Below are positions 1-64,000 of a DNA stretch of 64,000 bases, one piece after another. The DNA is from a virus. Its lineage: Duplodnaviria > Caudoviricetes. The DNA is taken from the IMG/VR virus record IMGVR_UViG_3300021255_001723, positions 6,576 through 70,575 of that record; one strand, 5' to 3'. The translations under genes and the position numbers were made by a program. The notes under the pieces are model-generated. The model made no database searches. It saw nothing but the letters and a program-made list of their open reading frames with translations, and was not told where the DNA came from. Positions within the stretch are counted from its first letter, which is position 1. Each line of letters starts with the position of its first letter.

Positions 1-2
1 CG

Positions 3-518
3 ATGGAATTGCTTATCAAAATGCAGGAACAGCTCTCTGAACTGAAGGAACGGCTCGATGCTCGGGACAACTCGGCTGACAAGAAACCGACAAAGAAGAA
101 GCAGGTCAATCCTCTCATCACGAAAGGTAGGGAGATATTTGAGAAGCGGTACGCTGATATGTTTGACGGAGGTTCGTATTACTGGCAAGCAAAGGATGCG
201 GCAGCAATGGACGCACTCACGAAGAAGATTATTTTCTCACGGAAGCAGAAGGGTATGAGTATAGAGGAAGAGGACGTGCTGCAGGCATTGACGCTTTTCC
301 TCAACTCCATAACTGACCCGTGGCTGCTGAAGAACTTCAGCGTGACAAGTATAAACGGAAAGTATAACGAGATTGTCGCTCAGGCAAAGGCGGCATTCGC
401 AAATGGAACATACAATGGAGTTAATAAGTCTAACAAGGAGGCTCGAGCAAAAGACGCAGCCGACATTATCGCCCGTCTTGCAGCGCAAGAAGGAAGCAAT
501 GATAACCCGATACGGTGA
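3..518 (+). CDS. C-terminal part of probable replication initiator/replisome organizer (may be 5'-truncated by the window edge)
   Basis: Open from the window edge; position upstream of a DUF6633-like gene is typical of the Bacteroidales prophage replication module. No diagnostic motif seen. Confidence 0.45.
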   Translation: MELLIKMQEQLSELKERLDARDNSADKKPTKKKQVNPLITKGREIFEKRYADMFDGGSYYWQAKDAAAMDALTKKIIFSRKQKGMSIEEEDVLQALTLFLNSITDPWLLKNFSVTSINGKYNEIVAQAKAAFANGTYNGVNKSNKEARAKDAADIIARLAAQEGSNDNPIR

Positions 519-1227
519 CAGGACGAGTTTCATGACGCTGTTCAATCCTGACCTGCAAATGAAAATCTGCAGGGATGACCAACTGTGTTTCTTCGGTGAT
601 GCACCGATATTGTCGGAAATAAATATGGCGTATGGAGAAATGACATCTACGATGTGGCTGATTCCTCAACTCTACGACCTCTCGGAATATTGCGGAGTAA
701 AGGATAAGCTGGAAGGCAAGTCTCTTGAAGAATGTGCCAGCGTGATAGCCTCAGAGTTCTATTTCCTGAAGGTGTCAGAGCTGATGTTATTCTTCCACAG
801 GTTCAAGTCGGGCAGGTACGGAAAGCTGTACGGATCGGTTGACCCTCTCGCAATCACAACATCGCTTAGGGAATTTCTCAAAGAGCGTGCTCGTGAGATA
901 GAGCGCAGGAAAAGTATGGAGATGGAAGCTGAAGAACGGGAATTGAGGAAGAACGCCATCAGTCGTGATGAGTACATTGCGAAATATGGGAAAGAGGACA
1001 ATATAAAGTCCGCTTCTTTGAAGAGTTTGGTCGATAGGGCGGTGTTGAGAAGTAAAGATACGCCGGCAGTCCTTTCAGAAGAAGATTTGACAAGCATGGC
1101 CAAGGGAATAGTCGAAAACATCTACAATGTTGACAAGGACACGTTGGAGGCATTGAGGGATTCCTTTACGAAGCACAAGAAAGTCACTCCAGAGGAGTAT
1201 CTAAGAACGCATGGCGGTAAAAGTTAA
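499..1227 (+). CDS. DUF6633-like phage replication-module protein
   Basis: Start moved to ATG 499 (MITRYGDR), overlapping the previous stop; sequence PQLYDLSEYCG...ELMLFFHRFKSGRYGKLYGSVDP resembles this family from memory. Confidence 0.55.
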   Translation: MITRYGDRTSFMTLFNPDLQMKICRDDQLCFFGDAPILSEINMAYGEMTSTMWLIPQLYDLSEYCGVKDKLEGKSLEECASVIASEFYFLKVSELMLFFHRFKSGRYGKLYGSVDPLAITTSLREFLKERAREIERRKSMEMEAEERELRKNAISRDEYIAKYGKEDNIKSASLKSLVDRAVLRSKDTPAVLSEEDLTSMAKGIVENIYNVDKDTLEALRDSFTKHKKVTPEEYLRTHGGKS

Positions 1228-1353
1228 ACTATCTGAAAGCCAAGCGGTTAGCTTGAAAATAACTGTCAAAACGTTTGGAAAAAAGCAAAAAAATGATTAC
1301 CTTTGGATATCTTAATAAGAAACATTTTTTTTAACTTAAACGTAAGAGCAATG
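1219..1353 (+). promoter_or_regulatory. Repeated early promoter/leader cassette, copy 1
   Basis: AAAAGTTAAA...TTTGG...AAAAAATGATTACCTTTG...ATAAGAAAC...AAGAGCA-ATG; matches the Bacteroidetes -33 TTTG / -7 TAnnTTTG consensus. Confidence 0.8.
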
Positions 1354-1728
1354 AAGACGATTTCATTTCCGACCCGCAATCAGGTAATTCAGCTGAGTTC
1401 GTGCATAAAGTCAGCCGAAGAGTTTATTAACGCTTATAAGCAATCTCCAGACGAGAAGTTGCTCAAGGAACGCTTGTGCCAGGTAATCGACAAGCGCCCG
1501 AATATCGCATACCTCGACCCAGATGTGCTTTCGTGCTACGACATCGAAGTTGATGATTCTTCATGGGTCGAGTGCGACGAGGAAGAGGAGCAGTACGACC
1601 GTGAGCAACTAAAGGGTATTGTTAACGGGCTCGAGGGCTTTGAGCCGCACCACCTTTCATTCGGCAGCTCTGGCTCAATCCTTCGCACGATTTTCGGCGA
1701 TGCCTACGATGAAGTAAAGCGTTTGTAA
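1351..1728 (+). CDS. hypothetical protein
   Basis: Start reassigned to the ATG in AAGAGCAATGAAG. Confidence 0.75.
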   Translation: MKTISFPTRNQVIQLSSCIKSAEEFINAYKQSPDEKLLKERLCQVIDKRPNIAYLDPDVLSCYDIEVDDSSWVECDEEEEQYDREQLKGIVNGLEGFEPHHLSFGSSGSILRTIFGDAYDEVKRL

Positions 1729-1731
1729 GCC

Positions 1732-2565
1732 ATGAGAGAGAAGGTTTTACACACCACCACTCCAAAGGCAAGAAAAGAGCATACCTGCCAGCTTTGCGGA
1801 AAGCCAATCCGCAAGGGTGACAGGTATCTCAACATTGCCTATAGTCTGGATGGTAAGTTGATGAATAGAAAGACACACTTCGGCTGTTGTGATAAGAAGG
1901 AGCAGCCGAAGCTGTCTGCCGATATGGGAATTCCCACAACGGAAGAAATGTTCAAGCGCAAGATGCATGATGACACACTGGTAATGTTGAAGACGTTCAC
2001 GTTTGAGGAGAATATGAACATTGCTTATGTGCCTATCATCATTACCGAGGTGGCCTGGTACTATGCCATGAAGGTTGTTAAGTATGCTGCCGACAACAGG
2101 ATTCCAGATACGATAAAGCTCAGCAGATCGGTACGTGCCTTGCGAGAGGAGTATCTGAATAATTGCAGGAAGGACCTGAAAGAGAAGCATCTCGAGCAGA
2201 TGAGAAAAGCTGCCGAAGAATTCATTGGCGAGTGCCAGATGGATTTCCTGCTCCTCTTCTATTCGATGAACAATGAGTTGAAGAAGCAATGGCCGGATTA
2301 TCCGCATCTCGACATGAAGACGGATGCTTGCATAGCTATCGTTATCCTTCAGGTGCTGAAGGACCACAATGAGCGTATGGATGAATTGATGTCCGACAGG
2401 CTCGGCAATGATGTTCCATCATACCGCAACCCAATCAATGACAAGTTGAAGGAATACATGAAAGCCTACGCTGCTCCTTGTAAGTTTGAGTTCAGTGGTC
2501 ATGTTGAAACGTCGATGAAGATTATCAGGAAAAAGTTTGGAAAGATAGATTTTAATGTTAAGTAA
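1732..2565 (+). CDS. hypothetical protein with N-terminal Zn-ribbon-like motif
   Basis: KARKEHTCQLCGKPIRKGDRY...HFGC; 277 aa ORF in operon context. Confidence 0.7.
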   Translation: MREKVLHTTTPKARKEHTCQLCGKPIRKGDRYLNIAYSLDGKLMNRKTHFGCCDKKEQPKLSADMGIPTTEEMFKRKMHDDTLVMLKTFTFEENMNIAYVPIIITEVAWYYAMKVVKYAADNRIPDTIKLSRSVRALREEYLNNCRKDLKEKHLEQMRKAAEEFIGECQMDFLLLFYSMNNELKKQWPDYPHLDMKTDACIAIVILQVLKDHNERMDELMSDRLGNDVPSYRNPINDKLKEYMKAYAAPCKFEFSGHVETSMKIIRKKFGKIDFNVK

Positions 2566-2581
2566 CCCAATATTGTGAATT

Positions 2582-2935
2582 ATGGAAATTAATGAGTATC
2601 AGAAATTGGCGCTGGAAACAGCGGTGTACCCGAAAGAGTACAAGACCATCTATCCTGCTCTTGGCATGAACGGAGAGGCAGGCGAGGTCGCAGACAAAGT
2701 GAAGAAAGTTCTCCGTGACTCGGAGATAATCGTGCGTGACCGCAGTGGTGCCGTCATCCTGCCGGACTCTAAGCGTGAGGAACTGGCCAAGGAGGTTGGT
2801 GATGTCCTATGGTATGTTGCCACGATGGCATACGACCTCGGCTATTCTCTTGAGGAGATTGCGGTCATGAACTATCAAAAGCTGAAGTCCAGACAGGAAC
2901 GCCACAAGCTGAACGGAAGCGGAGATAATCGTTGA
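2582..2935 (+). CDS. MazG-like nucleotide pyrophosphohydrolase
   Basis: ALGMNGEAGEVADKVKK and KEVGDVLWY acidic motifs of the MazG/dimeric dUTPase fold. Confidence 0.85.
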   Translation: MEINEYQKLALETAVYPKEYKTIYPALGMNGEAGEVADKVKKVLRDSEIIVRDRSGAVILPDSKREELAKEVGDVLWYVATMAYDLGYSLEEIAVMNYQKLKSRQERHKLNGSGDNR

Positions 2936-2955
2936 ACCCTTAAAAGAATAAAGCT

Positions 2956-3207
2956 ATGAAAGTAATAGTTGAAATCAGCAACAAAGTCCTTACCCTCGTA
3001 TCTGGCATCGTCATGACGCAGGCTGAAACGGAAGAAGAGGAGAGGAAAACGGAGGAGGTTATTGAAAGAATGAAGACCTCCGATGAACCATTCTTTCTCG
3101 ACGTCGATAAGATTGATGATAAGGAAGTGAAGACTCAGCTGCCTCTTGCAGTCGCTATGTTTGCAATCGGTCAAGAATTAGAGAAGAAGTCGGACAATGC
3201 TGGTTAA
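2956..3207 (+). CDS. hypothetical protein
   Basis: ORF in operon, A-rich leader. Confidence 0.65.
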   Translation: MKVIVEISNKVLTLVSGIVMTQAETEEEERKTEEVIERMKTSDEPFFLDVDKIDDKEVKTQLPLAVAMFAIGQELEKKSDNAG

Positions 3208-3355
3208 CCAAAAGGATAGAGGCTTTTGCCTTGAATACATGGAAGAGGAAGACCTTCGCTCTTTGCGCTCTCTCATCAGGTCTGGTGGCCTGGTGGAGAG
3301 CCGCAAGTGGCAGGACGTGAAGAAGGAGATTGATGAACTTTTAAGAGATAAGTGA
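3197..3355 (+). CDS. small hypothetical protein (52 aa, MLVNQKDRGFC...)
   Basis: Read by hand; fills the gap between 3207 and 3357 exactly. Confidence 0.55.
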   Translation: MLVNQKDRGFCLEYMEEEDLRSLRSLIRSGGLVESRKWQDVKKEIDELLRDK

Positions 3356-3356
3356 T

Positions 3357-3569
3357 ATGGAAATACAGAATTTGTCAAGAGCCAATGAACTGGCCAATGA
3401 ACTTAAAGAGTTAAAAATGGCCATCAGACACTTGCAGGGTGGTGGTGTAGTTAAGATTTGCGGAAGTGGTAATTTTGCTGTCGTTCATGATAGGGGCACA
3501 AAAAATAAGATTCTGAAAGTCTTGTTAGAACGTAACGAAGAAATCACGGAAGAAGTAAAAACATTATAG
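3357..3569 (+). CDS. hypothetical protein
   Basis: ORF tightly packed in operon. Confidence 0.6.
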   Translation: MEIQNLSRANELANELKELKMAIRHLQGGGVVKICGSGNFAVVHDRGTKNKILKVLLERNEEITEEVKTL

Positions 3570-3571
3570 CT

Positions 3572-3865
3572 ATGCCGATACGACCAGAGAATAAGAAGCG
3601 TTACCCATCCAACTGGAAGGAGATACGCATAAGCATTCTTGAAAGAGCCCGGAACCATTGTGAGTTCTGCGGACGCGAGAACCATACATGGTTCTTCAAT
3701 GAGAAGACGAAGAAGATGGTTAGGGTGGTGCTGACCGTGGCCCACCTTGACCACACCCCCGAGAACTGCGACCCGTCCAACCTGCGTGCCCTCTGTCAGA
3801 GGTGCCACAACCAGTACGACGCCAAGCACAGAGCAGAAACCAAAAGATTAAACAAGAAAAAATGA
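3572..3865 (+). CDS. HNH endonuclease-like protein
   Basis: CEFC...VAHLDHTPEN...NLRALCQRCH: HNH core with Zn-binding cysteines. Confidence 0.8.
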   Translation: MPIRPENKKRYPSNWKEIRISILERARNHCEFCGRENHTWFFNEKTKKMVRVVLTVAHLDHTPENCDPSNLRALCQRCHNQYDAKHRAETKRLNKKK

Positions 3866-3912
3866 GTTACGGAGATTTGTACATATAACCGGAATGGACG
3901 GGCAGGAATCGC

Positions 3913-4272
3913 GTGAATGGACGCTTCTTGAAGGGACATGTGCCAGCCAACAAAGGCAAGAAATGGAACGAGTTCAAGTCAAAGCGTAGTCAAAAGCGTT
4001 CTGCCAAAGGCTGGTCTAATCTTGACATGTATCGCGTAAGGCCCGCTACAGCAGGTAGGCCAAAGAAGCCGGTTATAGCCTTAACGGATGATGGCGACTT
4101 CATATACTTTCCTTTCGTCGGAGCTGCTGCAAAATGGTGTGGCGGTCTCAGGGAAAACGTTGCCCGTTGTTGCCGTCAAAATGAAACCACGGCTAATACA
4201 GACCATAAGTATTTGGGTTATCGGTTTTACTTTGAGGAAGGTAGTGTTTGGTTAGACAAAATCAAGAAATAA
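3913..4272 (+). CDS. hypothetical protein with NUMOD-like DNA-binding motifs
   Basis: GRFLKGHVPANKGK and AAAKWCGG...NVARCC motifs. Confidence 0.5.
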   Translation: MNGRFLKGHVPANKGKKWNEFKSKRSQKRSAKGWSNLDMYRVRPATAGRPKKPVIALTDDGDFIYFPFVGAAAKWCGGLRENVARCCRQNETTANTDHKYLGYRFYFEEGSVWLDKIKK

Positions 4273-4276
4273 AGAT

Positions 4277-4582
4277 ATGATTAAGAAGCAGTACAAATAT
4301 AAGCGCGAGCACTTTGATACCCAGCAGGAGTACGAACGTTTCAAGGCTCGGATGAACAAGGCTCGGATGAACAAGGCTCAGAAGCGATGGCTTGAAAAGT
4401 CCGAGTCAGCAAGTCCCGAGAAGCGCGAATGGAGGTTGCTTCGCCAGCGTCTCTACTCGCGCTACTACTGGCATTCCGATGGCCGACAGACTTTCGCAGA
4501 ATGGCTTGTTATAGAGTATGACATAGCAGACATCAAGGCTCTTTCATTGGACGAATTGAGGCAAAAAGTGAGTAAAAGTTAA
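4277..4582 (+). CDS. hypothetical basic protein
   Basis: ORF; ends KS-stop inside the cassette box AAAAGTTAA. Confidence 0.65.
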   Translation: MIKKQYKYKREHFDTQQEYERFKARMNKARMNKAQKRWLEKSESASPEKREWRLLRQRLYSRYYWHSDGRQTFAEWLVIEYDIADIKALSLDELRQKVSKS

Positions 4583-4699
4583 ATCTTTGTTTATCAGTGG
4601 TTTACGCTGAAAATAATGCCCGAAAAATTTGGAAAATTGTCAAAAAATGACTACCTTTACATACAAATATAAGAAACCTTTTAAAGAAGAAGAGCAATG
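4574..4699 (+). promoter_or_regulatory. Repeated early promoter/leader cassette, copy 2
   Basis: AAAAGTTAAA...TTTGGAAAATTGTCAAAAAATGACTACCTTTACATACAAATATAAGAAAC...AAGAGCA-ATG. Confidence 0.8.
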
Positions 4700-5077
4700 G
4701 ATAAGAAACAAGAAATCGAGATTTTGCAGTCCCTAAAGGGTGACACGTACTTCGCAGACTTTTTCGGAAGTCACGACATCGACCAGATGTGCGAGAACAT
4801 CAAGAATGACTTCGGGCTGGAATACTGCTGCCAGTTCTATCAGAAGGCTTCCATCTTCGAGCAGCAGGTCCAGGAAGAGAAGAAGAAAGTCGTTGAGTTT
4901 AAGCAGAACTTTGTTAAAGGTCTGATAGAGGACTTTGATGGCGAAATCCCAAATCAAATGTATGATAGACTGGTTGACGCAGTAGGTCGGATATTCATCA
5001 TCAAATTCAAGTATAAAAGAAACTATCCGCTGACTGCAGCCGATATAGACTGGCTCATACAGGAGGCCAGCAAGTAA
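4697..5077 (+). CDS. hypothetical protein
   Basis: ATG in the AAGAGCAATG motif. Confidence 0.75.
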   Translation: MDKKQEIEILQSLKGDTYFADFFGSHDIDQMCENIKNDFGLEYCCQFYQKASIFEQQVQEEKKKVVEFKQNFVKGLIEDFDGEIPNQMYDRLVDAVGRIFIIKFKYKRNYPLTAADIDWLIQEASK

Positions 5078-5092
5078 GAAGTTATAGGTAAC

Positions 5093-5113
5093 GGGAGGGG
5101 TAACCGCCCTCCC
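5093..5113 (+). other. GC-rich hairpin GGGAGGG-N7-CCCTCCC
   Basis: 7-bp inverted repeat in the intergenic region; no U-tract. Confidence 0.6.
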
Positions 5114-5133
5114 ACAAAAGAGCAATAAGAAAC

Positions 5134-5709
5134 ATGAAAGACTTAGAAAAATTGAAGAGCGAATTTGAAAGAAAGTACAAGCTCGCTGAAATCGAGAATC
5201 AGATGGAAGTCAAGTTTGGTTGCGAATTTATGGCACTGGAACGCTTTAAAGTGCAGGGTTCTCGCATAATAGCAAAGACGGAGGATTTGCACATCGCAGC
5301 TGCAATTCTGAAAGAGTACCCTGCTGATGAAGAGCAGTCACTCAACTCATCCGCAAGAGACCCGAAGGGAACGGTGTTCGGTTTGTATCACGTAAGGGCT
5401 GAACGAGGTTTCCGTGACACCTACACGAAGTTGAAAATTTCGTGGCTACACAAAGGTAACGAGTTCGAGTTTAATCTGAAGATTGATGGAAATGAGATTC
5501 TCGAGCAGTTCTTTGTCAACGACCAGCGCAAGATGACAAGTATAGAGTGTGAGACGTACAAACCGATGAGACGTGGCCACATTGTGAGAGACATGGACTT
5601 GCCTATCAAGCGTTTCCTCTGCAATCAGATAGCATATCAGGGAGGTTATCGGTCAGCTACCGAGCCGGAGAGAATCATGGATATCGTTAACGCAATCAAG
5701 GAGGCATGA
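5134..5709 (+). CDS. hypothetical protein
   Basis: 191 aa ORF preceded by AAGAGCAATAAGAAAC. Confidence 0.7.
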   Translation: MKDLEKLKSEFERKYKLAEIENQMEVKFGCEFMALERFKVQGSRIIAKTEDLHIAAAILKEYPADEEQSLNSSARDPKGTVFGLYHVRAERGFRDTYTKLKISWLHKGNEFEFNLKIDGNEILEQFFVNDQRKMTSIECETYKPMRRGHIVRDMDLPIKRFLCNQIAYQGGYRSATEPERIMDIVNAIKEA

Positions 5710-6005
5710 TTATGGCAAAGGTAAGAACAATCCAAGTGAAGAACGTAGGCAATGTTTACACGGCATTCGTCTATCGTGGTTACTACTGCATCAAGGGCGG
5801 TGAGAGAGCATTTCACACCCCGAATATCCTGCGCAACAATAGCTGTGTTGACGACATCGTAGAGGATGATGAGTTTAATATGGCTCACGATCGCTTCGAT
5901 ACTCCAGAGTTTTTCAAGGAGGTCGTTGACGAGCATATCGAATATGCGGAAAGGTCTCACGGCTCACTACGAAAGTATCTAAGGGCTATGATGGGAGATT
6001 TTTGA
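5706..6005 (+). CDS. hypothetical protein
   Basis: ATGA overlap with the upstream gene. Confidence 0.65.
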   Translation: MIMAKVRTIQVKNVGNVYTAFVYRGYYCIKGGERAFHTPNILRNNSCVDDIVEDDEFNMAHDRFDTPEFFKEVVDEHIEYAERSHGSLRKYLRAMMGDF

Positions 6006-6035
6006 ATTAGTATTCACCATAAAAGTAATTGAAGT

Positions 6036-6695
6036 ATGGAATTTTTCAAGACGATTGCAGATTTCCTGCAGGACGGCCAGCAACTTCAGATGGCCATCAG
6101 AAAGAGCGGCGAAAGCATTGCCGTTAGTATCATGCCCGACAATCGGGGTGTCAAGGATAAGGCCGTGGAGAACATCACTCCGTTGGTCATGAGCGGCACT
6201 CCCGAAGACTTCGAGGAGGGCTTCAAAGACGCTCTGAAGCCGCTGGCACAGGCACAGGGCTTAGTGTCTAACATCAAGGAGTTCGAGGAGAGCACAGAGA
6301 AAGCCAAGCGCGAGTCCGAAATGGCAAAGAAGCTGAAGGATGAAGCAGCCAAGCAGAAGAAGGAGTTCAACGACCTCATCGCCCTTGCTCGGAAGAACAA
6401 CGATGAGCACAAGTTCAAGGATGCTCGTGCCGTACTGGCCAAGGCTTCTGCTCTCCCATCGGCTGAGAAGGCCATCATCGACAAAGTGAGCAGGGAAATC
6501 GATGCTAAGAGCGGTGTCGGTAACATGTTCGGAGGCGAGGAAGATTTGTCGGACGGCAAGAACCTCACTCCTGGAGCAAAGCCTGCTGCTCCTACACCTG
6601 CCCCCAAGAAGGAGGAAGATGCGACGGCAGCTGCTTTCAAGAAAGCTATGGAATTAGAAGACAATGATGATAACGAAAACGAAGAGGAGGAGTAG
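6036..6695 (+). CDS. PRTRC system protein E
   Basis: N-terminal ...IAVSIMP...ITPLVMSGTPEDFEEGF domain followed by a low-complexity tail; cassette context. Confidence 0.8.
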   Translation: MEFFKTIADFLQDGQQLQMAIRKSGESIAVSIMPDNRGVKDKAVENITPLVMSGTPEDFEEGFKDALKPLAQAQGLVSNIKEFEESTEKAKRESEMAKKLKDEAAKQKKEFNDLIALARKNNDEHKFKDARAVLAKASALPSAEKAIIDKVSREIDAKSGVGNMFGGEEDLSDGKNLTPGAKPAAPTPAPKKEEDATAAAFKKAMELEDNDDNENEEEE

Positions 6696-6698
6696 GAT

Positions 6699-6911
6699 AT
6701 GGCACTTAACGTAACAGGAATGAAGCGTGTGTTCAAGTTCGGAACACGAGAGTTGGAAGACCCCGACAAGAACATGTCGCCTGACGAGGTGATGCAGTTC
6801 TATTCTGCCACCTATCCAGAGTTGACTACGAGTAACGTGCATGGCCCGAAGGTCGATGACAAGCAACGAGCGGTGTACGAGTTTAAGACAACGGTAGGAA
6901 CGAAAGGATGA
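6699..6911 (+). CDS. PRTRC system protein C (ubiquitin-like)
   Basis: RVFKF...LEDPD...SPDEVMQFYSATYPELTTS...YEFKTTVGTKG with C-terminal Gly. Confidence 0.9.
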   Translation: MALNVTGMKRVFKFGTRELEDPDKNMSPDEVMQFYSATYPELTTSNVHGPKVDDKQRAVYEFKTTVGTKG

Positions 6912-6918
6912 GTAAGTC

Positions 6919-8121
6919 ATGCAAATCCAAAGAGCGACGAGAGTTCCACAAGGCTTTGTATTCCATCTTGGAAAACGACCAAAGGCAGGGATATCAGGCA
7001 AGGGACGAGGAGCGGCAACCGCTGCTCCCGCCCTCTGCGCCCCTGCTTTTCTGACAACCAAGATTGAGTCGATACGACCTTCAGACGAAGATGCAGCAAG
7101 CAGGTTTGGCATTAACATCGGCAAGAGTTATGCTAATGTCCTTGCTTGCTGCAAGCGTTTTCTGAAAATCGCAAAACAGGATTTCGATTTCAAGCCGAAC
7201 GTCGGATTGGCAAAAAGTCAGATGCTCGGAGAATTGATTGACTACTTTGAGTCGAAGATAGAGCCTCTCGGATTGGAACTTGTTGTCAGAAAGAAGAACA
7301 GCCAAGACGAAGAAACTGATGTCTTGCAATGTGTTGTATATAGGCCGGGCTTGGAGTTTGAAGGTACAATCCTTATCCTATATTGCGCCCCTGCTGTGTA
7401 TATGTCTGCAGAAGGTTGTCAGATGTATAAGCGGTTTATGAAGTTTGTCTCTGACAGCATGAACATTCCTCTCGGTGCAGCTGACCATAGTGAGAACTTT
7501 TACCTCGATTGTATCATCAACATGTATGAGTACGAGGACTTCGGCCAGTACGGAGAAGATGAAGAGTTAGTGGTGAGGAACCATATTCTTGACAAGTATA
7601 AGCAGGACGGAGAGTTTTGGAATCTCTTCGATGAAATCAACTCGCTCCCTAAAGAAAGGCCGGAGGATTTGTATGAAGCTTTGGAGGAATACCGACATCA
7701 ATGCCCGATAGACGAAACCGAAATCGTGGAAGCTATGATGGAAGGTATCGACATTGTGAAGGATGCAAACTGCTATTGGTTTGAATTCAACCCAGACGAT
7801 GATGGTATGGAAGATGAGTATGGCAACTATGGTAGTGAGGGCTACGCAAGTAGTGTATTCGCTTCGGCCATCCTCTTTTCGGAGAATGACGGTATTACCG
7901 AAGCTATGCTTGACATGATAAATAACGAAGCTGATTCAGGTATGATGATTACAGGCTGGAATATTCATCAATGGCTGTCGCCAAAGATGAAGAAGGCTGA
8001 CATTCTCGAGTTTTTAAGATGCAAGGATTTGATTGCATCACTTAGCGAGTGGACGAATACATTGTACCGAGCAGTTGAAAAATTTGACTTATATGGCAAA
8101 TCTGAGCAAGATACTGAATGA
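6919..8121 (+). CDS. PRTRC protein F-like acidic protein
   Basis: Assigned by position between C and B in the cassette; no motif recognised. Confidence 0.45.
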   Translation: MQIQRATRVPQGFVFHLGKRPKAGISGKGRGAATAAPALCAPAFLTTKIESIRPSDEDAASRFGINIGKSYANVLACCKRFLKIAKQDFDFKPNVGLAKSQMLGELIDYFESKIEPLGLELVVRKKNSQDEETDVLQCVVYRPGLEFEGTILILYCAPAVYMSAEGCQMYKRFMKFVSDSMNIPLGAADHSENFYLDCIINMYEYEDFGQYGEDEELVVRNHILDKYKQDGEFWNLFDEINSLPKERPEDLYEALEEYRHQCPIDETEIVEAMMEGIDIVKDANCYWFEFNPDDDGMEDEYGNYGSEGYASSVFASAILFSENDGITEAMLDMINNEADSGMMITGWNIHQWLSPKMKKADILEFLRCKDLIASLSEWTNTLYRAVEKFDLYGKSEQDTE

Positions 8122-8791
8122 GAAGCTGGAGGCTACTGATGCGCTGGTATTTTATAAGAGCAACCTTAATGATGGTGCGTATGTAGAACATCGGTCAATC
8201 AGGAACGGAGCCATGTGCGCTGGCAGGCCTCTTGAAATAGACGTCATAGCAAAGTTGCTGAAGACGGTTGATAAGTATGCGCACGGAACCACGTCGATGG
8301 TCTCTCTTCACGGAGAGATACCTGAGAATTTGTTGTACGCCAGTACGAGTATCGACTCCTATAAGCTGGTTTGGTACAGGAAGCCGGAGAAGAGAATGTT
8401 TTATTTCTCGGAAAATCTCGGCATTCCCAACGGAGAGGTGTTAGTTCCTGGTCTTGTCTATGTGACGGACGGTAGAACATTATCGATGTATGCCTTCAAA
8501 GGCCAGAAGCCGAAGAGGCTGTTATATCAGGCACCCTTCTTTAATACTAACACTAACGTTTGCCTTGGTAGCGGAAAGTTGCCGAAGCCAAAGGATCAGA
8601 CCTACGCAAACTGGATGGGATATTGGGAAGAGTTGTTTTGGAGAACGGAGTTTTCACACCTTATGGGCGGCAATCCTGTGAAGGGCAACCTATCCATCAT
8701 AATGAAGGAGTGCATAAGCGGTCACAAGCCGTTTCCATTGAGTTCTCTGATAGCTATAAAGACAACCCTCCAATCACTATATAAGAAGTAG
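8093..8791 (+). CDS. PRTRC system protein B (prokaryotic E2 family D)
   Basis: LVWYRKP...VPGLVY...LYQAPFFNTNTNVCLG...WEELFWRTEFSH; start moved to ATG 8093. Confidence 0.85.
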   Translation: MANLSKILNEKLEATDALVFYKSNLNDGAYVEHRSIRNGAMCAGRPLEIDVIAKLLKTVDKYAHGTTSMVSLHGEIPENLLYASTSIDSYKLVWYRKPEKRMFYFSENLGIPNGEVLVPGLVYVTDGRTLSMYAFKGQKPKRLLYQAPFFNTNTNVCLGSGKLPKPKDQTYANWMGYWEELFWRTEFSHLMGGNPVKGNLSIIMKECISGHKPFPLSSLIAIKTTLQSLYKK

Positions 8792-8798
8792 AAGAACC

Positions 8799-9080
8799 AT
8801 GAGTAAAAAAACAATAGAACATGCTGCCAGTGTTCTGAAAGAAATCAAGGCAGAAGTAAACGAAGGTGTCATCAAGGACTACGAGATGCCGACTTTGTGT
8901 AATATGGAAACGGCACGCGATACAGGCTTTGCCGTTATCCTGACACTTAGCACCAAGTATGACTACACAAGCGCAGTGATCGACGACTGGCGCAAGCGAT
9001 TGGAGGCTGACGACTACATGATTAGCGTGAAGCGAAACCAACTTAGAATAAGATTTAACGTAATGTATAGCAAGAAATGA
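8799..9080 (+). CDS. hypothetical protein inside the PRTRC cassette
   Basis: ORF coupled by ATGA overlap to the ThiF gene. Confidence 0.7.
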   Translation: MSKKTIEHAASVLKEIKAEVNEGVIKDYEMPTLCNMETARDTGFAVILTLSTKYDYTSAVIDDWRKRLEADDYMISVKRNQLRIRFNVMYSKK

Positions 9081-9853
9081 AGTACAAGCATTTTGTTCAT
9101 CCCTACATCTTAGACCCTGCGCATCCGCTGACGATAGCCTTGATAGGTGCCGGCGGTACTGGCTCGCAGGTGTTGACCTCCCTCGGTAGGATGAATTACG
9201 CATTGAGGGAGTTGGGCCACCCTGGTCTTCATGTAAAAGTGTATGATGCAGACATCGTGACACCTGCCAACTGCGGCAGGCAGTTGTTCGCTCCGCAAGA
9301 GATCGGCCGGAACAAGGCTGAGGTGCTGACGACAAAGCTGAACATGTTCTTCGGAACGTCATGGGAGAGTATTCCCGAAATGTTCAATGAGAGTTCGGAG
9401 CAAGCGAACATCGTAATTTCCTGCGTCGATACGGTGGCTTCACGGCTTGCCATCGATAAGAACCTCGAATTTCCGAATAAGAGAGGCCTGAACGGCTACG
9501 ACATACAGGTGAATTACTACTGGCTGGACTTCGGTAACACGCAATCCACAGGACAGGTAATACTCGGAACTAAGCGGGATATCAGTCAGAACAAGAAGAA
9601 GACCGATGTTGGCAAGTTGCGCTGTGTGACAGACTTCTTCGACCTTAAAAAAGTCAAGGAGAAGGATAGTGGGCCAAGTTGCTCACTTGCGGAGGCCTTG
9701 ACCAAGCAGGACTTGTTCATCAACTCGACGCTTGCTCAAATCGGCATGGCTCTCTTGTGGAAGATGTTCACGAAGGGAGTGCTCGACATACAGGGCGCAT
9801 TCTTGAATCTCGACACAATGAAGGTAAACCCGATAAAGATTGAGAAGATATGA
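9077..9853 (+). CDS. PRTRC system ThiF family protein (E1-like)
   Basis: GAGGTGS nucleotide loop, D-x-D...NCGRQ, CVD, WLDFGN, GPSCSLAEAL. Confidence 0.92.
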   Translation: MKYKHFVHPYILDPAHPLTIALIGAGGTGSQVLTSLGRMNYALRELGHPGLHVKVYDADIVTPANCGRQLFAPQEIGRNKAEVLTTKLNMFFGTSWESIPEMFNESSEQANIVISCVDTVASRLAIDKNLEFPNKRGLNGYDIQVNYYWLDFGNTQSTGQVILGTKRDISQNKKKTDVGKLRCVTDFFDLKKVKEKDSGPSCSLAEALTKQDLFINSTLAQIGMALLWKMFTKGVLDIQGAFLNLDTMKVNPIKIEKI

Positions 9854-10221
9854 GTTATAAGAGAGCAACATTGATAAGCAAGGACAATCCCAAAGTAACA
9901 CTCTGCATTGCCGTTAAGGATAATGGTGATGTGTTCTTGAAGGTGATGTCTGGAAAGGAGAGTTCACAGATAGTTCATTTAGCTAAAGGTTCTACCCATG
10001 AGGACATCTTGGATCACTTTGGAGAGGTAGTTGACACATTCAAAAGTGATGCGCCTATAGGCCATGTAGAGAAGGTGGATGGCATAGAATATGTGCTTAC
10101 TAAAGCATCTGACGGATGCAATGGTTGCGCTTTCGAGCATACTTATAGAAAATGTCCTAACGTGTTTTGTCTTGGAGAAGACAGGACAGATGGTTTCGAT
10201 GTTTTATTCAAGGAAAAGTAA
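9850..10221 (+). CDS. hypothetical protein with Cys-rich C-terminus
   Basis: ATGA overlap; CNGCAF...C...C motif. Confidence 0.65.
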   Translation: MSYKRATLISKDNPKVTLCIAVKDNGDVFLKVMSGKESSQIVHLAKGSTHEDILDHFGEVVDTFKSDAPIGHVEKVDGIEYVLTKASDGCNGCAFEHTYRKCPNVFCLGEDRTDGFDVLFKEK

Positions 10222-10222
10222 T

Positions 10223-10483
10223 ATGGGAAAGCCAGTAGGAAACGGACTGATTGAGTTAGTCGATGAAAAGTCGCATGACAGAGGTTTCTTCTGCATGCAG
10301 CTGACGGCCTTCATAATGAAGGAATCGAAGGAGTGTGGACGTTCTGTTGCAGACCTATGGGATGAGCGTTTCGGTGAAGCCAAGAACGGAGTATGCAGCT
10401 ACCGCAGCTTGTGCCACATCTACGCAAGAACCATGAGTAAGCAGGAGAACAAGGTTGTTCAGTTGCAATTCGAGTTCCTGTGA
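10223..10483 (+). CDS. hypothetical protein
   Basis: Start moved to ATG 10223, right after the upstream stop. Confidence 0.65.
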   Translation: MGKPVGNGLIELVDEKSHDRGFFCMQLTAFIMKESKECGRSVADLWDERFGEAKNGVCSYRSLCHIYARTMSKQENKVVQLQFEFL

Positions 10484-10528
10484 GAAATGTTAAATAACTC
10501 TTAAATTAAGCATTTTTCGTGCAAAAAA

Positions 10529-10561
10529 GTGCGTTTATTTCAAGCATATTTTGTACCTTTG
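10529..10561 (+). promoter_or_regulatory. Promoter with palindromic operator-like box (late class)
   Basis: GTGCGTT-N5-CAAGCA (10529-10546), then TACCTTTG (10554-10561). Confidence 0.65.
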
Positions 10562-10584
10562 CATAACATAATACAATAACAAAG

Positions 10585-10983
10585 ATGAAGATTTATACAA
10601 GTTACTTCGCCAATTCAAGGGCTTTGAACAAGGCCGGTGTCATGCAAATCAGCATTGCACGATACTCGCCAAAGTGGTTCTACGGCCCACGATATACAGA
10701 TGTTGCACCTACTGGGTACATGCTCAGCAGCGTGTGCAGCCATGAGGAATACCTCAGAAAGTACGACGAGATTTTGAAGAAGCTCAATCCTCAATCCGTG
10801 GTTGCGGCTGTTGAGAAGATAGCCCAAGGTAAAGACGTTGCTCTTTGCTGCTACGAGAAGCCTGGCGATTTCTGCCATCGTCACCTCCTATCCGAATGGC
10901 TCAGGAAGAATGGCTACGATGTCAAGGAATGGGAGCCGGAGGAGAAGAAGAAACAGACGCAGCAGCTTTCGTTGTTTGATTAG
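10585..10983 (+). CDS. DUF488 family protein
   Basis: MKIYTSYF...ISIAR...VALCCYEKPGDFCHRHLLSEWL (LxCxE...CHR signature). Confidence 0.8.
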   Translation: MKIYTSYFANSRALNKAGVMQISIARYSPKWFYGPRYTDVAPTGYMLSSVCSHEEYLRKYDEILKKLNPQSVVAAVEKIAQGKDVALCCYEKPGDFCHRHLLSEWLRKNGYDVKEWEPEEKKKQTQQLSLFD

Positions 10984-11036
10984 TAGTAAGCCATACGATA
11001 GAATTAGGTTAAACAAAAGGTTATTTATTATGTACT

Positions 11037-11066
11037 CCTGCCGTCTGTGAAGATACGCTGGTTTTT
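11037..11066 (+). terminator. Putative intrinsic terminator with GTGA tetraloop
   Basis: TCT-GTGA-AGA core, imperfect outer stem, then TTTTT. Confidence 0.45.
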
Positions 11067-11140
11067 GGATGGATAGCTCAGTTGGTCAGAGCACCTGTCT
11101 GTTAAACAGGGAGTCGGAGGTTCAAGCCCTTCTCCATCCG
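11067..11140 (+). tRNA. tRNA-Asn (GTT)
   Basis: Cloverleaf: GGATGGA/TCCATCC acceptor, CCTGT-CTGTTAA-ACAGG anticodon arm, TTCAAGC T-loop, G73. Confidence 0.85.
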
Positions 11141-11149
11141 CAGGTTGAA

Positions 11150-11241
11150 GTTCCAGTAGGGGCCTTGTGTATTCAAGGTGAGTAAAAGGAAGTTAGATGT
11201 TAATGCTAACAAGTATGCAGGTTCGAGTCCTGTCTGGAGCG
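11150..11241 (+). pseudogene. tRNA-like element with intact acceptor stem and T-arm but enlarged D region
   Basis: GTTCCAG/CTGGAGC, GCAGG-TTCGAGT-CCTGT, GTTAG/CTAAC stem with 9-nt loop. Confidence 0.5.
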
Positions 11242-11247
11242 AATACT

Positions 11248-11320
11248 TAGCAGTTAGCTCAGTTGGTAGAGCACCCGATAGATAATCGGGAGGTCATTGG
11301 TTCGAGTCCCTTACTGCGAA
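11248..11320 (+). pseudogene. Degenerate tRNA-Ile (GAT)
   Basis: Normal D-arm and CCCGA/TCGGG anticodon stem, but A33, two T-stem mismatches and one acceptor mismatch. Confidence 0.6.
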
Positions 11321-11322
11321 AC

Positions 11323-11395
11323 GCGGAAATAGCTCAGTTGGTAGAGCGTTATCTTCCCAAGATAAAGGCCGGAGGTTCGAGTCCTCCTTTCCGCT
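11323..11395 (+). tRNA. tRNA-Gly (CCC)
   Basis: GCGGAAA/TTTCCGC acceptor, U73, TTATC-TTCCCAA-GATAA, GGAGG-TTCGAGT-CCTCC. Confidence 0.88.
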
Positions 11396-11470
11396 CAGAG
11401 AGAGTATTTAGCCGTAGTGGAAACTCCCGAATAAACATGGAACGACATGAGTGTGAGAATCCCTCTTTAA

Positions 11471-11548
11471 CGCGGAGTAGAGCAGTGGTAGCTCGTCTGG
11501 CTCATAACCAGAAGGTCGTCTCAAACGGTTCGAATCCTGCCTCCGCAA
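11471..11548 (+). pseudogene. Initiator-type tRNA-Met (CAT) with disrupted, expanded T-stem
   Basis: C1:A72 mismatch, CTCATAA loop; GTCTCAAACGG replaces the 5-nt 5' T-stem strand. Confidence 0.6.
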
Positions 11549-11567
11549 CAAATCAAGATTTTTTGTA

Positions 11568-12647
11568 ATGAAAGTAGCAGTTATAGGAACGGGAAATGTA
11601 GGCATTGCCATAGCGGCAGACCTTTCCATCAGTGGTCATGAGGTGTCCTTGGTCAAAACATCCTCAGTAAAATCGAGTGCTTATGAGCGGTTGCTGGAGA
11701 ACGGCAATCGCGTTTATTTGAAAGAGGACGGTGCTTACACAGAGACCCATATCAGAGTAGTCACGAATTTGCTCAGCGAGATAGAACAGGCAGAGGTGGT
11801 GATCGTCACCATTCAGAGCATCTACCACGATGAGTTGTATAAGAACATCTGCCAGTACCTACGGGGAGAGCAGGTCGTTCTCATCATCTGCAGCTACATG
11901 TCGTCGTTCTACCTTGCCAAGTATTGCCAGGAGTTACCATCCATCGCTGAGGCCACAGGCCCATACCTTGAAGGACGTGTAGAGTTGGAGGACAAGCCGG
12001 GCCAGGTTGTGTTCCGTGTCGGTTGTAGGCTCACCAACAGCCCTCTGAGCGTGTTCCATGAGCATCGCAGGAAAGAAACCATTGAGAAGCTGAAATCCCT
12101 GTATGTGGGACTGAATGACAGCCTCTCGGTTATCGAGTCGGCTCTGCTCAACCCGAATTTGGTCATTCATACCTGCGGAGCCGTCATGAGCATCCCTCGC
12201 ATCGAATACAGCGACGGAAACTTCTGCATGTATCGTGAGGCTTATAGCCACAAGAACAAGGCCACGCTCAATGTGATGTTCAAGCTGGACGAGGAGAAGA
12301 AGAAAGTTCTGATAGCCCTCAATGCAAGAGCCATTGACATCTTGGAAGCCGGCGGTTTCCTCAAAGGTATGGAGAGCTTCTTTGAGTATTCGGAGTCGGA
12401 GGACAGGGCAATCAGTCCAACCTCCATTCATTCGAGATATATCATGGAGGACGTTTCGCAGGGATTGGTTCTGCTGGAGAGCATTGCCCATCACGTAGGT
12501 ATCGATGTGCCTGTCACCACTTCACTCATCGACCTTGCAGGAGCAGCCATAGGAGTTGATTTCAGAAAGGAGGGCAGGAGTATCTACTCGCTGGATGCCG
12601 TGAGATTTATTGACCATCTAACTGGAAGAAAGCATGGATGCCAATAG
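11568..12647 (+). CDS. NAD(P)-dependent opine (octopine/nopaline) dehydrogenase family protein
   Basis: VAVIGTGNVG Rossmann motif; LLNPNLVIH and HSRYIMEDVSQGLV motifs of the opine dehydrogenase C-domain. Confidence 0.88.
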   Translation: MKVAVIGTGNVGIAIAADLSISGHEVSLVKTSSVKSSAYERLLENGNRVYLKEDGAYTETHIRVVTNLLSEIEQAEVVIVTIQSIYHDELYKNICQYLRGEQVVLIICSYMSSFYLAKYCQELPSIAEATGPYLEGRVELEDKPGQVVFRVGCRLTNSPLSVFHEHRRKETIEKLKSLYVGLNDSLSVIESALLNPNLVIHTCGAVMSIPRIEYSDGNFCMYREAYSHKNKATLNVMFKLDEEKKKVLIALNARAIDILEAGGFLKGMESFFEYSESEDRAISPTSIHSRYIMEDVSQGLVLLESIAHHVGIDVPVTTSLIDLAGAAIGVDFRKEGRSIYSLDAVRFIDHLTGRKHGCQ

Positions 12648-14709
12648 CGACCTCAGAACAAGGACCTTCGGCATAGAGATTGAAATGTGCAATCTCGACA
12701 GACAGTTGGTGAAGCTGCCGGATGGTTACTCCTGGAGCAAGGAGGAGGAAATCGTGAATACCGACGGGTCGAGTAACAAGCGATTTGGTGGAGAGGTGAA
12801 CACCCCTCCACTCAATGTTTGTAGCCTAAAGGACTTGCATAGCCTTAAAGCCACATACGACTCGATGCGTGACGCTGGCGGTGTGATAAAATGGACCACC
12901 TATACGCACGTCCACATCTATGCAGGTGATCTGTCCGTCGAGCAGATAAAGAAAGTGTGGCTGTTCTTCTACATCTGCTATCCGTGGTGGAAGAGATACA
13001 CGAAACTCTCCGACTGGGATGAGAAAGTATTCAACTGCCAGCCTTTGCCGACGGAGAAGTACTACAATGGCCTGCTGGAGGCTCAGACATTCGAGGACAT
13101 CAATAAGCTGTTCACGAACCAGTCGAAGAAAGGCTTCATCCGACATGCCTGCAATATCTCAGCTTACTTCAAGACGAAGACGATAGAGTTTAGAACATAT
13201 CACGGAACGAGTGACTTCTATAAGGCCATGAACTGCGTCTATTCGACGTACAGAATGTTCTACTATGCCATAAATCATGAGTTGGATGATTTCTACTCCC
13301 TATCATCATACGATAAGTTCTGCAGCACCATCGGCCTCAAATGGGACACACCGCCAGAATTAGTGCCCCTCCTATACCAAGGCAACCCATACAGCGCCAT
13401 CGAGACATTTCAGACGAAATCCCTGCCGTATAACTCGAAGCAGGCATCAGCATTGTGGGAGGCCATCAAGAACCACGGCCATAAAGAACTTTGCATCGTG
13501 AATGGCTTCATGTACTACTATGAGCTGTTCTTTATGGATAAGGTGAAGGTGTCTATCTATGCGCAAGACCCGTACTGCCATCTGCTGTATATGCTTGCCA
13601 ACGGAAAGATAACCTTGAAATATAAGGAGAAGCTGTCATGGCTGGAGGATTTCAATGCTGACACCCCATCACGACAACTGGCATTGGCCCTGTATGCCGA
13701 GAAATTGCAGAAGTTCTCCATGAGTGATTCCAAGAGGAATGAAGCGGTTATTGAGTCCGTGAAGATGAGGGCCAAGGAATCAATCGAAAAGACTGAGAAG
13801 GCCTGCGAGAGGCTTCTGAAGCTACTTACCACCTGCGAATATCATATAGGCACCCTGCAGGATGCCATAGCTCAGAAGAGCGTGATATTCTTCAACTACG
13901 GCAAGGACAAGACACAGAAGCGCACGTTCAAGCTGATTGCCGAGAACTCTGATTTGGAAATGGAGTTCAATGTGAAGCGGAATGACTACTATGAGGTGAT
14001 AGAGACACTGCCGAAAGAGACATTCTTCTACTACTTCAGCAACAGCCCGTATCTGCGGAACATGCACAAGCTGGCCATGTGGAACTCGTCAAGCGGTGAG
14101 CGATGGTCAGCCGGACGTTTCCTCTACTGCAACAAGCCGAGTAGTCTGAACAAGGTAAGTACGTCGTATAAGTCGAACCATGTGGAGGTCAATGAGATCG
14201 TGCCTCCCGATGATTTGGTTATCGACAATCCCAACAGCCTAAAGATTGTTCGGGTCAGTTCCACTTGCCTGCATTGCCTGCAGAAGAAATACATCAAGAA
14301 AGTTGACCAGTGCAGCATGTGCACCTATGCCTTTGTCGTGATGTATGAGAAATATACGCTCGGTGGGTTCGGGTTCACCCTCCCACAACACAAGGGCTAC
14401 GACCTGTTCCAGCTGACGGACTTCTGTACGAACAACAATATCCCCCGTCTTGCAAAGCTGATATTGCTCTGCATTCAGACGACCGGAGTGCAGAAGGAAT
14501 TGAGCCGACGTATGCACAAGCTGTGCGAGAAGGTCATTTCCTGTGCCTACACGCACAAGCCTGTCAGTATGAAGTACAGAGGTGTCTATCAGAAGGTGAA
14601 GGAGCATTGCACCTCATCCTACCTTGCTTACGAAGGGCAGTTAGGCTTGTATGCCACCAACAAAGAAGTAATCGAGAAATATCAAAAAATGCTGAAGAAT
14701 GGTAAGTGA
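12634..14709 (+). CDS. Multidomain protein: N-terminal amidoligase (COOH-NH2 ligase), central unknown region, C-terminal probable GNAT/Mom-like domain
   Basis: RTFGIEIE, GGEVNTPP, HVHI, IEFRTYHGT for the amidoligase; C-terminal VVMYEKYTLGGFGF...CAYTHKPVSMKYRG, where the GNAT assignment is from memory and less certain. Confidence 0.7.
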   Translation: MDANSDLRTRTFGIEIEMCNLDRQLVKLPDGYSWSKEEEIVNTDGSSNKRFGGEVNTPPLNVCSLKDLHSLKATYDSMRDAGGVIKWTTYTHVHIYAGDLSVEQIKKVWLFFYICYPWWKRYTKLSDWDEKVFNCQPLPTEKYYNGLLEAQTFEDINKLFTNQSKKGFIRHACNISAYFKTKTIEFRTYHGTSDFYKAMNCVYSTYRMFYYAINHELDDFYSLSSYDKFCSTIGLKWDTPPELVPLLYQGNPYSAIETFQTKSLPYNSKQASALWEAIKNHGHKELCIVNGFMYYYELFFMDKVKVSIYAQDPYCHLLYMLANGKITLKYKEKLSWLEDFNADTPSRQLALALYAEKLQKFSMSDSKRNEAVIESVKMRAKESIEKTEKACERLLKLLTTCEYHIGTLQDAIAQKSVIFFNYGKDKTQKRTFKLIAENSDLEMEFNVKRNDYYEVIETLPKETFFYYFSNSPYLRNMHKLAMWNSSSGERWSAGRFLYCNKPSSLNKVSTSYKSNHVEVNEIVPPDDLVIDNPNSLKIVRVSSTCLHCLQKKYIKKVDQCSMCTYAFVVMYEKYTLGGFGFTLPQHKGYDLFQLTDFCTNNNIPRLAKLILLCIQTTGVQKELSRRMHKLCEKVISCAYTHKPVSMKYRGVYQKVKEHCTSSYLAYEGQLGLYATNKEVIEKYQKMLKNGK

Positions 14710-15403
14710 AGACAGATGGAAGTACGATAAGGTTGACATCAACCTCATCGACGAGGCAGAAATGAATGCCAACGAAATGACGGGTGAAGACTTCGCCACG
14801 CTGTGTGACAACATCGGCAAGTCCGGCCTAAGCAGTGTCCCATGCTGCTACAAGAAAGAGAATGGCAGGTATGTGATGATTAGCGGCCATCATCGTTTGA
14901 GGGCCTGCAAGAAGTTACACTATGCCAAGCTGGGCATCCTATGGTGTTTGGAAAGCGAACTGAGCAAGGATGAGATTATCGCCATCCAGCTCTCGCATAA
15001 CTCGCTTCACGGGCAGGATAACACGAGTATCTTGAAGAAGTTGTTTGAACAAATCCAGTCGGTTGACTTCAAGAAGTTCGCCCACATCAATATCGATGAG
15101 GTTGCTCCAGTCAGTACGGACGGCATTAGCGTGTTCGCTCTGAAGGAGAACTTCGTGTTTACGATTATCCTCTACCCAAATTCGTTCGAGAACCTGGATG
15201 AGTTGTACGGAGATATTCGTGAACAGGCTAAGAAGAGTGATACGCTCATCCTTGCGCATCAGGAGGACAATGAAATGGCTCTGCTGAAGCTGCAGCAGGA
15301 CATCGGCAACCAGTTCAATATCAAGTCGCCATCCATCACCTTTGCTAAGCTGCTGGAACTGGCTAAGGAGAGACTTGACGAAATCAAGGAGGATAAGGCA
15401 TGA
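14699..15403 (+). CDS. ParB/Srx N-terminal domain protein
   Basis: NANEM...LCDNIGKSG...YVMISGHHRLRAC. Confidence 0.85.
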   Translation: MVSEDRWKYDKVDINLIDEAEMNANEMTGEDFATLCDNIGKSGLSSVPCCYKKENGRYVMISGHHRLRACKKLHYAKLGILWCLESELSKDEIIAIQLSHNSLHGQDNTSILKKLFEQIQSVDFKKFAHINIDEVAPVSTDGISVFALKENFVFTIILYPNSFENLDELYGDIREQAKKSDTLILAHQEDNEMALLKLQQDIGNQFNIKSPSITFAKLLELAKERLDEIKEDKA

Positions 15404-16266
15404 TTTGGACGATAGTAAGTAAGGCCGAAATGGAAGGATATGCTATCCCTCCTGTCTTCCAGTACTACCGAGAGGTTGTAGGCAGGGAGAATATCAGACT
15501 GGCCGTAGTGGATGAGGACGACCCTCTCGACTTCGTTGGGGAGAAGGACATAGTTCTGCTTCGTACTGCGAGCAGGTCCCTCATTGAGACGATAGAGGCA
15601 AAGGGTGTGGCCACTACGGCAGAGCATTATTCGGTATATCAGCAGGCAAGTGATAAGGCAGAACTGGCAAGGCTCTTGTGTGAGCATGGAATCAAGGTGC
15701 CGAGGCAATATAGCATTGACCATCTTCAGCCTGGAAGCACGTATTTTGTCAAGCCACGCTTCGGCAGCGAGAGTTTTGGCATAACGGAGCACAACATCTG
15801 CCATAGCAAGGAAGATGTGAAGTTCCAGGTTATGAGATTGCAGGAGTTGGGCTACGAGAGTGTCATTGAGGACTTCATAGAAGGCAATGACGCGACTGTT
15901 GCCTGCTATTATGACCCTCAAAGCGATAGGGTATGTGCCCATGCTATTGCCGTTGACTGCGAGACGAAGGGTGCCATTCAGACGCACAAGGGCAAGTTCG
16001 ACTACAACGAATATTGCTATGCCTTGAAAGGATCGATAGGCAAGAAGGCTTGCGCCATGAGTAAGTATGTTTTCGACCTCCTTGGTATCAGACACCATGC
16101 AAGGATAGACTTCCGCTTCACGGAGAATGGTGAGGTGTATCTCATTGACGTGAACCTGCTGCCCGGCCTTGGACCATCAGCGCACTTCTCAAAGTGCCTG
16201 CTCTTGACGGAGAATATCTCCTACGTTGACACCATTATGAACATTTTGAAATCAGCAACGAAATGA
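15400..16266 (+). CDS. ATP-grasp ligase (D-Ala-D-Ala ligase-like)
   Basis: SDKAEL, FVKPRFGSESFGI, IEDFIEG, ARIDFR, LIDVNLLPG. Confidence 0.88.
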   Translation: MIWTIVSKAEMEGYAIPPVFQYYREVVGRENIRLAVVDEDDPLDFVGEKDIVLLRTASRSLIETIEAKGVATTAEHYSVYQQASDKAELARLLCEHGIKVPRQYSIDHLQPGSTYFVKPRFGSESFGITEHNICHSKEDVKFQVMRLQELGYESVIEDFIEGNDATVACYYDPQSDRVCAHAIAVDCETKGAIQTHKGKFDYNEYCYALKGSIGKKACAMSKYVFDLLGIRHHARIDFRFTENGEVYLIDVNLLPGLGPSAHFSKCLLLTENISYVDTIMNILKSATK

Positions 16267-16601
16267 AGAATATACCGATAGAGAAGATTATTCAGATTTA
16301 TGAGAAGAAGGGTTGCAATATCACGGCAACCTGTACTGCGCTCGGTATCTCCCGAAAGACCTTCTACGAATGGAAGGAGAAGAAGAAGAAACTCGCTGAA
16401 GGACTGGAGGCTGCTGAGGAGGCTATCATAGACTTCGCGGAGTCCAAGTTGGTTGAGCATATCAATAACGATGATGTGCAGGCTTTGATATTCTTCCTCC
16501 GAACCAAGGGCAAGAAGCGAGGCTATGTCGAGAAGACCGAGACCGACGTGAACATCAACCAGTTCGAGAAATTGATGCAAGATACCGAGGACGACGAGTA
16601 A
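16263..16601 (+). CDS. Terminase small subunit
   Basis: HTH NITATCTALGISRKTFYEW, then ALIFFLRTKGKKRGYVE; directly upstream of TerL. Confidence 0.8.
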   Translation: MKNIPIEKIIQIYEKKGCNITATCTALGISRKTFYEWKEKKKKLAEGLEAAEEAIIDFAESKLVEHINNDDVQALIFFLRTKGKKRGYVEKTETDVNINQFEKLMQDTEDDE

Positions 16602-18113
16602 ATGGTTCAAAACGATAAGTGGCAGAAGAAGATGAAAGCGTGGAGGAAAGACTGGTGCCTGTTCGCCAAGCAAGTTCTCCATGCTCGTCTCGATGAGGAA
16701 CAGAAGGCCATCCTGCGTGCCGTACAGAACGAGCGCATGGTGGCCGTTGCTTCGGGTACGGCCCGAGGCAAAGACTATATTGCCGCTGTCGCTTGTCTTT
16801 GTTTCATGTACCTCACTCCTCGATGGAAGGACGGGAAGCTGATTAAGAACACCAAGATTGCCATGACAGCCCCTACCGACCGACAGGTAAGGAATATCAT
16901 GGTGCCGGAGGTCAGACGTTTATACAAGGCAGCTCAGGTGCTGCCTGGCCGATTGGTGGGCTATGACATACGAACGAACTATGAGGAATGGTTCTTGACG
17001 GGCTTCAAGTCGAGTGCGGACAACACGGAGGCATGGTCGGGTTTCCATGCTGTCAATACGATGTTCGTTGTCACGGAGGCATCGGGTATCTCGGAAACCA
17101 TTTACAATGCCATCGAGGGTAACTTGCAGGGTAACTCTCGTCTGCTGATAGTGTTCAACCCCAACATCACTACTGGCTATGCAGCCAAGGCCATGAAGTC
17201 GGCACGTTTCAAGAAATTCCGTCTCAACTCCCTGCACGCTGAGAACGTGGTTCGCAAGGAGAATGTGATACCAGGCCAAGTTGACTACGAATGGGTGAAG
17301 GATAAGGTTGAGAACTGGTGCATCCGCATCCGAAAGGAAGATGTCAACGAGGGTGAGGGCGACTTCGAATGGGAAGGCCAATGGTACCGACCAAACGACC
17401 TTTTCCGTGTCAAGGTGCTCGGAATGTTCCCGAAGGTTGCAGAGGATGTCCTTATCCCATACGAATGGGTGGAACTGGCAAACAGGCGCTGGGAGGAACT
17501 GCAAGAGGAAGAATTTGAGCCGAAGAAGAAATGCCGCCTCGGTGTCGATGTTGCCGGAATGGGTCGTGATGCTTCAGTTCTTTGCCCGAGATACGGGAAC
17601 TACGTTGAAAAGTTTGAGGTGCATAACTCTGCTGGTGTGGCAGACCACATGCACGTCTGCGGAATGACAATTCCTTATCTCAAGAAGAAAGGTGCCAAGG
17701 CGTTCGTTGACACCATTGGCGAAGGTGCAGGGGTATTCTCTCGGCTTAGGGAATTGAACTACCAGAACGCTTATTCCTGTAAGTTCTCTGAGGGTACGAG
17801 AAACCTGCATGATGTCACGGAGGTTTACACCTTTTCGAATATGCGTGCTTATTTGTATTGGGCGGTTAGGGACTGGCTAAACCCGAAGAATGGCTTTCAA
17901 CCTGCATTGCCTCCTAACGATTTGCTGTTGCAGGAATGTACCGATGTGCATTGGAAGTTTCAGAGTTCAGGTGATATTCTCATTGAATCGAAAGATGAGA
18001 TAAAGAAACGCCTCGGAAGGTCGCCGGACTACCTCGATGCTCTGGCTAACACCTTCTATCCGAGAGACTACGAAGCAATCCAAGAAAGCGAACTTTTCAA
18101 AGATTTTCTTTGA
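16602..18113 (+). CDS. terL: Terminase large subunit
   Basis: VASGTARGKD Walker A-like motif, VVTEASG Walker B, nuclease motifs LGVDVAGMGRD and RSPDYLDALA. Confidence 0.92.
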   Translation: MVQNDKWQKKMKAWRKDWCLFAKQVLHARLDEEQKAILRAVQNERMVAVASGTARGKDYIAAVACLCFMYLTPRWKDGKLIKNTKIAMTAPTDRQVRNIMVPEVRRLYKAAQVLPGRLVGYDIRTNYEEWFLTGFKSSADNTEAWSGFHAVNTMFVVTEASGISETIYNAIEGNLQGNSRLLIVFNPNITTGYAAKAMKSARFKKFRLNSLHAENVVRKENVIPGQVDYEWVKDKVENWCIRIRKEDVNEGEGDFEWEGQWYRPNDLFRVKVLGMFPKVAEDVLIPYEWVELANRRWEELQEEEFEPKKKCRLGVDVAGMGRDASVLCPRYGNYVEKFEVHNSAGVADHMHVCGMTIPYLKKKGAKAFVDTIGEGAGVFSRLRELNYQNAYSCKFSEGTRNLHDVTEVYTFSNMRAYLYWAVRDWLNPKNGFQPALPPNDLLLQECTDVHWKFQSSGDILIESKDEIKKRLGRSPDYLDALANTFYPRDYEAIQESELFKDFL

Positions 18114-18126
18114 TTTGTATGATAGA

Positions 18127-18149
18127 TTGGAAAAATTTTCATACCTTTG
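18127..18149 (+). promoter_or_regulatory. Bacteroidetes-type promoter for the putative sRNA
   Basis: TACCTTTG at 18142-18149; no ORF of meaningful length before the terminator. Confidence 0.6.
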
Positions 18150-18153
18150 CATC

Positions 18154-18233
18154 GTTTCTTATATGAAGCTGCTTCAAGCAGACTTCATTGCTCTTGCCAG
18201 TCCAAGCCGTGAGGCCTCGGGCTGGTTTTTTTT
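18154..18233 (+). ncRNA. Putative trans-acting antisense sRNA (~80 nt)
   Basis: Contains GTTTCTTATAT and CTTCATTGCTCTT, exact reverse complements of the ATATAAGAAAC and AAGAGCAATGAAG leader motifs; internal hairpin; ends in stem-loop plus T8. Confidence 0.6.
18197..18233 (+). terminator. Intrinsic terminator with GTGA tetraloop
   Basis: CCAGTCC-aa-GCC-GTGA-GGC-ctc-GGGCTGG-TTTTTTTT. Confidence 0.8.
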
Positions 18234-18257
18234 GTTCCCGAAAACCGCTTCTGAAAC

Positions 18258-18396
18258 AAAAGTTAAACTATCTGAAACATAGGTAGTTGCACGGAAATTT
18301 CTTTGAAAAACGCTTGGAAAATTGCAAAAAAATGAGTACCTTTACATACAATTATAAGAAACATCATTATTAACGTTTTAAAGAAGAAGAGCAATG
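18258..18396 (+). promoter_or_regulatory. Repeated early promoter/leader cassette, copy 3
   Basis: AAAAGTTAAA...TTGGAAAATTGCAAAAAAATGAGTACCTTTACATACAATTATAAGAAAC...AAGAGCAATGAAG. Confidence 0.8.
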
Positions 18397-18777
18397 AAGA
18401 CGAAGAAATTTTTGGTTTACTACAATGAAAGTAAGCAGTTGATCGGTTTACGTGAACACCACTTCGATTGGGAAGAGGGTGATGAAATCACGACTAACGG
18501 TGTAAGAACGGTGATTTTCGGTATCTTTGAAGGTACAGACCGGAACATGAGACTGGTAAAGAGTATGTTTGATACGCTTCGTAGGTATCTCCCGAAAAAG
18601 AAGTGGGTACAGGTTCTTGACGGCGATTTCAGGGCCACTGGTGATTGGTTCGAGGACATGATGAATGCTATGGTTCATTCCCACTATGAGTTGGTGGACG
18701 TCAAGAAGAAGGTCTGGAAGGACTTTGACGCTCAGCTGGATTTCGTAGATAGCGTGTTTGCAAAGATGGATTGTTAA
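18394..18777 (+). CDS. hypothetical protein
   Basis: ATG in the cassette motif. Confidence 0.75.
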   Translation: MKTKKFLVYYNESKQLIGLREHHFDWEEGDEITTNGVRTVIFGIFEGTDRNMRLVKSMFDTLRRYLPKKKWVQVLDGDFRATGDWFEDMMNAMVHSHYELVDVKKKVWKDFDAQLDFVDSVFAKMDC

Positions 18778-18792
18778 GAAAGGAGGCAAGTC

Positions 18793-18963
18793 ATGAAGCA
18801 AGTAATCATCGACATCATCAAGGAAGGCTGGGAGAAGAACCTGCCAGTATGTGAGGTAATCGCAAACATCGTCTCTGAAACAGGATTGTATGAGCGGTAT
18901 GCGAAGGACCAGTTCACGGAATTAGTGTTCTCGGCTAAGCCGGGAGTTAGTGTTAAACCTTAA
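18793..18963 (+). CDS. small hypothetical protein (56 aa, MKQVIIDIIK...)
   Basis: Read by hand; fills the gap in the operon. Confidence 0.55.
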   Translation: MKQVIIDIIKEGWEKNLPVCEVIANIVSETGLYERYAKDQFTELVFSAKPGVSVKP

Positions 18964-18975
18964 AAGAACAAAGCT

Positions 18976-19269
18976 ATGGAGATTAAGATGGAGTTAACCC
19001 CGATTATGAAGCAATACTTCGATTTGAAGAAGAAACACCCAGACGCCTTGTTGCTGTTCAGACGCGGCGACTTTTACGAGGTCTTCGAAGATGACGCTGC
19101 AGATGCAGCTCGCATTCTGGGAATCACTCTCACAAAGCATCGCAGAGGATATAGGCTCGCAGCTTTTCCACATCATGCGCTCGACATATATTTGCCGAAG
19201 TTAGTAAGGGCAGGTAGGAGAGTAGCTATCTGCGAACAGCTGGAAGCACCTAAGAGGAGTCAGAGCTAA
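18976..19269 (+). CDS. Stand-alone MutS domain I (mismatch-binding) protein
   Basis: TPIMKQY...[30 protein letters not shown]...[25 protein letters not shown]. Confidence 0.9.
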
Positions 19270-19296
19270 TTATTGCTCTTCAATAGATGAAGACCC

Positions 19297-19329
19297 CTGC
19301 GCTGGTCTGGGAAGATAGGCGCAGTTTTT
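19297..19329 (+). terminator. Intrinsic terminator
   Basis: CTGCGC...GCGCAG stem with inner GGGA-loop hairpin, then TTTTT. Confidence 0.65.
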
Positions 19330-19352
19330 ACCCACCCTAAAACAAGAAAGAT

Positions 19353-19601
19353 ATGAGATTACAAGTTGAAATTCATGTAATGGCAGAGCAGGATGCTCTC
19401 GCACGTTATCATCTTAACTGGGATGCTGCTCTTAGAGAGCAGTTTGATTACCAAGGTTTTGGCATTTGGTGCTCGAACGGAAGGTACGAAGCCGGATATG
19501 ATGATGAAGCTGCTAAGTCCTTGAAGGCGTTTGCTGACAAGCGCTTGAAGGAACATGGAGTTACGGAGTTCTATACTACGATAGAAGAAATTGACGATTA
19601 G
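19353..19601 (+). CDS. hypothetical protein
   Basis: ORF with A-rich leader. Confidence 0.6.
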   Translation: MRLQVEIHVMAEQDALARYHLNWDAALREQFDYQGFGIWCSNGRYEAGYDDEAAKSLKAFADKRLKEHGVTEFYTTIEEIDD

Positions 19602-19654
19602 ATTGGTGTAGAATTGGCCTGAAAAGTGCCGATTTTGCAAAAAAGTATAAAAAA

Positions 19655-19720
19655 GTGCTTGAAATGCGCATAATTTTCCTTTAAATGTGCGTGTTATTCA
19701 AGCACTTTTTCGTATCTTTG
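19655..19720 (+). promoter_or_regulatory. Portal promoter with operator-like boxes (late class)
   Basis: GTGCTTGAA (19655) / TTCAAGCAC (19697) inverted pair; GTGCGTG-N5-CAAGCAC; TATCTTTG at 19713-19720. Confidence 0.65.
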
Positions 19721-19743
19721 TGGCGTTATAACATTTTGCGTAT

Positions 19744-21156
19744 ATGCCACCAATTAGTGAAATTTTCAATGCAGGTTCAGCTGGAACCATCATTACCGAG
19801 TTAAAGAAGAAGTCAGTGGACGTTCCAGACTGGGGCGAACTGCTGAAAGATTATGAGCCGACCAAGCATAAGATATGCAAGGACATGGTAGGCCGTAAAG
19901 ATAGGACACGTTCGGACAATGTTACCGAGAAAGCAAGCCGTATCTACATAGGTATGGAGAAATTGCTTACGCACCGCTACAACGAGTACACTTTCTCTCT
20001 CCCTGTCAAGCGTGCATATTCCAATCTTGAAGGCAACAAGACACGTCAGGAAATTGCAGCTGCGATTGAGTCGATTTACAAGCATTCCCGTATTGATGCA
20101 GTAAACCTCAAGCGTGGTCTTGCTTATTATGCTGCATGTGAGATATTCACGATTTGGTACACGGTAGAGCGTGAGAATACGCTATACGGATTCCCTTGCC
20201 CGTTGAAGTTGAAGTGTAAGACCTATTCTCCGATGGATGGCTACAAGCTATATCCGCTCATCGATGAAATGGATGATATGCTGGCCATGTCGTTTGAGTA
20301 CGAGAAGAAGGTGGGAGATCAGACAATAACCTACTTCGAGACCTTCACGGCAGAGAGACATTATTTGTGGAAGCGTGACAGCGCAAGTGCTGACGGATGG
20401 TCAGAAGTCCTCAACGAGGAAGTTATCATTATGAAGATTCCTGGAGTTTACTTGTGGCGACCTGCTCCCGTCTATCACGGGTTAACATATCTGCGTGAGG
20501 AGATAGAATACACGCTCTCTCGCAATAGTGATGTGATAGCTTACAACTCGGCACCCGTGTTGAAGATTTCGGGCGACATCATCGGAGAGGAAGGCAAAGG
20601 AGATTCCCGTCGCGCTTTCCGTATGGCCAATGGTGGCGATGTGTCATACGTTTCATGGCAGCAGTCTATCGAGGCTCTGAAGTATCATGTAGATATGCTG
20701 ATTAAGCTGTTCTTCATGCAGGCTCAGATGCCGGATATCTCATTTGAGAACATGAAGGGATTGGGTAGTATCGGCTATGATGCAAGGCAGACCTTGTTCA
20801 CGGATGCACACCTGAAGGTAGGTGATGAAGCCGGAGCATGGACTGAATTCCTTGAACGTGAGTGCAACGTTATCAAGGCTTTCTTGAAGAAGATGAACCT
20901 CAAGTGGGCCAATGAGATTGATAATGTTGAGGTTGAACACATCATCACTCCATTCGTGCAGAACGATGAGAAGTACGAGGTTGAAAAGTGGATGAAGGCT
21001 AATGGCGACAAGCCTCTGGTCGGCCACTTGGAATCCATTCGCAAGGCTGGCGTGTCGGAAGACCCCGATGCTACTTATGAGGAGTATCAGAACGAGCAGA
21101 ATGCTTCACTGGAGAGCCGTGTTCAGGATATCTTCGGTGGCGCATCAGCAGAATAA
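19744..21156 (+). CDS. Portal protein (SPP1-like)
   Basis: 470 aa, first structural gene after TerL; LSRNSDVIAYNSAPVL and A-x-YVSW motifs. Confidence 0.85.
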   Translation: MPPISEIFNAGSAGTIITELKKKSVDVPDWGELLKDYEPTKHKICKDMVGRKDRTRSDNVTEKASRIYIGMEKLLTHRYNEYTFSLPVKRAYSNLEGNKTRQEIAAAIESIYKHSRIDAVNLKRGLAYYAACEIFTIWYTVERENTLYGFPCPLKLKCKTYSPMDGYKLYPLIDEMDDMLAMSFEYEKKVGDQTITYFETFTAERHYLWKRDSASADGWSEVLNEEVIIMKIPGVYLWRPAPVYHGLTYLREEIEYTLSRNSDVIAYNSAPVLKISGDIIGEEGKGDSRRAFRMANGGDVSYVSWQQSIEALKYHVDMLIKLFFMQAQMPDISFENMKGLGSIGYDARQTLFTDAHLKVGDEAGAWTEFLERECNVIKAFLKKMNLKWANEIDNVEVEHIITPFVQNDEKYEVEKWMKANGDKPLVGHLESIRKAGVSEDPDATYEEYQNEQNASLESRVQDIFGGASAE

Positions 21157-21174
21157 ACCTAACCTTAATACACC

Positions 21175-21561
21175 ATGAAGAAAAGATTAGCTTATTGGTT
21201 TCTTTTGGTTGCCGAACGGCTTGACCCAGAGATACGTGTTGAGAACGCACAGTTCGTTGAAGACTACGATGCTCAGAAGATAGGCCTGACCTATGTGGTA
21301 ACGAAAAAGGATATAAAAGACTACCGCTTTAAGGACGGCGCCCGTATGTCTTATCGGGAGGGAGTGCGTGGTGTCCTGCATGAGGTAAGGAAGAATATCC
21401 GAAAACACATTATCGGAGGTATCGATGCCAACCACCTCATAGAGTACGATGTTAAGGAAGATAATGGAGGCTATCGTGTTAGTGGAGAACTGAAGGTGTA
21501 TGTCCGTAAGTCCGAGAGCAATGAAGAAGGAGAGCAACAAGAAACCAGTAGTAACGCATAA
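21175..21561 (+). CDS. hypothetical protein
   Basis: ORF after portal. Confidence 0.6.
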   Translation: MKKRLAYWFLLVAERLDPEIRVENAQFVEDYDAQKIGLTYVVTKKDIKDYRFKDGARMSYREGVRGVLHEVRKNIRKHIIGGIDANHLIEYDVKEDNGGYRVSGELKVYVRKSESNEEGEQQETSSNA

Positions 21562-21718
21562 GTGTGGAGAGTGCGCCAATGTAACGCTTGTTACCATCTT
21601 CCATACCCTCAGCATTAAAGGAGAACCGACGATGGGCGAGTGTCCTTACTGGACGCAATCCAAATGTGTGTTGCTGAGTCAGAAAGCATGTGTTAAACAT
21701 TTCAAGAAGAGGGAATAA
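21521..21718 (+). CDS. small Cys-rich hypothetical protein
   Basis: CGEC...ECP...C...C; ATG within AGAGCAATGAAG. Confidence 0.6.
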   Translation: MKKESNKKPVVTHKCGECANVTLVTIFHTLSIKGEPTMGECPYWTQSKCVLLSQKACVKHFKKRE

Positions 21719-21719
21719 C

Positions 21720-24287
21720 ATGGCAAAGCCTAAAGGTATCAATCAGAAAGCCAAGTGGCGAGAGCACTCCATCCGTCTTGCAAGATATGCGGATAGAGTG
21801 CAGTCTGTTTATGATACCTTGAACAAGGAGGTTGCAAAGTCTGTTGTTAAGACAGGCTATGACGGGGCAAAGCCGTTTAGATTCTCCGACTATCCTGAAA
21901 CTAAGAAGATGTTTGAAGATGTGCAGGCTTCTTTCGTCCGTGACCTCCGAGCAGTCGTTTATGGTGGAACAAATGCAGAGTGGCATGAGAGTAATCTTGT
22001 TCAGGATCTGCTTGCCGACAAGGTTTTGAAATTCTACGGCAGCAAGGCAGGAGGTAGAAAACACAGGGTTTACTATCAGACTAATTCGGATGTGCTGAAG
22101 GCTTTCCAGGAGCGAAAGGACAAAGGTATGAATTTGTCGCAAAAGCTATGGAATCAGTCCAAGGAGTATAAGACGGAGATGGAGTATGCTATCTCTTCTG
22201 CAATCGAGAAGGGCACAAGCGCAGTAACTCTCTCAAAGCGGTTGAGTAAATATCTTGTCGATTTTCCATCCCTAAAGCATGATTACAAGGAGAAGTTCGG
22301 CAAGGCAGTGACATGCCAGGACTGCGAATTTCGTTCCATCCGTCTTGCTCGGTCGGAGATAAACATGGCATACAGGACAGCAGAACAGGAACGCTGGAAG
22401 CAGTTCGATTTCGTATTAGGCTATGATGTGAAACTCACCCAGAACCTCCGTCATGTGCCGGACATCTGCGACGACCTTGCAGGCAAGTACCCGAAGGACT
22501 TTGTTTTCAAGGGCTGGCACCCTAACTGCATGTGCTATGTTATCCCCATTCTCAAAACCGAAGAGCAGTTTTGGAATGATGAAGACGTATCGGAAATCGT
22601 CGAGCCTCCTAAGAACTTTACCGACTGGCTGGAGTCCAATGCCGAACGTATCGATAAGGCTGCTGGGAAGGGCACGCTTCCTTATTGGTATGCGGATAAT
22701 GGAAAGTATGTAGATACTATACGATGGAAGAATTTCCGTATGCTCGATGAATATGATCGTCGAGATTATGAAAGAGTGCAAAAATGGAAGGAAGGTCTCG
22801 GACTGAAGACTGACAACCTGGAGAAATTGCTGACTACAAAAGATGTTGAAGACTGGAAGATCAGCGGAGAGTTGATGGAACTCACTTCTCGTATTGATAG
22901 GGCCAAGCAGCATTACATGGACGAATGGAAGAAGATGTATGAGCGGATAGAAAGCGACGAGGTACATAACGGTTACGACAGGGGCTTCATACGGAAACTG
23001 CGTGACAGACTATCTGCTGCCAGCAGCGGTTTGAGTTACGATGTGCGGATGTCGTGGGCACAACTGAAGAGCATTGAGGATTTGATTGCTGGCTATGATA
23101 AGGAGTTGGTTGATGTCGTTGTCCCGTCGTTCCCCTTGAAGTCAGCCGGCTTCGGTACTATCACCCATGATGTTGGTAGAGTACGTGACCAACTCAATGC
23201 TTTGGTAGGAACGGCTCGCAAGGACCATTACCGCTTCTTGGATTTTCGTGACCACTTCGACCACATGGCAACGACTGGCAAGATGAATGACACCATACGT
23301 CAGAAGTTCGTGGAAATGCTTGACCGTGATGAGGGTGCGGTATGGAAGTGCATCGACCACCTCAATGAGATTGCCAATGCCTCGGACTTGGATAAGATAC
23401 CCAGGCGATGGTATCGCGCCTTCAATAAGTACATGGAGGAAATCAGAGCCTTTGACATCGAGACGAACGGTTATGGTGGTGTGTATAGGCAGATTGAGGG
23501 TGCTTACAACATCTATAAACTATCCACAATGCCGGAGGTAGCGAAATATGGACTGAGTAAGGTTAATGACAAAATGCCTTGGAATTTGTTCGAGGTCTTC
23601 AAGGAGAAGGGTATCGACTACAAGTACTTGCCTGACAGCCTGATGTTCCGCAACGAAGGAGATTTTGTGCCCTGGTATGATACTATCAGGCAGAACAAGA
23701 AAGGTACATTCAACATCTATAGCAGTGCCCACCACTCGAGTGAGTTCGGTCATGTAGCCATCAACAGGGCATTCTTTGACCAGACATATGGTAGGTGTGC
23801 GAATAACATGCCTCAGGCTTCGAGGATATTCTACCATGAATACGGACATGCCTTAGATGCCCAGAGGGACTGGAGTACGAAGAAGAGGATAAAGGCCCTG
23901 TTCGACAAATATGAAGCCAAATATAGCGCGATGGATGAGACGGAGCTGGAGAACAAGTTCTTAAAGACTTCGTTTGATCAATGGAAAGATACTCCTTTCT
24001 TCAAGGAAATGAAGGAAGACCCAGCGCACAACGAGAGGTGTATCGCCTTCTCCGATGTGCTGCAGGGATTCATGAAGTCTCACAAGAAGATTTTCGGTGG
24101 CCATGACATTGCCTACATGCAGAGCCGTGCTAACGCAATGGCAGAGTTCATCGCGCACATGAATGAGGTGTACTGGCAGGGCAACAAGTTCTGGGAGGCA
24201 TTCGACAAGGAGTTCTATGAAGAGGTTCGCTCTATCATGCGAGTCGCATTCAGGGGAAACAAGGAAGCGCTAAATAAAGTGAAATAG
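21720..24287 (+). CDS. MuF/SPP1 gp7-like minor head protein with C-terminal zincin-like metallopeptidase extension
   Basis: RLARSEINMAYRTA...DICDDLAGKYPK...WHPNCMC (MuF); C-terminal FYHEYGHALD (HExxH) and AMAEFIA. Confidence 0.8.
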   Translation: MAKPKGINQKAKWREHSIRLARYADRVQSVYDTLNKEVAKSVVKTGYDGAKPFRFSDYPETKKMFEDVQASFVRDLRAVVYGGTNAEWHESNLVQDLLADKVLKFYGSKAGGRKHRVYYQTNSDVLKAFQERKDKGMNLSQKLWNQSKEYKTEMEYAISSAIEKGTSAVTLSKRLSKYLVDFPSLKHDYKEKFGKAVTCQDCEFRSIRLARSEINMAYRTAEQERWKQFDFVLGYDVKLTQNLRHVPDICDDLAGKYPKDFVFKGWHPNCMCYVIPILKTEEQFWNDEDVSEIVEPPKNFTDWLESNAERIDKAAGKGTLPYWYADNGKYVDTIRWKNFRMLDEYDRRDYERVQKWKEGLGLKTDNLEKLLTTKDVEDWKISGELMELTSRIDRAKQHYMDEWKKMYERIESDEVHNGYDRGFIRKLRDRLSAASSGLSYDVRMSWAQLKSIEDLIAGYDKELVDVVVPSFPLKSAGFGTITHDVGRVRDQLNALVGTARKDHYRFLDFRDHFDHMATTGKMNDTIRQKFVEMLDRDEGAVWKCIDHLNEIANASDLDKIPRRWYRAFNKYMEEIRAFDIETNGYGGVYRQIEGAYNIYKLSTMPEVAKYGLSKVNDKMPWNLFEVFKEKGIDYKYLPDSLMFRNEGDFVPWYDTIRQNKKGTFNIYSSAHHSSEFGHVAINRAFFDQTYGRCANNMPQASRIFYHEYGHALDAQRDWSTKKRIKALFDKYEAKYSAMDETELENKFLKTSFDQWKDTPFFKEMKEDPAHNERCIAFSDVLQGFMKSHKKIFGGHDIAYMQSRANAMAEFIAHMNEVYWQGNKFWEAFDKEFYEEVRSIMRVAFRGNKEALNKVK

Positions 24288-24318
24288 TTTGTGGAATCGG
24301 GTGAAATAGTTATCTTTG
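24288..24318 (+). promoter_or_regulatory. Canonical Bacteroidetes promoter
   Basis: TTTG-19 nt-TATCTTTG, 4 nt upstream of ATG 24323. Confidence 0.7.
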
Positions 24319-24322
24319 CAAC

Positions 24323-24628
24323 ATGACGAAAGAAGAGTACATACTGAAATGCGGTGGCCGGACGTCGGAAGACCTGTCGGCAGAACAAATCCTCACATAC
24401 TTCATTGAGGGGCACGGAGGCATGCGCAACTGGAAATCTGCACTCGTCATCAGGTCTGGAAGATTGTGCGGTTGTGACATAGACCGAGCAAAGGGTATTG
24501 CCATGCTCAGGCAGGCTTTTGATGAAGACAAGATACTCGAGGTCAATTTTGTCGATGGGGAAGGGGTCAAAAACGACAAGAACAGCATTTCGGCAAGCCG
24601 ATTTACGATGACTTTTAGGAAAAGTTAA
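24323..24628 (+). CDS. hypothetical protein, candidate MuF immunity protein
   Basis: Small ORF directly after the MuF-toxin-like gene, with its own promoter. Confidence 0.5.
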   Translation: MTKEEYILKCGGRTSEDLSAEQILTYFIEGHGGMRNWKSALVIRSGRLCGCDIDRAKGIAMLRQAFDEDKILEVNFVDGEGVKNDKNSISASRFTMTFRKS

Positions 24629-24757
24629 ACAATTTGAAAATCAAGTTGTTAGCTTGAAAATAGGTGGGTAAAAATTTGGAAAATTGTCAAAAAATGACTA
24701 CCTTTACATACAATTATAAGAAACATCATTATTAACGTTTAAAGTAGAAGAGCAATG
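24620..24757 (+). promoter_or_regulatory. Repeated early promoter/leader cassette, copy 4
   Basis: AAAAGTTAAA...TTTGGAAAATTGTCAAAAAATGACTACCTTTACATACAATTATAAGAAAC...AAGAGCAATGAAG. Confidence 0.8.
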
Positions 24758-25087
24758 AAGAAGTTTGATTTGAAAGTAGGACAAGTAGTCGATTTTTACC
24801 ACTACTATGACAGCGAGAAAAAGCATCCAGTTCAGGGAACGGTTTTAGGCGTACAAGAAGCAACGAAGTACGACCGCGAGAGTTCAGACCTGCTTCACTG
24901 GATATGGTTCTTGAACAGCAAGAATGAAGTCTGCGTAGCCACACACGATGCAGACGGCACTATCTGCTGGGATGATACGTGGACGGACTTCACGGATTTC
25001 AACCATCATCCGTACGAACGCAGTCTAAACGCAGCAGGTTATAGGTTGAGTAAAGAGAATGGCTATTGGGAAGCGTTTAAGAAATGA
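24755..25087 (+). CDS. hypothetical protein
   Basis: ATG in the cassette motif. Confidence 0.75.
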   Translation: MKKFDLKVGQVVDFYHYYDSEKKHPVQGTVLGVQEATKYDRESSDLLHWIWFLNSKNEVCVATHDADGTICWDDTWTDFTDFNHHPYERSLNAAGYRLSKENGYWEAFKK

Positions 25088-25148
25088 TAGCTTAGTTTGA
25101 AGATAGAGTTATAAGAAACATAGTATTAACAGTTAATTTTTTAGAGCA

Positions 25149-35400: not shown

Positions 35401-38400
35401 AAGAAATATGAAAACGACGAAGTAGGCCAGAATGGCTGGAAAGCTCTCATCTCCAATAGTGAAGAAGAAGCAAGGAAGAAGCTGAACGATGAAGAGTTCA
35501 AGCAATGGAAGCTTGTTCAGGATAAGAAGAACGCCGAACTGAAGAAAATCAACTCCCAGAGGGAAAGAACGGAACTTGACTATCAGAAGCAGCAGATTGA
35601 CTCTATGCGTGACTATCTGAAAGAGTACGGTACTTTCCAACAGCAGAAACTTGCCATTGCACAAGAGTACGCTGAAAAGATTGCAGAAGCAGAAGGTGCA
35701 GGTAATAGAGGAGAGGTGATGAGACTAAAAGCCGAACGTGACAGTCAGGTTGCAACGGCAAACGCCAAAGCGCTTGCTATGGACATCGACTGGAATCAGA
35801 CCTTCAGCGGACTCGGAAATGTTCTTGAAGAGATTGCAAAGGACACGCTCGATAAAGTCAACCAGTATATGGAAACCGCCGACTTCAAGGGGTTGGCGGC
35901 AGATGCAAAGCAGGCCTACCAAGACCTGAAGAAGCAACTCATCGATGCCGGTGGACAGAAAGCATCCAATCCTTTCTCCAAGGGAATGTGGGATGAAATC
36001 GGAAAACTCACTACCCAATATAAGACAAAGGTGAAGGCTCTCGCCGATGCCTCAGAGAAGCACGCCAAGGACACCGAGAAATACAACAAGGCTCTTGACA
36101 CGGAGGTTAAGGCGCAGGAGAAGCTTGCTAAAGCAAAAGAAGACCAGGCCAACCATGCTGGTGATGAAAAGTACGAACGTGCCGTGGAGGAAGCTAACCT
36201 CGACCTCGCTGACGCTTCTGCAAAGGCAAAGAATGCTCTTGAGGAATGGATGGATTCAGGTGAGGAGGTGAAGAACCAGCAGCAGGGTGTTTATGACACA
36301 CAGCAAAAGCTGGGTCAGGCAACCGACTCAGCAGAGCAAGGTCTTAACAACTTTAACACGGTTGTCAGTCAACTGACCAGCGGAACACTTGTAGGTTTTG
36401 CTGATGGTATTGCAAATATCATCATGGCTATCACGAAAAGTGGAGACCAAATGGAAGGTATTGGTGGACTCTTCGGTGAAGCAGGAAAGCAGATAGGCGG
36501 TATCGTTGGTGCCATCCTGTCAATCATCGATATGCTCGGCACAGACCCTGCCAAGTTCATCACCGACATTCTCGACAAGATATCGCAAGTAATCGAGGCA
36601 ATTATCTCAAACATTCCTCAGATTATCGGCGCCATCATACAGGGTATCGGCAACATCATTGCTGGCGTGTTCAAAGGTTTAGGCTCCCTATTCGGATTAG
36701 ATATAGGTGGCAAGGATAACCATGAGGAAATGCTGAAGCGTCAGAAGGAATACACCCGAAGCATTGAATCTTCATCAAGGGCTTTGGAAAAGTTCACGAC
36801 GGAACTGGAAAGAAGCTACGGTATCGTTGCAATGCAGAACGCCAAGAAGGGTGAGGAGATTATCCGTAAGAACATGGAGTCAATCGTGAATGGTATCGAC
36901 TCGGTTCTTAGCGATAACTACGGTGGCGGTCACTCCGATTACTACCACGTCAACAAACAGCAGGACGTGTTGCAAGGAATACTTCGGTATGGACAGGCGA
37001 ACGGCATCAAGGCTGGCAGCGTAGGCTCATGGCAAGACCTTCTGACCATGAATACCTCCGAGGCACTTGCCAAGACCTTCAAGGTTATCAGCGAGAGCGG
37101 TGACGACCTTTGGCGCAAGATTACCACGATGGGCTACAATGAAGGCGCTCTTGAAGAATGGATAGAGAAGCTTATCGACGCCTATGACCAGATAGACGAG
37201 AACAATAAGCAGTTGATGGAGCAGCTGACCACCACGACTGCAGACAACGTTTATGATGATTTCCTTAATTCTCTCTACGACCTTGCCGATGGTTCGGAGG
37301 ATGTTACGAAGAACATTGCCGAGGATTGGCAGAAGATGGTCAACCGCATGGTTGTCAACAACCTTATCGGCGGCAAGATGCGCGAGGAGCTGGAGGCATG
37401 GTACAAGGAACTCTATGACTTGCAGACTGCTCGCTCAGAAGGCCGTATAACTAACTACAGCTATGAGGTTTCTCTCAATGAGTTGCAAAAGAAATACAAT
37501 GAAATCATTGAGAATGGCAAGTCGCAGGTTCAGCAATTTACGGAGGACGGTATCATCAAACCCATCAGTGAAGCAACCGATGAGGTGAAGAAATACTTTG
37601 AAGACCTCCGTGACAGCTGGGCATCCACCTTGACGGACATGACCGCCACCACCGAGGACTGGAAGAACGAACTGATAGACCAGGTTCTTTCTGATTTAGT
37701 GGAGAGCACGATTCTGAACGCTCCGCTGGCCGTGATGGTTGACGGTGCAGAGAAGCAGTTCGACGACTTCAAAAAGTATCTTGAAGACTGGACTGGCCGC
37801 TATAAAGCAATCATCGAGGACCAGACGCTCACCGATGAAGAGCGGACGGCGCGGCTGAAATCCATGATCCAGGAGCAGACCGATGTGCGCGAGGTGCAGG
37901 CCGAACGCTCACGGGCACTGGCCGAAGGAATCGGCAAGGACATGAAGGAAGCCTTCAGCAACTCCCTCGACAACCTCGGCGACACGCTTCTTGACGCTCT
38001 GCTCAATACCGAGAAGGATGCGGAAAGCATGGGTAGGGAGATTGCCAGCACGCTCATCAAGGAAATGCTCCAGACGATGCTTGCCTCGGAGAAATACTCC
38101 AGCGAGATTGCCAAGATAAAGGAGAAGTGGCAGCAGGTTCTCACGGGTAAGAATACCGACGAGGAGGGTAATATCCTCTTCACGATGGACGATGTGCTGC
38201 AGCAGGTTTCCGACCTGAACGACACCATAGCCAACGACGAGGCCATCAAGTCGCTTGCCGGACAGTACCAGGAGCTGAACAAGCAGATAAAGAACACCGA
38301 CAGTCTCTTCGGCAGCATCAAGGACACCTTTGCCAGTTCCATGATGGACATGAACAAAACCGCTGACGAAATGGCCTCCGACATCGGGCAGACGATAGCC

Positions 38401-39567
38401 AAGAACATCATCGAGCAGATGGTTGTATCGTCTGCCGTGAAGCCGCTGGTTGACAACCTGCAGAAAGCCTTTGACGCGGCAAACGTGGAAGGGGCAACCT
38501 ACAGCAGTGTAATCGGTGATGAAGCAGTGCAGAACGCATTGGCGGAACTGAAGAATGCTTTCCCCGGACTGCAGGAAACAGCCAAGGGTATCATGACGGG
38601 TCTCGGCGTGAAGATGAACGAGACTGCAAAGCAAGGTTTCTCCGACCTGAAGGGAACCTTCATCAATACGCTTACCGACATGGATGCCGATGCAGAAACC
38701 CTCGGCAAGAACCTCGGCAAGTCCATGATGGAGCAGATGCTCAACGCCATGGTCGAGAAGGAATACAAGGATGACCTGAAGAAAATCAACGACGAATGGG
38801 CCGATGCCCTGGAAGCTGGTGACCCCGCAAGGCTTGAAGCCATCAAGCAGAAAGCGGAAGACCTCTTTGCCACCATCGAGAACGACCAGTCCATCAAGAA
38901 GCTGGCCGATGAGATTAAGTCTCTGACCGATAGCACTTCGGCCTCTCCCTTTGACAACCTCCGCTCCTCTTTCCTCTCTGCCCTGACGGACATGAGCAAG
39001 TCGACGGCGGACTTCACGAAGGACATCAGCACGATGATTGCGCAGTCGTTCGTGGACTCGTTCGTGATGGGCGACCTGTTCGATGAGAAGCTGGCCAAGT
39101 GGAAGAAGAAGTACAAGGAAATCACTACCGACAGCAGCCTCTCCGAGGAGCAGCGCATGAAGCAGCTGAAAGGCCTCTCGGAACTGATTGCCGGAGAGCG
39201 TGACGCCATGAAGGACGAGGTAAACGACATCTACAAGATGCTCGGAATCCGTGAAGGGCAAGACCAGAGTGCCACGATGAACATGGCCGAGGCGGCCACC
39301 TACGACCAGTTCGAGCTGTACCTTGGCATGGAGACCTCGCACCTGATGGTGGCCGAGGAGACGAAAGGCCTTGTCGCACAGGTTCTCTCCACCCTTCAGG
39401 GGATGAGCAGCCTTACCAACCCCTCTCAGAACTACGGCGAGCAGATATTCATGCGGCTGGGTACCACCAACGAGTACCTGCTGGCGGTGAAGAAAGCAGC
39501 CGAGGGAATACGTGCAGAGTTTGCGCTGAAACTCGATTTAATGAACTCACATTTAAGTAAACTTTGA
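32479..39567 (+). CDS. Tape measure protein
   Basis: 2362 aa, helical; N-terminal AAKTPFDL...AKQLLAYG...RQFMGRGIP tape-measure domain. Confidence 0.93.
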   Translation: MALKFEITGDNSNVLSSLDGVRTGVRRTAKEVEQQGMGIEDMFKRIGEAAGVAFSLDMAKRFVDTIMSVRGQFQQLEIAFSTMLQSEEKANALMKQLVDTAAKTPFDLKGVAEGAKQLLAYGTAAEDINETITRLGDIAAGLSIPLGDLVYLFGTTMTQGRMFTMDLRQFMGRGIPMAEELAKQFGVTKNEVAGLVTAGKVSAEAVKKAIWSMTEEGSKFGGLMAKQSASITGQISNIEDAIDEMFNEMGKKSEEAINAGLSGVSLLVENWETVGKAILAAAETFGIYKATLMGMTAYNSAATNIAYDAEIASLSKLLPLKEEEMNVDLRIAVAEGRLSQSKAEMIASMRAELSEQLRVLAAKEAAATANYKIALEEHLLAQRNMAVAQSQVKIALETGTAEEIAAAKRGAATAKLELQNAAIAKNTAHKELNAIATQREALANGLDAASSAGATASTGLLTQAKLALKRAVDAVNKSFLASPLFWIAATITAVTFAVYKLATAESEHERAVRKANEAIDEQDKKISERKDEIDKLVRTIQDETATEYEKVKAYNKLKNIAPQITEEYSRQELAAMKAAESQTKFNESLENMEVNDVKKHIAELQQNIGGFDQTLQKALANSGGGQGAAAISEMAYEQLRQWEEELKIYQAKLNEMELARKQAADEARPIEIRIKEAQENVDAMQSIHDFYEKAMDLAEHFQEANDEINYVTAQNNVDEFIQTSEAELADMKRQIEENPTDYKLQLEYEEKQKILNGIIDMKNQMKASGATTIPLFFKMDYQSFQNAWNAVNNQLQTLVGQTAGGGATTLLQDFTAAQKRYQAALKNLANMEANRAKYTKAQYEEAKTELKDAKKGYEDLGGDTSNRSAKKAASAAKSAKKEADRKAKEEADRQARERAEAMKHEDEMVKLGQEAERAKADARIAAIRFNSQREQAEREEQFKREEEDVKRQADEVYKNIYEQRKRAYENTNKDKKYENDEVGQNGWKALISNSEEEARKKLNDEEFKQWKLVQDKKNAELKKINSQRERTELDYQKQQIDSMRDYLKEYGTFQQQKLAIAQEYAEKIAEAEGAGNRGEVMRLKAERDSQVATANAKALAMDIDWNQTFSGLGNVLEEIAKDTLDKVNQYMETADFKGLAADAKQAYQDLKKQLIDAGGQKASNPFSKGMWDEIGKLTTQYKTKVKALADASEKHAKDTEKYNKALDTEVKAQEKLAKAKEDQANHAGDEKYERAVEEANLDLADASAKAKNALEEWMDSGEEVKNQQQGVYDTQQKLGQATDSAEQGLNNFNTVVSQLTSGTLVGFADGIANIIMAITKSGDQMEGIGGLFGEAGKQIGGIVGAILSIIDMLGTDPAKFITDILDKISQVIEAIISNIPQIIGAIIQGIGNIIAGVFKGLGSLFGLDIGGKDNHEEMLKRQKEYTRSIESSSRALEKFTTELERSYGIVAMQNAKKGEEIIRKNMESIVNGIDSVLSDNYGGGHSDYYHVNKQQDVLQGILRYGQANGIKAGSVGSWQDLLTMNTSEALAKTFKVISESGDDLWRKITTMGYNEGALEEWIEKLIDAYDQIDENNKQLMEQLTTTTADNVYDDFLNSLYDLADGSEDVTKNIAEDWQKMVNRMVVNNLIGGKMREELEAWYKELYDLQTARSEGRITNYSYEVSLNELQKKYNEIIENGKSQVQQFTEDGIIKPISEATDEVKKYFEDLRDSWASTLTDMTATTEDWKNELIDQVLSDLVESTILNAPLAVMVDGAEKQFDDFKKYLEDWTGRYKAIIEDQTLTDEERTARLKSMIQEQTDVREVQAERSRALAEGIGKDMKEAFSNSLDNLGDTLLDALLNTEKDAESMGREIASTLIKEMLQTMLASEKYSSEIAKIKEKWQQVLTGKNTDEEGNILFTMDDVLQQVSDLNDTIANDEAIKSLAGQYQELNKQIKNTDSLFGSIKDTFASSMMDMNKTADEMASDIGQTIAKNIIEQMVVSSAVKPLVDNLQKAFDAANVEGATYSSVIGDEAVQNALAELKNAFPGLQETAKGIMTGLGVKMNETAKQGFSDLKGTFINTLTDMDADAETLGKNLGKSMMEQMLNAMVEKEYKDDLKKINDEWADALEAGDPARLEAIKQKAEDLFATIENDQSIKKLADEIKSLTDSTSASPFDNLRSSFLSALTDMSKSTADFTKDISTMIAQSFVDSFVMGDLFDEKLAKWKKKYKEITTDSSLSEEQRMKQLKGLSELIAGERDAMKDEVNDIYKMLGIREGQDQSATMNMAEAATYDQFELYLGMETSHLMVAEETKGLVAQVLSTLQGMSSLTNPSQNYGEQIFMRLGTTNEYLLAVKKAAEGIRAEFALKLDLMNSHLSKL

Positions 39568-39568
39568 T

Positions 39569-40120
39569 ATGCCACAGGGAGAATTATTTATACGCACAAA
39601 GCGCACCCTCCAGCTGACGAGCGGTGCCGTGGGACTGATAACCACAAGGCCTACTGGCTGGGGAACACCCGAGAGCGGCGACAGCGGCAACGGATGGGTA
39701 GATGCCTACCTTCGCTACGGATTGTCTTTGGAGAAAGGGGCAAGGAGCAAGCTGCTCACGCCCATGCCGATGAAGACACCGACCAACGCCACAAGTCCAA
39801 GCCTGAACGGTGTGGCCTTCAGCGGTGACGCCATAGGCAAGACGGACAAGCACGAGTTCTCGTTTGACGTGCACATCGTGGCTCCCAGCGAGTCTGCGTT
39901 CCTTGACAGGTACGACCTTTTTTGCCAAGAAGTGCTAAGAGGCCAGTATTTTCAGCTGCGCATATCGAAGAGGCCGGAGGATGTACGTCATCTTCTCTAC
40001 GACGGGTGTGAGCCTTTCGAGGAATTCAGACTGGAGATGGGCAAGTTTACGCTGTCGGTGACTGAGCCGCACCCAGAGATAACCCAAGAATACGTTTCAC
40101 CTTTCTCGCATATATCATGA
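39569..40120 (+). CDS. Distal tail protein (probable)
   Basis: Directly after the tape measure gene. Confidence 0.55.
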   Translation: MPQGELFIRTKRTLQLTSGAVGLITTRPTGWGTPESGDSGNGWVDAYLRYGLSLEKGARSKLLTPMPMKTPTNATSPSLNGVAFSGDAIGKTDKHEFSFDVHIVAPSESAFLDRYDLFCQEVLRGQYFQLRISKRPEDVRHLLYDGCEPFEEFRLEMGKFTLSVTEPHPEITQEYVSPFSHIS

Positions 40121-43100
40121 CTATTAACGGAACGGACATAGACATCAGCGGCGTAACCCCTCTTGTGGACTTCCTGACGGGAGGCGGGGCAGGCGGGAAC
40201 CAGATAGACTCTGGCTCGTTTGAGCAGAACATCAATGGCGACGGAAAGCTTTCCCTTTCGTGGCATAGCAATACTGGAGGCGGCATCAATGCAGGAACCG
40301 TGGTGACGGTAGACCCCGACGGCAAGGCTCTCAAGTATTACATGCAGGACAACTACACGCCTACACCCAACGGCGACGGAACCTATACTTGGTCGCCATC
40401 GTTTGTAAGCGTTGACGAGCAGCTGAAGGGAATACTGGTGTATAAGGAGATAACCGTTTACCGTAATGACACGGTGAACAACAAGGCAGAGACAAAGACC
40501 ACTAAGGATATCAAAATCTACACTTTCCCGTATTACGGACAGCTGGACAATTTGGTTACCCTGCTAAACGGATGCGAAGGTGCTCCAGAAAACGTTGTGC
40601 AGATAGGAGAGGGTATTCAGAACCACTCGATTAACGTGAATGTCAGCTTCGACCAAGATAACCTTGTCTCTGCGGCTCAGAAGATTGCCAGCGCCCTCGG
40701 AACAACGACCACCATTATTGACGGAGTGATAACCATCGGCCCGAGGACTGCGCTTGCCGTTTCGGAGCACTATGACCGCTTTGTTGTCTTCGGAGGTACG
40801 AGGAATATGGGCAAGCATATCGTTGAAGGAGATGACACCTATGCCGCAGTGTCGTTCCGTCTTACTCTGCCTGAAGAATATGCTGACAGCGTTTTGCCGA
40901 AAGACCAGCCTGCCGAGGGACACATGTCAAAAATCCTCATCTTCGATGATATCTATCCCGAGATGAAGCTAACCATCAGTGGGGTTAGAAAGCGTGTCTG
41001 CTACCTGTTCGATGAGAGCGGCAATAAGATTGTTACCGTTAAAGATGGGCAGGAAGTTGAGAAGACGTACACGAAATACTACATCACGCTTAACCTTAAT
41101 GACCAGTTGTACAGGATAAACGTGAAGAGTGTTATTGAGGGCAGGACGCTCGGTATCGTGTTCCAGACAGGACTGCTTGCAGGACGCGAGTTTGACCTTG
41201 CCTACTATGAGCGAGACGACAGCTCGGAATACAACTCGACCGAAGATACGGCCAGCAGTTGGACAACACTGGCTGGAGAATACCGCATTTGTATTGTTGC
41301 CGACGGCGACACACTGCTACCGAATGAAACACTTGAACCAAAGGTAGGTGATGTGGTGACGCTTACAGGCGTGGCGTTGGATGGAACGTATGAGTTGGAA
41401 GCGAAGAATCGCCTTCTTGCCGCTGCCCAGCCGATAGTTGACCTCTACATGAATCCCCGTGAGACTGAAGTCACGGTATCTTCCAGCGAGGAAGAGGTCA
41501 TTACGGACTTCATGACGGGCGAAACGCAGTCGGTTAGTCCTGGAGAAAGCCACAGCGACCCGTCAGGCACAGGTGGCGACTATGTGGTGACAAGCGTGAC
41601 CACCGACTTGCTCTCGGGAAAGCAGACAGTACGCTATGGAACCTTCGAACCCGAAGGTAAGGTTGCTTCAATGGCCAACCAGCTTCAGACCGCTACAGTC
41701 GGCACAAGCGGAGCAACCGTAGGGCAACCAAGCGAAGACTATATCCGTCACACCGCTGCCATGAGCCTCGATCAGTTCAAGACGCTGTTTGAAATCTACG
41801 GCCACCTCGGCATGAAGACCGTGAACAATCGTGTAAATGACACCAACGTTATTGTAAACACCCTTCGGGAAACAATGAACGATGTGGTGGAACAGGCCGA
41901 CAAGAAGTTCGACATCTGGTTTCTTGAAGGCATGCCACAGCCTTACTATGACGAAGAGAATGAAACGATTGTAGGCACGGCTAACTTTCCTGCTTCTGAA
42001 TGGGCAACCAACGAGGAGAAGGAGCAGCACCTTCAGGATATCTGCTACGACAAGACACGTCCTGCCGACGGGACTGGCGGAATGGTATGGCGATGGGAGA
42101 AGGTTGGCAACGCCTATTGCTGGAAACTCGTATCTGACAACGATACCATTGCAGCGCTTACACAGCTGGCCGACCTCTCCAAAGACAATATCCTCACTCC
42201 GTCAGAGAAGCTTGCGCTTCGTCGGGAGTGGGACAATATGATAGAGGAACTTGCCGACCTTGTAGGGCAGAGCGAGGACAACGACATCAGCGCCACCGAG
42301 TATGTCTGCGCCTATTATAGCCTGTGGTCATTCCTGAACACAAGCGGCCAGGCTACGATAGACAGCAACAAGTATATCGAGAATGCCTACAAGAAGCTGA
42401 CAGTCTCTCCCGTCAGCGTGTCGGATGCCATCACGCAGCTTGACGCATATCTGGCCGGTCATGATACCGATACTCAGATTAGCGGCATTGTAGCCAAGCT
42501 AAGAACGGGCACCACCTCCAGCATCGAGGAAGCTACCGAAGGACTGAAGACCTACATGATGCGGACGATTGCTCCCACCATGATTGGCACACCAGGAAAC
42601 GGCTCCATCGACAACGCAGAGTACAACGAACTGCTGACCGCCTATAAGACGGCCAAGACCGAACTGATGACCGCCCTCTCGGAGAAATCCCTTGCCAAGC
42701 TTGACGATATGGCCTCAGACGGTGTACTTACCGACATAGAGAAACTGGCCGTTATCAGGGAATATGAGCGGATGGTGGAGGAAACGGTGGAACTTATTGC
42801 CCGTGCCGCCGAGGCAGGGCTTGATACCGATTCGGGTTCGGTGCAGTATCAGTACCGTGATGCCTATTCTGCCCTGTATGCCTATCTCGACGACCTAACG
42901 ACGGCTGTCTATACTGTGTTCAGCGACGACCTCAGCGAAGAGAGCAGCCCTGCCATGCTCTACAACGGGGCAGACTCGCAGATAACGGGAGCAACCTTCA
43001 CGGGACTTTGGTCAGCCTACTATGCAGCTGCCGCAGCACTCAGGCAGGCCATCCAGTCGAAGGGTGTGAAGGTGTTTGTAACCAACTCCCTGAGCGTGCC

Positions 43101-45198
43101 GCCAAACCCCGTACCACCGTATAAGGCTGGCGACCTGTGGGTGCATACCGACCAGAGCGGAAAGTCCGTGATAAGGATTTGTATCAGCGGAAGAACCAGC
43201 GGAAGCTTTGACTCTTCCGACTGGGTGGAGAACACCATCTACACCGACCCGAGGACTGTTCTTGCAGCACTTGCAGAGGAGGTGTTCAACGAGGTGGGTT
43301 CTTCAGCAAGTGGTAGCGTTACCGTTACCCTTAGTTCCAATAGCGGAGTGTCAGGAACTACGGGCGACTATTCCGCTTGGCTGACCGTCTTGCGTGCCAT
43401 GCTCGGAGATACATCTTTCACTATAGCGTGGGGAGATGGTGCGCCTTCGGGTACACCTAACCCTTATTCCTTGCATTGCCAGCGTGTAAGGTTCCGTACC
43501 TACACGGGCGGCATCAAGATAAGCATGTACAACGAGAATAGTGCATGGGAGGTTATCCAGCACTCTACGAGCGCACTGATAGATAACCTCGGCGATATGA
43601 TTAACCTCGTTGTATTCGGGGATTCCCAAAATGCGGGTAGTATCGACTCCTACGTTGAAGGTTCTGGAATTACTACGGCTCAGAACTTTATCCGAATGTT
43701 CTCAGAGGCACAGGTCTGGAACGGTGGTAGTAGCCCCGTTTCCGTGGCAGAGGCGATGTTTGGTTTGAGCGTGGACATAAAGTATGTGAATACGAATAAC
43801 CCGAGCGATGAAAAGACTCCAGCCGAATACGACGCTCTGACACCCACTCAGAAGGCCAACTATAAGATGGTGTATGATAGCACGGCTAAACTGAGCGCTG
43901 ACAAGATAGAGTTCACGGGAAAGACGATAGACCTTAACGCTGGGCAGATTGGATGGAATGGTCAAAATATTAACGTGGGTGCAAGTCAGTCTTTGACCTT
44001 CACTTGTGGCGGTTCAAATAGTGGTGGAACTGACACCCGTGGTAGTATCGTTTTCAGCGGTGGAAAGATAGACTTTCATTCCGCATCTCAGATAAACCTT
44101 AATGCTGCCGAAATCAATCTCAATGCCGATAAGATTAACTGGAAGCCAGACCAGCAGACAGGTTACAACGGAACCATCATCACAGGCAACGTCATTAACG
44201 AGCAGGGGCAGCAAACGCAAGCTACGGAGGTAAAGTTTGAGGTCAGTGATAACGGCGACATCACAATGCGTAATGCCTACATTCATGGAACGCTTTACGC
44301 CAAAGCTGGAAAGATAGGCGGCACCCTGTCAGACAATAACGGATGGATTATTGCCACTAATCAGATTTCAAACGGAAACATTGGCGACGACGGTAGTATG
44401 TTCCTCTCTACTACCAATCTCTCGGGAACCATAGCAGGTGTAACCCCTTCTGGTAGTAAAGGATGGCGTTTGACCGTAGGCTCTAAGTTCGGTGTACAAA
44501 ACGATGGCACATTGGTTGCTGCTGGCGACTTCAGAACCGCAGGAGGAAAAATTCAGTTGGCAGAGACAAACAAAGGTACCTACGATTGGTTTGGTATGGC
44601 GTATGTTGGCTCTGGAAGAGCTGATGCCCTTGCCATTGGTATGCGTGACTATCGTAACGATAATTATAGCGGACACCTCGCTCTTTGTGGAGATGGTGAT
44701 TACTCGGGTATCTTTGATGTTGAAGCAGGCGGAAACAGCGAAAACAAAAGCTTGCTTAAAATGGGACGCTCCATCAGTAATTATGGCATTGAAATTGACG
44801 GGGTAAATAAATACATCAAGATTGGTAGTTATGGTAGTTATGCGCAACCAGCTAACTATATAACTTTTGAATACGACAGCACTTTAGGTAAGGGAAACAT
44901 ATCAGCAACGGGCAATCTTACAATCGGAGGAAAGGCCACGATTAGCGGAGGAATGATAGTCCCAGGGATGATAATAAACCCGCCATCAAGCCATACTGTC
45001 TATCTCCCGACTAATCCAACTGTAGGAGAGATGTACATCATAAAGGCAAAAGAATCTGGTGATATTACGATAGATGGACACGGCAACTTAGTTACGTCCA
45101 GTTCGACTTTTGGAGGACACTCAGATGTAAATGTAGGAGAAAGGGCAGCTCTTGTTATCTGGGACGGGAGCAGGTGGATTCTGCATGTCTCTTATTAA
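40117..45198 (+). CDS. Baseplate hub/central tail fibre protein
   Basis: 1693 aa; FGGTRNM, DDIYP, FQTGLLAGREF motifs; helical repeats; Gly-rich beta C-terminus. Confidence 0.75.
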   Translation: MTINGTDIDISGVTPLVDFLTGGGAGGNQIDSGSFEQNINGDGKLSLSWHSNTGGGINAGTVVTVDPDGKALKYYMQDNYTPTPNGDGTYTWSPSFVSVDEQLKGILVYKEITVYRNDTVNNKAETKTTKDIKIYTFPYYGQLDNLVTLLNGCEGAPENVVQIGEGIQNHSINVNVSFDQDNLVSAAQKIASALGTTTTIIDGVITIGPRTALAVSEHYDRFVVFGGTRNMGKHIVEGDDTYAAVSFRLTLPEEYADSVLPKDQPAEGHMSKILIFDDIYPEMKLTISGVRKRVCYLFDESGNKIVTVKDGQEVEKTYTKYYITLNLNDQLYRINVKSVIEGRTLGIVFQTGLLAGREFDLAYYERDDSSEYNSTEDTASSWTTLAGEYRICIVADGDTLLPNETLEPKVGDVVTLTGVALDGTYELEAKNRLLAAAQPIVDLYMNPRETEVTVSSSEEEVITDFMTGETQSVSPGESHSDPSGTGGDYVVTSVTTDLLSGKQTVRYGTFEPEGKVASMANQLQTATVGTSGATVGQPSEDYIRHTAAMSLDQFKTLFEIYGHLGMKTVNNRVNDTNVIVNTLRETMNDVVEQADKKFDIWFLEGMPQPYYDEENETIVGTANFPASEWATNEEKEQHLQDICYDKTRPADGTGGMVWRWEKVGNAYCWKLVSDNDTIAALTQLADLSKDNILTPSEKLALRREWDNMIEELADLVGQSEDNDISATEYVCAYYSLWSFLNTSGQATIDSNKYIENAYKKLTVSPVSVSDAITQLDAYLAGHDTDTQISGIVAKLRTGTTSSIEEATEGLKTYMMRTIAPTMIGTPGNGSIDNAEYNELLTAYKTAKTELMTALSEKSLAKLDDMASDGVLTDIEKLAVIREYERMVEETVELIARAAEAGLDTDSGSVQYQYRDAYSALYAYLDDLTTAVYTVFSDDLSEESSPAMLYNGADSQITGATFTGLWSAYYAAAAALRQAIQSKGVKVFVTNSLSVPPNPVPPYKAGDLWVHTDQSGKSVIRICISGRTSGSFDSSDWVENTIYTDPRTVLAALAEEVFNEVGSSASGSVTVTLSSNSGVSGTTGDYSAWLTVLRAMLGDTSFTIAWGDGAPSGTPNPYSLHCQRVRFRTYTGGIKISMYNENSAWEVIQHSTSALIDNLGDMINLVVFGDSQNAGSIDSYVEGSGITTAQNFIRMFSEAQVWNGGSSPVSVAEAMFGLSVDIKYVNTNNPSDEKTPAEYDALTPTQKANYKMVYDSTAKLSADKIEFTGKTIDLNAGQIGWNGQNINVGASQSLTFTCGGSNSGGTDTRGSIVFSGGKIDFHSASQINLNAAEINLNADKINWKPDQQTGYNGTIITGNVINEQGQQTQATEVKFEVSDNGDITMRNAYIHGTLYAKAGKIGGTLSDNNGWIIATNQISNGNIGDDGSMFLSTTNLSGTIAGVTPSGSKGWRLTVGSKFGVQNDGTLVAAGDFRTAGGKIQLAETNKGTYDWFGMAYVGSGRADALAIGMRDYRNDNYSGHLALCGDGDYSGIFDVEAGGNSENKSLLKMGRSISNYGIEIDGVNKYIKIGSYGSYAQPANYITFEYDSTLGKGNISATGNLTIGGKATISGGMIVPGMIINPPSSHTVYLPTNPTVGEMYIIKAKESGDITIDGHGNLVTSSSTFGGHSDVNVGERAALVIWDGSRWILHVSY

Positions 45199-45258
45199 TC
45201 AGACTCTAATTGCCCTTCAATCAGACTTTAAATGAGGTTCAAATAAACTTTAAATGGT

Positions 45259-45528
45259 ATGAAAATAGACTTTACAGCAATCGAGGTGCCAGTATCGTTC
45301 GACGGCACGACACAGCGGTTCAACATCGCTGAGGTGATAGGTAATGCAATGATGTTCAACGGGAGCATTATTGCCGACATCGGGTTTGAAGAACTGGCCA
45401 AGGAAATCTACTATTCCAAAGGAGAGGTAGAGGTTCCAGAGAAGTACGCCCGGTTCATCGTACAAATCGTGATGGGCAGCACCTTACCTGCCTGCATCAA
45501 GCGCTATATAAGAGATACATTGAAATGA
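45259..45528 (+). CDS. hypothetical tail-associated protein
   Basis: ORF in tail module. Confidence 0.65.
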   Translation: MKIDFTAIEVPVSFDGTTQRFNIAEVIGNAMMFNGSIIADIGFEELAKEIYYSKGEVEVPEKYARFIVQIVMGSTLPACIKRYIRDTLK

Positions 45529-45743
45529 GCGAGACCCGCAAGAACACGAACTTTGTCATCGATAGGCGGCGTTCCTACGAGAACGGAGCAACGATGCTGA
45601 CAATCAGGATGATTAACAGCGACAGGGTACGATTAGAGACCAACGAACTGCCAAACATCTTGAACACCCTCACGCTCAGCGGCTATCTCGACGCAAGCGC
45701 ATCATCGGGATTTGATTACGAATTTGATTTGGTATTTGATTAA
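45525..45743 (+). CDS. hypothetical protein
   Basis: ATGA overlap. Confidence 0.6.
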   Translation: MSETRKNTNFVIDRRRSYENGATMLTIRMINSDRVRLETNELPNILNTLTLSGYLDASASSGFDYEFDLVFD

Positions 45744-45755
45744 AACGGAAAGTAT

Positions 45756-46244
45756 ATGTTCAACGGACTGAATAACAAGGAGACCAACGGCGGTATGTCG
45801 GCACGCGGCAAACTCACTTCTGCCGAGTGGAACGAGTTTATTAACGAGTTGATAGCGGAGCTGAATAAGCGCATCCTGTATATCGTATTGAATGGCACAA
45901 CTTATCAGCCAGACGGAAACGGACGGGTTAACCTCGGCCAGATTCAGATTGACGTGGATGCTGCGCTGAGCACCACGAGCAACAACCCCGTGCGCAACTC
46001 GGTGATAACACGGGAAATACAGTCGTTAATAACAAACCTAAATGACAAGGTATCATCTGTTTTACTTAATGGAATGCTTCATGAGTCAATAAACGGAATT
46101 GTTGACCTTGGCTCGATAATATCAGCAGTAAGTTATGAGTTGTCTGTTAATTCTGAAGGGCAACTCATCATTACTTACGCATCTTCATCAAATGATTTTA
46201 CTATGGAAGTAAATAATGACGGAGAATTATTAATAACATATTAA
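45756..46244 (+). CDS. hypothetical tail-associated protein
   Basis: Repeated LNG...G.V.LG motifs. Confidence 0.65.
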   Translation: MFNGLNNKETNGGMSARGKLTSAEWNEFINELIAELNKRILYIVLNGTTYQPDGNGRVNLGQIQIDVDAALSTTSNNPVRNSVITREIQSLITNLNDKVSSVLLNGMLHESINGIVDLGSIISAVSYELSVNSEGQLIITYASSSNDFTMEVNNDGELLITY

Positions 46245-46256
46245 ATTAATGGAAAT

Positions 46257-48647
46257 ATGAGTACAACTTTAAATGCAGGTGCGATAATACCCAAATCAAA
46301 AGGATTGTGGGTTAGTGGAACATCTTACTCTGTTCTGAACATAGTTACTTATGAGGGAAAAGTGTATATATCACTAAAAAACGCAAACACTTCTCAGTTA
46401 ACCGATACGAATGCGTGGGGAGAAATTACTGGGCCAAAAGGCGATAAAGGTGACCAAGGAGAACAGGGAAATGGCATTTCGTCCATTGTGCTAAACCAAG
46501 ACTACACACTTATCATCAACTTCACGAATGGGACGAGCACCACAACCGCGTCCATCCGTGGCGAGAAAGGTGAGACAGGAGAGACGGGTGCAGCCGGACC
46601 ACAGGGTGCAACTGGAGCCACTGGTCCGCAAGGGCCGAAAGGTGATACAGTGATTCTCGGTGACGGGGAGAACTATACGCTGTATAACACTACAGGTAGT
46701 AATACAGACGGGGCAATGACTCAGGCTGCGGTGACGGCAGAACTTACCGAGTTAGGGGAGAGTTTGGGTGGTTTAGATAAATACGATGATAATTCATTTG
46801 CTTGGTCGTCTGCCGATGGAGGCGTGAGTTCTACTTCTATCCTTACTCCTTCACTTGACAAAGCTAATGGCAGTTTTACCGTTACAGGGAAAACAAATAA
46901 TTCCAATCCAAGAACAGCTTATCTAAAGTTACCGACAATGGTGGATGGAAATGTTTATAGAATCAAGTTTGACTATCAAGTTCTTACAAGTTCAAATAGA
47001 ACAATAGTCGTTGGGCTCGGAACAACAACATCCAATAGAAACCTAACATTCTTTACAATTCCTGCAAATAGTAACGGCTCATTCTCTTTCGAAAGAGAGA
47101 TAACATATTTGCCAACTTACGGAAACTACCTTACCTTGTATTACAATCAAGTAACCAAAGATAATTATATTACGTTCACAAATGTAAGTGTTGAGCACAA
47201 GATTGTGGCAAGCAGCAGGCTAAATATATTGGAAAACAAAGATATTACACTACAAAATGAGATAGACATAATTAATAGTCTGTTGAGAATGACAGGAATC
47301 GAATCTTTCTCGCTTTCTAAAGCTACTGTAGGTACAACTTCGAATGACTATTTAAGGGCTACAAAAAATGAGAATACTGGAGAGTTTACGTTTCTCAACC
47401 CTAATACTAATGCTACAGCGAGAACTGGAAATATCAGCCTTCCTTCATCTTTAGTTGACGGGCAGACGTATCAAGTGGAATTTGATTATACGGCTTTAAC
47501 GGCAAGCAATCGAAATATAAAAGTTGGTGTTGGCAGTACCTCTATTTCCCAAAATTTACTGACAGTCCCTTATGGAACTGACGGTACGTTCCATTGCAAG
47601 GCAAACTTCGTCCATTCTTCTTCGAACACCTCTTTGCTTATATATTTCCTGCATACAACAGAAGGGAATTTTATTACTCTTCGGAACATAAGTATCAAGA
47701 TTAAAGGCACCCCTCAAGAAATATCTGATAGTATAACTGGAAAAATCGATGATAACTATGAAGAGTTTCAGAATCTCACGGATGAGATGGAGAAGTATAT
47801 GGGACTTTCATATGATAGAAGTTTGAATTGGTACACTTATGGTGGAGCGAGGATGATGCCTCAGAGAGCGTGTATTGAGAGATTGACTGCAACTGGGAAT
47901 GGTTATCCGCAGGGATTCAGTATCTATGCTGACTATGCAATGGGATTTAAGCGTGACATGCCTGGTATGATGGTGTTTAATGTAAAGGAAAAAAGGTATA
48001 TAGGTACTTTTGGAGGCTTTGGGACAGTTTTGGGAAGGCACGCAAACAGTCAAGAGTTTACAGATGTTTATTTTAGTGAAAACGACGCGTTTCCAATGCT
48101 TTATGTAAGTGGTGGTGAAAAAGGAGATGGAGGAAACTTTATTGGGATAGATTACCTAATAAGAGTTACTTATGACGGCATTACTTTCGGAACACAAATG
48201 AAACAAACGATTACTGTCACCGGGCCTGATGGAACTCCACTATATCACAATACATTATACGACCACGTGACAGGGCATCTTTGGATAAGAACGAGCGGAA
48301 AACTCTATGAAATGGAAATGCCTGAATTGTTTGATGGAACAGGGAATATCATTAGTACGGCAACTCTTAACATAGATAATGCTTTGCGAACAATAACATT
48401 TAATAACCTTTCCAATCCTCAAGGAGGCTGTATTCACAAGAATGTAATTTATCTCGCTTATGGCTTGGATAACACAGATAACTATATTCAAGCGATAGAC
48501 CTTCTTTCGGGAACAGAGATAAATCACATACTATTGTCTGCCATCGGTTATGGTGAAATGGAGCCAGAAGATTTGGCCTTTTGGGGAAATCATATGATAA
48601 CATCGGGAGGTGGAGCTTCTGCACTTTACGAAATACATTGGGAATAA
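46257..48647 (+). CDS. Tail fibre/receptor-binding protein with collagen-like repeats
   Basis: Gly-X-Y runs (GPKGDKGDQGEQG; GEKGETGETGAAGPQGATGATGPQGPKGD), two related beta domains, propeller-like C-terminus. Confidence 0.7.
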   Translation: MSTTLNAGAIIPKSKGLWVSGTSYSVLNIVTYEGKVYISLKNANTSQLTDTNAWGEITGPKGDKGDQGEQGNGISSIVLNQDYTLIINFTNGTSTTTASIRGEKGETGETGAAGPQGATGATGPQGPKGDTVILGDGENYTLYNTTGSNTDGAMTQAAVTAELTELGESLGGLDKYDDNSFAWSSADGGVSSTSILTPSLDKANGSFTVTGKTNNSNPRTAYLKLPTMVDGNVYRIKFDYQVLTSSNRTIVVGLGTTTSNRNLTFFTIPANSNGSFSFEREITYLPTYGNYLTLYYNQVTKDNYITFTNVSVEHKIVASSRLNILENKDITLQNEIDIINSLLRMTGIESFSLSKATVGTTSNDYLRATKNENTGEFTFLNPNTNATARTGNISLPSSLVDGQTYQVEFDYTALTASNRNIKVGVGSTSISQNLLTVPYGTDGTFHCKANFVHSSSNTSLLIYFLHTTEGNFITLRNISIKIKGTPQEISDSITGKIDDNYEEFQNLTDEMEKYMGLSYDRSLNWYTYGGARMMPQRACIERLTATGNGYPQGFSIYADYAMGFKRDMPGMMVFNVKEKRYIGTFGGFGTVLGRHANSQEFTDVYFSENDAFPMLYVSGGEKGDGGNFIGIDYLIRVTYDGITFGTQMKQTITVTGPDGTPLYHNTLYDHVTGHLWIRTSGKLYEMEMPELFDGTGNIISTATLNIDNALRTITFNNLSNPQGGCIHKNVIYLAYGLDNTDNYIQAIDLLSGTEINHILLSAIGYGEMEPEDLAFWGNHMITSGGGASALYEIHWE

Positions 48648-48668
48648 AGAAAAGAGGTTTCAGAAAAG

Positions 48669-48697
48669 GAAAGACGGGGATTATTCCTCGTCTTTTC
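48669..48697. terminator. Bidirectional terminator
   Basis: GAAAGACGGGGA-TTA-TTCCTCGTCTTTTC between convergent genes. Confidence 0.7.
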
Positions 48698-50231
48698 TTG
48701 AAATCACACATCTGATTTTATGAAAATCATTATAGTTTTCTCCATTTTTAGAGCACAAACCTTCTGAAGATATTTTATATAAATAAGGTGTGGATGATGT
48801 CCACCATTCACCAAATTCATACCAAGGTAGGGATCCGTCTACACCGCATGACAGGGGCATTAAGATACTGTTACCGTTAGGCCCCGTAAACTTACAGTAG
48901 GTGCTATCCGATTCACAGTCACTTCCATATAAATTATAACTAAACGTTCCTTTTTTGATTATCTCTTTCGTACAGTATTCATCCAGTTCTTCAAACTGAC
49001 TTATTGTTGGAAGAGTAAAACAACCATCCGCAGTTGGATATGTAACGTTCATTTCTTTAGAATTTTTTAAATTAGGCAAATTCTCGTCAAGGTAAGCAAA
49101 GCAATTTTTTATATTACCATAATAGAATAAAAGTCCGTAATCCTTTTCTTCTTTAGTTCCTAAATCCATGTCAGCCCATAGTGTACCTGACGGTAATCCC
49201 AAATCAACGGCATTGGGCATAGGATATTCTACACTATTGATGGTATATGAAGTCATATATTCTTCGGTAGGTGCAGGAGCTGGAGTTTCGTTTTCCAATA
49301 ATGGGCGCACCGGTCGCACGGGAAGTCCAACCCACCTATCACCACCTTCCATATCTACCTTAAAAACAGTTTTGTTATTTACGGTTTCAGAAGACTTGAA
49401 TAATAGAAACGTAGTAGGTTTATATTGATTTGAAATATCATAAATATCAATATCATTATAATTATCGGAAAAATCCTCAACCTCATTCTCCCAATATTTT
49501 CCATATATTGTAAACAGCTTGTAGTTGCCAGAGATTTCATTTGTCCAAAAAGATAATTGGTCATCACAGTAAGAAAAACTAGCATTATCAATAGCTACAC
49601 AAAAAGGTATATCTATGTATTTCCCGTTCCGGCTTATTCTATAAAATTTATTTTCACCGTCAGAAATAATATTAATATCGCAATAGTTTATCAGTTCTAT
49701 AAAGTCCGCATAACTGGGTATTCGCCAAGGTTCTCCTAAATTAGCAGTTGCAGCATCATCTGATTTCATTAATTTTGATAAATTGTCTATGGTTCCAAAG
49801 ATTTCATTTAATACATATTTTGAAAAAAGACAATGACTCCATTGGTCTGCTTCACTATAATTGGGATTTTTTCCCGCAGTGAAAATATATGTATCAGGAG
49901 TGTATGTCTTTTTATTTTTTGTCTCTCCCCACGCAAAACACAGACCATGTTCTAACGGTTTGCTTGCTCCAATATTCATATTCGCCCACTTCGTACCAGA
50001 TGGCAAACCTAAATCCACGGCTTCAGGCATTGGATATTCCACGCCATTAATAGTGTAGCTCGTCTTTGCTTCTTCCGCAGTCTTTTCTTCAAACTCTACG
50101 GTCTTCACCGTATCCATTCCGAAGACAACGGATTTCCCGTCGTTGAAGGTAATGCGCATATTATGTGTTGCCTGAGCACTAGCAGTAACAGCTACAGTGG
50201 TTAAAAGGAGGGTGGAAAATATCTTTTTCAT
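48681..50231 (-). CDS. Moron: secreted protein with two VDLGLPSGT.WA repeat domains
   Basis: Signal peptide MKKIFSTLLLTTVAVTASA; duplicated SYTINxVEYPMPxAVDLGLPSGT.WA; AT-rich. Confidence 0.75.
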   Translation of the reverse strand: MKKIFSTLLLTTVAVTASAQATHNMRITFNDGKSVVFGMDTVKTVEFEEKTAEEAKTSYTINGVEYPMPEAVDLGLPSGTKWANMNIGASKPLEHGLCFAWGETKNKKTYTPDTYIFTAGKNPNYSEADQWSHCLFSKYVLNEIFGTIDNLSKLMKSDDAATANLGEPWRIPSYADFIELINYCDINIISDGENKFYRISRNGKYIDIPFCVAIDNASFSYCDDQLSFWTNEISGNYKLFTIYGKYWENEVEDFSDNYNDIDIYDISNQYKPTTFLLFKSSETVNNKTVFKVDMEGGDRWVGLPVRPVRPLLENETPAPAPTEEYMTSYTINSVEYPMPNAVDLGLPSGTLWADMDLGTKEEKDYGLLFYYGNIKNCFAYLDENLPNLKNSKEMNVTYPTADGCFTLPTISQFEELDEYCTKEIIKKGTFSYNLYGSDCESDSTYCKFTGPNGNSILMPLSCGVDGSLPWYEFGEWWTSSTPYLYKISSEGLCSKNGENYNDFHKIRCVISRKDEE

Positions 50232-50626
50232 TTCTTGATGACTTTAAAGGTTTTGCTTTTGGATTTAATGATATAGATGCCATGGGGCAGATTGTCGAGA
50301 TTAATAGAACGGTCATCCACACGCCTGACAAGTATGCCTTGCGTGTCATAGATGGATAGTTCATCGGAGGCGCTAGTTACATTGAGAATCTTTGTGGGTA
50401 AGGCAGCATCTTCAAAGGTGAAGCGCTGCACGTCTGCCACGGGATACTCCACGGTGGCAGACGTAGAGGTAATGGTGAGCACATTGTCGGTGTGATTCAC
50501 CACTGGCTTCTCGGCAAAGGTGAAGGAGACCTTCTCGTTGTTCTGCAGCCACACGTTCAACGTGTTCTGTGAATAAACAAACAAGCCGCCGCAAAGCAGC
50601 AGTAGGATTGTTAATACCTGTTTCAT
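50228..50626 (-). CDS. Moron: small secreted protein with T9SS (Por) C-terminal sorting domain
   Basis: Signal peptide; C-terminal LSIYDTQGILV...LPHGIYII...KVIKK. Confidence 0.75.
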   Translation of the reverse strand: MKQVLTILLLLCGGLFVYSQNTLNVWLQNNEKVSFTFAEKPVVNHTDNVLTITSTSATVEYPVADVQRFTFEDAALPTKILNVTSASDELSIYDTQGILVRRVDDRSINLDNLPHGIYIIKSKSKTFKVIKK

Positions 50627-50632
50627 CGAATT

Positions 50633-50732
50633 GTGTTAAATATAAACTTGTGGCAAAAATAGAGAATTTATTTTAAAGTTGCAAGAATTCGGAGAAATTT
50701 TCGTATATTTGCAGTGTTAAATATAAACTTGT
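50633..50732. promoter_or_regulatory. Divergent promoters flanked by a 19-bp direct repeat
   Basis: GTGTTAAATATAAACTTGT at 50633-50651 and 50714-50732; reverse TATTTTTG at 50654-50661, forward TATATTTG at 50704-50711. Confidence 0.7.
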
Positions 50733-50788
50733 CTAAACGGTGCGTGAGCATAGTGTGGACACAAAAGGTTGGCATTGCCAACCTTTTG
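50714..50788 (+). ncRNA. Putative antisense sRNA against the moron operon leader
   Basis: Starts after TATATTTG; first 19 nt complementary to the leader of the 50626 gene; ends at a 13-bp palindrome. Confidence 0.45.
50762..50788. terminator. Perfect 13-bp inverted repeat
   Basis: CAAAAGGTTGGCA-T-TGCCAACCTTTTG. Confidence 0.65.
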
Positions 50789-50846
50789 TATTCCATTCAA
50801 ACCGTAGTTTTCTTTAATATTCAAATTAGATGTTCATACATTTTTC

Positions 50847-51008
50847 TTATTTCTTAAAAGAGTAAGTAGAAGCTTTGTATGCTTTTACGGAATAGTCAGG
50901 AACATAGAAGTTACCGTAGAATCTATTGAATACATTATTTGTAGCCGTAGGGGGTGTATTACCTCTGAGCTGGTCGGCGAGGCCGTTGATGAGTGACTGA
51001 ATGTCCAT
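50847..51008 (-). CDS. possible small protein (53 aa, MDIQSLINGLADQL...)
   Basis: Read by hand; A-rich leader; fills an otherwise empty intergenic region. Confidence 0.4.
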   Translation of the reverse strand: MDIQSLINGLADQLRGNTPPTATNNVFNRFYGNFYVPDYSVKAYKASTYSFKK

Positions 51009-51115
51009 TGTAGATATAAAATGTTAATTTTAACACAAAATATGATTACTTTTAACCTAAAAACGCATTGCTATTTGATTTATAATAACTATCTTTGTAC
51101 ACAAATATAGTTATT

Positions 51116-51355
51116 ATGAGTTTTTTAACCGAATCCCACCGCTGGCAGCACCTCATTGGAGGCATCTTGATAGGCCTGCTTTCCCTCGGCTGTTGGTACG
51201 CAGCAGCCCTCGCAGGGGTAGGGATATCCTCTGCCCTGGAGTTCAAGGACAGGTCGTGGGGCGGCAAGTGGGACTGGACGGACTGGATAGTTACAATCGC
51301 CGGAGTCGTTATAGGCTTTGGTATATGTTTCACAATTAAAACGTTTTTATTATGA
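51116..51355 (+). CDS. small membrane protein in lysis module
   Basis: Hydrophobic segments; promoter TATCTTTG at 51090-51097. Confidence 0.65.
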   Translation: MSFLTESHRWQHLIGGILIGLLSLGCWYAAALAGVGISSALEFKDRSWGGKWDWTDWIVTIAGVVIGFGICFTIKTFLL

Positions 51356-51600
51356 AAAAATTTCTTTTGTTCGTACTGTTCGCCGTAATCGGCGCAGGTC
51401 TCGCTCTCGGCTCGGCAGCCAATGAGGGAGGCACAGTTGGCGGTGCTTGGGTAGGCGTGGTGTATGCCGCCGTCTTCTCCTGCTTCGTCGCACTCGTAGA
51501 GAACCAGGCATTCGGCCTGACGTGGAAGGAGATTGGCCGCGACGTTCTCGTCATCATCGGCGGCTCGATCCTCGGTGCCCTTGCCTACACCATCTTCTGA
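51352..51600 (+). CDS. small membrane protein (3 TM), holin-like
   Basis: Hydrophobic helices; ATGA overlap. Confidence 0.6.
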   Translation: MKKFLLFVLFAVIGAGLALGSAANEGGTVGGAWVGVVYAAVFSCFVALVENQAFGLTWKEIGRDVLVIIGGSILGALAYTIF

Positions 51601-51619
51601 TATCGTAGTTACCAGAACA

Positions 51620-52078
51620 ATGGACAACAGAATCTTAACCCTGCTTATATGCGGAGGCATTATGCTGCTGATGTATATTACCATTCTCGCCCTGATACTT
51701 GCCGACCTTTGGTCAGGCGTCCGTAAGGCGAAGAAGCGTGGAGAATTCCGAACCTCGGATGGCTATAAAAGAACCATCGACAAGATAGCACGCTACTACA
51801 ACATGACGTTCGCCATGTCGCTGATAGACGTCGTTCAGGTGGCCATCATATTTTTCCTATACTACTTCTACGAGGTGGATATCTGGATGATACCTTGGTT
51901 CACGCTATTTGCGACAGGATATGTAGCATGGGTTGAGATTCATTCCATCTGGGAACCTGCTGATATCAAAGAGAAGAAGCAGCAGAAAGATTATACGAAG
52001 GCTCTGCTTGCTGTGATTGAACAGTACGGCGGAGCTGAGAAGGTTATTCAGTTGTTAACTAAAAGAGAAGAGCAATGA
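51620..52078 (+). CDS. Holin
   Basis: LILADLWSGVRKAK...RTSDGYKRT..K..YY; TM helices; directly before the endolysin. Confidence 0.75.
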   Translation: MDNRILTLLICGGIMLLMYITILALILADLWSGVRKAKKRGEFRTSDGYKRTIDKIARYYNMTFAMSLIDVVQVAIIFFLYYFYEVDIWMIPWFTLFATGYVAWVEIHSIWEPADIKEKKQQKDYTKALLAVIEQYGGAEKVIQLLTKREEQ

Positions 52079-52722
52079 CAACCCTGCGTAAAGGTTCCAA
52101 AGGGGATGAGGTCAAGCAACTGCAAAGGCTGCTCGGGCTGGCAGTCGACGGTGTGTTTGGAATGTACACCGAAAAGGCGGTGAAGGAGTTCCAGCTGAAG
52201 CACGGGCTGTCGGCTGACGGTGTCGTGGGTACAAAGACTTGGGAGGCTCTCGGTGTTCCGAATGTTCAGACAACCCGAAAGATTACCCACATCTTCGTTC
52301 ATTGCACGGCAGGAAGCCAGTCGATGACACCGCAGGGGCTGCTCGATTTCTTCTACAAAAAGAAGAAGTGGTCTCGCCCTGGCTACCACTACGTTGTTGA
52401 TGCCAAAGGCGACATCACGAATATCTGGCCAGAGAGCAAGTACAGCAATGGTGTTAAGAACCATAACAGCAACTCCATCAACATAGCGTGGATTGGTGGT
52501 GTTGATAAGGCACACCCAAACGGAATAGACAACCGCACGGATGACCAGAAGAGGTCACTTCGCCACCTGCTGAAGGAGTTGCGGAAGAAATACCCGACGG
52601 CTAAGATAATGGGACATCGTGACACCTCGCCCGACAAGAACCACAACGGCATCATCGACCCGTGGGAAAGGATTAAGGAATGTCCTTGTTTTTCGGCTAT
52701 GGAAGAATATAAAGATATATGA
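52075..52722 (+). CDS. Endolysin: peptidoglycan-binding domain plus N-acetylmuramoyl-L-alanine amidase (Amidase_2)
   Basis: LRKGSKGDEVKQLQ...DGVVGTKTW; HIFVHCTA, GYHYVV, GHRD, CP motifs. Confidence 0.92.
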   Translation: MTTLRKGSKGDEVKQLQRLLGLAVDGVFGMYTEKAVKEFQLKHGLSADGVVGTKTWEALGVPNVQTTRKITHIFVHCTAGSQSMTPQGLLDFFYKKKKWSRPGYHYVVDAKGDITNIWPESKYSNGVKNHNSNSINIAWIGGVDKAHPNGIDNRTDDQKRSLRHLLKELRKKYPTAKIMGHRDTSPDKNHNGIIDPWERIKECPCFSAMEEYKDI

Positions 52723-53285
52723 GTAAGAGTGAAAAGTTCTGGATGTTCTGGCTGCTCGCCTTGATGCTGCTCGGGATGCTCACCTCCTGTAACCGTGAGC
52801 TGAAGCGAGAGATAGAGCTGCTCCGTGAAGAGCTTGCCAAGCAGCAGCAGTACGTTCCGCTCCATAAGGACACAATACGAGACAGCGTGGAGGTTGTCAC
52901 GCAAAAAGTGGTGGAAGTAGAGAAAATCAAGGAGGTCTTGACCGATGAAGACCGCAAGCTGCTGAAGGATGCAGGCATAGCCGCCAAGGAACTGATGAGC
53001 CTTCAGAAGACTGGGATGGAGACGAAGGACACCGTGTGGCTTGAACGGAAGGACTCCACGAAGGACGCACCGCTCTACTACAAGGATGCGTGGGCAGAGT
53101 TCGAGTTCCACAATAAGAAGCTGAAATACTCCGTCCGTGACTCCCTGGCGATAGCCGTCAGGAAGGAATACAAGCACCGCCTGCTGTGGTTCCGCTGGGG
53201 CGTGAAGGGCTACGACGTGAACGTCATGAACTTTAACCCTCATTCAACGGTAAGATACAACACATTCGTAAAGAGGAAAGAGTAA
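52719..53285 (+). CDS. Spanin-like lipoprotein
   Basis: Lipobox LTSC after a hydrophobic stretch; coiled coil; follows the endolysin. Confidence 0.6.
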   Translation: MSKSEKFWMFWLLALMLLGMLTSCNRELKREIELLREELAKQQQYVPLHKDTIRDSVEVVTQKVVEVEKIKEVLTDEDRKLLKDAGIAAKELMSLQKTGMETKDTVWLERKDSTKDAPLYYKDAWAEFEFHNKKLKYSVRDSLAIAVRKEYKHRLLWFRWGVKGYDVNVMNFNPHSTVRYNTFVKRKE

Positions 53286-53342
53286 CAGGTTAGAAATATG
53301 AATCATAGATTTTGGTTTGAAGATTAGTTAGTTTTTGTCTGT

Positions 53343-53370
53343 GTCCGTCTGGCTGTGAAGCTCGACGGAC
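53343..53370. other. Hairpin with GTGA tetraloop
   Basis: GTCCGTC-tg-GCT-GTGA-AGC-tc-GACGGAC. Confidence 0.65.
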
Positions 53371-53384
53371 TCATTGTAAAAACG

Positions 53385-53444
53385 GGACAACAAACAGGTC
53401 AACAAACAGGTCAGCAAATAGGACAACAAACAGTGCAACATATA
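53385..53444. repeat. Five tandem 12-bp iteron-like repeats followed by an AT-rich tract
   Basis: GGACAACAAACA, GGTCAACAAACA, GGTCAGCAAATA, GGACAACAAACA, GTGCAACATATA. Confidence 0.8.
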
Positions 53445-53535
53445 AGAAGATATAATAAGAAGACTAATATATAATAAGCGTGTGTCGCAAGCGCCAACGC
53501 TTTTGGGTTTTCCTGTTTTCTCCATCATTCAGGCC

Positions 53536-53661
53536 AAAAGTTAAATAATTGGAAATCAGAAAGTTGCGAGGAAAAATAATTTGGAAAACGTTTGGAAATT
53601 TGGTAAAAAATGATTACCTTTACATACAAATATAAGAAACCATTAAATTAGAAGAGCAATG
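53536..53661 (+). promoter_or_regulatory. Repeated early promoter/leader cassette, copy 5
   Basis: AAAAGTTAAA...TTTGG...AAAAAATGATTACCTTTACATACAAATATAAGAAAC...AAGAGCAATGAAG. Confidence 0.8.
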
Positions 53662-54018
53662 AAGACGTACAAAGAGTTGAAAGATTTCTGCGAAACAAAG
53701 AATGTTCGCCACGAAGTTAACACGATTTTCGGCAAGCCTTACGAGTACCCCGTTTACGAGAACGGCAAGGTAGTCTGGAAGGAGGAACGCCCAATCTTAG
53801 GTTTTGAGTTCGGCATGTGCAACATCGCTGGCCGGAAAGGTAAGAGCGAGTGGCAGTGGGTTTGGTTCGAGACCATCCTCTGCCCGAAGGAACTGGAGGA
53901 CGATACGAAGTTCTGCTTCCGCAACCGTTACTCTCAGGTTAACGGTCTTGACCACAAGGGCTGGAGAGAGGAGTTTAATGCCGAGAACACGATTGAGTTA
54001 AGAATGAGTAAAGTCTAA
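53659..54018 (+). CDS. hypothetical protein
   Basis: ATG in the cassette motif. Confidence 0.75.
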   Translation: MKTYKELKDFCETKNVRHEVNTIFGKPYEYPVYENGKVVWKEERPILGFEFGMCNIAGRKGKSEWQWVWFETILCPKELEDDTKFCFRNRYSQVNGLDHKGWREEFNAENTIELRMSKV

Positions 54019-54037
54019 CCCTTAAATAAGAAGAGCA

Positions 54038-54970
54038 ATGAAGGTAAGTAATGAATTGTTGAAGCAGATGCAGGAAAAGACCGAGAGCATCCGCAAGCAC
54101 ATCGCAGACTATGAGTCTGGCGACAAGATGAACTACTGGTGCCATCCGACATCGTGGATGAAAGAAGCAGCCAAGCATGGTGCGGAGAACATCTTCATGG
54201 TTGGAAATTCGTACAGGAGCCACGCCTATGATGACTACGCCACGTTCACGTACTACAACCAAGCTACGATGGAGGAGTTTACCGACAGTTGGACAACCGC
54301 AGGTGCCTGTCCAAGCTACAGCCTCTATGAGTGCATGACCATTGAGGAGGCATTCAGGAAGGGTCTTCTCGATGAAGAGAAGTACGTCCGTTTCCGAAAG
54401 GAGATCAGCCTGAAGTATCTGGAAAGCTACCATTGCCCAAGCCTGAGCGTGGATGATTTCATTAAGTACAAGGTTCGTGTGGAGGTAACGGGAGGCCGCA
54501 AGTGGAAGGGAACTGGATATGCCTTGTCTTCCAAGTGGGTGTCATTCGGCTACCACCAGACCAAGTATGTCAGCATTTTAGACCCTGAGACTAACCTCGT
54601 GCATGAGATTAGCGACAGGTGGGTGCATCCAGCCGAAGATATCGAAACGGTCATCCCTCAATACAGGGAGTGGGCAAAGGCCAAGATAGCATCCGTAATG
54701 CCGGGCGCTTTACGCATGGGTGACCGTGGCCTTTACGTCGAAGGACTGATGTTCAACTTCTACGACTGGCTTGAAGAAAAAGCTAAGAGCGTAGAGTTGG
54801 ATATGTCGAAGGCCGTCAATCCTGCTCAGGATGAGAGAGACCGGAGAAAGGCCGATTTCAAGACAAGAAAGATGGCTGACTTGGTAGAGTGGGTGAAGAA
54901 GAACACCGACAAGCAGGGGGATGCCATCTTGCAACTGGCAGAACACATTTTCCAGAAGAGGTACGCATAA
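54038..54970 (+). CDS. hypothetical protein
   Basis: 310 aa; ATG within AAGAGCAATGAAG. Confidence 0.8.
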   Translation: MKVSNELLKQMQEKTESIRKHIADYESGDKMNYWCHPTSWMKEAAKHGAENIFMVGNSYRSHAYDDYATFTYYNQATMEEFTDSWTTAGACPSYSLYECMTIEEAFRKGLLDEEKYVRFRKEISLKYLESYHCPSLSVDDFIKYKVRVEVTGGRKWKGTGYALSSKWVSFGYHQTKYVSILDPETNLVHEISDRWVHPAEDIETVIPQYREWAKAKIASVMPGALRMGDRGLYVEGLMFNFYDWLEEKAKSVELDMSKAVNPAQDERDRRKADFKTRKMADLVEWVKKNTDKQGDAILQLAEHIFQKRYA

Positions 54971-54986
54971 GATAGGAGGACTGACT

Positions 54987-55223
54987 ATGAGTAGAAGACA
55001 CAAGTATTTCTTTACCGAAGAATGGGACGAGGGCGGCAGGAACCATGTGGCCGCCTACGGCCTGTGTAAGCGCAAGGAGATTGACAGCATTGTAGAGCAG
55101 ATGGAAAGGTATTCTCCATACGACTACGTTGATTCCGTAGAATGTGACACGGAAGAAGATTACAAATCCCGACTGCAGGCCCGTATCAATGACGGTGCCG
55201 AGGTCAAGTATTATAACCAGTAA
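54987..55223 (+). CDS. hypothetical protein
   Basis: Start moved to ATG 54987. Confidence 0.65.
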   Translation: MSRRHKYFFTEEWDEGGRNHVAAYGLCKRKEIDSIVEQMERYSPYDYVDSVECDTEEDYKSRLQARINDGAEVKYYNQ

Positions 55224-55235
55224 ATTGAAAGAGCA

Positions 55236-55727
55236 ATGAAGAAAGAAAGACTGAAAGCAGCGATTGATGAGCTGACCTCCATCATCGATGAAATGCAGAC
55301 AGAGGTCAACGAGTTCCACGCAAAGAAGGGAGATTGGTATGACTTCCACCTCCAGCTGTACCGCAGCGGTCTCATGTCAGACGAGCAGTTCGAGCGGGAT
55401 ATATGGAAAGAGACTCAGAGCATGCACACCTGCTTTGACGATGATCTGTACGCTCTCCAGCGTTTGGTAATTGTCCTCGACAAAAGGTACGGGTCGTTCA
55501 AGCAGCTTAGGGAACACCTCGACAGGGTTGTTGCCTGTTCGCGCACGAAGCCTCATGACTGGAAGGAGTTCGATGTTGAGTTCAAGGACAGCGATTGCGA
55601 CCACGTAGAGAAGAACCGCTTCTTTGCTCCCAGCGAGAACTATGCCGTACAGATGTGCATGAAGTACAATAAGTACGAGGAGAACGAGGTTGACATCATC
55701 GAAGTAAAGGAGGTGAGCCATGATTGA
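55236..55727 (+). CDS. hypothetical protein
   Basis: ATG within AAGAGCAATGAAG. Confidence 0.75.
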   Translation: MKKERLKAAIDELTSIIDEMQTEVNEFHAKKGDWYDFHLQLYRSGLMSDEQFERDIWKETQSMHTCFDDDLYALQRLVIVLDKRYGSFKQLREHLDRVVACSRTKPHDWKEFDVEFKDSDCDHVEKNRFFAPSENYAVQMCMKYNKYEENEVDIIEVKEVSHD

Positions 55728-55944
55728 CTACTTGCCAAGCATCGCCCAGCAGATATTAGATACTGCCTGGAGCCAGTTGGAGGATGCCGACTACGAGAAT
55801 CATGCGAGAGTGATTATCGGCAATGACATGGTGCTTGTCGATAAGGAAGAGTTCGAAGAACTAAAAGTATTTTTGGACAAGGGTCAAGACACCCGTGAGT
55901 TTTGTGATATTGTACCATCATCAAATAAAAAGAATAAATTATGA
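55720..55944 (+). CDS. hypothetical acidic protein
   Basis: Overlapping starts and stops. Confidence 0.6.
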   Translation: MIDYLPSIAQQILDTAWSQLEDADYENHARVIIGNDMVLVDKEEFEELKVFLDKGQDTREFCDIVPSSNKKNKL

Positions 55945-56531
55945 AGACAAAGTATCAGAAAGAAGCACGAGAGTTGCTGAATAGAATGCCGTCACTCTCT
56001 GCTATTGATTTAGGGACGAGAACAGCTGGTCACCGTTGTTTGATTAACGGAGAAGCGTACATCACGATTGGCAGCCTGTCGGGAGATAGAATACTCGAAA
56101 AGCTCAGGAAGTATGCCAAGGAAAACAACTGGAATGCCCTTGACATGTTTCCTGCATCAGTTTCCAATCCCCAAAGTAGTTACGGAGCAGTTGCCCATGT
56201 TGTCCGTGTAAAAGCTTTGACAAATGGGGGCGACACACTAAAGGAGCTGATTTGCAGGGACGATACTTTTCAGGGTCATAATGAGAGGAGGTATGACGAA
56301 GTTATAAGCAAAGCGAACTTGCCTTGGCCGGATAGCGACCATTGGCGTTTCAAAAATAGAGAACTGACCGAAGATATGTGTCGGGATGCCATCAGTTTTT
56401 TGAAGGAACGCAACCGACTACTTCGTATCAAACCAGAAGAAGATGAGCCGGATATTGAAACCTGCATCAATGTATTGAAGAAGCATGGCTATAAGGTCAT
56501 GCAGCCGATAGTAGAATATAAGGAGGTTTGA
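55941..56531 (+). CDS. hypothetical protein
   Basis: ATGA overlap. Confidence 0.7.
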   Translation: MKTKYQKEARELLNRMPSLSAIDLGTRTAGHRCLINGEAYITIGSLSGDRILEKLRKYAKENNWNALDMFPASVSNPQSSYGAVAHVVRVKALTNGGDTLKELICRDDTFQGHNERRYDEVISKANLPWPDSDHWRFKNRELTEDMCRDAISFLKERNRLLRIKPEEDEPDIETCINVLKKHGYKVMQPIVEYKEV

Positions 56532-56532
56532 T

Positions 56533-56682
56533 ATGGACTTCGAGTTAGCAAAGTATAAAGGCAAGTGGGCTGTGTTTGATAAGCGCAGCCGCACTTTCTT
56601 CTTCGTCGGCAAGGGGAAGAGATATTGTGAGGGAATTGTAACATCGTTGAATAATGTATCAGATAGCAATGAAGAGAATTGA
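56533..56682 (+). CDS. small hypothetical protein (49 aa, MDFELAKYKGKWAVFD...)
   Basis: Read by hand; fills the gap. Confidence 0.55.
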   Translation: MDFELAKYKGKWAVFDKRSRTFFFVGKGKRYCEGIVTSLNNVSDSNEEN

Positions 56683-57166
56683 TTTCTATGAGAAGAAGAA
56701 GGCCCTCCACAACGAAATGCTGGAGGCCATAGTGGCTCTCTTTGAGAAGACGAGCATCACGGAGTTTGACTTCATGCCGGACGATGGAGGATGGCAGCGC
56801 AACTGCTTCGTTATCCTCAGCACGGACGGAGCACAGAGCACCGAGGAGGTGCTGGTCAAGAAGGTAAGGTATGAGGATGGTGACGTGTTCATCCTGCCAT
56901 TCGGTAGCGACTGGTGGGTTTCATGCGAACATGCAGGCAAGGTAGTCACGGACACCCTCGACGATCTGTATGACGCGGTGTATGAGGCCGTGGGCGACCT
57001 CAACTTCGTGTACTACGTCTGCGAGCTTGACGAGAAGGGCATCCCTACTGGCAAGGTCACAAAAGAGACCTGGAGATTGGAGTATGCCGAGAACATGATG
57101 GAGCTGCGCGGCTTCATCTACAACGACATGGAGACTGCCCTGCTGCACGCTCAGTACAAAAGTTAA
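56669..57166 (+). CDS. hypothetical protein
   Basis: Start at AGCAATGAAG; ends KS-stop in the cassette box. Confidence 0.7.
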   Translation: MKRIDFYEKKKALHNEMLEAIVALFEKTSITEFDFMPDDGGWQRNCFVILSTDGAQSTEEVLVKKVRYEDGDVFILPFGSDWWVSCEHAGKVVTDTLDDLYDAVYEAVGDLNFVYYVCELDEKGIPTGKVTKETWRLEYAENMMELRGFIYNDMETALLHAQYKS

Positions 57167-57294
57167 ACTATCTGAACAGCAGGTAGTTACGATGAAATTA
57201 TAGGGATTTTCCCTTGGTCATTTGCGAAAAAATGACTAACTTTACATCGTATATAAGAAACCCCATTTTAGTAACTTAAAGTAGAAGAGCAATG
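57158..57294 (+). promoter_or_regulatory. Repeated early promoter/leader cassette, copy 6
   Basis: AAAAGTTAAA...AAAAAATGACTAACTTTACATCGTATATAAGAAAC...AAGAGCAATGAAG. Confidence 0.75.
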
Positions 57295-57561
57295 AAGATT
57301 TCAGAAAAGACAATTAAGAACGGAGCACACGAGTTCAAGTTTGAAGGCGGTGCGTGGGCCAAACTCGACATCGACGGAGAGTATGGTTCTTGGGAGTTCC
57401 AGGAGGACGAGGACGATGAGGAAACCTATTCAGAAGGTGGCCTTTGGTTCGAGGGAATGGAACTTGTAGATTATGACGGCTGCTTCGAGCTTCCCGATGA
57501 GGTGGCAATGGCAATCAAGGAACTGGGTTATAAAGTAGTTGACTTGGAGGATGAACAATGA
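57292..57561 (+). CDS. hypothetical acidic protein
   Basis: ATG in the cassette motif. Confidence 0.75.
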   Translation: MKISEKTIKNGAHEFKFEGGAWAKLDIDGEYGSWEFQEDEDDEETYSEGGLWFEGMELVDYDGCFELPDEVAMAIKELGYKVVDLEDEQ

Positions 57562-58034
57562 ACACAAGATTTGAAAACTATGTAAGCACGCTGACACCTG
57601 CAAAGCAGCTGTTGGCAAGAGAAGCCGTGCAGGCGTACTTGGCTGGAGAGTCGGAAGACATTGAACGCCTCCTCTCTCCTGTGGGCGTATGGAAGAAGTC
57701 AAGATGGCTGGCCGACAAAGAGACGGAGCATTTCGTGGTTTATTACATGAAGAACAATTACCGCATCATCAAGTCAGAGACGATTTCCTTTGGTGGCCTT
57801 GATTCTACGCTTGTCGATGTGAGGGTTGTCCTGAAGCATGCCATCCTTTGTGGTGCTACCTGCATGACTTGTGTGCACAACCATCCCTCTGGTTCTACAA
57901 CGCCGAGCAAGCAAGATGACAAGCTGACTGAAAAAATCAACAGGGCTTGTGAGGTTATGGGCGTTAAGCTCATTGACCATGTGATAGTGACCGACAAGAA
58001 TTATTATTCGTATCAAGAAAATGGAAAGTTATGA
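57558..58034 (+). CDS. RadC-like JAB domain protein
   Basis: TEHFVV...VHNHPSGSTTPSKQD...LIDHVIV. Confidence 0.9.
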   Translation: MNTRFENYVSTLTPAKQLLAREAVQAYLAGESEDIERLLSPVGVWKKSRWLADKETEHFVVYYMKNNYRIIKSETISFGGLDSTLVDVRVVLKHAILCGATCMTCVHNHPSGSTTPSKQDDKLTEKINRACEVMGVKLIDHVIVTDKNYYSYQENGKL

Positions 58035-58282
58035 AAGTAGAAAGAACGACATTTGAGTGCGAGGGTATCAAGGAACCCTGCATCATGGTAAGTAATGAAG
58101 ACGGTAGCGTGAAGGTGCGTATCAGCACCTGCTACCATTATCTGGGTAAGAACAGCTTGTACGTCCGTGAAATCATCGATGACGAGTTCAACGCCGAGGA
58201 TGAGTTCACTGGCAATTTCAAGGAACTGACGGACGAAGATGCCATCAGGATTGCAAGAGAGTTTTCCGCATATATTAACTAA
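58031..58282 (+). CDS. hypothetical protein
   Basis: ATGA overlap. Confidence 0.65.
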   Translation: MKVERTTFECEGIKEPCIMVSNEDGSVKVRISTCYHYLGKNSLYVREIIDDEFNAEDEFTGNFKELTDEDAIRIAREFSAYIN

Positions 58283-58295
58283 AAGTGATGAAGAT

Positions 58296-58664
58296 ATGAG
58301 AGCAGAAGAATTTATTTTAAGTAATGTGTTTGTTGGTGACGACGATACAATGTACGTCACGGAGAAGGATGCCATGACGGCAATAAGCATGGCTTGTGAA
58401 GATATAGTCAAGAAGTGGACGCTGTGGTGCTTCAACTTTCGTACCCCGTTCGAGGCGACGATATGTAAGATTTGGGGCGGCACGCTGTCTGGCTTCGGAG
58501 GTCGCTACTACTGCGAGGACAATCACTTTACCCAGCACTTGATTGAGAAGTGGCAGTCATTTGAGAATCGAGGGAATGCAAGGATGCTGTTTTTCTACTG
58601 CGAACTTGACAGTACCCTTCGAAAGCAGCTTGTCGATTGGGTAATGGAAAACTACCGAGGATAG
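58296..58664 (+). CDS. hypothetical protein
   Basis: Start moved to ATG 58296. Confidence 0.65.
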   Translation: MRAEEFILSNVFVGDDDTMYVTEKDAMTAISMACEDIVKKWTLWCFNFRTPFEATICKIWGGTLSGFGGRYYCEDNHFTQHLIEKWQSFENRGNARMLFFYCELDSTLRKQLVDWVMENYRG

Positions 58665-58665
58665 T

Positions 58666-58932
58666 ATGCAGTTCGGTATAAACTGGAACGATGGCTACGA
58701 AGTGACCGTGCTGATGGTCGGTGAACATGGCTATCTGAGGCACTTTCCCTTGCGCAACTTCGGAGAGCACCAAGGCGATGCAAGAATCTTCAAGGAGGTC
58801 GATTGCCCGAAGCTGACAGATGTTCAGATCCGTATGCTGATTAAGAACTACGACCCGAAAGTGAAGTACAAGCGGATAAGCGGTACGAGGTTTGTCCGTG
58901 AGAAGGTCACAGACCAAGAACGTAGTCTATGA
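58666..58932 (+). CDS. hypothetical protein
   Basis: Follows the upstream stop by 1 nt; its 3' end overlaps the integrase 3' end. Confidence 0.6.
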   Translation: MQFGINWNDGYEVTVLMVGEHGYLRHFPLRNFGEHQGDARIFKEVDCPKLTDVQIRMLIKNYDPKVKYKRISGTRFVREKVTDQERSL

Positions 58933-60121
58933 CCTTGCGGTTGGCTTCGTCAACCTTCCGCAAATCCTTATCGATATAGATGGCTGTTGTCCTGTTGCCA
59001 AAAGAATGGCCGAGGGCAGCAGCTATCGTTTCGTTGGGTATCTCCAGTTCGTAGGCTATCGTGGCCCATGTGTGTCTGGCAACATAAGTCGAGAGACCGG
59101 GAAAGGCAGGGTGATAGACAAGCTGTCTCTTTCCGTCCTTTATTATGTGCTCGCGCGTACCTATTTGTTTTAGTGCTCGGTTGACGGTGCTTGTGAAGGT
59201 ATGCGCACTTTTGAAATTGTCTGCGATATTAAGCAGTTTCTTTGTTCCTCGGTAGCGGTCTATGATTTCTTGTGCTTCGGGCTCTACCTTGATGTTGTAT
59301 AATCGGGAGGTTTTGGAACGCTGATAAACTATTCTCCCATCCACAACCTCCGTGAGGTTACACAAGTCTATAAGATTGATTCCAATGAGATAGAAGATTA
59401 GTTTAAACAGGTCAATGTATTTCTGCTCATGAGGAAGCACGGGGTAGGCAAACAACTCTCTCATTTTCTCAACGCTGAAAGCTCGCTTGGCTGTCGGAAC
59501 TGACCGAACCATGAACTTGCGGAAGGGGTAGGAGGTGGTCACGTCATTGTCGATGGCATCATTGAAAACGGCACGGATATTCCGAAAGTGGATGGAACGG
59601 GAGTTCTGCGATGGCTCAAACTCCATCAGGAACCTGTCGAATCGGGTGAGCCAGTCCTTGCCGATCTGCTCGAAGGACAGCTGGCCAGCCTTCGGGTCAA
59701 ACTGGATGATACGTTTGTAGGTCGCCTCGTAGATTTCTCGGGTACGCTGCTTCTGCCTCGTTTCCATGTAGCCCTTGAAGCGGTTGATGAAAAGGGTTCC
59801 CTCCTCGCTGTTCGGGTTAAGCAGGTCAACGATGAGGTTCTTGATTTGCACGGCGGACATCTTTGCCAGCCTACCTTCAGCGGTCAGCTGCAGGAGCAGG
59901 GTGTCAATCTTCTGCTTTTGGTTCTGAATATAGGAGTTGAGGGCAACCTTGTTCGGATTGTCCTTAACCCTGCCGTGTTCCCTATCCCATTGGCCGGGAA
60001 AGATACGAAGGTCAAGTGGAATGTATGCGGCCACTCCATGCTTGGTGATACTCACCTTCAGAGGGGCTGGCTCACCACGTTTCACGGCTCTCGTATCGAG
60101 GTACAGTTTCGTTGTTGCCAT
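58907..60121 (-). CDS. int: Tyrosine integrase
   Basis: Arm-binding N-terminus, SAM-like domain, YQRSKT, STYVARHTWAT, ALGH, TTAIY catalytic motifs. Confidence 0.95.
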   Translation of the reverse strand: MATTKLYLDTRAVKRGEPAPLKVSITKHGVAAYIPLDLRIFPGQWDREHGRVKDNPNKVALNSYIQNQKQKIDTLLLQLTAEGRLAKMSAVQIKNLIVDLLNPNSEEGTLFINRFKGYMETRQKQRTREIYEATYKRIIQFDPKAGQLSFEQIGKDWLTRFDRFLMEFEPSQNSRSIHFRNIRAVFNDAIDNDVTTSYPFRKFMVRSVPTAKRAFSVEKMRELFAYPVLPHEQKYIDLFKLIFYLIGINLIDLCNLTEVVDGRIVYQRSKTSRLYNIKVEPEAQEIIDRYRGTKKLLNIADNFKSAHTFTSTVNRALKQIGTREHIIKDGKRQLVYHPAFPGLSTYVARHTWATIAYELEIPNETIAAALGHSFGNRTTAIYIDKDLRKVDEANRKVIDYVLGL

Positions 60122-60125
60122 ATCT

Positions 60126-60466
60126 TTTGCAAGTTATTTGCAAGTTATCTACAGTTCGGATGTCTAAAAACCTCCTGTTTATGGGAAATTCCGACAAAAA
60201 GTGCTTTGCAAGTTATTTGCAAGTTTTTCGGTGCGGAACACGCCAAAATAGTGCAAAGTTGTTCAAAATGAAGAACGTCCACCATGATGGTGAACGTCCT
60301 GAAATCCCTTTGTTTATCGGTGTTTCTGCGGAGAGAGGGGGATTCGAACCCCCGAACCGCTTTAGGCGGTTACACGCTTTCCAGGCGTGCACCTTGATTC
60401 TCTATCTATTTGTTTTTCAAGAAGTTACGAAATAGTGGTTTTGGATTTGCAAGTTATTTGCAAGTT
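60126..60466. mobile_element. attP region: tRNA-Ser 3' fragment core with three arm-type double repeats
   Basis: TTTGCAAGTTATTTGCAAGTT at 60126, 60205 and 60446 flank the core at 60328-60390. Confidence 0.85.
60328..60390 (-). other. att core: 3' portion of tRNA-Ser (GGA)
   Basis: Reverse complement GCACGCCTGGAAAGCGTGT-long variable arm-GGGGGTTCGAATCCCCCTCTCTCCGC; 5' acceptor strand and D-arm missing. Confidence 0.85.
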
Positions 60467-60603
60467 TTTCGGTTTCGACTCCCTGATTTCATCTTCCATT
60501 TTTCCAAAGAACGCATGACAAGCAAAATCTTGCCTAATTGTTAAATATAGTTGCGAATTAGAAATTTCTAAGAATATCCTTCGCTTTTTCGGATTATTAT
60601 TTG

Positions 60604-60643
60604 TACCTTTGCATTATCCAATAATACCAACGGTGCAAAGATA
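60604..60643. promoter_or_regulatory. Face-to-face promoter pair (int leftward, xis operon rightward)
   Basis: Forward TACCTTTG at 60604-60611; reverse TATCTTTG at 60636-60643. Confidence 0.6.
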
Positions 60644-60709
60644 CGAAAAAAGTGCTTGTGCCGCAAATTTGTAACAGTATTTAAGAATTTTCATCTTATG
60701 GCAAGAGCA

Positions 60710-60928
60710 ATGAAAGAAACAAAGAGTTTGTGGTCCATCTGGAGCAAGTCGGTTCAGTGGGACAAGAAGACTGCCAAGCAGAAGCTGATTTCTGCTTGGT
60801 TCAGCCTTTCGTTTATCGTGTTGGGCGTGAGTGGAAGCAGCTTCATATTCTCCATCATCGCCGCAGTCAATTTCGGTTGTGCAGCCTACTTCACAGCCAA
60901 GTACGTTCCAGTCAGCGAGGAGGATTAG
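60710..60928 (+). CDS. small membrane protein
   Basis: ATG in AAGAGCAATG; two hydrophobic helices. Alternative start at 60698. Confidence 0.65.
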   Translation: MKETKSLWSIWSKSVQWDKKTAKQKLISAWFSLSFIVLGVSGSSFIFSIIAAVNFGCAAYFTAKYVPVSEED

Positions 60929-60930
60929 CT

Positions 60931-61134
60931 ATGGTGAACGAAGAGCCTAAGTTATCTCCTACGGCAAGGTTCAGCATAAGCGAGGCCGCCGTGATATTGG
61001 GTGTTCACAGGAACACATTGAGAAGACACACGAATGCCGGGCCAACTGGCATCAAGTGTTCGTACCGCAAGTCGAACGGACGCAAGTTCTACACAGGGTT
61101 GGACATTATTAAGTTTTGGAAAGCAAGTATTTGA
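60931..61134 (+). CDS. Excisionase/recombination directionality factor (MerR-like HTH)
   Basis: FSISEAAVILGVHRNTLRR...RKFYTGLDIIKFW; next to attP. Confidence 0.75.
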   Translation: MVNEEPKLSPTARFSISEAAVILGVHRNTLRRHTNAGPTGIKCSYRKSNGRKFYTGLDIIKFWKASI

Positions 61135-61138
61135 AGAT

Positions 61139-61834
61139 ATGAAGACAAGAGAACAATTAGAGAAATTACGTCAGCCATTGCCAGAGAAATATGTGGCTGC
61201 GTTGAAAGAGAGCGAAGGGATTGATTTCTCCGAGCAAGTAGTTGATGACGAGTACGGAGTCTATTCCACAGGACTATTCCGCTGGAAAGGCAAAAATGTG
61301 CTGGTAACGATTGATGGAGGCAAGTGGCACTTGTCTGCATCGACAAACCATCCCATCGGCTACTATGAAATGAAGGAACTTCGATATGAGTTCCTGCCAA
61401 ACGGCATTCATGCTGCTCAGGTGTTCCCACCTCGAGAAGAGTTCGTGAACATCGAAGAGAACTGCTATCATCTATACGAGATTGATGATGAAGACGAAGA
61501 GTTAAAGCTGTCTGGAAATATGCCGACTTACGATGAACTGACTGAAATGTCTGCTATTCCAATCACGGGTAACGACCTGAAGTTTCAGCACTTTGAGACG
61601 GCTCGTACCATTTGCAAGGCCATGCTCGAGGTGATGATTGAAGACGGATTGTCGAGGCAGGACCTGCCTCAGTTACTCCACGATGTCTGCAAGTTCGTGA
61701 TACTGACCGAAGCCAACATTGACAAGGAAGGCTCAGTCTTCGTGCTCAAACGTTTCGTAAATCTCACTTCCGATTTGTCGGTAGTGATGATGCGTATCAT
61801 GATGAACCACATGAAAGAAACGCAGAAGAAATGA
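61139..61834 (+). CDS. hypothetical protein
   Basis: Start moved to ATG 61139; WHLSAS...NCYHLYEI motif. Confidence 0.7.
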   Translation: MKTREQLEKLRQPLPEKYVAALKESEGIDFSEQVVDDEYGVYSTGLFRWKGKNVLVTIDGGKWHLSASTNHPIGYYEMKELRYEFLPNGIHAAQVFPPREEFVNIEENCYHLYEIDDEDEELKLSGNMPTYDELTEMSAIPITGNDLKFQHFETARTICKAMLEVMIEDGLSRQDLPQLLHDVCKFVILTEANIDKEGSVFVLKRFVNLTSDLSVVMMRIMMNHMKETQKK

Positions 61835-62208
61835 TAGTTCATAGATTCATGTCTTCCCTTGAGTATCAAAGGCTGATGAGAGGGGATCAGCTGAGGAACT
61901 TTGACACCCATATAGCTTGTGCTACGGACTCGATAGGATTCTGCTTCTTTGTAGAAGACCCGTTCGATGCAATTCATTGGTTGAGTGGTATCGTGGATTG
62001 TGATTACTGCGTGACTATGGATATTCCTGATAAGATGCTGATTAAGTCGTTTGCAACATACCGCAATCCTTCTACTGAAGGTCGGATGAGGAAGAAGGAA
62101 TATTGCCTCACGAACTACTGCAAGGATGACGTAAGGATTGTGAAGGTCTATTCAGAAGAGTTCAGGAAATATTCGTATCTGACTCGGCTGATGAGGTATT
62201 TCATCTGA
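61831..62208 (+). CDS. hypothetical protein
   Basis: ATGA overlap. Confidence 0.7.
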   Translation: MIVHRFMSSLEYQRLMRGDQLRNFDTHIACATDSIGFCFFVEDPFDAIHWLSGIVDCDYCVTMDIPDKMLIKSFATYRNPSTEGRMRKKEYCLTNYCKDDVRIVKVYSEEFRKYSYLTRLMRYFI

Positions 62209-62210
62209 CA

Positions 62211-62534
62211 TCACACTTCGTTGGATTGTCTGCTTTTGTTTTTCCAGACCACAGGTTCAGGCTGGTCGGTTCCATCTTGGAAGATGGTACCTTCGCCAGT
62301 CAGCAGCCACGTTCCAGATATCCCATAGTCGCTTACGAGGTGGGCAATGACCTCGGGTTTGAGGACGGAGTTCGCCGGACTATCTTTCACATGCTGGAGA
62401 TTCCTGCGGTTAAGTCCGTACCTCTTGGTGAAGGTCTGAAGGCCTCGGAAGTAGTTCGCCTTGGTCAGGATATCGATAGCTTGGAAGAAGCGCTTGGTGA
62501 TATCCTGGCCCTCTTTGGAAATGCTCATTGACAT
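62211..62534 (-). CDS. HTH DNA-binding protein co-transcribed with the repressor
   Basis: LQTFTKRYGLNRRNL...YGISGTWLLTGEG. Confidence 0.7.
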   Translation of the reverse strand: MSMSISKEGQDITKRFFQAIDILTKANYFRGLQTFTKRYGLNRRNLQHVKDSPANSVLKPEVIAHLVSDYGISGTWLLTGEGTIFQDGTDQPEPVVWKNKSRQSNEV

Positions 62535-62536
62535 AG

Positions 62537-62929
62537 CTATTCGAATTTATGTTCAAGAAGCGTGATAAGACGTTCGAGGTTCTGGGCATTGAGCTTGTTC
62601 GCCTCCGCATTCATGAGATTGGCGTCAGCGTTCTTCTTGCCGAGTTGAATAAACTCCTGCATCATCTTTACCATAGCCATCATGTTAGAGCCATCGCCGT
62701 TAGAATATTCTAAATCTTGCTCTTCGTGGAGCATGTCCCCAAACCCACTTCTGAGCCAGTTGATGTTCAACTCGGGAAACCCTTTTTGGATGAGCATGAT
62801 AGAGCCATCGGTGATGTTCTCATTTACCTTGCTGCAAAAGCCATTTGAGAGACCGCACTTGCGTTCGAAGGCCGATGGCTTCAGTTTCTTTTCCTTCAGG
62901 AATGCGTATAGACGTTCTTTTGTGCCCAT
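62537..62929 (-). CDS. CI-like repressor (XRE HTH)
   Basis: PSAFERKCGLSNG...FPELNINWLRSGFGDM; divergent from the Cro-like gene. Confidence 0.8.
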   Translation of the reverse strand: MGTKERLYAFLKEKKLKPSAFERKCGLSNGFCSKVNENITDGSIMLIQKGFPELNINWLRSGFGDMLHEEQDLEYSNGDGSNMMAMVKMMQEFIQLGKKNADANLMNAEANKLNAQNLERLITLLEHKFE

Positions 62930-62964
62930 AAAGTTAAATATTTTGAAATTAGCAAGTGGTAGCG

Positions 62965-63047
62965 GAAATTTCTACGGATATTCTTAGGATATTCCGAAAA
63001 AAATTGTTACCTTTGCACAAACCTTTAATACAAACAATGCAAAAGTA
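62965..63047. promoter_or_regulatory. Lysis/lysogeny switch region
   Basis: Tandem GGATATTC at 62976 and 62987; forward TACCTTTG at 63008; reverse TACTTTTG at 63040-63047. Confidence 0.6.
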
Positions 63048-63053
63048 GTAAAA

Positions 63054-63302
63054 ATGATTGAAAGTAACGCAGAAAAACAGGAAAAAGTTGCAAAAATGAC
63101 CCTGAAGGGCTATTATTTGCAAATCCCCGATGCCAGTCATCCAAAGACTGACTTCGTGAATGAGATTGCCATGGAGGCAGGTGTTTCCGTGGCAACGGTT
63201 AGAAACTGGATAATCTACGGCATGAAGCCAGCGAACAAGAGCCATATTGATATTCTTGTCCGCAAGACGGGCATCCCTGCTGAAGACCTTTGGGAAGATT
63301 GA
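63054..63302 (+). CDS. Cro-like HTH protein
   Basis: IAMEAGVSVATVRNWI...ILVRKTGIPAEDLW. Confidence 0.75.
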   Translation: MIESNAEKQEKVAKMTLKGYYLQIPDASHPKTDFVNEIAMEAGVSVATVRNWIIYGMKPANKSHIDILVRKTGIPAEDLWED

Positions 63303-63303
63303 T

Positions 63304-63855
63304 ATGGAAGGGTACGAGTTCTACACGATTGACGGAGATGTCTGGTATCTTACATCTGACGGTAGGAACGAGCGTCTTGATGAAAGCAGGGAAGGGGTTA
63401 TCTCCATGCTTATTGAAAGAATGATGGAGTGTTATCCCGATGCTTACAAGGCATTGTCGAAAAACTACCGCAACAGCGCAAAGAACGTGACCTATTACCG
63501 CTATCTGATAGCCCGTAGGTTCTGCAAGTGCAACTTCGGAAAACTGGATACGGCAGAGATAGACTGCAATCCATCATCTTCTTTTTGCTTCGAGAAGGTT
63601 CAATGTCCTCTCAGGGGCGAATGTCCGTTTGAAGGGATTGTCTGCATGCCGAAGTTCAACACCCAGCTCTCGAAGAAGGAACTGGAGGTGATGCGGCTCA
63701 TCTATGACGGATGCACCAACGAAGAGGTGGCAGAGCGAATGTACCTCTCTCCTTTCACGATAAAGAACCACATCAAGTCGGTGTATGCCAAGCTGGGCAT
63801 CCATGAGAAGAGCGAGTTTATCCAGTATGCGAACAAGAACCATTTGTTTAGTTAA
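63304..63855 (+). CDS. LuxR-type HTH regulator with Cys-rich middle domain
   Basis: RRFCKCNFG...CPLRGEC...C; LSKKELEVMRLIYDG..NEEVAERMYLSPFTIKNHIKSVYAKL. Confidence 0.85.
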   Translation: MEGYEFYTIDGDVWYLTSDGRNERLDESREGVISMLIERMMECYPDAYKALSKNYRNSAKNVTYYRYLIARRFCKCNFGKLDTAEIDCNPSSSFCFEKVQCPLRGECPFEGIVCMPKFNTQLSKKELEVMRLIYDGCTNEEVAERMYLSPFTIKNHIKSVYAKLGIHEKSEFIQYANKNHLFS

Positions 63856-63887
63856 CTATATGTTTAATCAATTCAAATTCAAGAGCA

Positions 63888-64000
63888 ATGAGTTTATTTA
63901 AGAAACCGAACGAGTTAGAGTTCGTGACCACCATCAAGATGCTGGTCTATGGTCAGCCGGGTATCGGCAAGTCAACAATGGCACTGAGTGCACCCAATCC
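63888..64000 (+). CDS. AAA ATPase, Sak4/AAA_24-like (3'-truncated by the window edge)
   Basis: MSLFKKP...KMLVYGQPGIGKST Walker A; ATG in AAGAGCAATG. Confidence 0.75.
   Translation, partial: MSLFKKPNELEFVTTIKMLVYGQPGIGKSTMALSAPN

Follow-up and report, generated by a model that had tools for sequence, protein, structure and literature searches.

What might a rumen Prevotella phage make with an operon in which an opine dehydrogenase homolog (ODH), an amidoligase fusion, an orphan ParB-N protein and an ATP-grasp ligase precede the DNA-packaging genes? The window, the whole 64,000-nucleotide stretch of phage DNA that we analysed, had been read in an earlier note as carrying a coupled unit from ODH to TerL. 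All six open reading frames do lie on the plus strand with overlapping or abutting ends (overlaps of 14, 11, 4 and 4 nt at the first four junctions, from ODH through TerS, and a zero gap between TerS and TerL), and Pfam and PHROG searches upheld the family assignments of ODH, amidoligase, GNAT, ParB-N, ATP-grasp, TerS and TerL. The unit does not start at ODH, however, since a DUF488-N3a gene and a tRNA cluster precede it (Table 1). We consider it moderately probable that the module carries out post-replicative glycylation of a DNA base, which is then extended by a variable glutamate- or opine-type group. An opine- or peptide-like group on DNA, as first suggested, is still the best-supported reading, but that suggestion had overlooked the likely donor (a dedicated tRNA-Gly), a Dam-like domain and DUF488.

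Table 1. Features of the module and associated tRNA genes in the window
Feature	Position	Strand	Remarks
DUF488-N3a protein	10585..10983	+	Pfam PF22751, E 2e-11; predicted-active subclade
tRNA-Asn(GTT) and two degenerate tRNA-Ile-like genes	11067..11322	+	ARAGORN
tRNA-Gly(CCC)	11323..11396	+	GlyRS acceptor identity; A51-U63 T-stem pair
Degenerate initiator-like tRNA-Met(CAT)	11471..11549	+	T-arm disrupted; ends 18 nt before ODH start
ODH	11568-12647	+	Opine dehydrogenase family, CENDH-like; optional tailoring enzyme
Fusion gene	12634-14709	+	Amidoligase, Dam-like fold and GNAT
Fusion domain 1	12634..13353	+	Glutamine synthetase/gamma-glutamylcysteine ligase-fold amidoligase
Fusion domain 2	13414..14142	+	Dam-class methyltransferase fold, motif-less
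Fusion domain 3	14218..14649	+	Phage GNAT-fold acyltransferase
Orphan ParB-N protein	14699-15403	+	SGHHR motif; Pfam weak, PHROG ParB-like E 2e-11
Ddl-like ATP-grasp ligase	15400-16266	+	E 6e-13
TerS (terminase small subunit)	16263-16601	+	phrog_309, E 2e-11
TerL (terminase large subunit)	16602-18113	+	phrog_2, E 9e-32
Second atypical tRNA-Gly(TCC)	31603..31675	+	Tail region; A51-U63, UGC T-loop; 77 bits

The order DUF488, optional ODH, fusion, ParB, ATP-grasp, TerS and TerL is found in essentially all of 80 IMG/VR loci and also in Bacteroidota prophages, so the arrangement in the window is not due to chance; every viral ATP-grasp locus found that was long enough to tell carries the module too. 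The GC content and GC3 of the operon resemble those of neighbouring genes, which rules out a foreign or recent insertion. A promoter and terminator scan gave chance-level results with a sigma-70 model, which is ill-suited to Bacteroidota. The sample behind the best DNA run also yielded a metatranscriptome, in which low-depth contigs occur in 25 of 30 operon bins, but as these may represent DNA carry-over we make no claim of operon expression.

DUF488-N3a is the conserved first gene of the module, located upstream in almost every locus, also in the distant loci and in actinophages. The association with ParB and terminases anticipated in the earlier note proved universal in the case of ParB-N, the constant partner of the GNAT gene, whereas the terminase is a common but not universal neighbour. 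In many relatives one to three ORFs separate TerS from TerL, so their abutment is not conserved and obligatory coupling of the two is excluded. The module also occurs with further TerL types (loci L007 and L015), and the minimal module is not directly beside an annotated terminase in three cultured phages, Jeon (Mycobacterium), Clawz and Sting (both Gordonia). TerL is therefore a neighbour and no obligatory part of the module, and modification need not take place at packaging. The full operon was absent from the cultured phages searched by tblastn, where the fusion and ATP-grasp gave zero matches and ODH only three, which were weak and unannotated.

The fusion protein, previously taken for a two-part amidoligase and GNAT, contains both of these domains and, between them, a third that matches DAM-like-phage2 (PF22556, E 2e-94). 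Foldseek with the whole fusion as query returned zero matches at E<=0.001, and in a sequence-profile search of the PDB the matches were all spurious ones to ubiquitin; PADLOC Druantia models likewise gave zero matches at E 0.1 against the fusion and two unfused relatives. Domain 1 is related to Amidoligase_2 (PF12224, E 1e-14), and its top VIA fold match is YbdK (1tt4; Z 11.0, rmsd 3.6, 211 aligned). Carboxylate-amine ligases are characterised by GhExE, acidic core-strand residues, HxH, an Arg finger and ExR (PMC2588565), and domain 1 carries the motif set of this GS/GCS superfamily intact (GxExE 13-17, E54, H92-x-H94, R170 and E185-x-R187). Among 24 homologs of 22-74% identity, residues E15, E17, H94, R170, E185 and R187 are invariant and E54 is nearly so. 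Domain 2 has the fold of Dam-class methylases according to its VIA matches (7m6b, Z 9.8; EcoDam 2ore, Z 9.3; T4Dam, Z 8.9; DpnM, Z 8.8) but lacks motif I (FxGxG) and motif IV ((D/N/S)PP(Y/F)), the corresponding sites reading VNGFMYY and FFNYG, neither of which is conserved. Unfused relatives retain remnants of these motifs (F.G, CsGnF and f.Pt). An active Dam methylase is excluded by the missing catalytic motifs, and domain 2 is probably a DNA-binding or base-flipping module.

Domain 3 belongs to GNAT-phage-like (PF22559, E 3e-40), has invariant D596, K608, S645, KYRG 647-650 and Y666 over 52 sequences, and was modelled with a pLDDT of 95. As to the putative Mom-like transferase of the earlier note, Mu Mom (8bv8) ranks first by VIA among solved folds (Z 10.6, rmsd 3.2, 137 aligned), tied with generic GNATs that follow at 10.1-9.8, the next of them at Z 10.1. 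Sequence comparison gave no link to Mom: hhalign of the 52-sequence GNAT profile against single-sequence Mu Mom gave a probability of 0.2%, and the Mom family was absent from Pfam and PHROG scans. Residues essential to Mom include R111, S124, D149 and R151; by motif inspection, as opposed to residue-level alignment, invariant D596 seems to occupy the R111 site and the S124 site varies between S and A. In the structural match 144 GNAT model residues cover 204 Mom residues, which, from these ranges only, leaves no space for the HTH-like insertion of Mom (~residues 175-209, needed for activity), so that this element seems to be missing here. Mom takes glycine from Gly-tRNAGly and attaches it to adenine N6 (Silva et al. 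2026, PMC13219725), and the two systems share a late-gene setting and a glycine tRNA as implied donor, in our case from genomic linkage. By this analogy we propose that domain 3 is a Gly-tRNA-dependent transferase. Mom nevertheless works alone on host tRNA, whereas the GNAT described here shares its polypeptide with a Dam-like fold and an amidoligase, in a module that adds ParB, DUF488, phage tRNA-Gly and tailoring enzymes.

DUF488-N3a (PF22751), DAM-like-phage2 (PF22556) and GNAT-phage-like (PF22559), families that were reportedly defined by Burroughs and Aravind in NAR Genom Bioinform in 2023, all score above their cut-offs here with ParB adjacent, so the core belongs to an already predicted phage nucleic-acid-modifying neighbourhood. 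To this extent the pathway cannot be called undescribed, but a literature search found no experimental study. Orphan ParB genes beside a DNA-modifying fold and a terminase also characterise ParB-terminase DNA methylase loci (Iyer et al. 2016, PMC4738411) and ParB-dependent T-dioxygenases (PMC13229309), the latter providing a precedent for a ParB that activates a phage DNA-modifying enzyme; by analogy ParB-N is a probable activator or clamp. In contrast to these loci, the methylase fold here is devoid of catalytic motifs, and the proposed reactions transfer acyl groups and form amide bonds instead of methylating or oxidising DNA.

Within the tRNA cluster, the anticodons of the Asn and Ile-like genes differ between close relatives and these genes are probably not the donor. 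The tRNA-Gly(CCC), which we propose as the glycyl donor, has the acceptor end G1-C72, C2-G71, G3-C70 and U73 and, A51-U63 aside, is near-canonical with a normal anticodon loop. The same A51-U63 pair occurs in the tail-region tRNA-Gly(TCC), which is of the type found in the operons of relatives. In two loci (L003 and L005) the operon contains no Gly tRNA, and the same tRNA model scores 73-74 bits elsewhere in the genome (score only). A first, loose pattern search yielded mostly chance matches. Of the Gly-acceptor tRNA-like genes, 163 lie between -1600 and +400 nt relative to the GNAT gene and 3 in the remaining 1.82 Mb of the same loci, many of which are near-clones. A Gly tRNA was detected at 15 of 26 distant fusion loci and at 10 of 44 amidoligase-less loci. 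Such genes accompany the GNAT gene in prophages of Bacteroidota, Planctomycetota, Chloroflexota, Acidobacteriota and deltaproteobacteria, and are also present in the cultured phages Jeon and, without annotation, Clawz and Sting.

The anticodons of 40 distinct copies are TCC (13), ACC (8), CCC (3), GCC (2) or drifted (14), and some copies have 6- or 8-nt anticodon loops or non-Gly anticodons on a constant Gly acceptor end. GlyRS identity elements (GCG/CGC plus U73) are retained in 34 of the 40, a count that is partly filter-selected; without the filter, most ARAGORN calls are likewise Gly. G51-C63 is present in all 97 host Bacteroidales tRNA-Gly rows, as read by eye, but in a single module copy, and none combines G49U65 with G51C63; conversely the ACC anticodon is absent from all 97 host rows. 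The family therefore looks, from its sequences, ill-suited to ribosomes by virtue of a weak EF-Tu T-stem. The non-proteogenic donor tRNAGly of staphylococci also has A51-U63 (PMC7826273), and its FmhB-FemAB system is similar in keeping synthetase identity with a weak EF-Tu T-stem and in using a GNAT-fold transferase. Its acceptor is peptidoglycan, however, and the tRNAs described here are encoded by phages, are much more degenerate and have polyphyletic anticodons.

The tailoring enzymes are a swappable part of the module. ODH matches Octopine_DH (PF02317, E 3e-26) with a Rossmann fold and has full-length homology to CENDH (PDB 1bg6, E 8e-17); the NPNLVIH His and the EDVS Asp align with the CENDH His/Asp pair, which we take to be catalytic, and both are conserved in 48 homologs. 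The ATP-grasp protein has invariant K86, K118, E157, R235, D237 and N252 but is diversifying fast, its alleles following the amidoligase domain and the presence of ODH. A tailoring enzyme is encoded at 105/105 amidoligase-fusion loci and at 0/42 amidoligase-less loci, a contrast confounded by taxonomy and by HMMs made from Bacteroidota proteins. The 105 sets comprise ODH with ATP-grasp (73), ATP-grasp (16), LKR (8) and a PLP enzyme with or without GNAT or ATP-grasp (8). The LKR/saccharopine dehydrogenase homolog (E 6e-32), which substitutes for ODH and ATP-grasp in some phages, resembles the N-terminal domain of AASS (PDB 8dda); LKR and ODH have unrelated folds but form the same amine-ketoacid bond. 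Unlike CENDH and AASS themselves, their homologs here are interchangeable cassettes of a phage modification operon.

Among 61 closely related loci we distinguished three ATP-grasp alleles (X, Y and Z). Mapped against these, the amidoligase domain tree requires 2 changes, the minimum, whereas GNAT, ParB-N, TerS, TerL and DUF488 require 7-19, and the co-segregation of amidoligase domain and ATP-grasp spans a recombining interval. ODH accompanies X or Y in 48/48 cases and Z in 0/13, and ATP-grasp sequences without ODH form a single clade over three phage backgrounds. There is genetic linkage between the amidoligase domain, ATP-grasp and ODH, and since ODH is bound to ATP-grasp alleles a stand-alone metabolic role for it is excluded. 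Complex prediction for the amidoligase domain with ATP-grasp gave a score of 0.00, to which we attach no weight.

In the pathway that we favour, the phage tRNA-Gly would be charged by host GlyRS, its weak EF-Tu-type T-stem limiting use by ribosomes. The dead Dam-like fold may then hold DNA, perhaps with the aid of ParB, while GNAT would pass glycine to a base amine, with adenine N6 the likeliest if Mom is a guide. Least certain is the third step, in which the fused amidoligase, with ATP, would couple a carboxylate to the glycyl amine. A decorated glutamate would probably supply this carboxylate from its gamma position, with ATP-grasp and ODH making or finishing it; in other phages LKR, an acetyltransferase or a PLP enzyme would do so. 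The glutamate gamma-carboxylate is the usual target of GS/GCS-fold amidoligases (PMC2588565). Cassette swaps would alter the adduct, as expected of an arms race with host nucleases. In the case of Mom the glycyl amine is lost through rearrangement, so the ligase must outcompete this reaction or use another group. The phage genome still avoids GATC (O/E 0.13), CTAG (0.03) and GGWCC (0.28), so any protection from restriction or CRISPR would be at best partial; Mom, for its part, modifies 15-25% of dA.

The same DNA target might be reached in another order, with glycine elaborated by the amidoligase, ATP-grasp and ODH on its private tRNA, or as a free donor, before a one-step GNAT transfer. A tRNA withheld from EF-Tu could act as such a scaffold, the Mom-type rearrangement would be sidestepped, and the co-segregation of ligase and ATP-grasp is compatible with either order. 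We nevertheless think this unlikely, as a GNAT obliged to accept varied finished donors would be expected to track the cassette alleles and the opposite is seen (11-13 changes, against 2), and the ligase is fused to a DNA-binding fold. It is quite unlikely that the module instead tags a protein (terminase, virion or host) with glycine plus a gamma-glutamyl or opine group, in the manner of L/F-transferases, PafA or RimK-like ligases. All three ligase and transferase folds have protein-modifying members (PMC2588565) and the module genes overlap TerS, but GNAT is joined to a Dam-class fold in every full-length member with an orphan ParB as constant neighbour, the Jeon module has no adjacent terminase, and the loci showed no small conserved ORF that could be the substrate.

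ODH and ATP-grasp families are frequent in small-molecule pathways, and 42 minimal-module loci have none of these enzymes. GNAT could therefore make a simple Mom-like glycine adduct, or process DNA ends, while ODH, ATP-grasp and the amidoligase produce a separate diffusible compound such as a signal, a metallophore or the product of a metabolic moron. This appears very unlikely given that the amidoligase is covalently joined to Dam-like/GNAT in homologs as distant as 22% identity, that accessory genes are seen solely alongside the amidoligase fusion, and that there is no adjacent transporter or receptor. A FemX-like change to peptidoglycan side chains of the host envelope, serving superinfection exclusion or lysis control, would accommodate the A51-U63 tRNA-Gly known for Fem transferases, the Ddl-like ATP-grasp and the racemase-like PLP enzyme present at some loci; the DNA-related partners (Dam fold and ParB), an identical core among hosts of very different envelopes, and the position of FemA far under Mom in the fold search make it highly improbable. 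Equally hard to sustain is an ordinary translational or anti-defence tRNA-Gly placed incidentally beside a GNAT that uses acyl-CoA: other tRNAs share the window cluster, the Gly(CCC) anticodon loop is normal and tRNAGly is targeted by some defence toxins (PMC11559606), but the aberrant loops, the pairing of a fixed Gly acceptor end with ACC or non-Gly anticodons, the loss of G51-C63 and the tight positional linkage over several phyla oppose it.

Glycylation followed by ligase extension may form part of a wider scheme, which we put forward tentatively as somewhat less than an even prospect: in a widespread phage family, including abundant gut Bacteroidales phages, a ribosome-excluded phage tRNA-Gly would prime bases on which exchangeable ligase cassettes, under diversifying selection and with allele-specific chemistries, build combinatorial peptide/opine adducts. 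The natural series of ATP-grasp X, Y and Z, with or without ODH, or with LKR, predicts differing adduct masses, and the core step is directly testable in cultured phages (Mycobacterium cluster W and Gordonia Clawz/Sting). If true, tRNA-dependent DNA modification, so far represented by stand-alone Mom, would come to include a modular multi-step pathway, new nucleosides would be present in common gut and rumen phages, odd phage tRNA-Gly genes would be explained as acyl donors, and three uncharacterised Pfam families would acquire a testable function.

The six open reading frames that an earlier note had taken for a packaging-coupled operon of possible DNA or virion hypermodification were borne out where it had placed them, with overlaps of 14, 11, 4 and 4 nt and with TerS abutting TerL. 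Family searches upheld the assignments to opine dehydrogenase (ODH), amidoligase, GNAT, ParB-N, ATP-grasp, TerS and TerL, and added a DAM-like-phage2 domain in the middle of the amidoligase-GNAT fusion and a DUF488-N3a gene upstream. The order DUF488-(ODH)-fusion-ParB-ATP-grasp-TerS-TerL is conserved in 80 viral loci (fusion identity 61-98%) and in one more distant locus (~45%); among the compared loci inserts often part TerS from TerL, and two use a different TerL. Since linkage to packaging genes, which is usual in Bacteroidota, is absent in Mycobacterium phage Jeon, timing rather than mechanistic coupling may account for it. The fusion gene is broken into two ORFs in prophages L108, where the amidoligase is a separate ORF, and L111, where the break falls within the amidoligase.

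An AlphaFold model of the fusion (pLDDT 76.5) resolves three predicted folds, listed in the table. Among 24 fusion homologs, down to 22% identity, the amidoligase motifs are invariant or nearly so and the GNAT residues D596, S645 and KYRG are retained, with no conserved catalytic motif in the methylase region. Remnants of the SAM-binding motif and motif IV are kept in unfused Dam-like/GNAT proteins (L112-L167) and are gone from the amidoligase fusions; the amidoligase may have supplanted the methylase fold in a capping role. Mu Mom ranked first for the high-confidence GNAT-only model (Z 10.6), but generic GNATs scored less than 1 Z unit lower and profile comparison with Mom was negative; the domain may thus act in the manner of Mom, yet we do not assign it to the Mom family.

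The glycine source of Mom is Gly-tRNAGly (PMC13219725). Most loci carry tRNA genes, chiefly called Gly (ARAGORN, unfiltered), between DUF488 and the enzymes; Gly-acceptor tRNAs adjoin the GNAT gene in 163 cases, a count that takes in near-clones, versus 3 in 1.82 Mb elsewhere. Such tRNAs are present again in Planctomycetota, Chloroflexota, Acidobacteriota and deltaproteobacterial prophages with no more than the Dam-like + GNAT protein; in many distant loci no tRNA was detected. The homologous gene of Jeon is abutted by an annotated tRNA-Gly, and Gordonia phages Clawz and Sting have one, absent from annotation, at the equivalent position. The acceptor end GCG/CGC with U73 is found in 34 of 40 distinct copies, and anticodons drift (ACC in 8, several non-Gly, several loops of 6 or 8 nt). 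G51-C63 occurs in one of the 40, versus each of the 97 tRNA-Gly rows from host Bacteroidales, which were retrieved with a pattern that left the T-stem free and read by eye. Staphylococcal non-proteogenic donor tRNAs share the pattern of these module tRNAs (PMC7826273).

The window (11067-11549) and its closest relatives, L001-L006, contain further homologous tRNA-like genes of one scaffold, whose anticodons interchange freely (Ile, Ser, Asn, Arg), and an fMet-like gene with a broken T-arm. In L139, L150, L152, L156, L159 and L161, mostly deltaproteobacterial prophages, tRNA-like RNAs of 80-97 nt with a Gly acceptor end and an expanded anticodon region adjoin the Dam-like/GNAT genes.

At least one small-molecule enzyme is present in all 105 amidoligase-domain loci with enough flank and in none of 42 loci without the domain, a contrast confounded by taxonomy. 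These enzymes come as ODH with ATP-grasp, as ATP-grasp by itself, as an AlaDh-fold protein, or as a PLP fold-III protein that may be accompanied by an acetyltransferase or ATP-grasp. The AlaDh-fold protein is a homolog of lysine-ketoglutarate reductase (LKR), whose fold is unrelated to that of ODH although both make the identical reductive amine-ketoacid bond. ODH presence requires one change on the ATP-grasp tree versus 7-10 on the GNAT, TerS, TerL and DUF488 trees; the latter counts lie close to the mean of ~10.7 obtained by shuffling. In 61 closely related gut-phage loci ATP-grasp occurs as three alleles (57% and 37% identical), which the amidoligase domain, though ~2 kb distant, tracks at the minimum of two changes, whereas the intervening GNAT and ParB-N need 7-13. 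This linkage outlasts recombination between the two genes and thus points to selection for matched pairs, which could reflect a common intermediate or physical contact. One module has two ATP-grasp genes in tandem (L096:9760-11440).

The virus record, of which the window is part, totals 70,575 nt and includes portal, major head and tail genes. The fusion is 98% identical to its counterpart in a Prevotella MAG (locus L088), DNA near-identical to the window is found in gut and bovine gut metagenomes, and the virus is most plausibly a temperate Prevotella siphophage.

Features of the window and domains of the fusion protein
Feature	Position	Strand	Remarks
PRTRC-like cassette	6036-9853		Upstream of module; E2-like B protein PF14460, ThiF PF00899, and members presumed to be E, C and F; retained in six closest relatives only
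tRNA-Gly, first of two	11323-11396		A51-U63
Amidoligase domain (GS/GCS)	fusion residues 1-240		YbdK Z 11.0
Dam-class methyltransferase fold	fusion residues 261-503		Z 8.8-9.8
GNAT domain	fusion residues 529-672		AlphaFold model fold
Stretch over the ATP-grasp gene	15466-16279		Second strain of same sample diverges at ~5% of sites; long contigs flanking both sides match window exactly
97-aa free-standing protein	18976-19269		phrog_8439 (family without known function); presumably resembles MutS N-terminal mismatch-binding part
MuF-type head morphogenesis protein	21690-24287		865 aa; at the C-terminus a long unassigned extension that may be a polyvalent or effector domain
tRNA-Gly, second of two	31603-31675		A51-U63
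Low-GC gene pair	48681-50626	minus	516 aa (no match in family searches) and 132 aa (bearing a sorting domain for type IX secretion); probably serve lysogenic conversion
Integrase	58907-60121		

From the anatomy, folds, motifs and genetic linkage observed here we infer a pathway in which the phage tRNA would be charged by GlyRS and DNA would be presented by the Dam-like fold and ParB, a role for which ParB has precedent (PMC13229309), as do ParB-terminase loci (PMC4738411). The GNAT would then put glycine on a base amine, probably adenine N6, and the amidoligase would next join a carboxylate. This fold usually activates the glutamate gamma-carboxylate, and 2-oxoglutarate opines are N-substituted glutamates; a decorated glutamyl group is therefore our tentative guess, and a rather doubtful one, at the simplest product common to the ODH, LKR and ATP-grasp cassettes. 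That GNAT alleles do not track cassette alleles favours tailoring after glycyl transfer.

Avoidance of restriction sites persists and is strong throughout the genome (observed/expected: GATC 0.13, CTAG 0.03; also CCGG, CGCG, GGWCC and several 6-bp palindromes), which is compatible with partial modification like that of Mu, where 15-25% of dA is modified, and not with blanket protection. The DUF488/Dam-like/GNAT/ParB core is already covered by Pfam families and one earlier paper reportedly predicted it to be a nucleic-acid-modifying system; our literature search turned up neither an experimental study of the system nor any mention of the private tRNA-Gly or of the amidoligase-opine cassettes. 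We conclude that the system is real, conserved and uncharacterised, and that it is probably a variant of tRNA-dependent DNA hypermodification.

Follow-up and report, generated by a model that had tools for sequence, protein, structure and literature searches.

What is the function of a phage protein of 691 aa in which an amidoligase, a methyltransferase-like fold and a GNAT-like domain are joined, and is DNA its substrate? The ORF lies at 12634..14709 (+, ATG start) of the window, meaning the whole stretch of 64,000 nucleotides of viral DNA that was analyzed. The phage is a Prevotella-type gut phage and is temperate. The original prediction described this ORF as a fusion of an amidoligase with a probable GNAT/Mom-like domain, and all of the strings quoted for it were located in the protein: TFGIEIE (residues 11-17), GEVNTPP (53-59), HVH (92-94), IEFR (184-187), VVMYEKYTLGGFGF (569-582), LAKLILL (606-612) and CAYTHKPVSMKYRG (637-650). 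The domains of the protein and the features around it are listed below.

10554..10561 (+): TACCTTTG, candidate Bacteroidota-type -7 promoter element, read from sequence, 24 nt before the DUF488 start
10585..10983 (+): DUF488-N3a protein, 132 aa (Pfam PF22751, E 1.7e-11)
11067..11549 (+): tRNA cluster Asn-GTT, Ile-GAT, Gly-CCC and Met-CAT, inside the operon (ARAGORN)
11568..12647 (+): opine/octopine-dehydrogenase-family NAD(P) oxidoreductase, 359 aa (Pfam Octopine_DH, E 2.6e-26, with an N-terminal Rossmann domain)
12634..13338 (+): Amidoligase_2/YbdK-like ATP-dependent carboxylate-amine ligase domain, residues 1-235 (PF12224, invariant residues and fold)
13420..14139 (+): degenerate Dam-like (alpha-class N6-adenine methyltransferase) fold, residues 263-502 (PF22556 and structure comparison)
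14221..14709 (+): GNAT-phage-like domain, residues 530-691 (PF22559, E 2.6e-40, and structure comparison)
14699..15403 (+): ParB/Srx-fold protein, 234 aa (phrog_7405, E 2.5e-75)
15400..16266 (+): ATP-grasp ligase, D-Ala-D-Ala-ligase-like, 288 aa (Pfam Dala_Dala_lig_C, E 5.8e-13, and ATP-grasp_3)
16263..18113 (+): terminase small (16263-16601) and large (16602-18113) subunits (PHROG, E 2e-11 and 8.6e-32, respectively)

Three Pfam domains were assigned to the 691-aa protein, Amidoligase_2 (PF12224, residues 48-200, 55.3 bits), DAM-like-phage2 (PF22556, residues 240-419, 314.6 bits) and GNAT-phage-like (PF22559, residues 535-685, 138.3 bits), all above the gathering cut-offs (22 for PF12224, 27 for the other two). 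The PHROG profile phrog_2443 matched residues 5-691 with an E-value of 9.2e-194. Profile matches of this strength lie far above what chance would give, and the ORF is a genuine gene. In AlphaFold models (pLDDT about 88) the three parts resembled YbdK-type ligases, E. coli Dam and GNATs, and among the GNATs the best match was Mom of phage Mu. In the family alignment, columns conserved at ≥90% made up 9.4% of the amidoligase, 1.2% of the Dam-like and 9.3% of the GNAT-like domain, a pattern suggesting a scaffold of low conservation with a catalytic-looking domain on either side. Regular expressions run over the whole protein found no [DNS]PP[YFWH], no GxGxG and no Q/RxxGxG/A, in agreement with the earlier remark that neither GxGxG nor DPPY was visible.

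The N-terminal domain had been placed at residues ~1-240, and the Pfam match, the conserved active-site-type residues and a YbdK-like fold all uphold this. Across 25 sequences with identity down to 22%, E15, E17, G52, T57, P59, H94, R170, T183, E185 and R187 were invariant and E54 nearly so; E15/E17, GE.NTPP, H94, R170 and ExR are presumably the catalytic residues, going by general knowledge of the family. Foldseek with the full-length model retrieved YbdK (1r8g, E 1.3e-3, prob 1.0) and also 1tt4, with TM-scores that were modest because the query has several domains. The amidoligase is apparently active.

For the middle domain, a degenerate methyltransferase fold had been suspected, and this proved correct. 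PF22556 matched with an E-value of 2.4e-94, and VIA-align superposed the domain on E. coli Dam (4rtk_A, Z 10.6, rmsd 4.5, 184 aligned, model residues 34-273) and on DpnM (2dpm, Z 9.1); both the Dam-like Rossmann fold and the target-recognition domain were matched within residues 263-502, and the matches include DNA adenine methyltransferases solved with DNA. The rRNA methyltransferase AviRa (1o9g/1o9h) and a dimethyladenosine transferase were matched as well, although the Dam matches were longer and scored higher. The SAM-binding motif I (FxGxG) was absent from residues 263-502 by regular expression, the only [FVIL]xGxG of the protein lying at position 576 inside the GNAT domain, and the stretch corresponding to motif I reads CIVNGFMYY and is not conserved. 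The catalytic motif IV, (D/N/S)PP(Y/F/W), was likewise absent from the whole protein. Its position may, by analogy, be taken by FSNSPYL at the end of a predicted strand (464-469), of which only S469 is invariant. A role as a methyltransferase was rejected, as every catalytic motif is gone and almost no residues are conserved. The domain, neutral in net charge across the family, is probably a non-catalytic scaffold that binds DNA and presents the base.

The C-terminal domain has a GNAT fold, as predicted, and is strongly basic (net charge +14 here, family median +13). Its signature, D596 ... K608 ... P-V-S645-M-K-Y-R-G650 ... Y666, contains the invariant residues D596, K608, S645, K647, Y648, R649 and Y666, and PVSMKYRG is strictly kept across phyla down to about 20% identity. 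The acetyl-CoA motif A loop (Q/RxxGxG/A, beta4/alpha3) was absent from the domain by regular expression; the loop in its place reads TNNNIPRLAK, with RLSKL as the family consensus. Whether the domain is also ‘Mom-like’, as first proposed, depends on the level of comparison. At the level of fold the label held, since Mu Mom (8bv8_A) was the best VIA-align match (Z 11.1, rmsd 3.0, 134 aligned), with a lead of only about 1 over the other GNATs (Z 8.5-10.1), ordinary protein and small-molecule N-acetyltransferases included. At the level of sequence it did not: hhalign of the domain profile gave probabilities of 0.3% against Mom and 1.2% against a 23-member Mom alignment, and the 691-aa protein had no match to the Mom family PF25680 at E ≤ 0.01 (Mu Mom itself, 253 bits). 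Mom depends on R111, S124, D149, R151 and an HTH-like insertion at 175-209 (PMC13219725). No residue-level alignment of the domain with Mom was obtained, so that these four residues have no assignable counterparts. The domain has its own invariant set; at ~160 aa it has no room for the 35-residue insertion, which is without evident counterpart. The proposed kinship of the C-terminus with ParB-associated, antirestriction-named phage proteins was confirmed, the databases naming the family ‘GNAT-like putative antirestriction protein’.

The architecture had been thought new, and here the original prediction failed. It is already in the databases and abundant there: the window protein is a member of phrog_2443 (‘amidoligase enzyme’), which has the same three domains (PF12224 + PF22556 + PF22559) and the same length, and UniProt A0A8S5SJK3, an ‘amidoligase family protein’ of Bacteroidales MAGs, shows no architectural difference. 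A total of 761 homologs were found, the best 120 of them equal in length and almost all with the same three Pfam domains; the exact signature is carried by 537 IMG/VR stretches, and the architecture is abundant in gut viromes and in Bacteroidota prophages, among them those of cultured Prevotella (P. vespertina A2879 and Prevotella sp. KH2C16, for example), Muribaculaceae and Capnocytophaga. No published description or function of the fusion was found, and the name of phrog_2443 is automatic, taken from the N-terminal domain. The idea that amide ligation replaces methylation was imprecise. An amidoligase is indeed present, but as a later N-terminal addition to a Dam-like/GNAT module that is older, and motif IV of that module already lacks the catalytic D/N in its 430-aa form. 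The 430-aa proteins (PF22555, DAM-like-phage1, + PF22559; phrog_7858; Clawz gp29, FP_Brigit gp21 and Jeon gp68) share the homologous Dam-like and GNAT-like domains, PVSMKYRG, an overlapping ParB-like gene after and often DUF488 before, but are without the amidoligase. They keep remnants of Dam-type motifs (GCSGNF, SNDVSLY, PPTYxGGYE), which in the window protein have worn away; even so, Pfam MethyltransfD12 had no match to these better-preserved forms either.

What is new is the core that the loci have in common. DUF488 was present in 78/80 close relatives and, among diverse genome loci, in 21/21 of the full-length type and 41/59 of the short type; the loci L001, L006, L008 and L009 carry it as well. 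A ParB-like gene stood directly downstream on the same strand in all 80 close relatives and in 18/21 full-length and 39/54 short diverse loci, and it also follows the module in cultured phages of Gordonia (Clawz), Faecalibacterium (FP_Brigit) and Mycobacterium (Jeon). The ATP-grasp gene was found in 80/80 close relatives and 10/21 diverse full-length loci (L006-L008 among its carriers) and is rare with short forms; opine dehydrogenase was found in 60/80 and 8/21, as well as in L006, and never with short forms. The terminase adjoins the module in L001, L006-L009 and FP_Brigit as it does here. The core conserved across phyla consists of DUF488, the Dam-like/GNAT protein and a ParB-like gene that overlaps it, in most cases lying upstream of the terminase; to this core Bacteroidota phages add the amidoligase fusion, the ATP-grasp ligase and the opine dehydrogenase. 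From their families, the ATP-grasp ligase is predicted to be a second amide-bond-forming accessory enzyme and the opine dehydrogenase an accessory tailoring gene.

The ParB-like protein matched several ParB PHROGs (down to 2e-11) and TIGR00180 (1.3e-6). Its GxxRxxA P-motif (SGHHRLRA) is intact, an HTH is not recognizable, and GxxRxxA, I61-S-G-x-H-R66 and QLSHNS were invariant in its alignment. Phage DNA thymine dioxygenases (5mYOX) have been shown by experiment to need HTH-less ParB-like proteins as activators (PNAS 2026, PMC13229309), and fusions of the ParB fold with DNA methyltransferases are frequent in phages (PMC12704722). The searches made here turned up no ParB-enzyme fusion. In the thymine dioxygenase systems, too, the gene of a DNA-modifying enzyme is coupled to one for a short ParB-fold protein with a preserved NTP-binding motif and no obvious DNA-binding domain; they differ in that the partner is an Fe/2OG dioxygenase rather than a ligase/GNAT. 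By analogy, the ParB-like protein is probably a loader or activator.

Other known systems share parts of the module. Mu Mom is a Gly-tRNA-dependent adenine-N6 acyltransferase, the product of a phage late gene tied to anti-restriction, and the only GNAT known to acylate DNA (PMC13219725). It has in common with the window domain the GNAT fold, the missing canonical acetyl-CoA loop and a basic surface (PF25680; PDB 8bv8), but acts alone as a dimer, whereas the domain studied here forms one chain with an amidoligase and a Dam-like domain and has ParB and DUF488 as partners. E. coli/T4 Dam and DpnM (alpha-class, D12) share the fold of the middle domain over about 184 residues (Z 9.1-10.6), including the helical target-recognition region; the middle domain differs from them in lacking FxGxG and DPPY and in having almost no conserved residues. 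YbdK and the phiEco32-type Amidoligase_2 systems share the fold and conserved residues of the N-terminal domain; in the phiEco32-type systems, however, the partner of the ligase is a gamma-glutamyl cyclotransferase or a glutamine amidotransferase (as in P0195), and the Dam-like, GNAT and ParB components are missing. Amidoligases have been recorded as uncharacterized associates in hypermodification clusters (PMC8989533), and the arrangement seen here, a constant core with ligase and dehydrogenase genes that come and go beside it, is reminiscent of such clusters.

The reading that we prefer, and to which we would give an even chance of being right, is a ParB-assisted, late-expressed, post-replicative pathway of DNA-base hypermodification that yields an amide-linked adduct. 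It draws on the observed domain identities and folds, loss of methyltransferase motifs, conservation pattern, charge and gene neighborhood; what we infer is that DNA is the substrate, and also which atom is the target, what the donor is and in which order the steps run. The 691-aa protein would be the central enzyme, acting on the DNA of the phage itself once this has been replicated and no later than its packaging, most likely at an exocyclic amine such as adenine N6. The Dam-like domain, having lost SAM binding and kept the fold of a base-flipping adenine methyltransferase, would present the target base, and the basic GNAT-like domain would transfer an acyl or aminoacyl group to it, as Mu Mom does with Gly-tRNA. 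The amidoligase may activate a carboxylate donor or extend the adduct by an ATP-dependent amide bond. The adduct could then be tailored by the ATP-grasp ligase through a second amide bond and by the opine dehydrogenase through reductive N-carboxyalkylation of a free amine. The ParB-like NTP-binding protein would load or activate the enzyme on DNA in the manner of the ParB-dependent thymine dioxygenases, DUF488 would take part in some step, and virion DNA would be shielded from host restriction. No polymerase or nucleotide-synthesis genes were present among the ORFs scanned and the phage is temperate, so any modification must be post-replicative. Several observations count against the preferred reading: the GNAT-like domain has no sequence kinship with Mom, Mom leads the other structural matches by little and its HTH-like insertion is missing; the Dam-like domain is neutral in charge and without catalytic motifs; phage Amidoligase_2 systems were first predicted to have other targets; the tRNA genes are inconsistent; and the searches gave no ParB-enzyme fusion. 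A more specific version is possible but doubtful: Bacteroidota gut phages, those of Prevotella included, would add a hitherto unknown amino-acid, peptide or opine-type adduct to a base amine just before packaging. A Mom-like GNAT domain, brought to the DNA by the dead Dam fold and the ParB-like loader, would install an acyl or aminoacyl group, to be extended by the amidoligase, ATP-grasp ligase and opine dehydrogenase, with the triad as the core of a new and widespread hypermodification class.

To our knowledge, the chemistries described so far for hypermodified phage DNA are very few, and each has given new enzymology and new tools. The present module is far commoner than Mom-type systems in gut Bacteroidota phages and brings together a ParB-fold partner and three enzymes that form amides or amines. 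Should DNA prove to be what it modifies, the adduct would be of a new class; the part that ParB-fold proteins have newly been seen to play beside DNA-modifying enzymes would be widened, and restriction evasion by temperate Prevotella phages would be accounted for, with a bearing on microbiome phage biology and on the sequencing and cloning of such DNA. The question can be tested directly in the prophages of cultured strains.

The same parts could instead serve to modify a protein (of packaging, of the virion or of host defense), the GNAT being an N-acyl or peptidyl transferase, the ligases adding amino acids and the Dam-like domain acting as an adaptor. Many of the top GNAT matches are indeed protein N-terminal acetyltransferases (Naa50, Naa60, NatD), and an amidoligase with an ATP-grasp enzyme classically forms peptide bonds; for phage Amidoligase_2 systems, peptides or the cell wall were the targets first predicted (Iyer et al. 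2009, cited in PMC11318856). The module sits among morphogenesis genes here, and the name ‘putative antirestriction protein’ would also suit a factor that inactivates some protein of the host. We nevertheless regard this as unlikely, as the retained Dam fold, the strictly linked ParB-fold partner and the basic GNAT would be hard to explain, and in many prophages the core triad stands far from structural genes. Least probable of all is that the protein has no catalytic role and assists anti-restriction or packaging by binding DNA or a host nuclease, its enzyme folds being relics: the clear degeneracy of the Dam-like domain and the database name ‘antirestriction’ would fit, but the amidoligase retains the full acidic/His/Arg set and the GNAT domain a strict PVSMKYRG across phyla, a pattern typical of active sites.

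Modification or repair of tRNA or rRNA, tuning translation or evading RNA-targeting defenses, would make sense of the AviRa and dimethyladenosine transferase matches and of the tRNA genes, which lie within the operon here and on the borders of the module in Jeon and FP_Brigit; tRNA is, moreover, bound by some basic GNATs, TacT and FemX among them (PMC13219725). It is distinctly improbable given that the Dam matches outdo the RNA methyltransferase matches in score and length, that DNA is what the link to ParB and the place beside the terminase suggest, and that the tRNA genes beside the module vary in identity and are missing from most related loci. The tRNA cluster is probably incidental to the module, and because tRNA genes near it are inconsistent, an aminoacyl-tRNA donor finds no support. 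Synthesis of a small molecule (a modified nucleotide, or a metabolite resembling a peptide or an opine), in which the Dam-like/GNAT part binds or acylates a metabolite and no polymer is involved, seems very unlikely. Opine dehydrogenases are known in metabolite and metallophore synthesis, YbdK-type ligases act on free amino acids, and amidoligase, ATP-grasp ligase and opine dehydrogenase together resemble such a pathway. Yet the ATP-grasp (10/21) and opine dehydrogenase (8/21) genes are the dispensable ones, the invariant core of DUF488, Dam-like/GNAT and ParB-like proteins is not recognizable as a metabolite pathway, and the ParB link would be left unexplained.

The arrangement of the genes counts in favor of the preferred DNA hypermodification pathway. 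The element TACCTTTG, a candidate promoter, probably marks the operon start; TAnnTTTG is the Bacteroidota -7 consensus. Downstream of it, all genes from opine dehydrogenase to terL overlap or abut, and the terminase genes are predicted from this spacing to be translationally coupled to the module. The fusion gene is overlapped by the 3' end of the opine dehydrogenase gene (14 nt) and by the ParB-like gene (11 nt), and the ATP-grasp gene overlaps its neighbors by 4 nt on each side.

The open reading frame at 12634-14709 (+) encodes a 691-aa protein (the fusion), in which all sequence strings quoted in the original prediction were located. Three Pfam domains were assigned, with residue numbers referring to the fusion:

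residues 48-200, Amidoligase_2 (55.3 bits)
residues 240-419, DAM-like-phage2 (314.6 bits)
residues 535-685, GNAT-phage-like (138.3 bits)

Two AlphaFold2 models were built, one of residues 230-691 (pLDDT 87.5) and one of the full length (pLDDT 87.9, pTM 0.70). Foldseek matched the N-terminal domain to 1r8g and 1tt4, carboxylate-amine ligases of the YbdK type (E 1.3e-3, prob 1.0). For residues 263-502 the top structural match was E. coli Dam (Z 10.6, rmsd 4.5, 184 aligned), with DpnM at Z 9.1, and for residues 530-672 it was phage Mu Mom (8bv8; Z 11.1, rmsd 3.0, 134 aligned), with other GNATs at Z 8.5-10.1. PDB sequence searches with the fusion and with its profile returned nothing informative, and PHROGs assigned the entire protein to phrog_2443 'amidoligase enzyme' (E 9e-194). 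Given the structural matches to YbdK-type ligases, Dam and Mom, the three domains had been guessed correctly, as an amidoligase, a degenerate methyltransferase fold and a GNAT fold. A ubiquitin-like element in the linker (residues 222-272, window 13297-13449, resembling ubiquitin 21-71, PLIFAGxQ-like) was rejected as chance; single stretches scored 2-3 bits, a single ubiquitin gave E > 1, and the polyubiquitin E-values were misleading because they are summed over repeats.

The suggested likeness of the C-terminus to Mom held for the fold and failed for sequence kinship. The GNAT-like domain profile matched Mu Mom with 0.3% probability and a 23-member Mom family alignment with 1.2%, and the fusion had no match to Mom's own Pfam family. 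Mom has essential residues and an HTH-like insertion (PMC13219725); neither could be mapped onto the GNAT-like domain. Mom and the fusion thus have a GNAT fold in common and no sequence homology, so that on these comparisons the fusion lies outside the Mom family. The link is purely structural as judged from the models, and the fusion may work in a Mom-like way.

Conservation was determined from an alignment of 25 full-length homologs, with identity down to 22%. Columns conserved at ≥90% made up 9.4% of the amidoligase, 1.2% of the Dam-like and 9.3% of the GNAT-like domain. Invariant residues were E15, E17, G52, T57, P59, H94, R170, T183, E185 and R187 in the amidoligase domain, and G577, D596, S645, K647, Y648, R649, G650 and Y666 in the GNAT-like domain, where PVSMKYRG and the Asp on the preceding strand are also invariant in stand-alone and 430-aa relatives from other phyla. 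The GNAT-like domain is strongly basic in every member (net charge +14 in the fusion; family median +13, range +6 to +19). When the whole protein was scanned, (D/N/S)PP(Y/F/W), GxGxG and the acetyl-CoA motif Q/RxxGxG/A were absent, and the Dam-like domain had no sequence match to Pfam D12 methyltransferases even at E ≤ 10. In the 430-aa relatives (PF22555 + PF22559, the short type) remnants of the Dam-type motifs survive as GCSGNF, SNDVSLY and PPTYxGGYE, and PPTYxGGYE has already lost the catalytic D/N; in the fusion each of the three is eroded. In our reading of this pattern both flanking domains are active enzymes, and the scaffold between them has kept the shape of a DNA adenine methyltransferase and nothing else.

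The architecture had been proposed as new, which was wrong: besides phrog_2443, 761 homologs were found in a 5.8-billion-protein set and 537 IMG/VR stretches with the exact signature encode relatives, and species-representative genomes yielded 175 stretches. The best 120 of the 761 homologs were of the same length, almost all with the same three domains, and the full architecture occurred in ~30 clusters at 50% identity. Among species-representative genomes the full-length form was restricted to Bacteroidota; its hosts were Prevotella, Bacteroidaceae, Alistipes, Muribaculaceae, Paludibacteraceae, Dysgonomonas and Capnocytophaga. Cultured carriers included Prevotella vespertina A2879, Prevotella sp. 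KH2C16, Capnocytophaga catalasegens KC07084 and Muribaculaceae bacterium MF13079 (CP061009.1; loci L102 and L103), which has two copies ~1.2 Mb apart, 34% identical to the window protein and presumably belonging to two prophages. The short Dam-like/GNAT form was found in Planctomycetota, Desulfobacterota, Proteobacteria, Firmicutes, Chloroflexota and one Methanobacterium MAG. A tblastn search of 50,697 phage records with the whole fusion gave no match, probably because the set searched excludes near relatives and cultured phages have the 430-aa form only; this form and the C-terminal domain alone matched cultured Mycobacterium, Gordonia and Faecalibacterium phages. Two metagenomic relatives carried additional domains: P0146 (873 aa) is a full-fusion variant with an extra canonical acetyltransferase domain (Acetyltransf_3) at the N-terminus, a fourth acyl-handling domain, and P0226 (770 aa, PF22555 + PF22559) has a Dam-like domain interrupted midway by an HNH endonuclease domain, possibly a homing-endonuclease insertion. 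A ParB fusion (Rosetta stone) was sought and rejected, as the 636-aa relatives were divergent amidoligase...GNAT proteins and the 873-aa and 770-aa proteins carried the acetyltransferase and HNH domains instead.

The fusion lies in a run of closely spaced genes:

10554-10561, TACCTTTG, 24 nt upstream of the DUF488 start codon
10585-10983, DUF488-N3a gene, upstream of the fusion
11067-11549, tRNA cluster (Asn, Ile, Gly-CCC, Met), inside the DUF488-to-terL operon
11568-12647, opine-dehydrogenase-family gene, overlapping the fusion by 14 nt
14699-15403, ParB-like gene (234 aa), overlapped 11 nt by the fusion
15400-16266, ATP-grasp ligase gene, with 4-nt overlaps with the ParB-like gene and the small terminase gene (terS); the large terminase gene (terL) directly follows terS

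We take TACCTTTG to be a match to the Bacteroidota -7 promoter consensus; as a candidate promoter element it would fit a Bacteroidota host and a transcript beginning there. The same gene order was found around homologs of 83, 45, 37, 29 and 23% identity, and overlaps of -3 to -27 nt recurred, which is hard to obtain by chance.

Neighbouring genes in close relatives, diverse full-length-type and diverse short-type loci. Diverse-locus counts used HMMs iterated on the partner genes, so some profile drift is possible.
ParB-like: close 80/80; full-length 18/21 directly downstream, 21/21 somewhere in the locus; short 39/54 directly downstream (loci with enough downstream sequence), 55/59 somewhere in the locus
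DUF488: close 78/80; full-length 21/21; short 41/59
ATP-grasp: close 80/80; full-length 10/21; short 3/59
Opine dehydrogenase: close 60/80; full-length 8/21; short 0/59
PRTRC ThiF: close 6/80 (counted in close relatives only)

The 430-aa genes of Gordonia phage Clawz, Faecalibacterium phage FP_Brigit and Mycobacterium phage Jeon each overlap a ParB-like gene downstream, and in FP_Brigit terS and terL come next. Based on these gene orders and the neighbour counts, the conserved core is DUF488, Dam-like/GNAT and ParB-like, to which particular lineages have added the amidoligase fusion, an ATP-grasp gene and an opine dehydrogenase gene. The DUF488 partner had no match in the PDB, and PADLOC defence models gave none for the fusion, ParB-like, ATP-grasp or opine dehydrogenase proteins and only weak candidate-family matches for DUF488. 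Just upstream, at window 6036-9853, is a PRTRC-type ubiquitin-like cassette (PRTRC_E, Prok_Ub, a 400-aa ORF, a Prok-E2_D/PRTRC_B-like gene and a PRTRC ThiF at 265.6 bits, above cut-off). It was rejected as part of the module, with ThiF within 6 kb in so few of the close relatives.

In the ParB-like protein the P-motif GxxRxxA is intact, reading SGHHRLRA, and a QLSHNS block is conserved; the protein is short, with no HTH seen. It is in these respects of the same type as the HTH-less ParB-like protein that phage DNA thymine dioxygenases were recently shown to require as an activator (PMC13229309), and fusions of the ParB fold to DNA methyltransferases are common in phages (PMC12704722). The tRNA genes beside the module were inconsistent across relatives (Asn/Ile/Gly/Met in the window, Asn/Asn/Met in the related locus L001, Lys in FP_Brigit, Gly in Jeon, none in loci L006-L009), and an aminoacyl-tRNA donor, as these genes might suggest, was rejected as unsupported. 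Mom uses Gly-tRNA. In Jeon (L004), a single case, tRNA-Gly(TCC) at 3893-3964 overlaps the annotated start of gp68, the 430-aa Dam-like/GNAT gene.

Taken together, the features of the module point to post-replicative modification of phage DNA: a Dam fold is joined to a Mom-like GNAT domain that is basic and has no CoA loop, the ParB-fold neighbour is obligatory, and expression would be late, together with terminase. The core is also constant while the tailoring ligases and dehydrogenase vary, and phage polymerase and nucleotide-synthesis genes were absent among the window ORFs scanned. We judge the chances of this reading to be about even, and infer its substrate, target atom, donor and step order. 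An adduct would be assembled on phage DNA via acyl transfer and amide ligation, and would serve restriction evasion. The same enzymes might instead act on protein, which we consider unlikely, or on RNA, which is slightly less likely still; synthesis of a small molecule appears more doubtful than either, and a non-catalytic role for the fusion is the least probable of these.

Uncharacterised amidoligases have been noted in association with thymidine hypermodification clusters (PMC8989533). In full-text searches the present family was met solely in lists of prophage genes, under the name 'amidoligase enzyme', and no paper was found on the three-domain architecture, PF22555, PF22556 or PF22559; an earlier in-silico prediction by the Aravind laboratory is possible. 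Reports from that laboratory (NAR Genom Bioinform 2023; Mol Biosyst 2009; NAR 2013) probably define DUF488-N3a and the amidoligase systems. The chemistry of the fusion is probably novel, and the most useful outcome is the conserved DUF488, Dam-like/GNAT and ParB-like triad, together with a set of cultured lysogens suited to the search for a DNA adduct.

The IMG/VR source record is 70.6 kb with an estimated completeness of 94%, of which the window covers 6576-70575, and the nearest relatives of the phage were in Prevotella MAGs and isolates. Further features were:

58907-60121 (-), tyrosine integrase, Bacteroidota-type (Arm-DNA-bind_5 and Phage_int_SAM_5 domains)
52075-52722, endolysin (Amidase_2 and PG_binding_1)
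31603-31675, second tRNA-Gly (TCC), in the tail region

As a tyrosine integrase is present, the phage was taken to be temperate. The tail region also holds two very long ORFs, at 32479-39567 (2362 aa) and 40117-45198 (1693 aa).

Follow-up and report, generated by a model that had tools for sequence, protein, structure and literature searches.

Directly behind the large terminase gene (terL) of a temperate Bacteroidales phage, we identified a short unit (18142–18233) in which a −7 promoter box is followed by a hairpin, a seed left exposed and a terminator ending in U8. This unit very probably specifies an antisense RNA that acts in trans to keep translation from being initiated across a tagged early regulon. 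This reading is drawn from sequence, and no transcript was seen. The seed is complementary to a tag, AAGAGCAATG, which spans the start codons of the early cassettes, the xis-like operon and the AAA ATPase gene. A widespread gut and rumen prophage family appears to run a regulon of 7–25 genes in this way, by means of one sRNA and a start-codon tag.

The window, i.e., the whole 64,000-nucleotide stretch analysed here, is contained in a 70,575-base (70.6-kb) virus contig. We assigned the contig to a temperate Bacteroidales phage because it combines Bacteroidota −7 boxes with TerL, a portal protein, a tyrosine integrase and a xis-like gene. Its closest terminase relatives were viral contigs and prophages of Prevotella, Parabacteroides and other Bacteroidales, and no close named phage was found; cultured carriers are Prevotella vespertina A2879, Prevotella sp. 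KH2C16 and Parabacteroides faecalis AGMB00274. LoVEphage (MW660583; PMC8525569), a temperate Bacteroidales phage carrying tRNA genes, resembles the window phage in lifestyle, host order, approximate size and tRNA genes, but it lies outside the family of the window phage and carries a single tag copy. We rejected identity with it, its terminase not being among the close matches (best in the collection below 30%). The window's own tRNA genes comprise four at 11067–11548, ahead of the packaging operon, and one at 31603–31674 in the tail region. A literature search on the tag motif and on phage sRNA regulons in Bacteroidota returned nothing relevant.

Anatomy of the proposed RNA unit behind terL

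terL is the final gene of the packaging operon, and the 28 nt between its stop codon and the −7 box of the unit contain no hairpin; the first terminator downstream is the unit's own. The first-pass annotation had placed a non-coding unit with its own promoter and a T8 terminator at this site, and its coordinates hold. We infer a transcription start at ∼18153–18155. The promoter carries neither the box shared by the early promoters nor that shared by the late ones. The fold of the unit (z = −3.4 versus shuffles) agrees with the earlier proposal of an ATGAAG/CTTCAT hairpin that leaves TGCTCTT free: these seven nucleotides (18189–18195) form an unpaired toehold, and in the window lineage the 3′ arm of hairpin 1 masks the anti-AUG portion of seed B′. 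CTTCATTGCTCTT (18183–18195) lies within this seed, which had an unpaired probability of 0.5–0.98 by folding and can be extended into both hairpins. A generic terminator scan misses the terminator hairpin owing to an internal loop.

RNA data did not bear on transcription of the unit. The phage was barely present in the 11 available runs (best share 0.10), for which only contigs existed, and they are uninformative on this point. Four of them gave scattered short contig pieces over 16500–19500, none covering the unit, which is not evidence of absence.

Coordinates of the sRNA unit, its candidate targets and reference genes (window positions unless a locus is given)
Feature	Position	Strand	Remarks
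Large terminase gene, terL	16602–18113	+	phrog_2, E 9e-32
Bacteroidota −7 promoter box of sRNA	18142–18149	+	TAnnTTTG box here in nearly all unit-bearing relatives
Seed A′ (5′ single strand)	18154–18164	+	GTTTCTTATAT; antisense to early-cassette leader box; lineage-limited
Hairpin 1	18163–18188	+	From fold; sequence variable, hairpin formed in 26/26 folded copies
Seed B′	18183–18199	+	Core 18186–18195 antisense to start-codon tag; alignment columns invariant
Intrinsic terminator	18196–18233	+	From fold; GUGA loop, U8
Early cassette	1298–1356	+	Promoter, leader box 1315, tag 1344, ATG 1351
Target with two boxes	4652–4709	+	Promoter, box 4667, tag 4690 (10-nt match), ATG 4697, second box 4701 (colinear order); strongest predicted pairing with sRNA
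Target with fused motifs	5118–5136	+	Half tag joined to leader box, immediately ahead of ATG 5134; upstream of PRTRC cassette
Target	18337–18399	+	Promoter, box 18353, tag 18387, ATG 18394
Two targets	24699–25154	+	ATG 24755 (own promoter; box 24715, tag 24748, exact 13-mer); ATG 25149 (internal gene; box 25110, tag 25143, 12-nt match)
Three targets	53615–55241	+	ATG 53659 (promoter; box 53630, tag 53652); ATG 54038 and 55236 (internal genes, tag only, 54031 and 55229); tags exact 13-mer
Target	57236–57297	+	Promoter, box 57251, tag 57285, ATG 57292
72-aa hydrophobic gene	60699–60928	+	Longest match (16 nt); ATG 60710
AAA_24 ATPase gene start	63880–63893	+	ATG 63888; 12-nt match; homologue is PF13479; replication/recombination module
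Endolysin start (possible target)	52068–52078	+	ATG 52075; 11-nt match
Tyrosine integrase	58907–60121	−	Temperate lifestyle; no tag
Second scaffold with seed (∼115–120 nt)	L043:19291–19415; L013:16894–17012; L089:20486–20603; L106:16130–16247		Head-operon 5′ leader

Start-codon tags and the proposed target genes

Exact word counts, evaluated against order-3 and order-5 Markov models of this genome, showed enrichment of both motifs. The 10-mer tag occurs 11 times on the + strand (0.27–0.70 expected), and its only antisense copy is inside the sRNA unit. The 13-mer that is the reverse complement of CTTCATTGCTCTT occurs exactly seven times, as had been reported (1344, 18387, 24748, 53652, 54031, 55229 and 57285; 0.014–0.05 expected), each time with its ATG in frame with an ORF. 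The leader 9-mer is present nine times (0.6–1.4 expected), namely at all eight sites claimed for the complement of GTTTCTTATAT (1315, 4667, 5125, 18353, 24715, 25110, 53630 and 57251) and additionally at 4701. The judgment that two inverted motifs in one short transcript are unlikely by chance was borne out, with only ∼4e-5 occurrences of both antisense words within 60 nt expected under these models.

Tags mark ∼13 dispersed early genes in the window. Six copies come with a duplicated promoter cassette, so the copies are not all independent; the starts at 5134, 25149, 54038, 55236, 60710 and 63888 belong to genes that do not come first in this cassette, and several tagged genes have no nearby promoter. 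Across 17 genomes, 145 of 184 sense tags (79%) coincide with the first ATG of an ORF of at least 45 aa, versus 8.6% of all ATGs, and when 253 candidate starts were ranked by predicted pairing energy, the tagged ones came out on top. No tag is present on the structural genes, the integrase or the terminase. The longest seed matches fall on key lytic genes: the xis operon, the AAA ATPase and, in relatives, a helicase. Most targets have no known function, and Pfam, PHROGs, NCBIfam and the ESM Atlas name almost none of them; the tag marks which of these unannotated genes are early and need quieting. Unnamed small tagged genes also sit inside late regions.

The shorter matches listed in the first-pass annotation are all present, but they are of unequal worth. 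The one at 60699 is 16 nt long, one more than had been stated; it lies at a gene directly preceding the xis-like HTH_17 gene (60931–61134) and divergent from the integrase, and its extended form is kept in G001, G003 and G004. The tag at 25149 is kept in all five homologues, that at 55236 in all four, and at the ATPase start six of six homologues have the tag or a G-U compatible variant. By contrast, the endolysin match at 52068 is not conserved in relatives, and the 12-nt match at 21515 falls within an overlapping doubtful ORF. We treated the 10-nt match at 56665 as chance since it is not conserved in relatives, and likewise a 15-nt match at 60834–60848, inside the 72-aa gene and antisense to hairpin 1, which is not kept in orthologues.

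Where leaders bear a promoter, the box precedes the tag by 10–14 or 21–25 nt. This spacing is bimodal in the window leaders and in G001–G004, with rare 3-nt cases, and may reflect two cassette templates. The motifs are arranged differently at 5134, where the 16 nt before the ATG (5118–5133) are exactly complementary to the strand obtained by looping out hairpin 1, so that seed A′ abuts the toehold. This motif order is the same in G004 and G018 and swapped in G002; the G004 site is 2 nt longer and matches that phage's own slightly longer RNA. A search of viral contigs for the exact 5118-type site found none.

Conservation and covariation in related phages

The unit lies behind terL in most relatives, over a range of 60–92% TerL identity, and a unit of this kind immediately follows the gene in the majority of the 80 closest viral loci. 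A pattern scan returned more than 109 loci; the promoter-bearing ones that we inspected were 35–85 nt behind a same-family TerL wherever upstream DNA was available. Aligning 26 distinct copies showed variation everywhere except in the seed core and the terminator loop, and the three inner terminator pairs all show double changes, in 8–13 of the 26 sequences. RNAalifold on this sequence-only alignment recovered the inner terminator stem alone, hairpin 1 being variable in length, and we folded the copies singly; all 26 formed two hairpins with the 3′ part of the seed unpaired. Thirty-one relatives carry 2–24 sense tags each and usually exactly one antisense copy. Seed A′ is restricted to some lineages and is missing from many that retain the leader box.

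In relatives where no unit follows terL, the seed mostly resides in a different and longer RNA, again equipped with a promoter and a terminator of its own. This second scaffold is the leader of the head operon, the next gene being 39% identical to window gene 26837. Its 5′ hairpin is complementary to its terminator loop, suggesting an attenuator switch, and an Rfam search with it gave no match. In the window, the head-operon leader (26745–26813) keeps the 5′ hairpin of the second scaffold and lacks the seed, as does that of G017. The Prevotella KH2C16 prophage has a third antisense seed copy upstream of an early cassette (L294:17455; G033:C11:37455).

Tag clusters are absent from more distant prophages that possess neither of the two RNAs. 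A Paludibacteraceae prophage of the same family (L290/L289, contig G037:C4) keeps the early cassettes and has no sRNA, on a contig that may be incomplete; a loose, drifted AGAGTTATG-like tag remains at 3–4 of its starts.

Covariation between seed and tags, which the earlier reading had offered as a check, is present. L096 has one C-to-T substitution in its seed, answered by a G-to-A substitution in every one of the four tags at that locus; its 5′ seed also matches two leaders over 16–17 nt, and L086 matches its leaders over 14 nt. Extensions of the seed into the terminator arm are lineage-specific, and certain genes carry their complement, giving 14–17 perfect pairs (G031 versus G010, G032 and G033; G008 and G009 versus G017; and L106). 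In G031, G010 and the P. vespertina and Prevotella KH2C16 prophages, the genes concerned are those for the AAA ATPase and the helicase, at their starts; in G008 and G009 versus G017 it is a small gene, and in the window lineage the start at 60710. Pairing of tags with their own sRNA beat pairing with foreign sRNAs for both seeds (0 of 20,000 permutations did as well). These permutations ignore relatedness, so the p values overstate independence; a tree in which all rows were kept, and whose deep forks are unresolved, places the informative seed and tag changes on about five separate branches. A test of G-U wobbles versus mismatches in tags with a single change had too few counts, and a switched seed sought in the L093 prophage was not found.

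Relatives that keep the leader motifs without any antisense copy had been named as grounds for refutation, and this was met in part. The phages that have only the second scaffold (G022, G024 and G030), together with L088, ranked 18–20 of 22 in the own-versus-foreign test, and their sRNA match is merely 8–9 bp though 6–8 tags, fewer than elsewhere, are kept.

Mechanism, timing and comparison with known systems

Transcription, toehold binding, strand exchange and the block of initiation are inferred; anatomy, conservation, complementarity and covariation are what we could establish. An RNA of ∼80 nt would be made from its own promoter and also as the 3′ end of terL transcripts. Its unpaired toehold would pair with the 7 nt preceding the AUG, and strand exchange would then open hairpin 1, covering the AUG and the next codon, such that ribosome loading is blocked and decay perhaps follows. 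In Bacteroidota, translation starts mostly lack Shine-Dalgarno pairing. In the window lineage, the second 5′ seed (A′) could add affinity through the leader box. The caveat raised originally, that the two seeds have the same order as the target motifs and could not form one simple colinear duplex, is eased by the site at 5118–5133, to which both seeds are perfectly complementary once hairpin 1 is looped out. Colinear order is found at 5118, 4690–4709 and 60699–60720, where a three-way junction may form. The box-then-tag leaders remain non-colinear; joint binding there would need a looped, pseudoknot-like geometry, which the two free 5′ ends would in principle permit, or else the contacts would be alternative, as in G001 and G002, where a box-to-tag spacing of 2–3 nt permits just one seed at a time. 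The two seeds are best seen as modular, and seed A′ is, judging from its distribution, a lineage-level addition, because the leader box also occurs in phages lacking it.

Its likeliest role, by a narrow margin, would be that of a safeguard in the lysogen, acting after transcription to silence early genes that leak and setting a threshold which induction must overcome. The idea of one RNA silencing a dispersed early regulon is supported by covariation; its timing is undecided, and no transcript was observed. The same pairing could instead act mainly late in lysis, with an RNA that arises from terL read-through and genome amplification shutting early genes off. We regard this alternative, which is compatible with the safeguard, as a serious possibility short of an even chance. 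The unit is fixed directly behind terL and supplies its terminator, and the second scaffold is a head-operon leader, so both seed carriers are tied to late operons, which suggests a late-lysis boost. Yet the sRNA has a consensus host promoter of its own without the shared box of late promoters, which, together with the lack of the early box, suggests constitutive expression and a lysogen safeguard. Furthermore, the phage is temperate and the best matches fall on its excision and replication genes, and the second scaffold ends in a terminator, like leader-derived immunity RNAs. As to which role is the main one, the matter is undecided, with at most a slight lean toward the safeguard.

We considered whether the tag is primarily a positive translation signal or the site of a phage or host protein, with the antisense RNA only tuning or secondary. 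Tags do persist where the antisense match is just 8 bp, and the relative without the RNA keeps its loose tag, so the cassette may predate the RNA. However, in five host genomes outside the prophage the tag occurred only at near-chance frequency; it is therefore not a host-wide start signal, and host targets are not indicated. It also co-changes with the seed in L096 and drifts where the RNA is missing, and we consider this account unlikely.

We think it very improbable that both motifs are DNA operators of a repressor, with inverted copies behind terL. They are short asymmetric repeats near promoters with spacings that cluster at 10–14 and 21–25 nt, about one helical turn apart, and the P1 C1 operator starts with a similar string. 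Against this, 79% of tags are in register with start codons, including ones distant from promoters, orthologous leaders differ in motif order, and each of two unrelated scaffolds invariably presents the inverted copy as a single strand within a conserved RNA fold. At 5118, complementarity exists only if the hairpin is looped out; this exact match and the co-change of seed and tag speak for RNA pairing. An inverted remnant of the leader cassette, or chance, is hardly credible: sixfold duplication means that tags are not independent origins, but the motif order is unlike a simple inversion, tags occur at genes outside the cassette, and conservation of the unit with compensatory changes from 92% to 60% TerL identity, own-versus-foreign pairing and the terminator double changes contradict it.

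As far as its sequence goes, the putative antisense RNA that we favor fits the description of a trans-acting base-pairing sRNA, being a short non-coding unit with a conserved, accessible seed complementary to separate mRNAs. Among phage RNAs, C4 of P1/P7 comes closest. C4 has three stem-loops with seeds in the loops, is processed by RNase P, and has pairing elements directed at a translation start and upstream of it, the latter giving lineage specificity; lysogeny and immunity depend on it, and it sits upstream of the icd-antirepressor operon that it controls, its one immunity locus (PMC5320573, citing Citron and Schuster 1990). Like C4, the inferred RNA would be ∼80 nt long, come from a temperate phage and have two short pairing elements and targets in its own phage. 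Such a pair of start and upstream elements is present in the window lineage as seeds B′ and A′, with A′ absent in other lineages. The phage sRNA differs in having two hairpins with the main seed in the linker (26/26 folds), its own promoter and terminator, a place behind terL and 7–25 targets spread genome-wide. The Rfam C4 models gave no gathering-score match in the window and five related loci and none at E up to 10 over 18050–18450, and no Rfam family matched, including the FopS model/R1 seed.

GibS and FopS of Bacteroides thetaiotaomicron are multicopy sRNAs of the host that act on its own transporter mRNAs and have an unpaired 5′ end followed by a single hairpin; GibS has two seeds, and for FopS a block of initiation at the start-codon region has been demonstrated in Bacteroides (PMC11697453). 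Membership in this group is marked by host PUL or metabolic mRNA targets and RbpB binding (PMC11697453). The phage RNA shares the Bacteroidota host-type promoter, the intrinsic terminator and a start-codon-directed seed, but is one phage copy facing a tag built into the phage's own genes. By analogy, it would work like C4 and GibS/FopS, and it is a member of neither. The P4 CI immunity RNA is leader-derived and acts on its own leader transcript; the second scaffold resembles it as a terminated leader-type RNA, whereas the targets of the phage sRNA are dispersed and in trans. To our knowledge, phage immunity RNAs described so far act on one locus. The novelty is in scale and design: a single RNA, a tag in up to 25 start codons per phage genome, and two scaffolds.

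More tentatively, and below even odds in our estimate, the tag may constitute a phage-wide address system in which any gene with a tagged leader joins a one-RNA regulon. The core would silence early genes family-wide, the variable second seed and stem-invading extensions would set lineage specificity and rank targets, and the seed in two unrelated late-operon scaffolds would give both lysogen and late control. If so, broad superinfection protection across Prevotella, Bacteroides and Parabacteroides phages would follow. The family provides natural compensatory seed and tag pairs, a handle on prophage dormancy in Bacteroidales and possibly a compact repression tool in Bacteroides.

The early cassettes (1219, 4574, 18258, 24620, 53536 and 57158) share AAAAGTTAAA, ∼70 nt upstream of a non-consensus TACCTTTA box with an A-run before it, and this arrangement is conserved family-wide. 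In the middle and late promoters, the −7 element is preceded by a common GTGY-N5-TTCAAGCA box (10530–10561, 19700–19743, 26690–26740 and a genome position 608 nt before the window); the copy at the portal gene is conserved in the four closest relatives, and the box is a candidate site for a phage activator, a LuxR-type HTH gene being present at 63247–63855. Downstream of the best-matched target at 5134 lies a PRTRC ubiquitin-like cassette (5134–9853; E 6036, B 8033, ThiF 9077), and a RadC-like JAB gene in another tagged cassette (57558–58034) could be its missing JAB partner.
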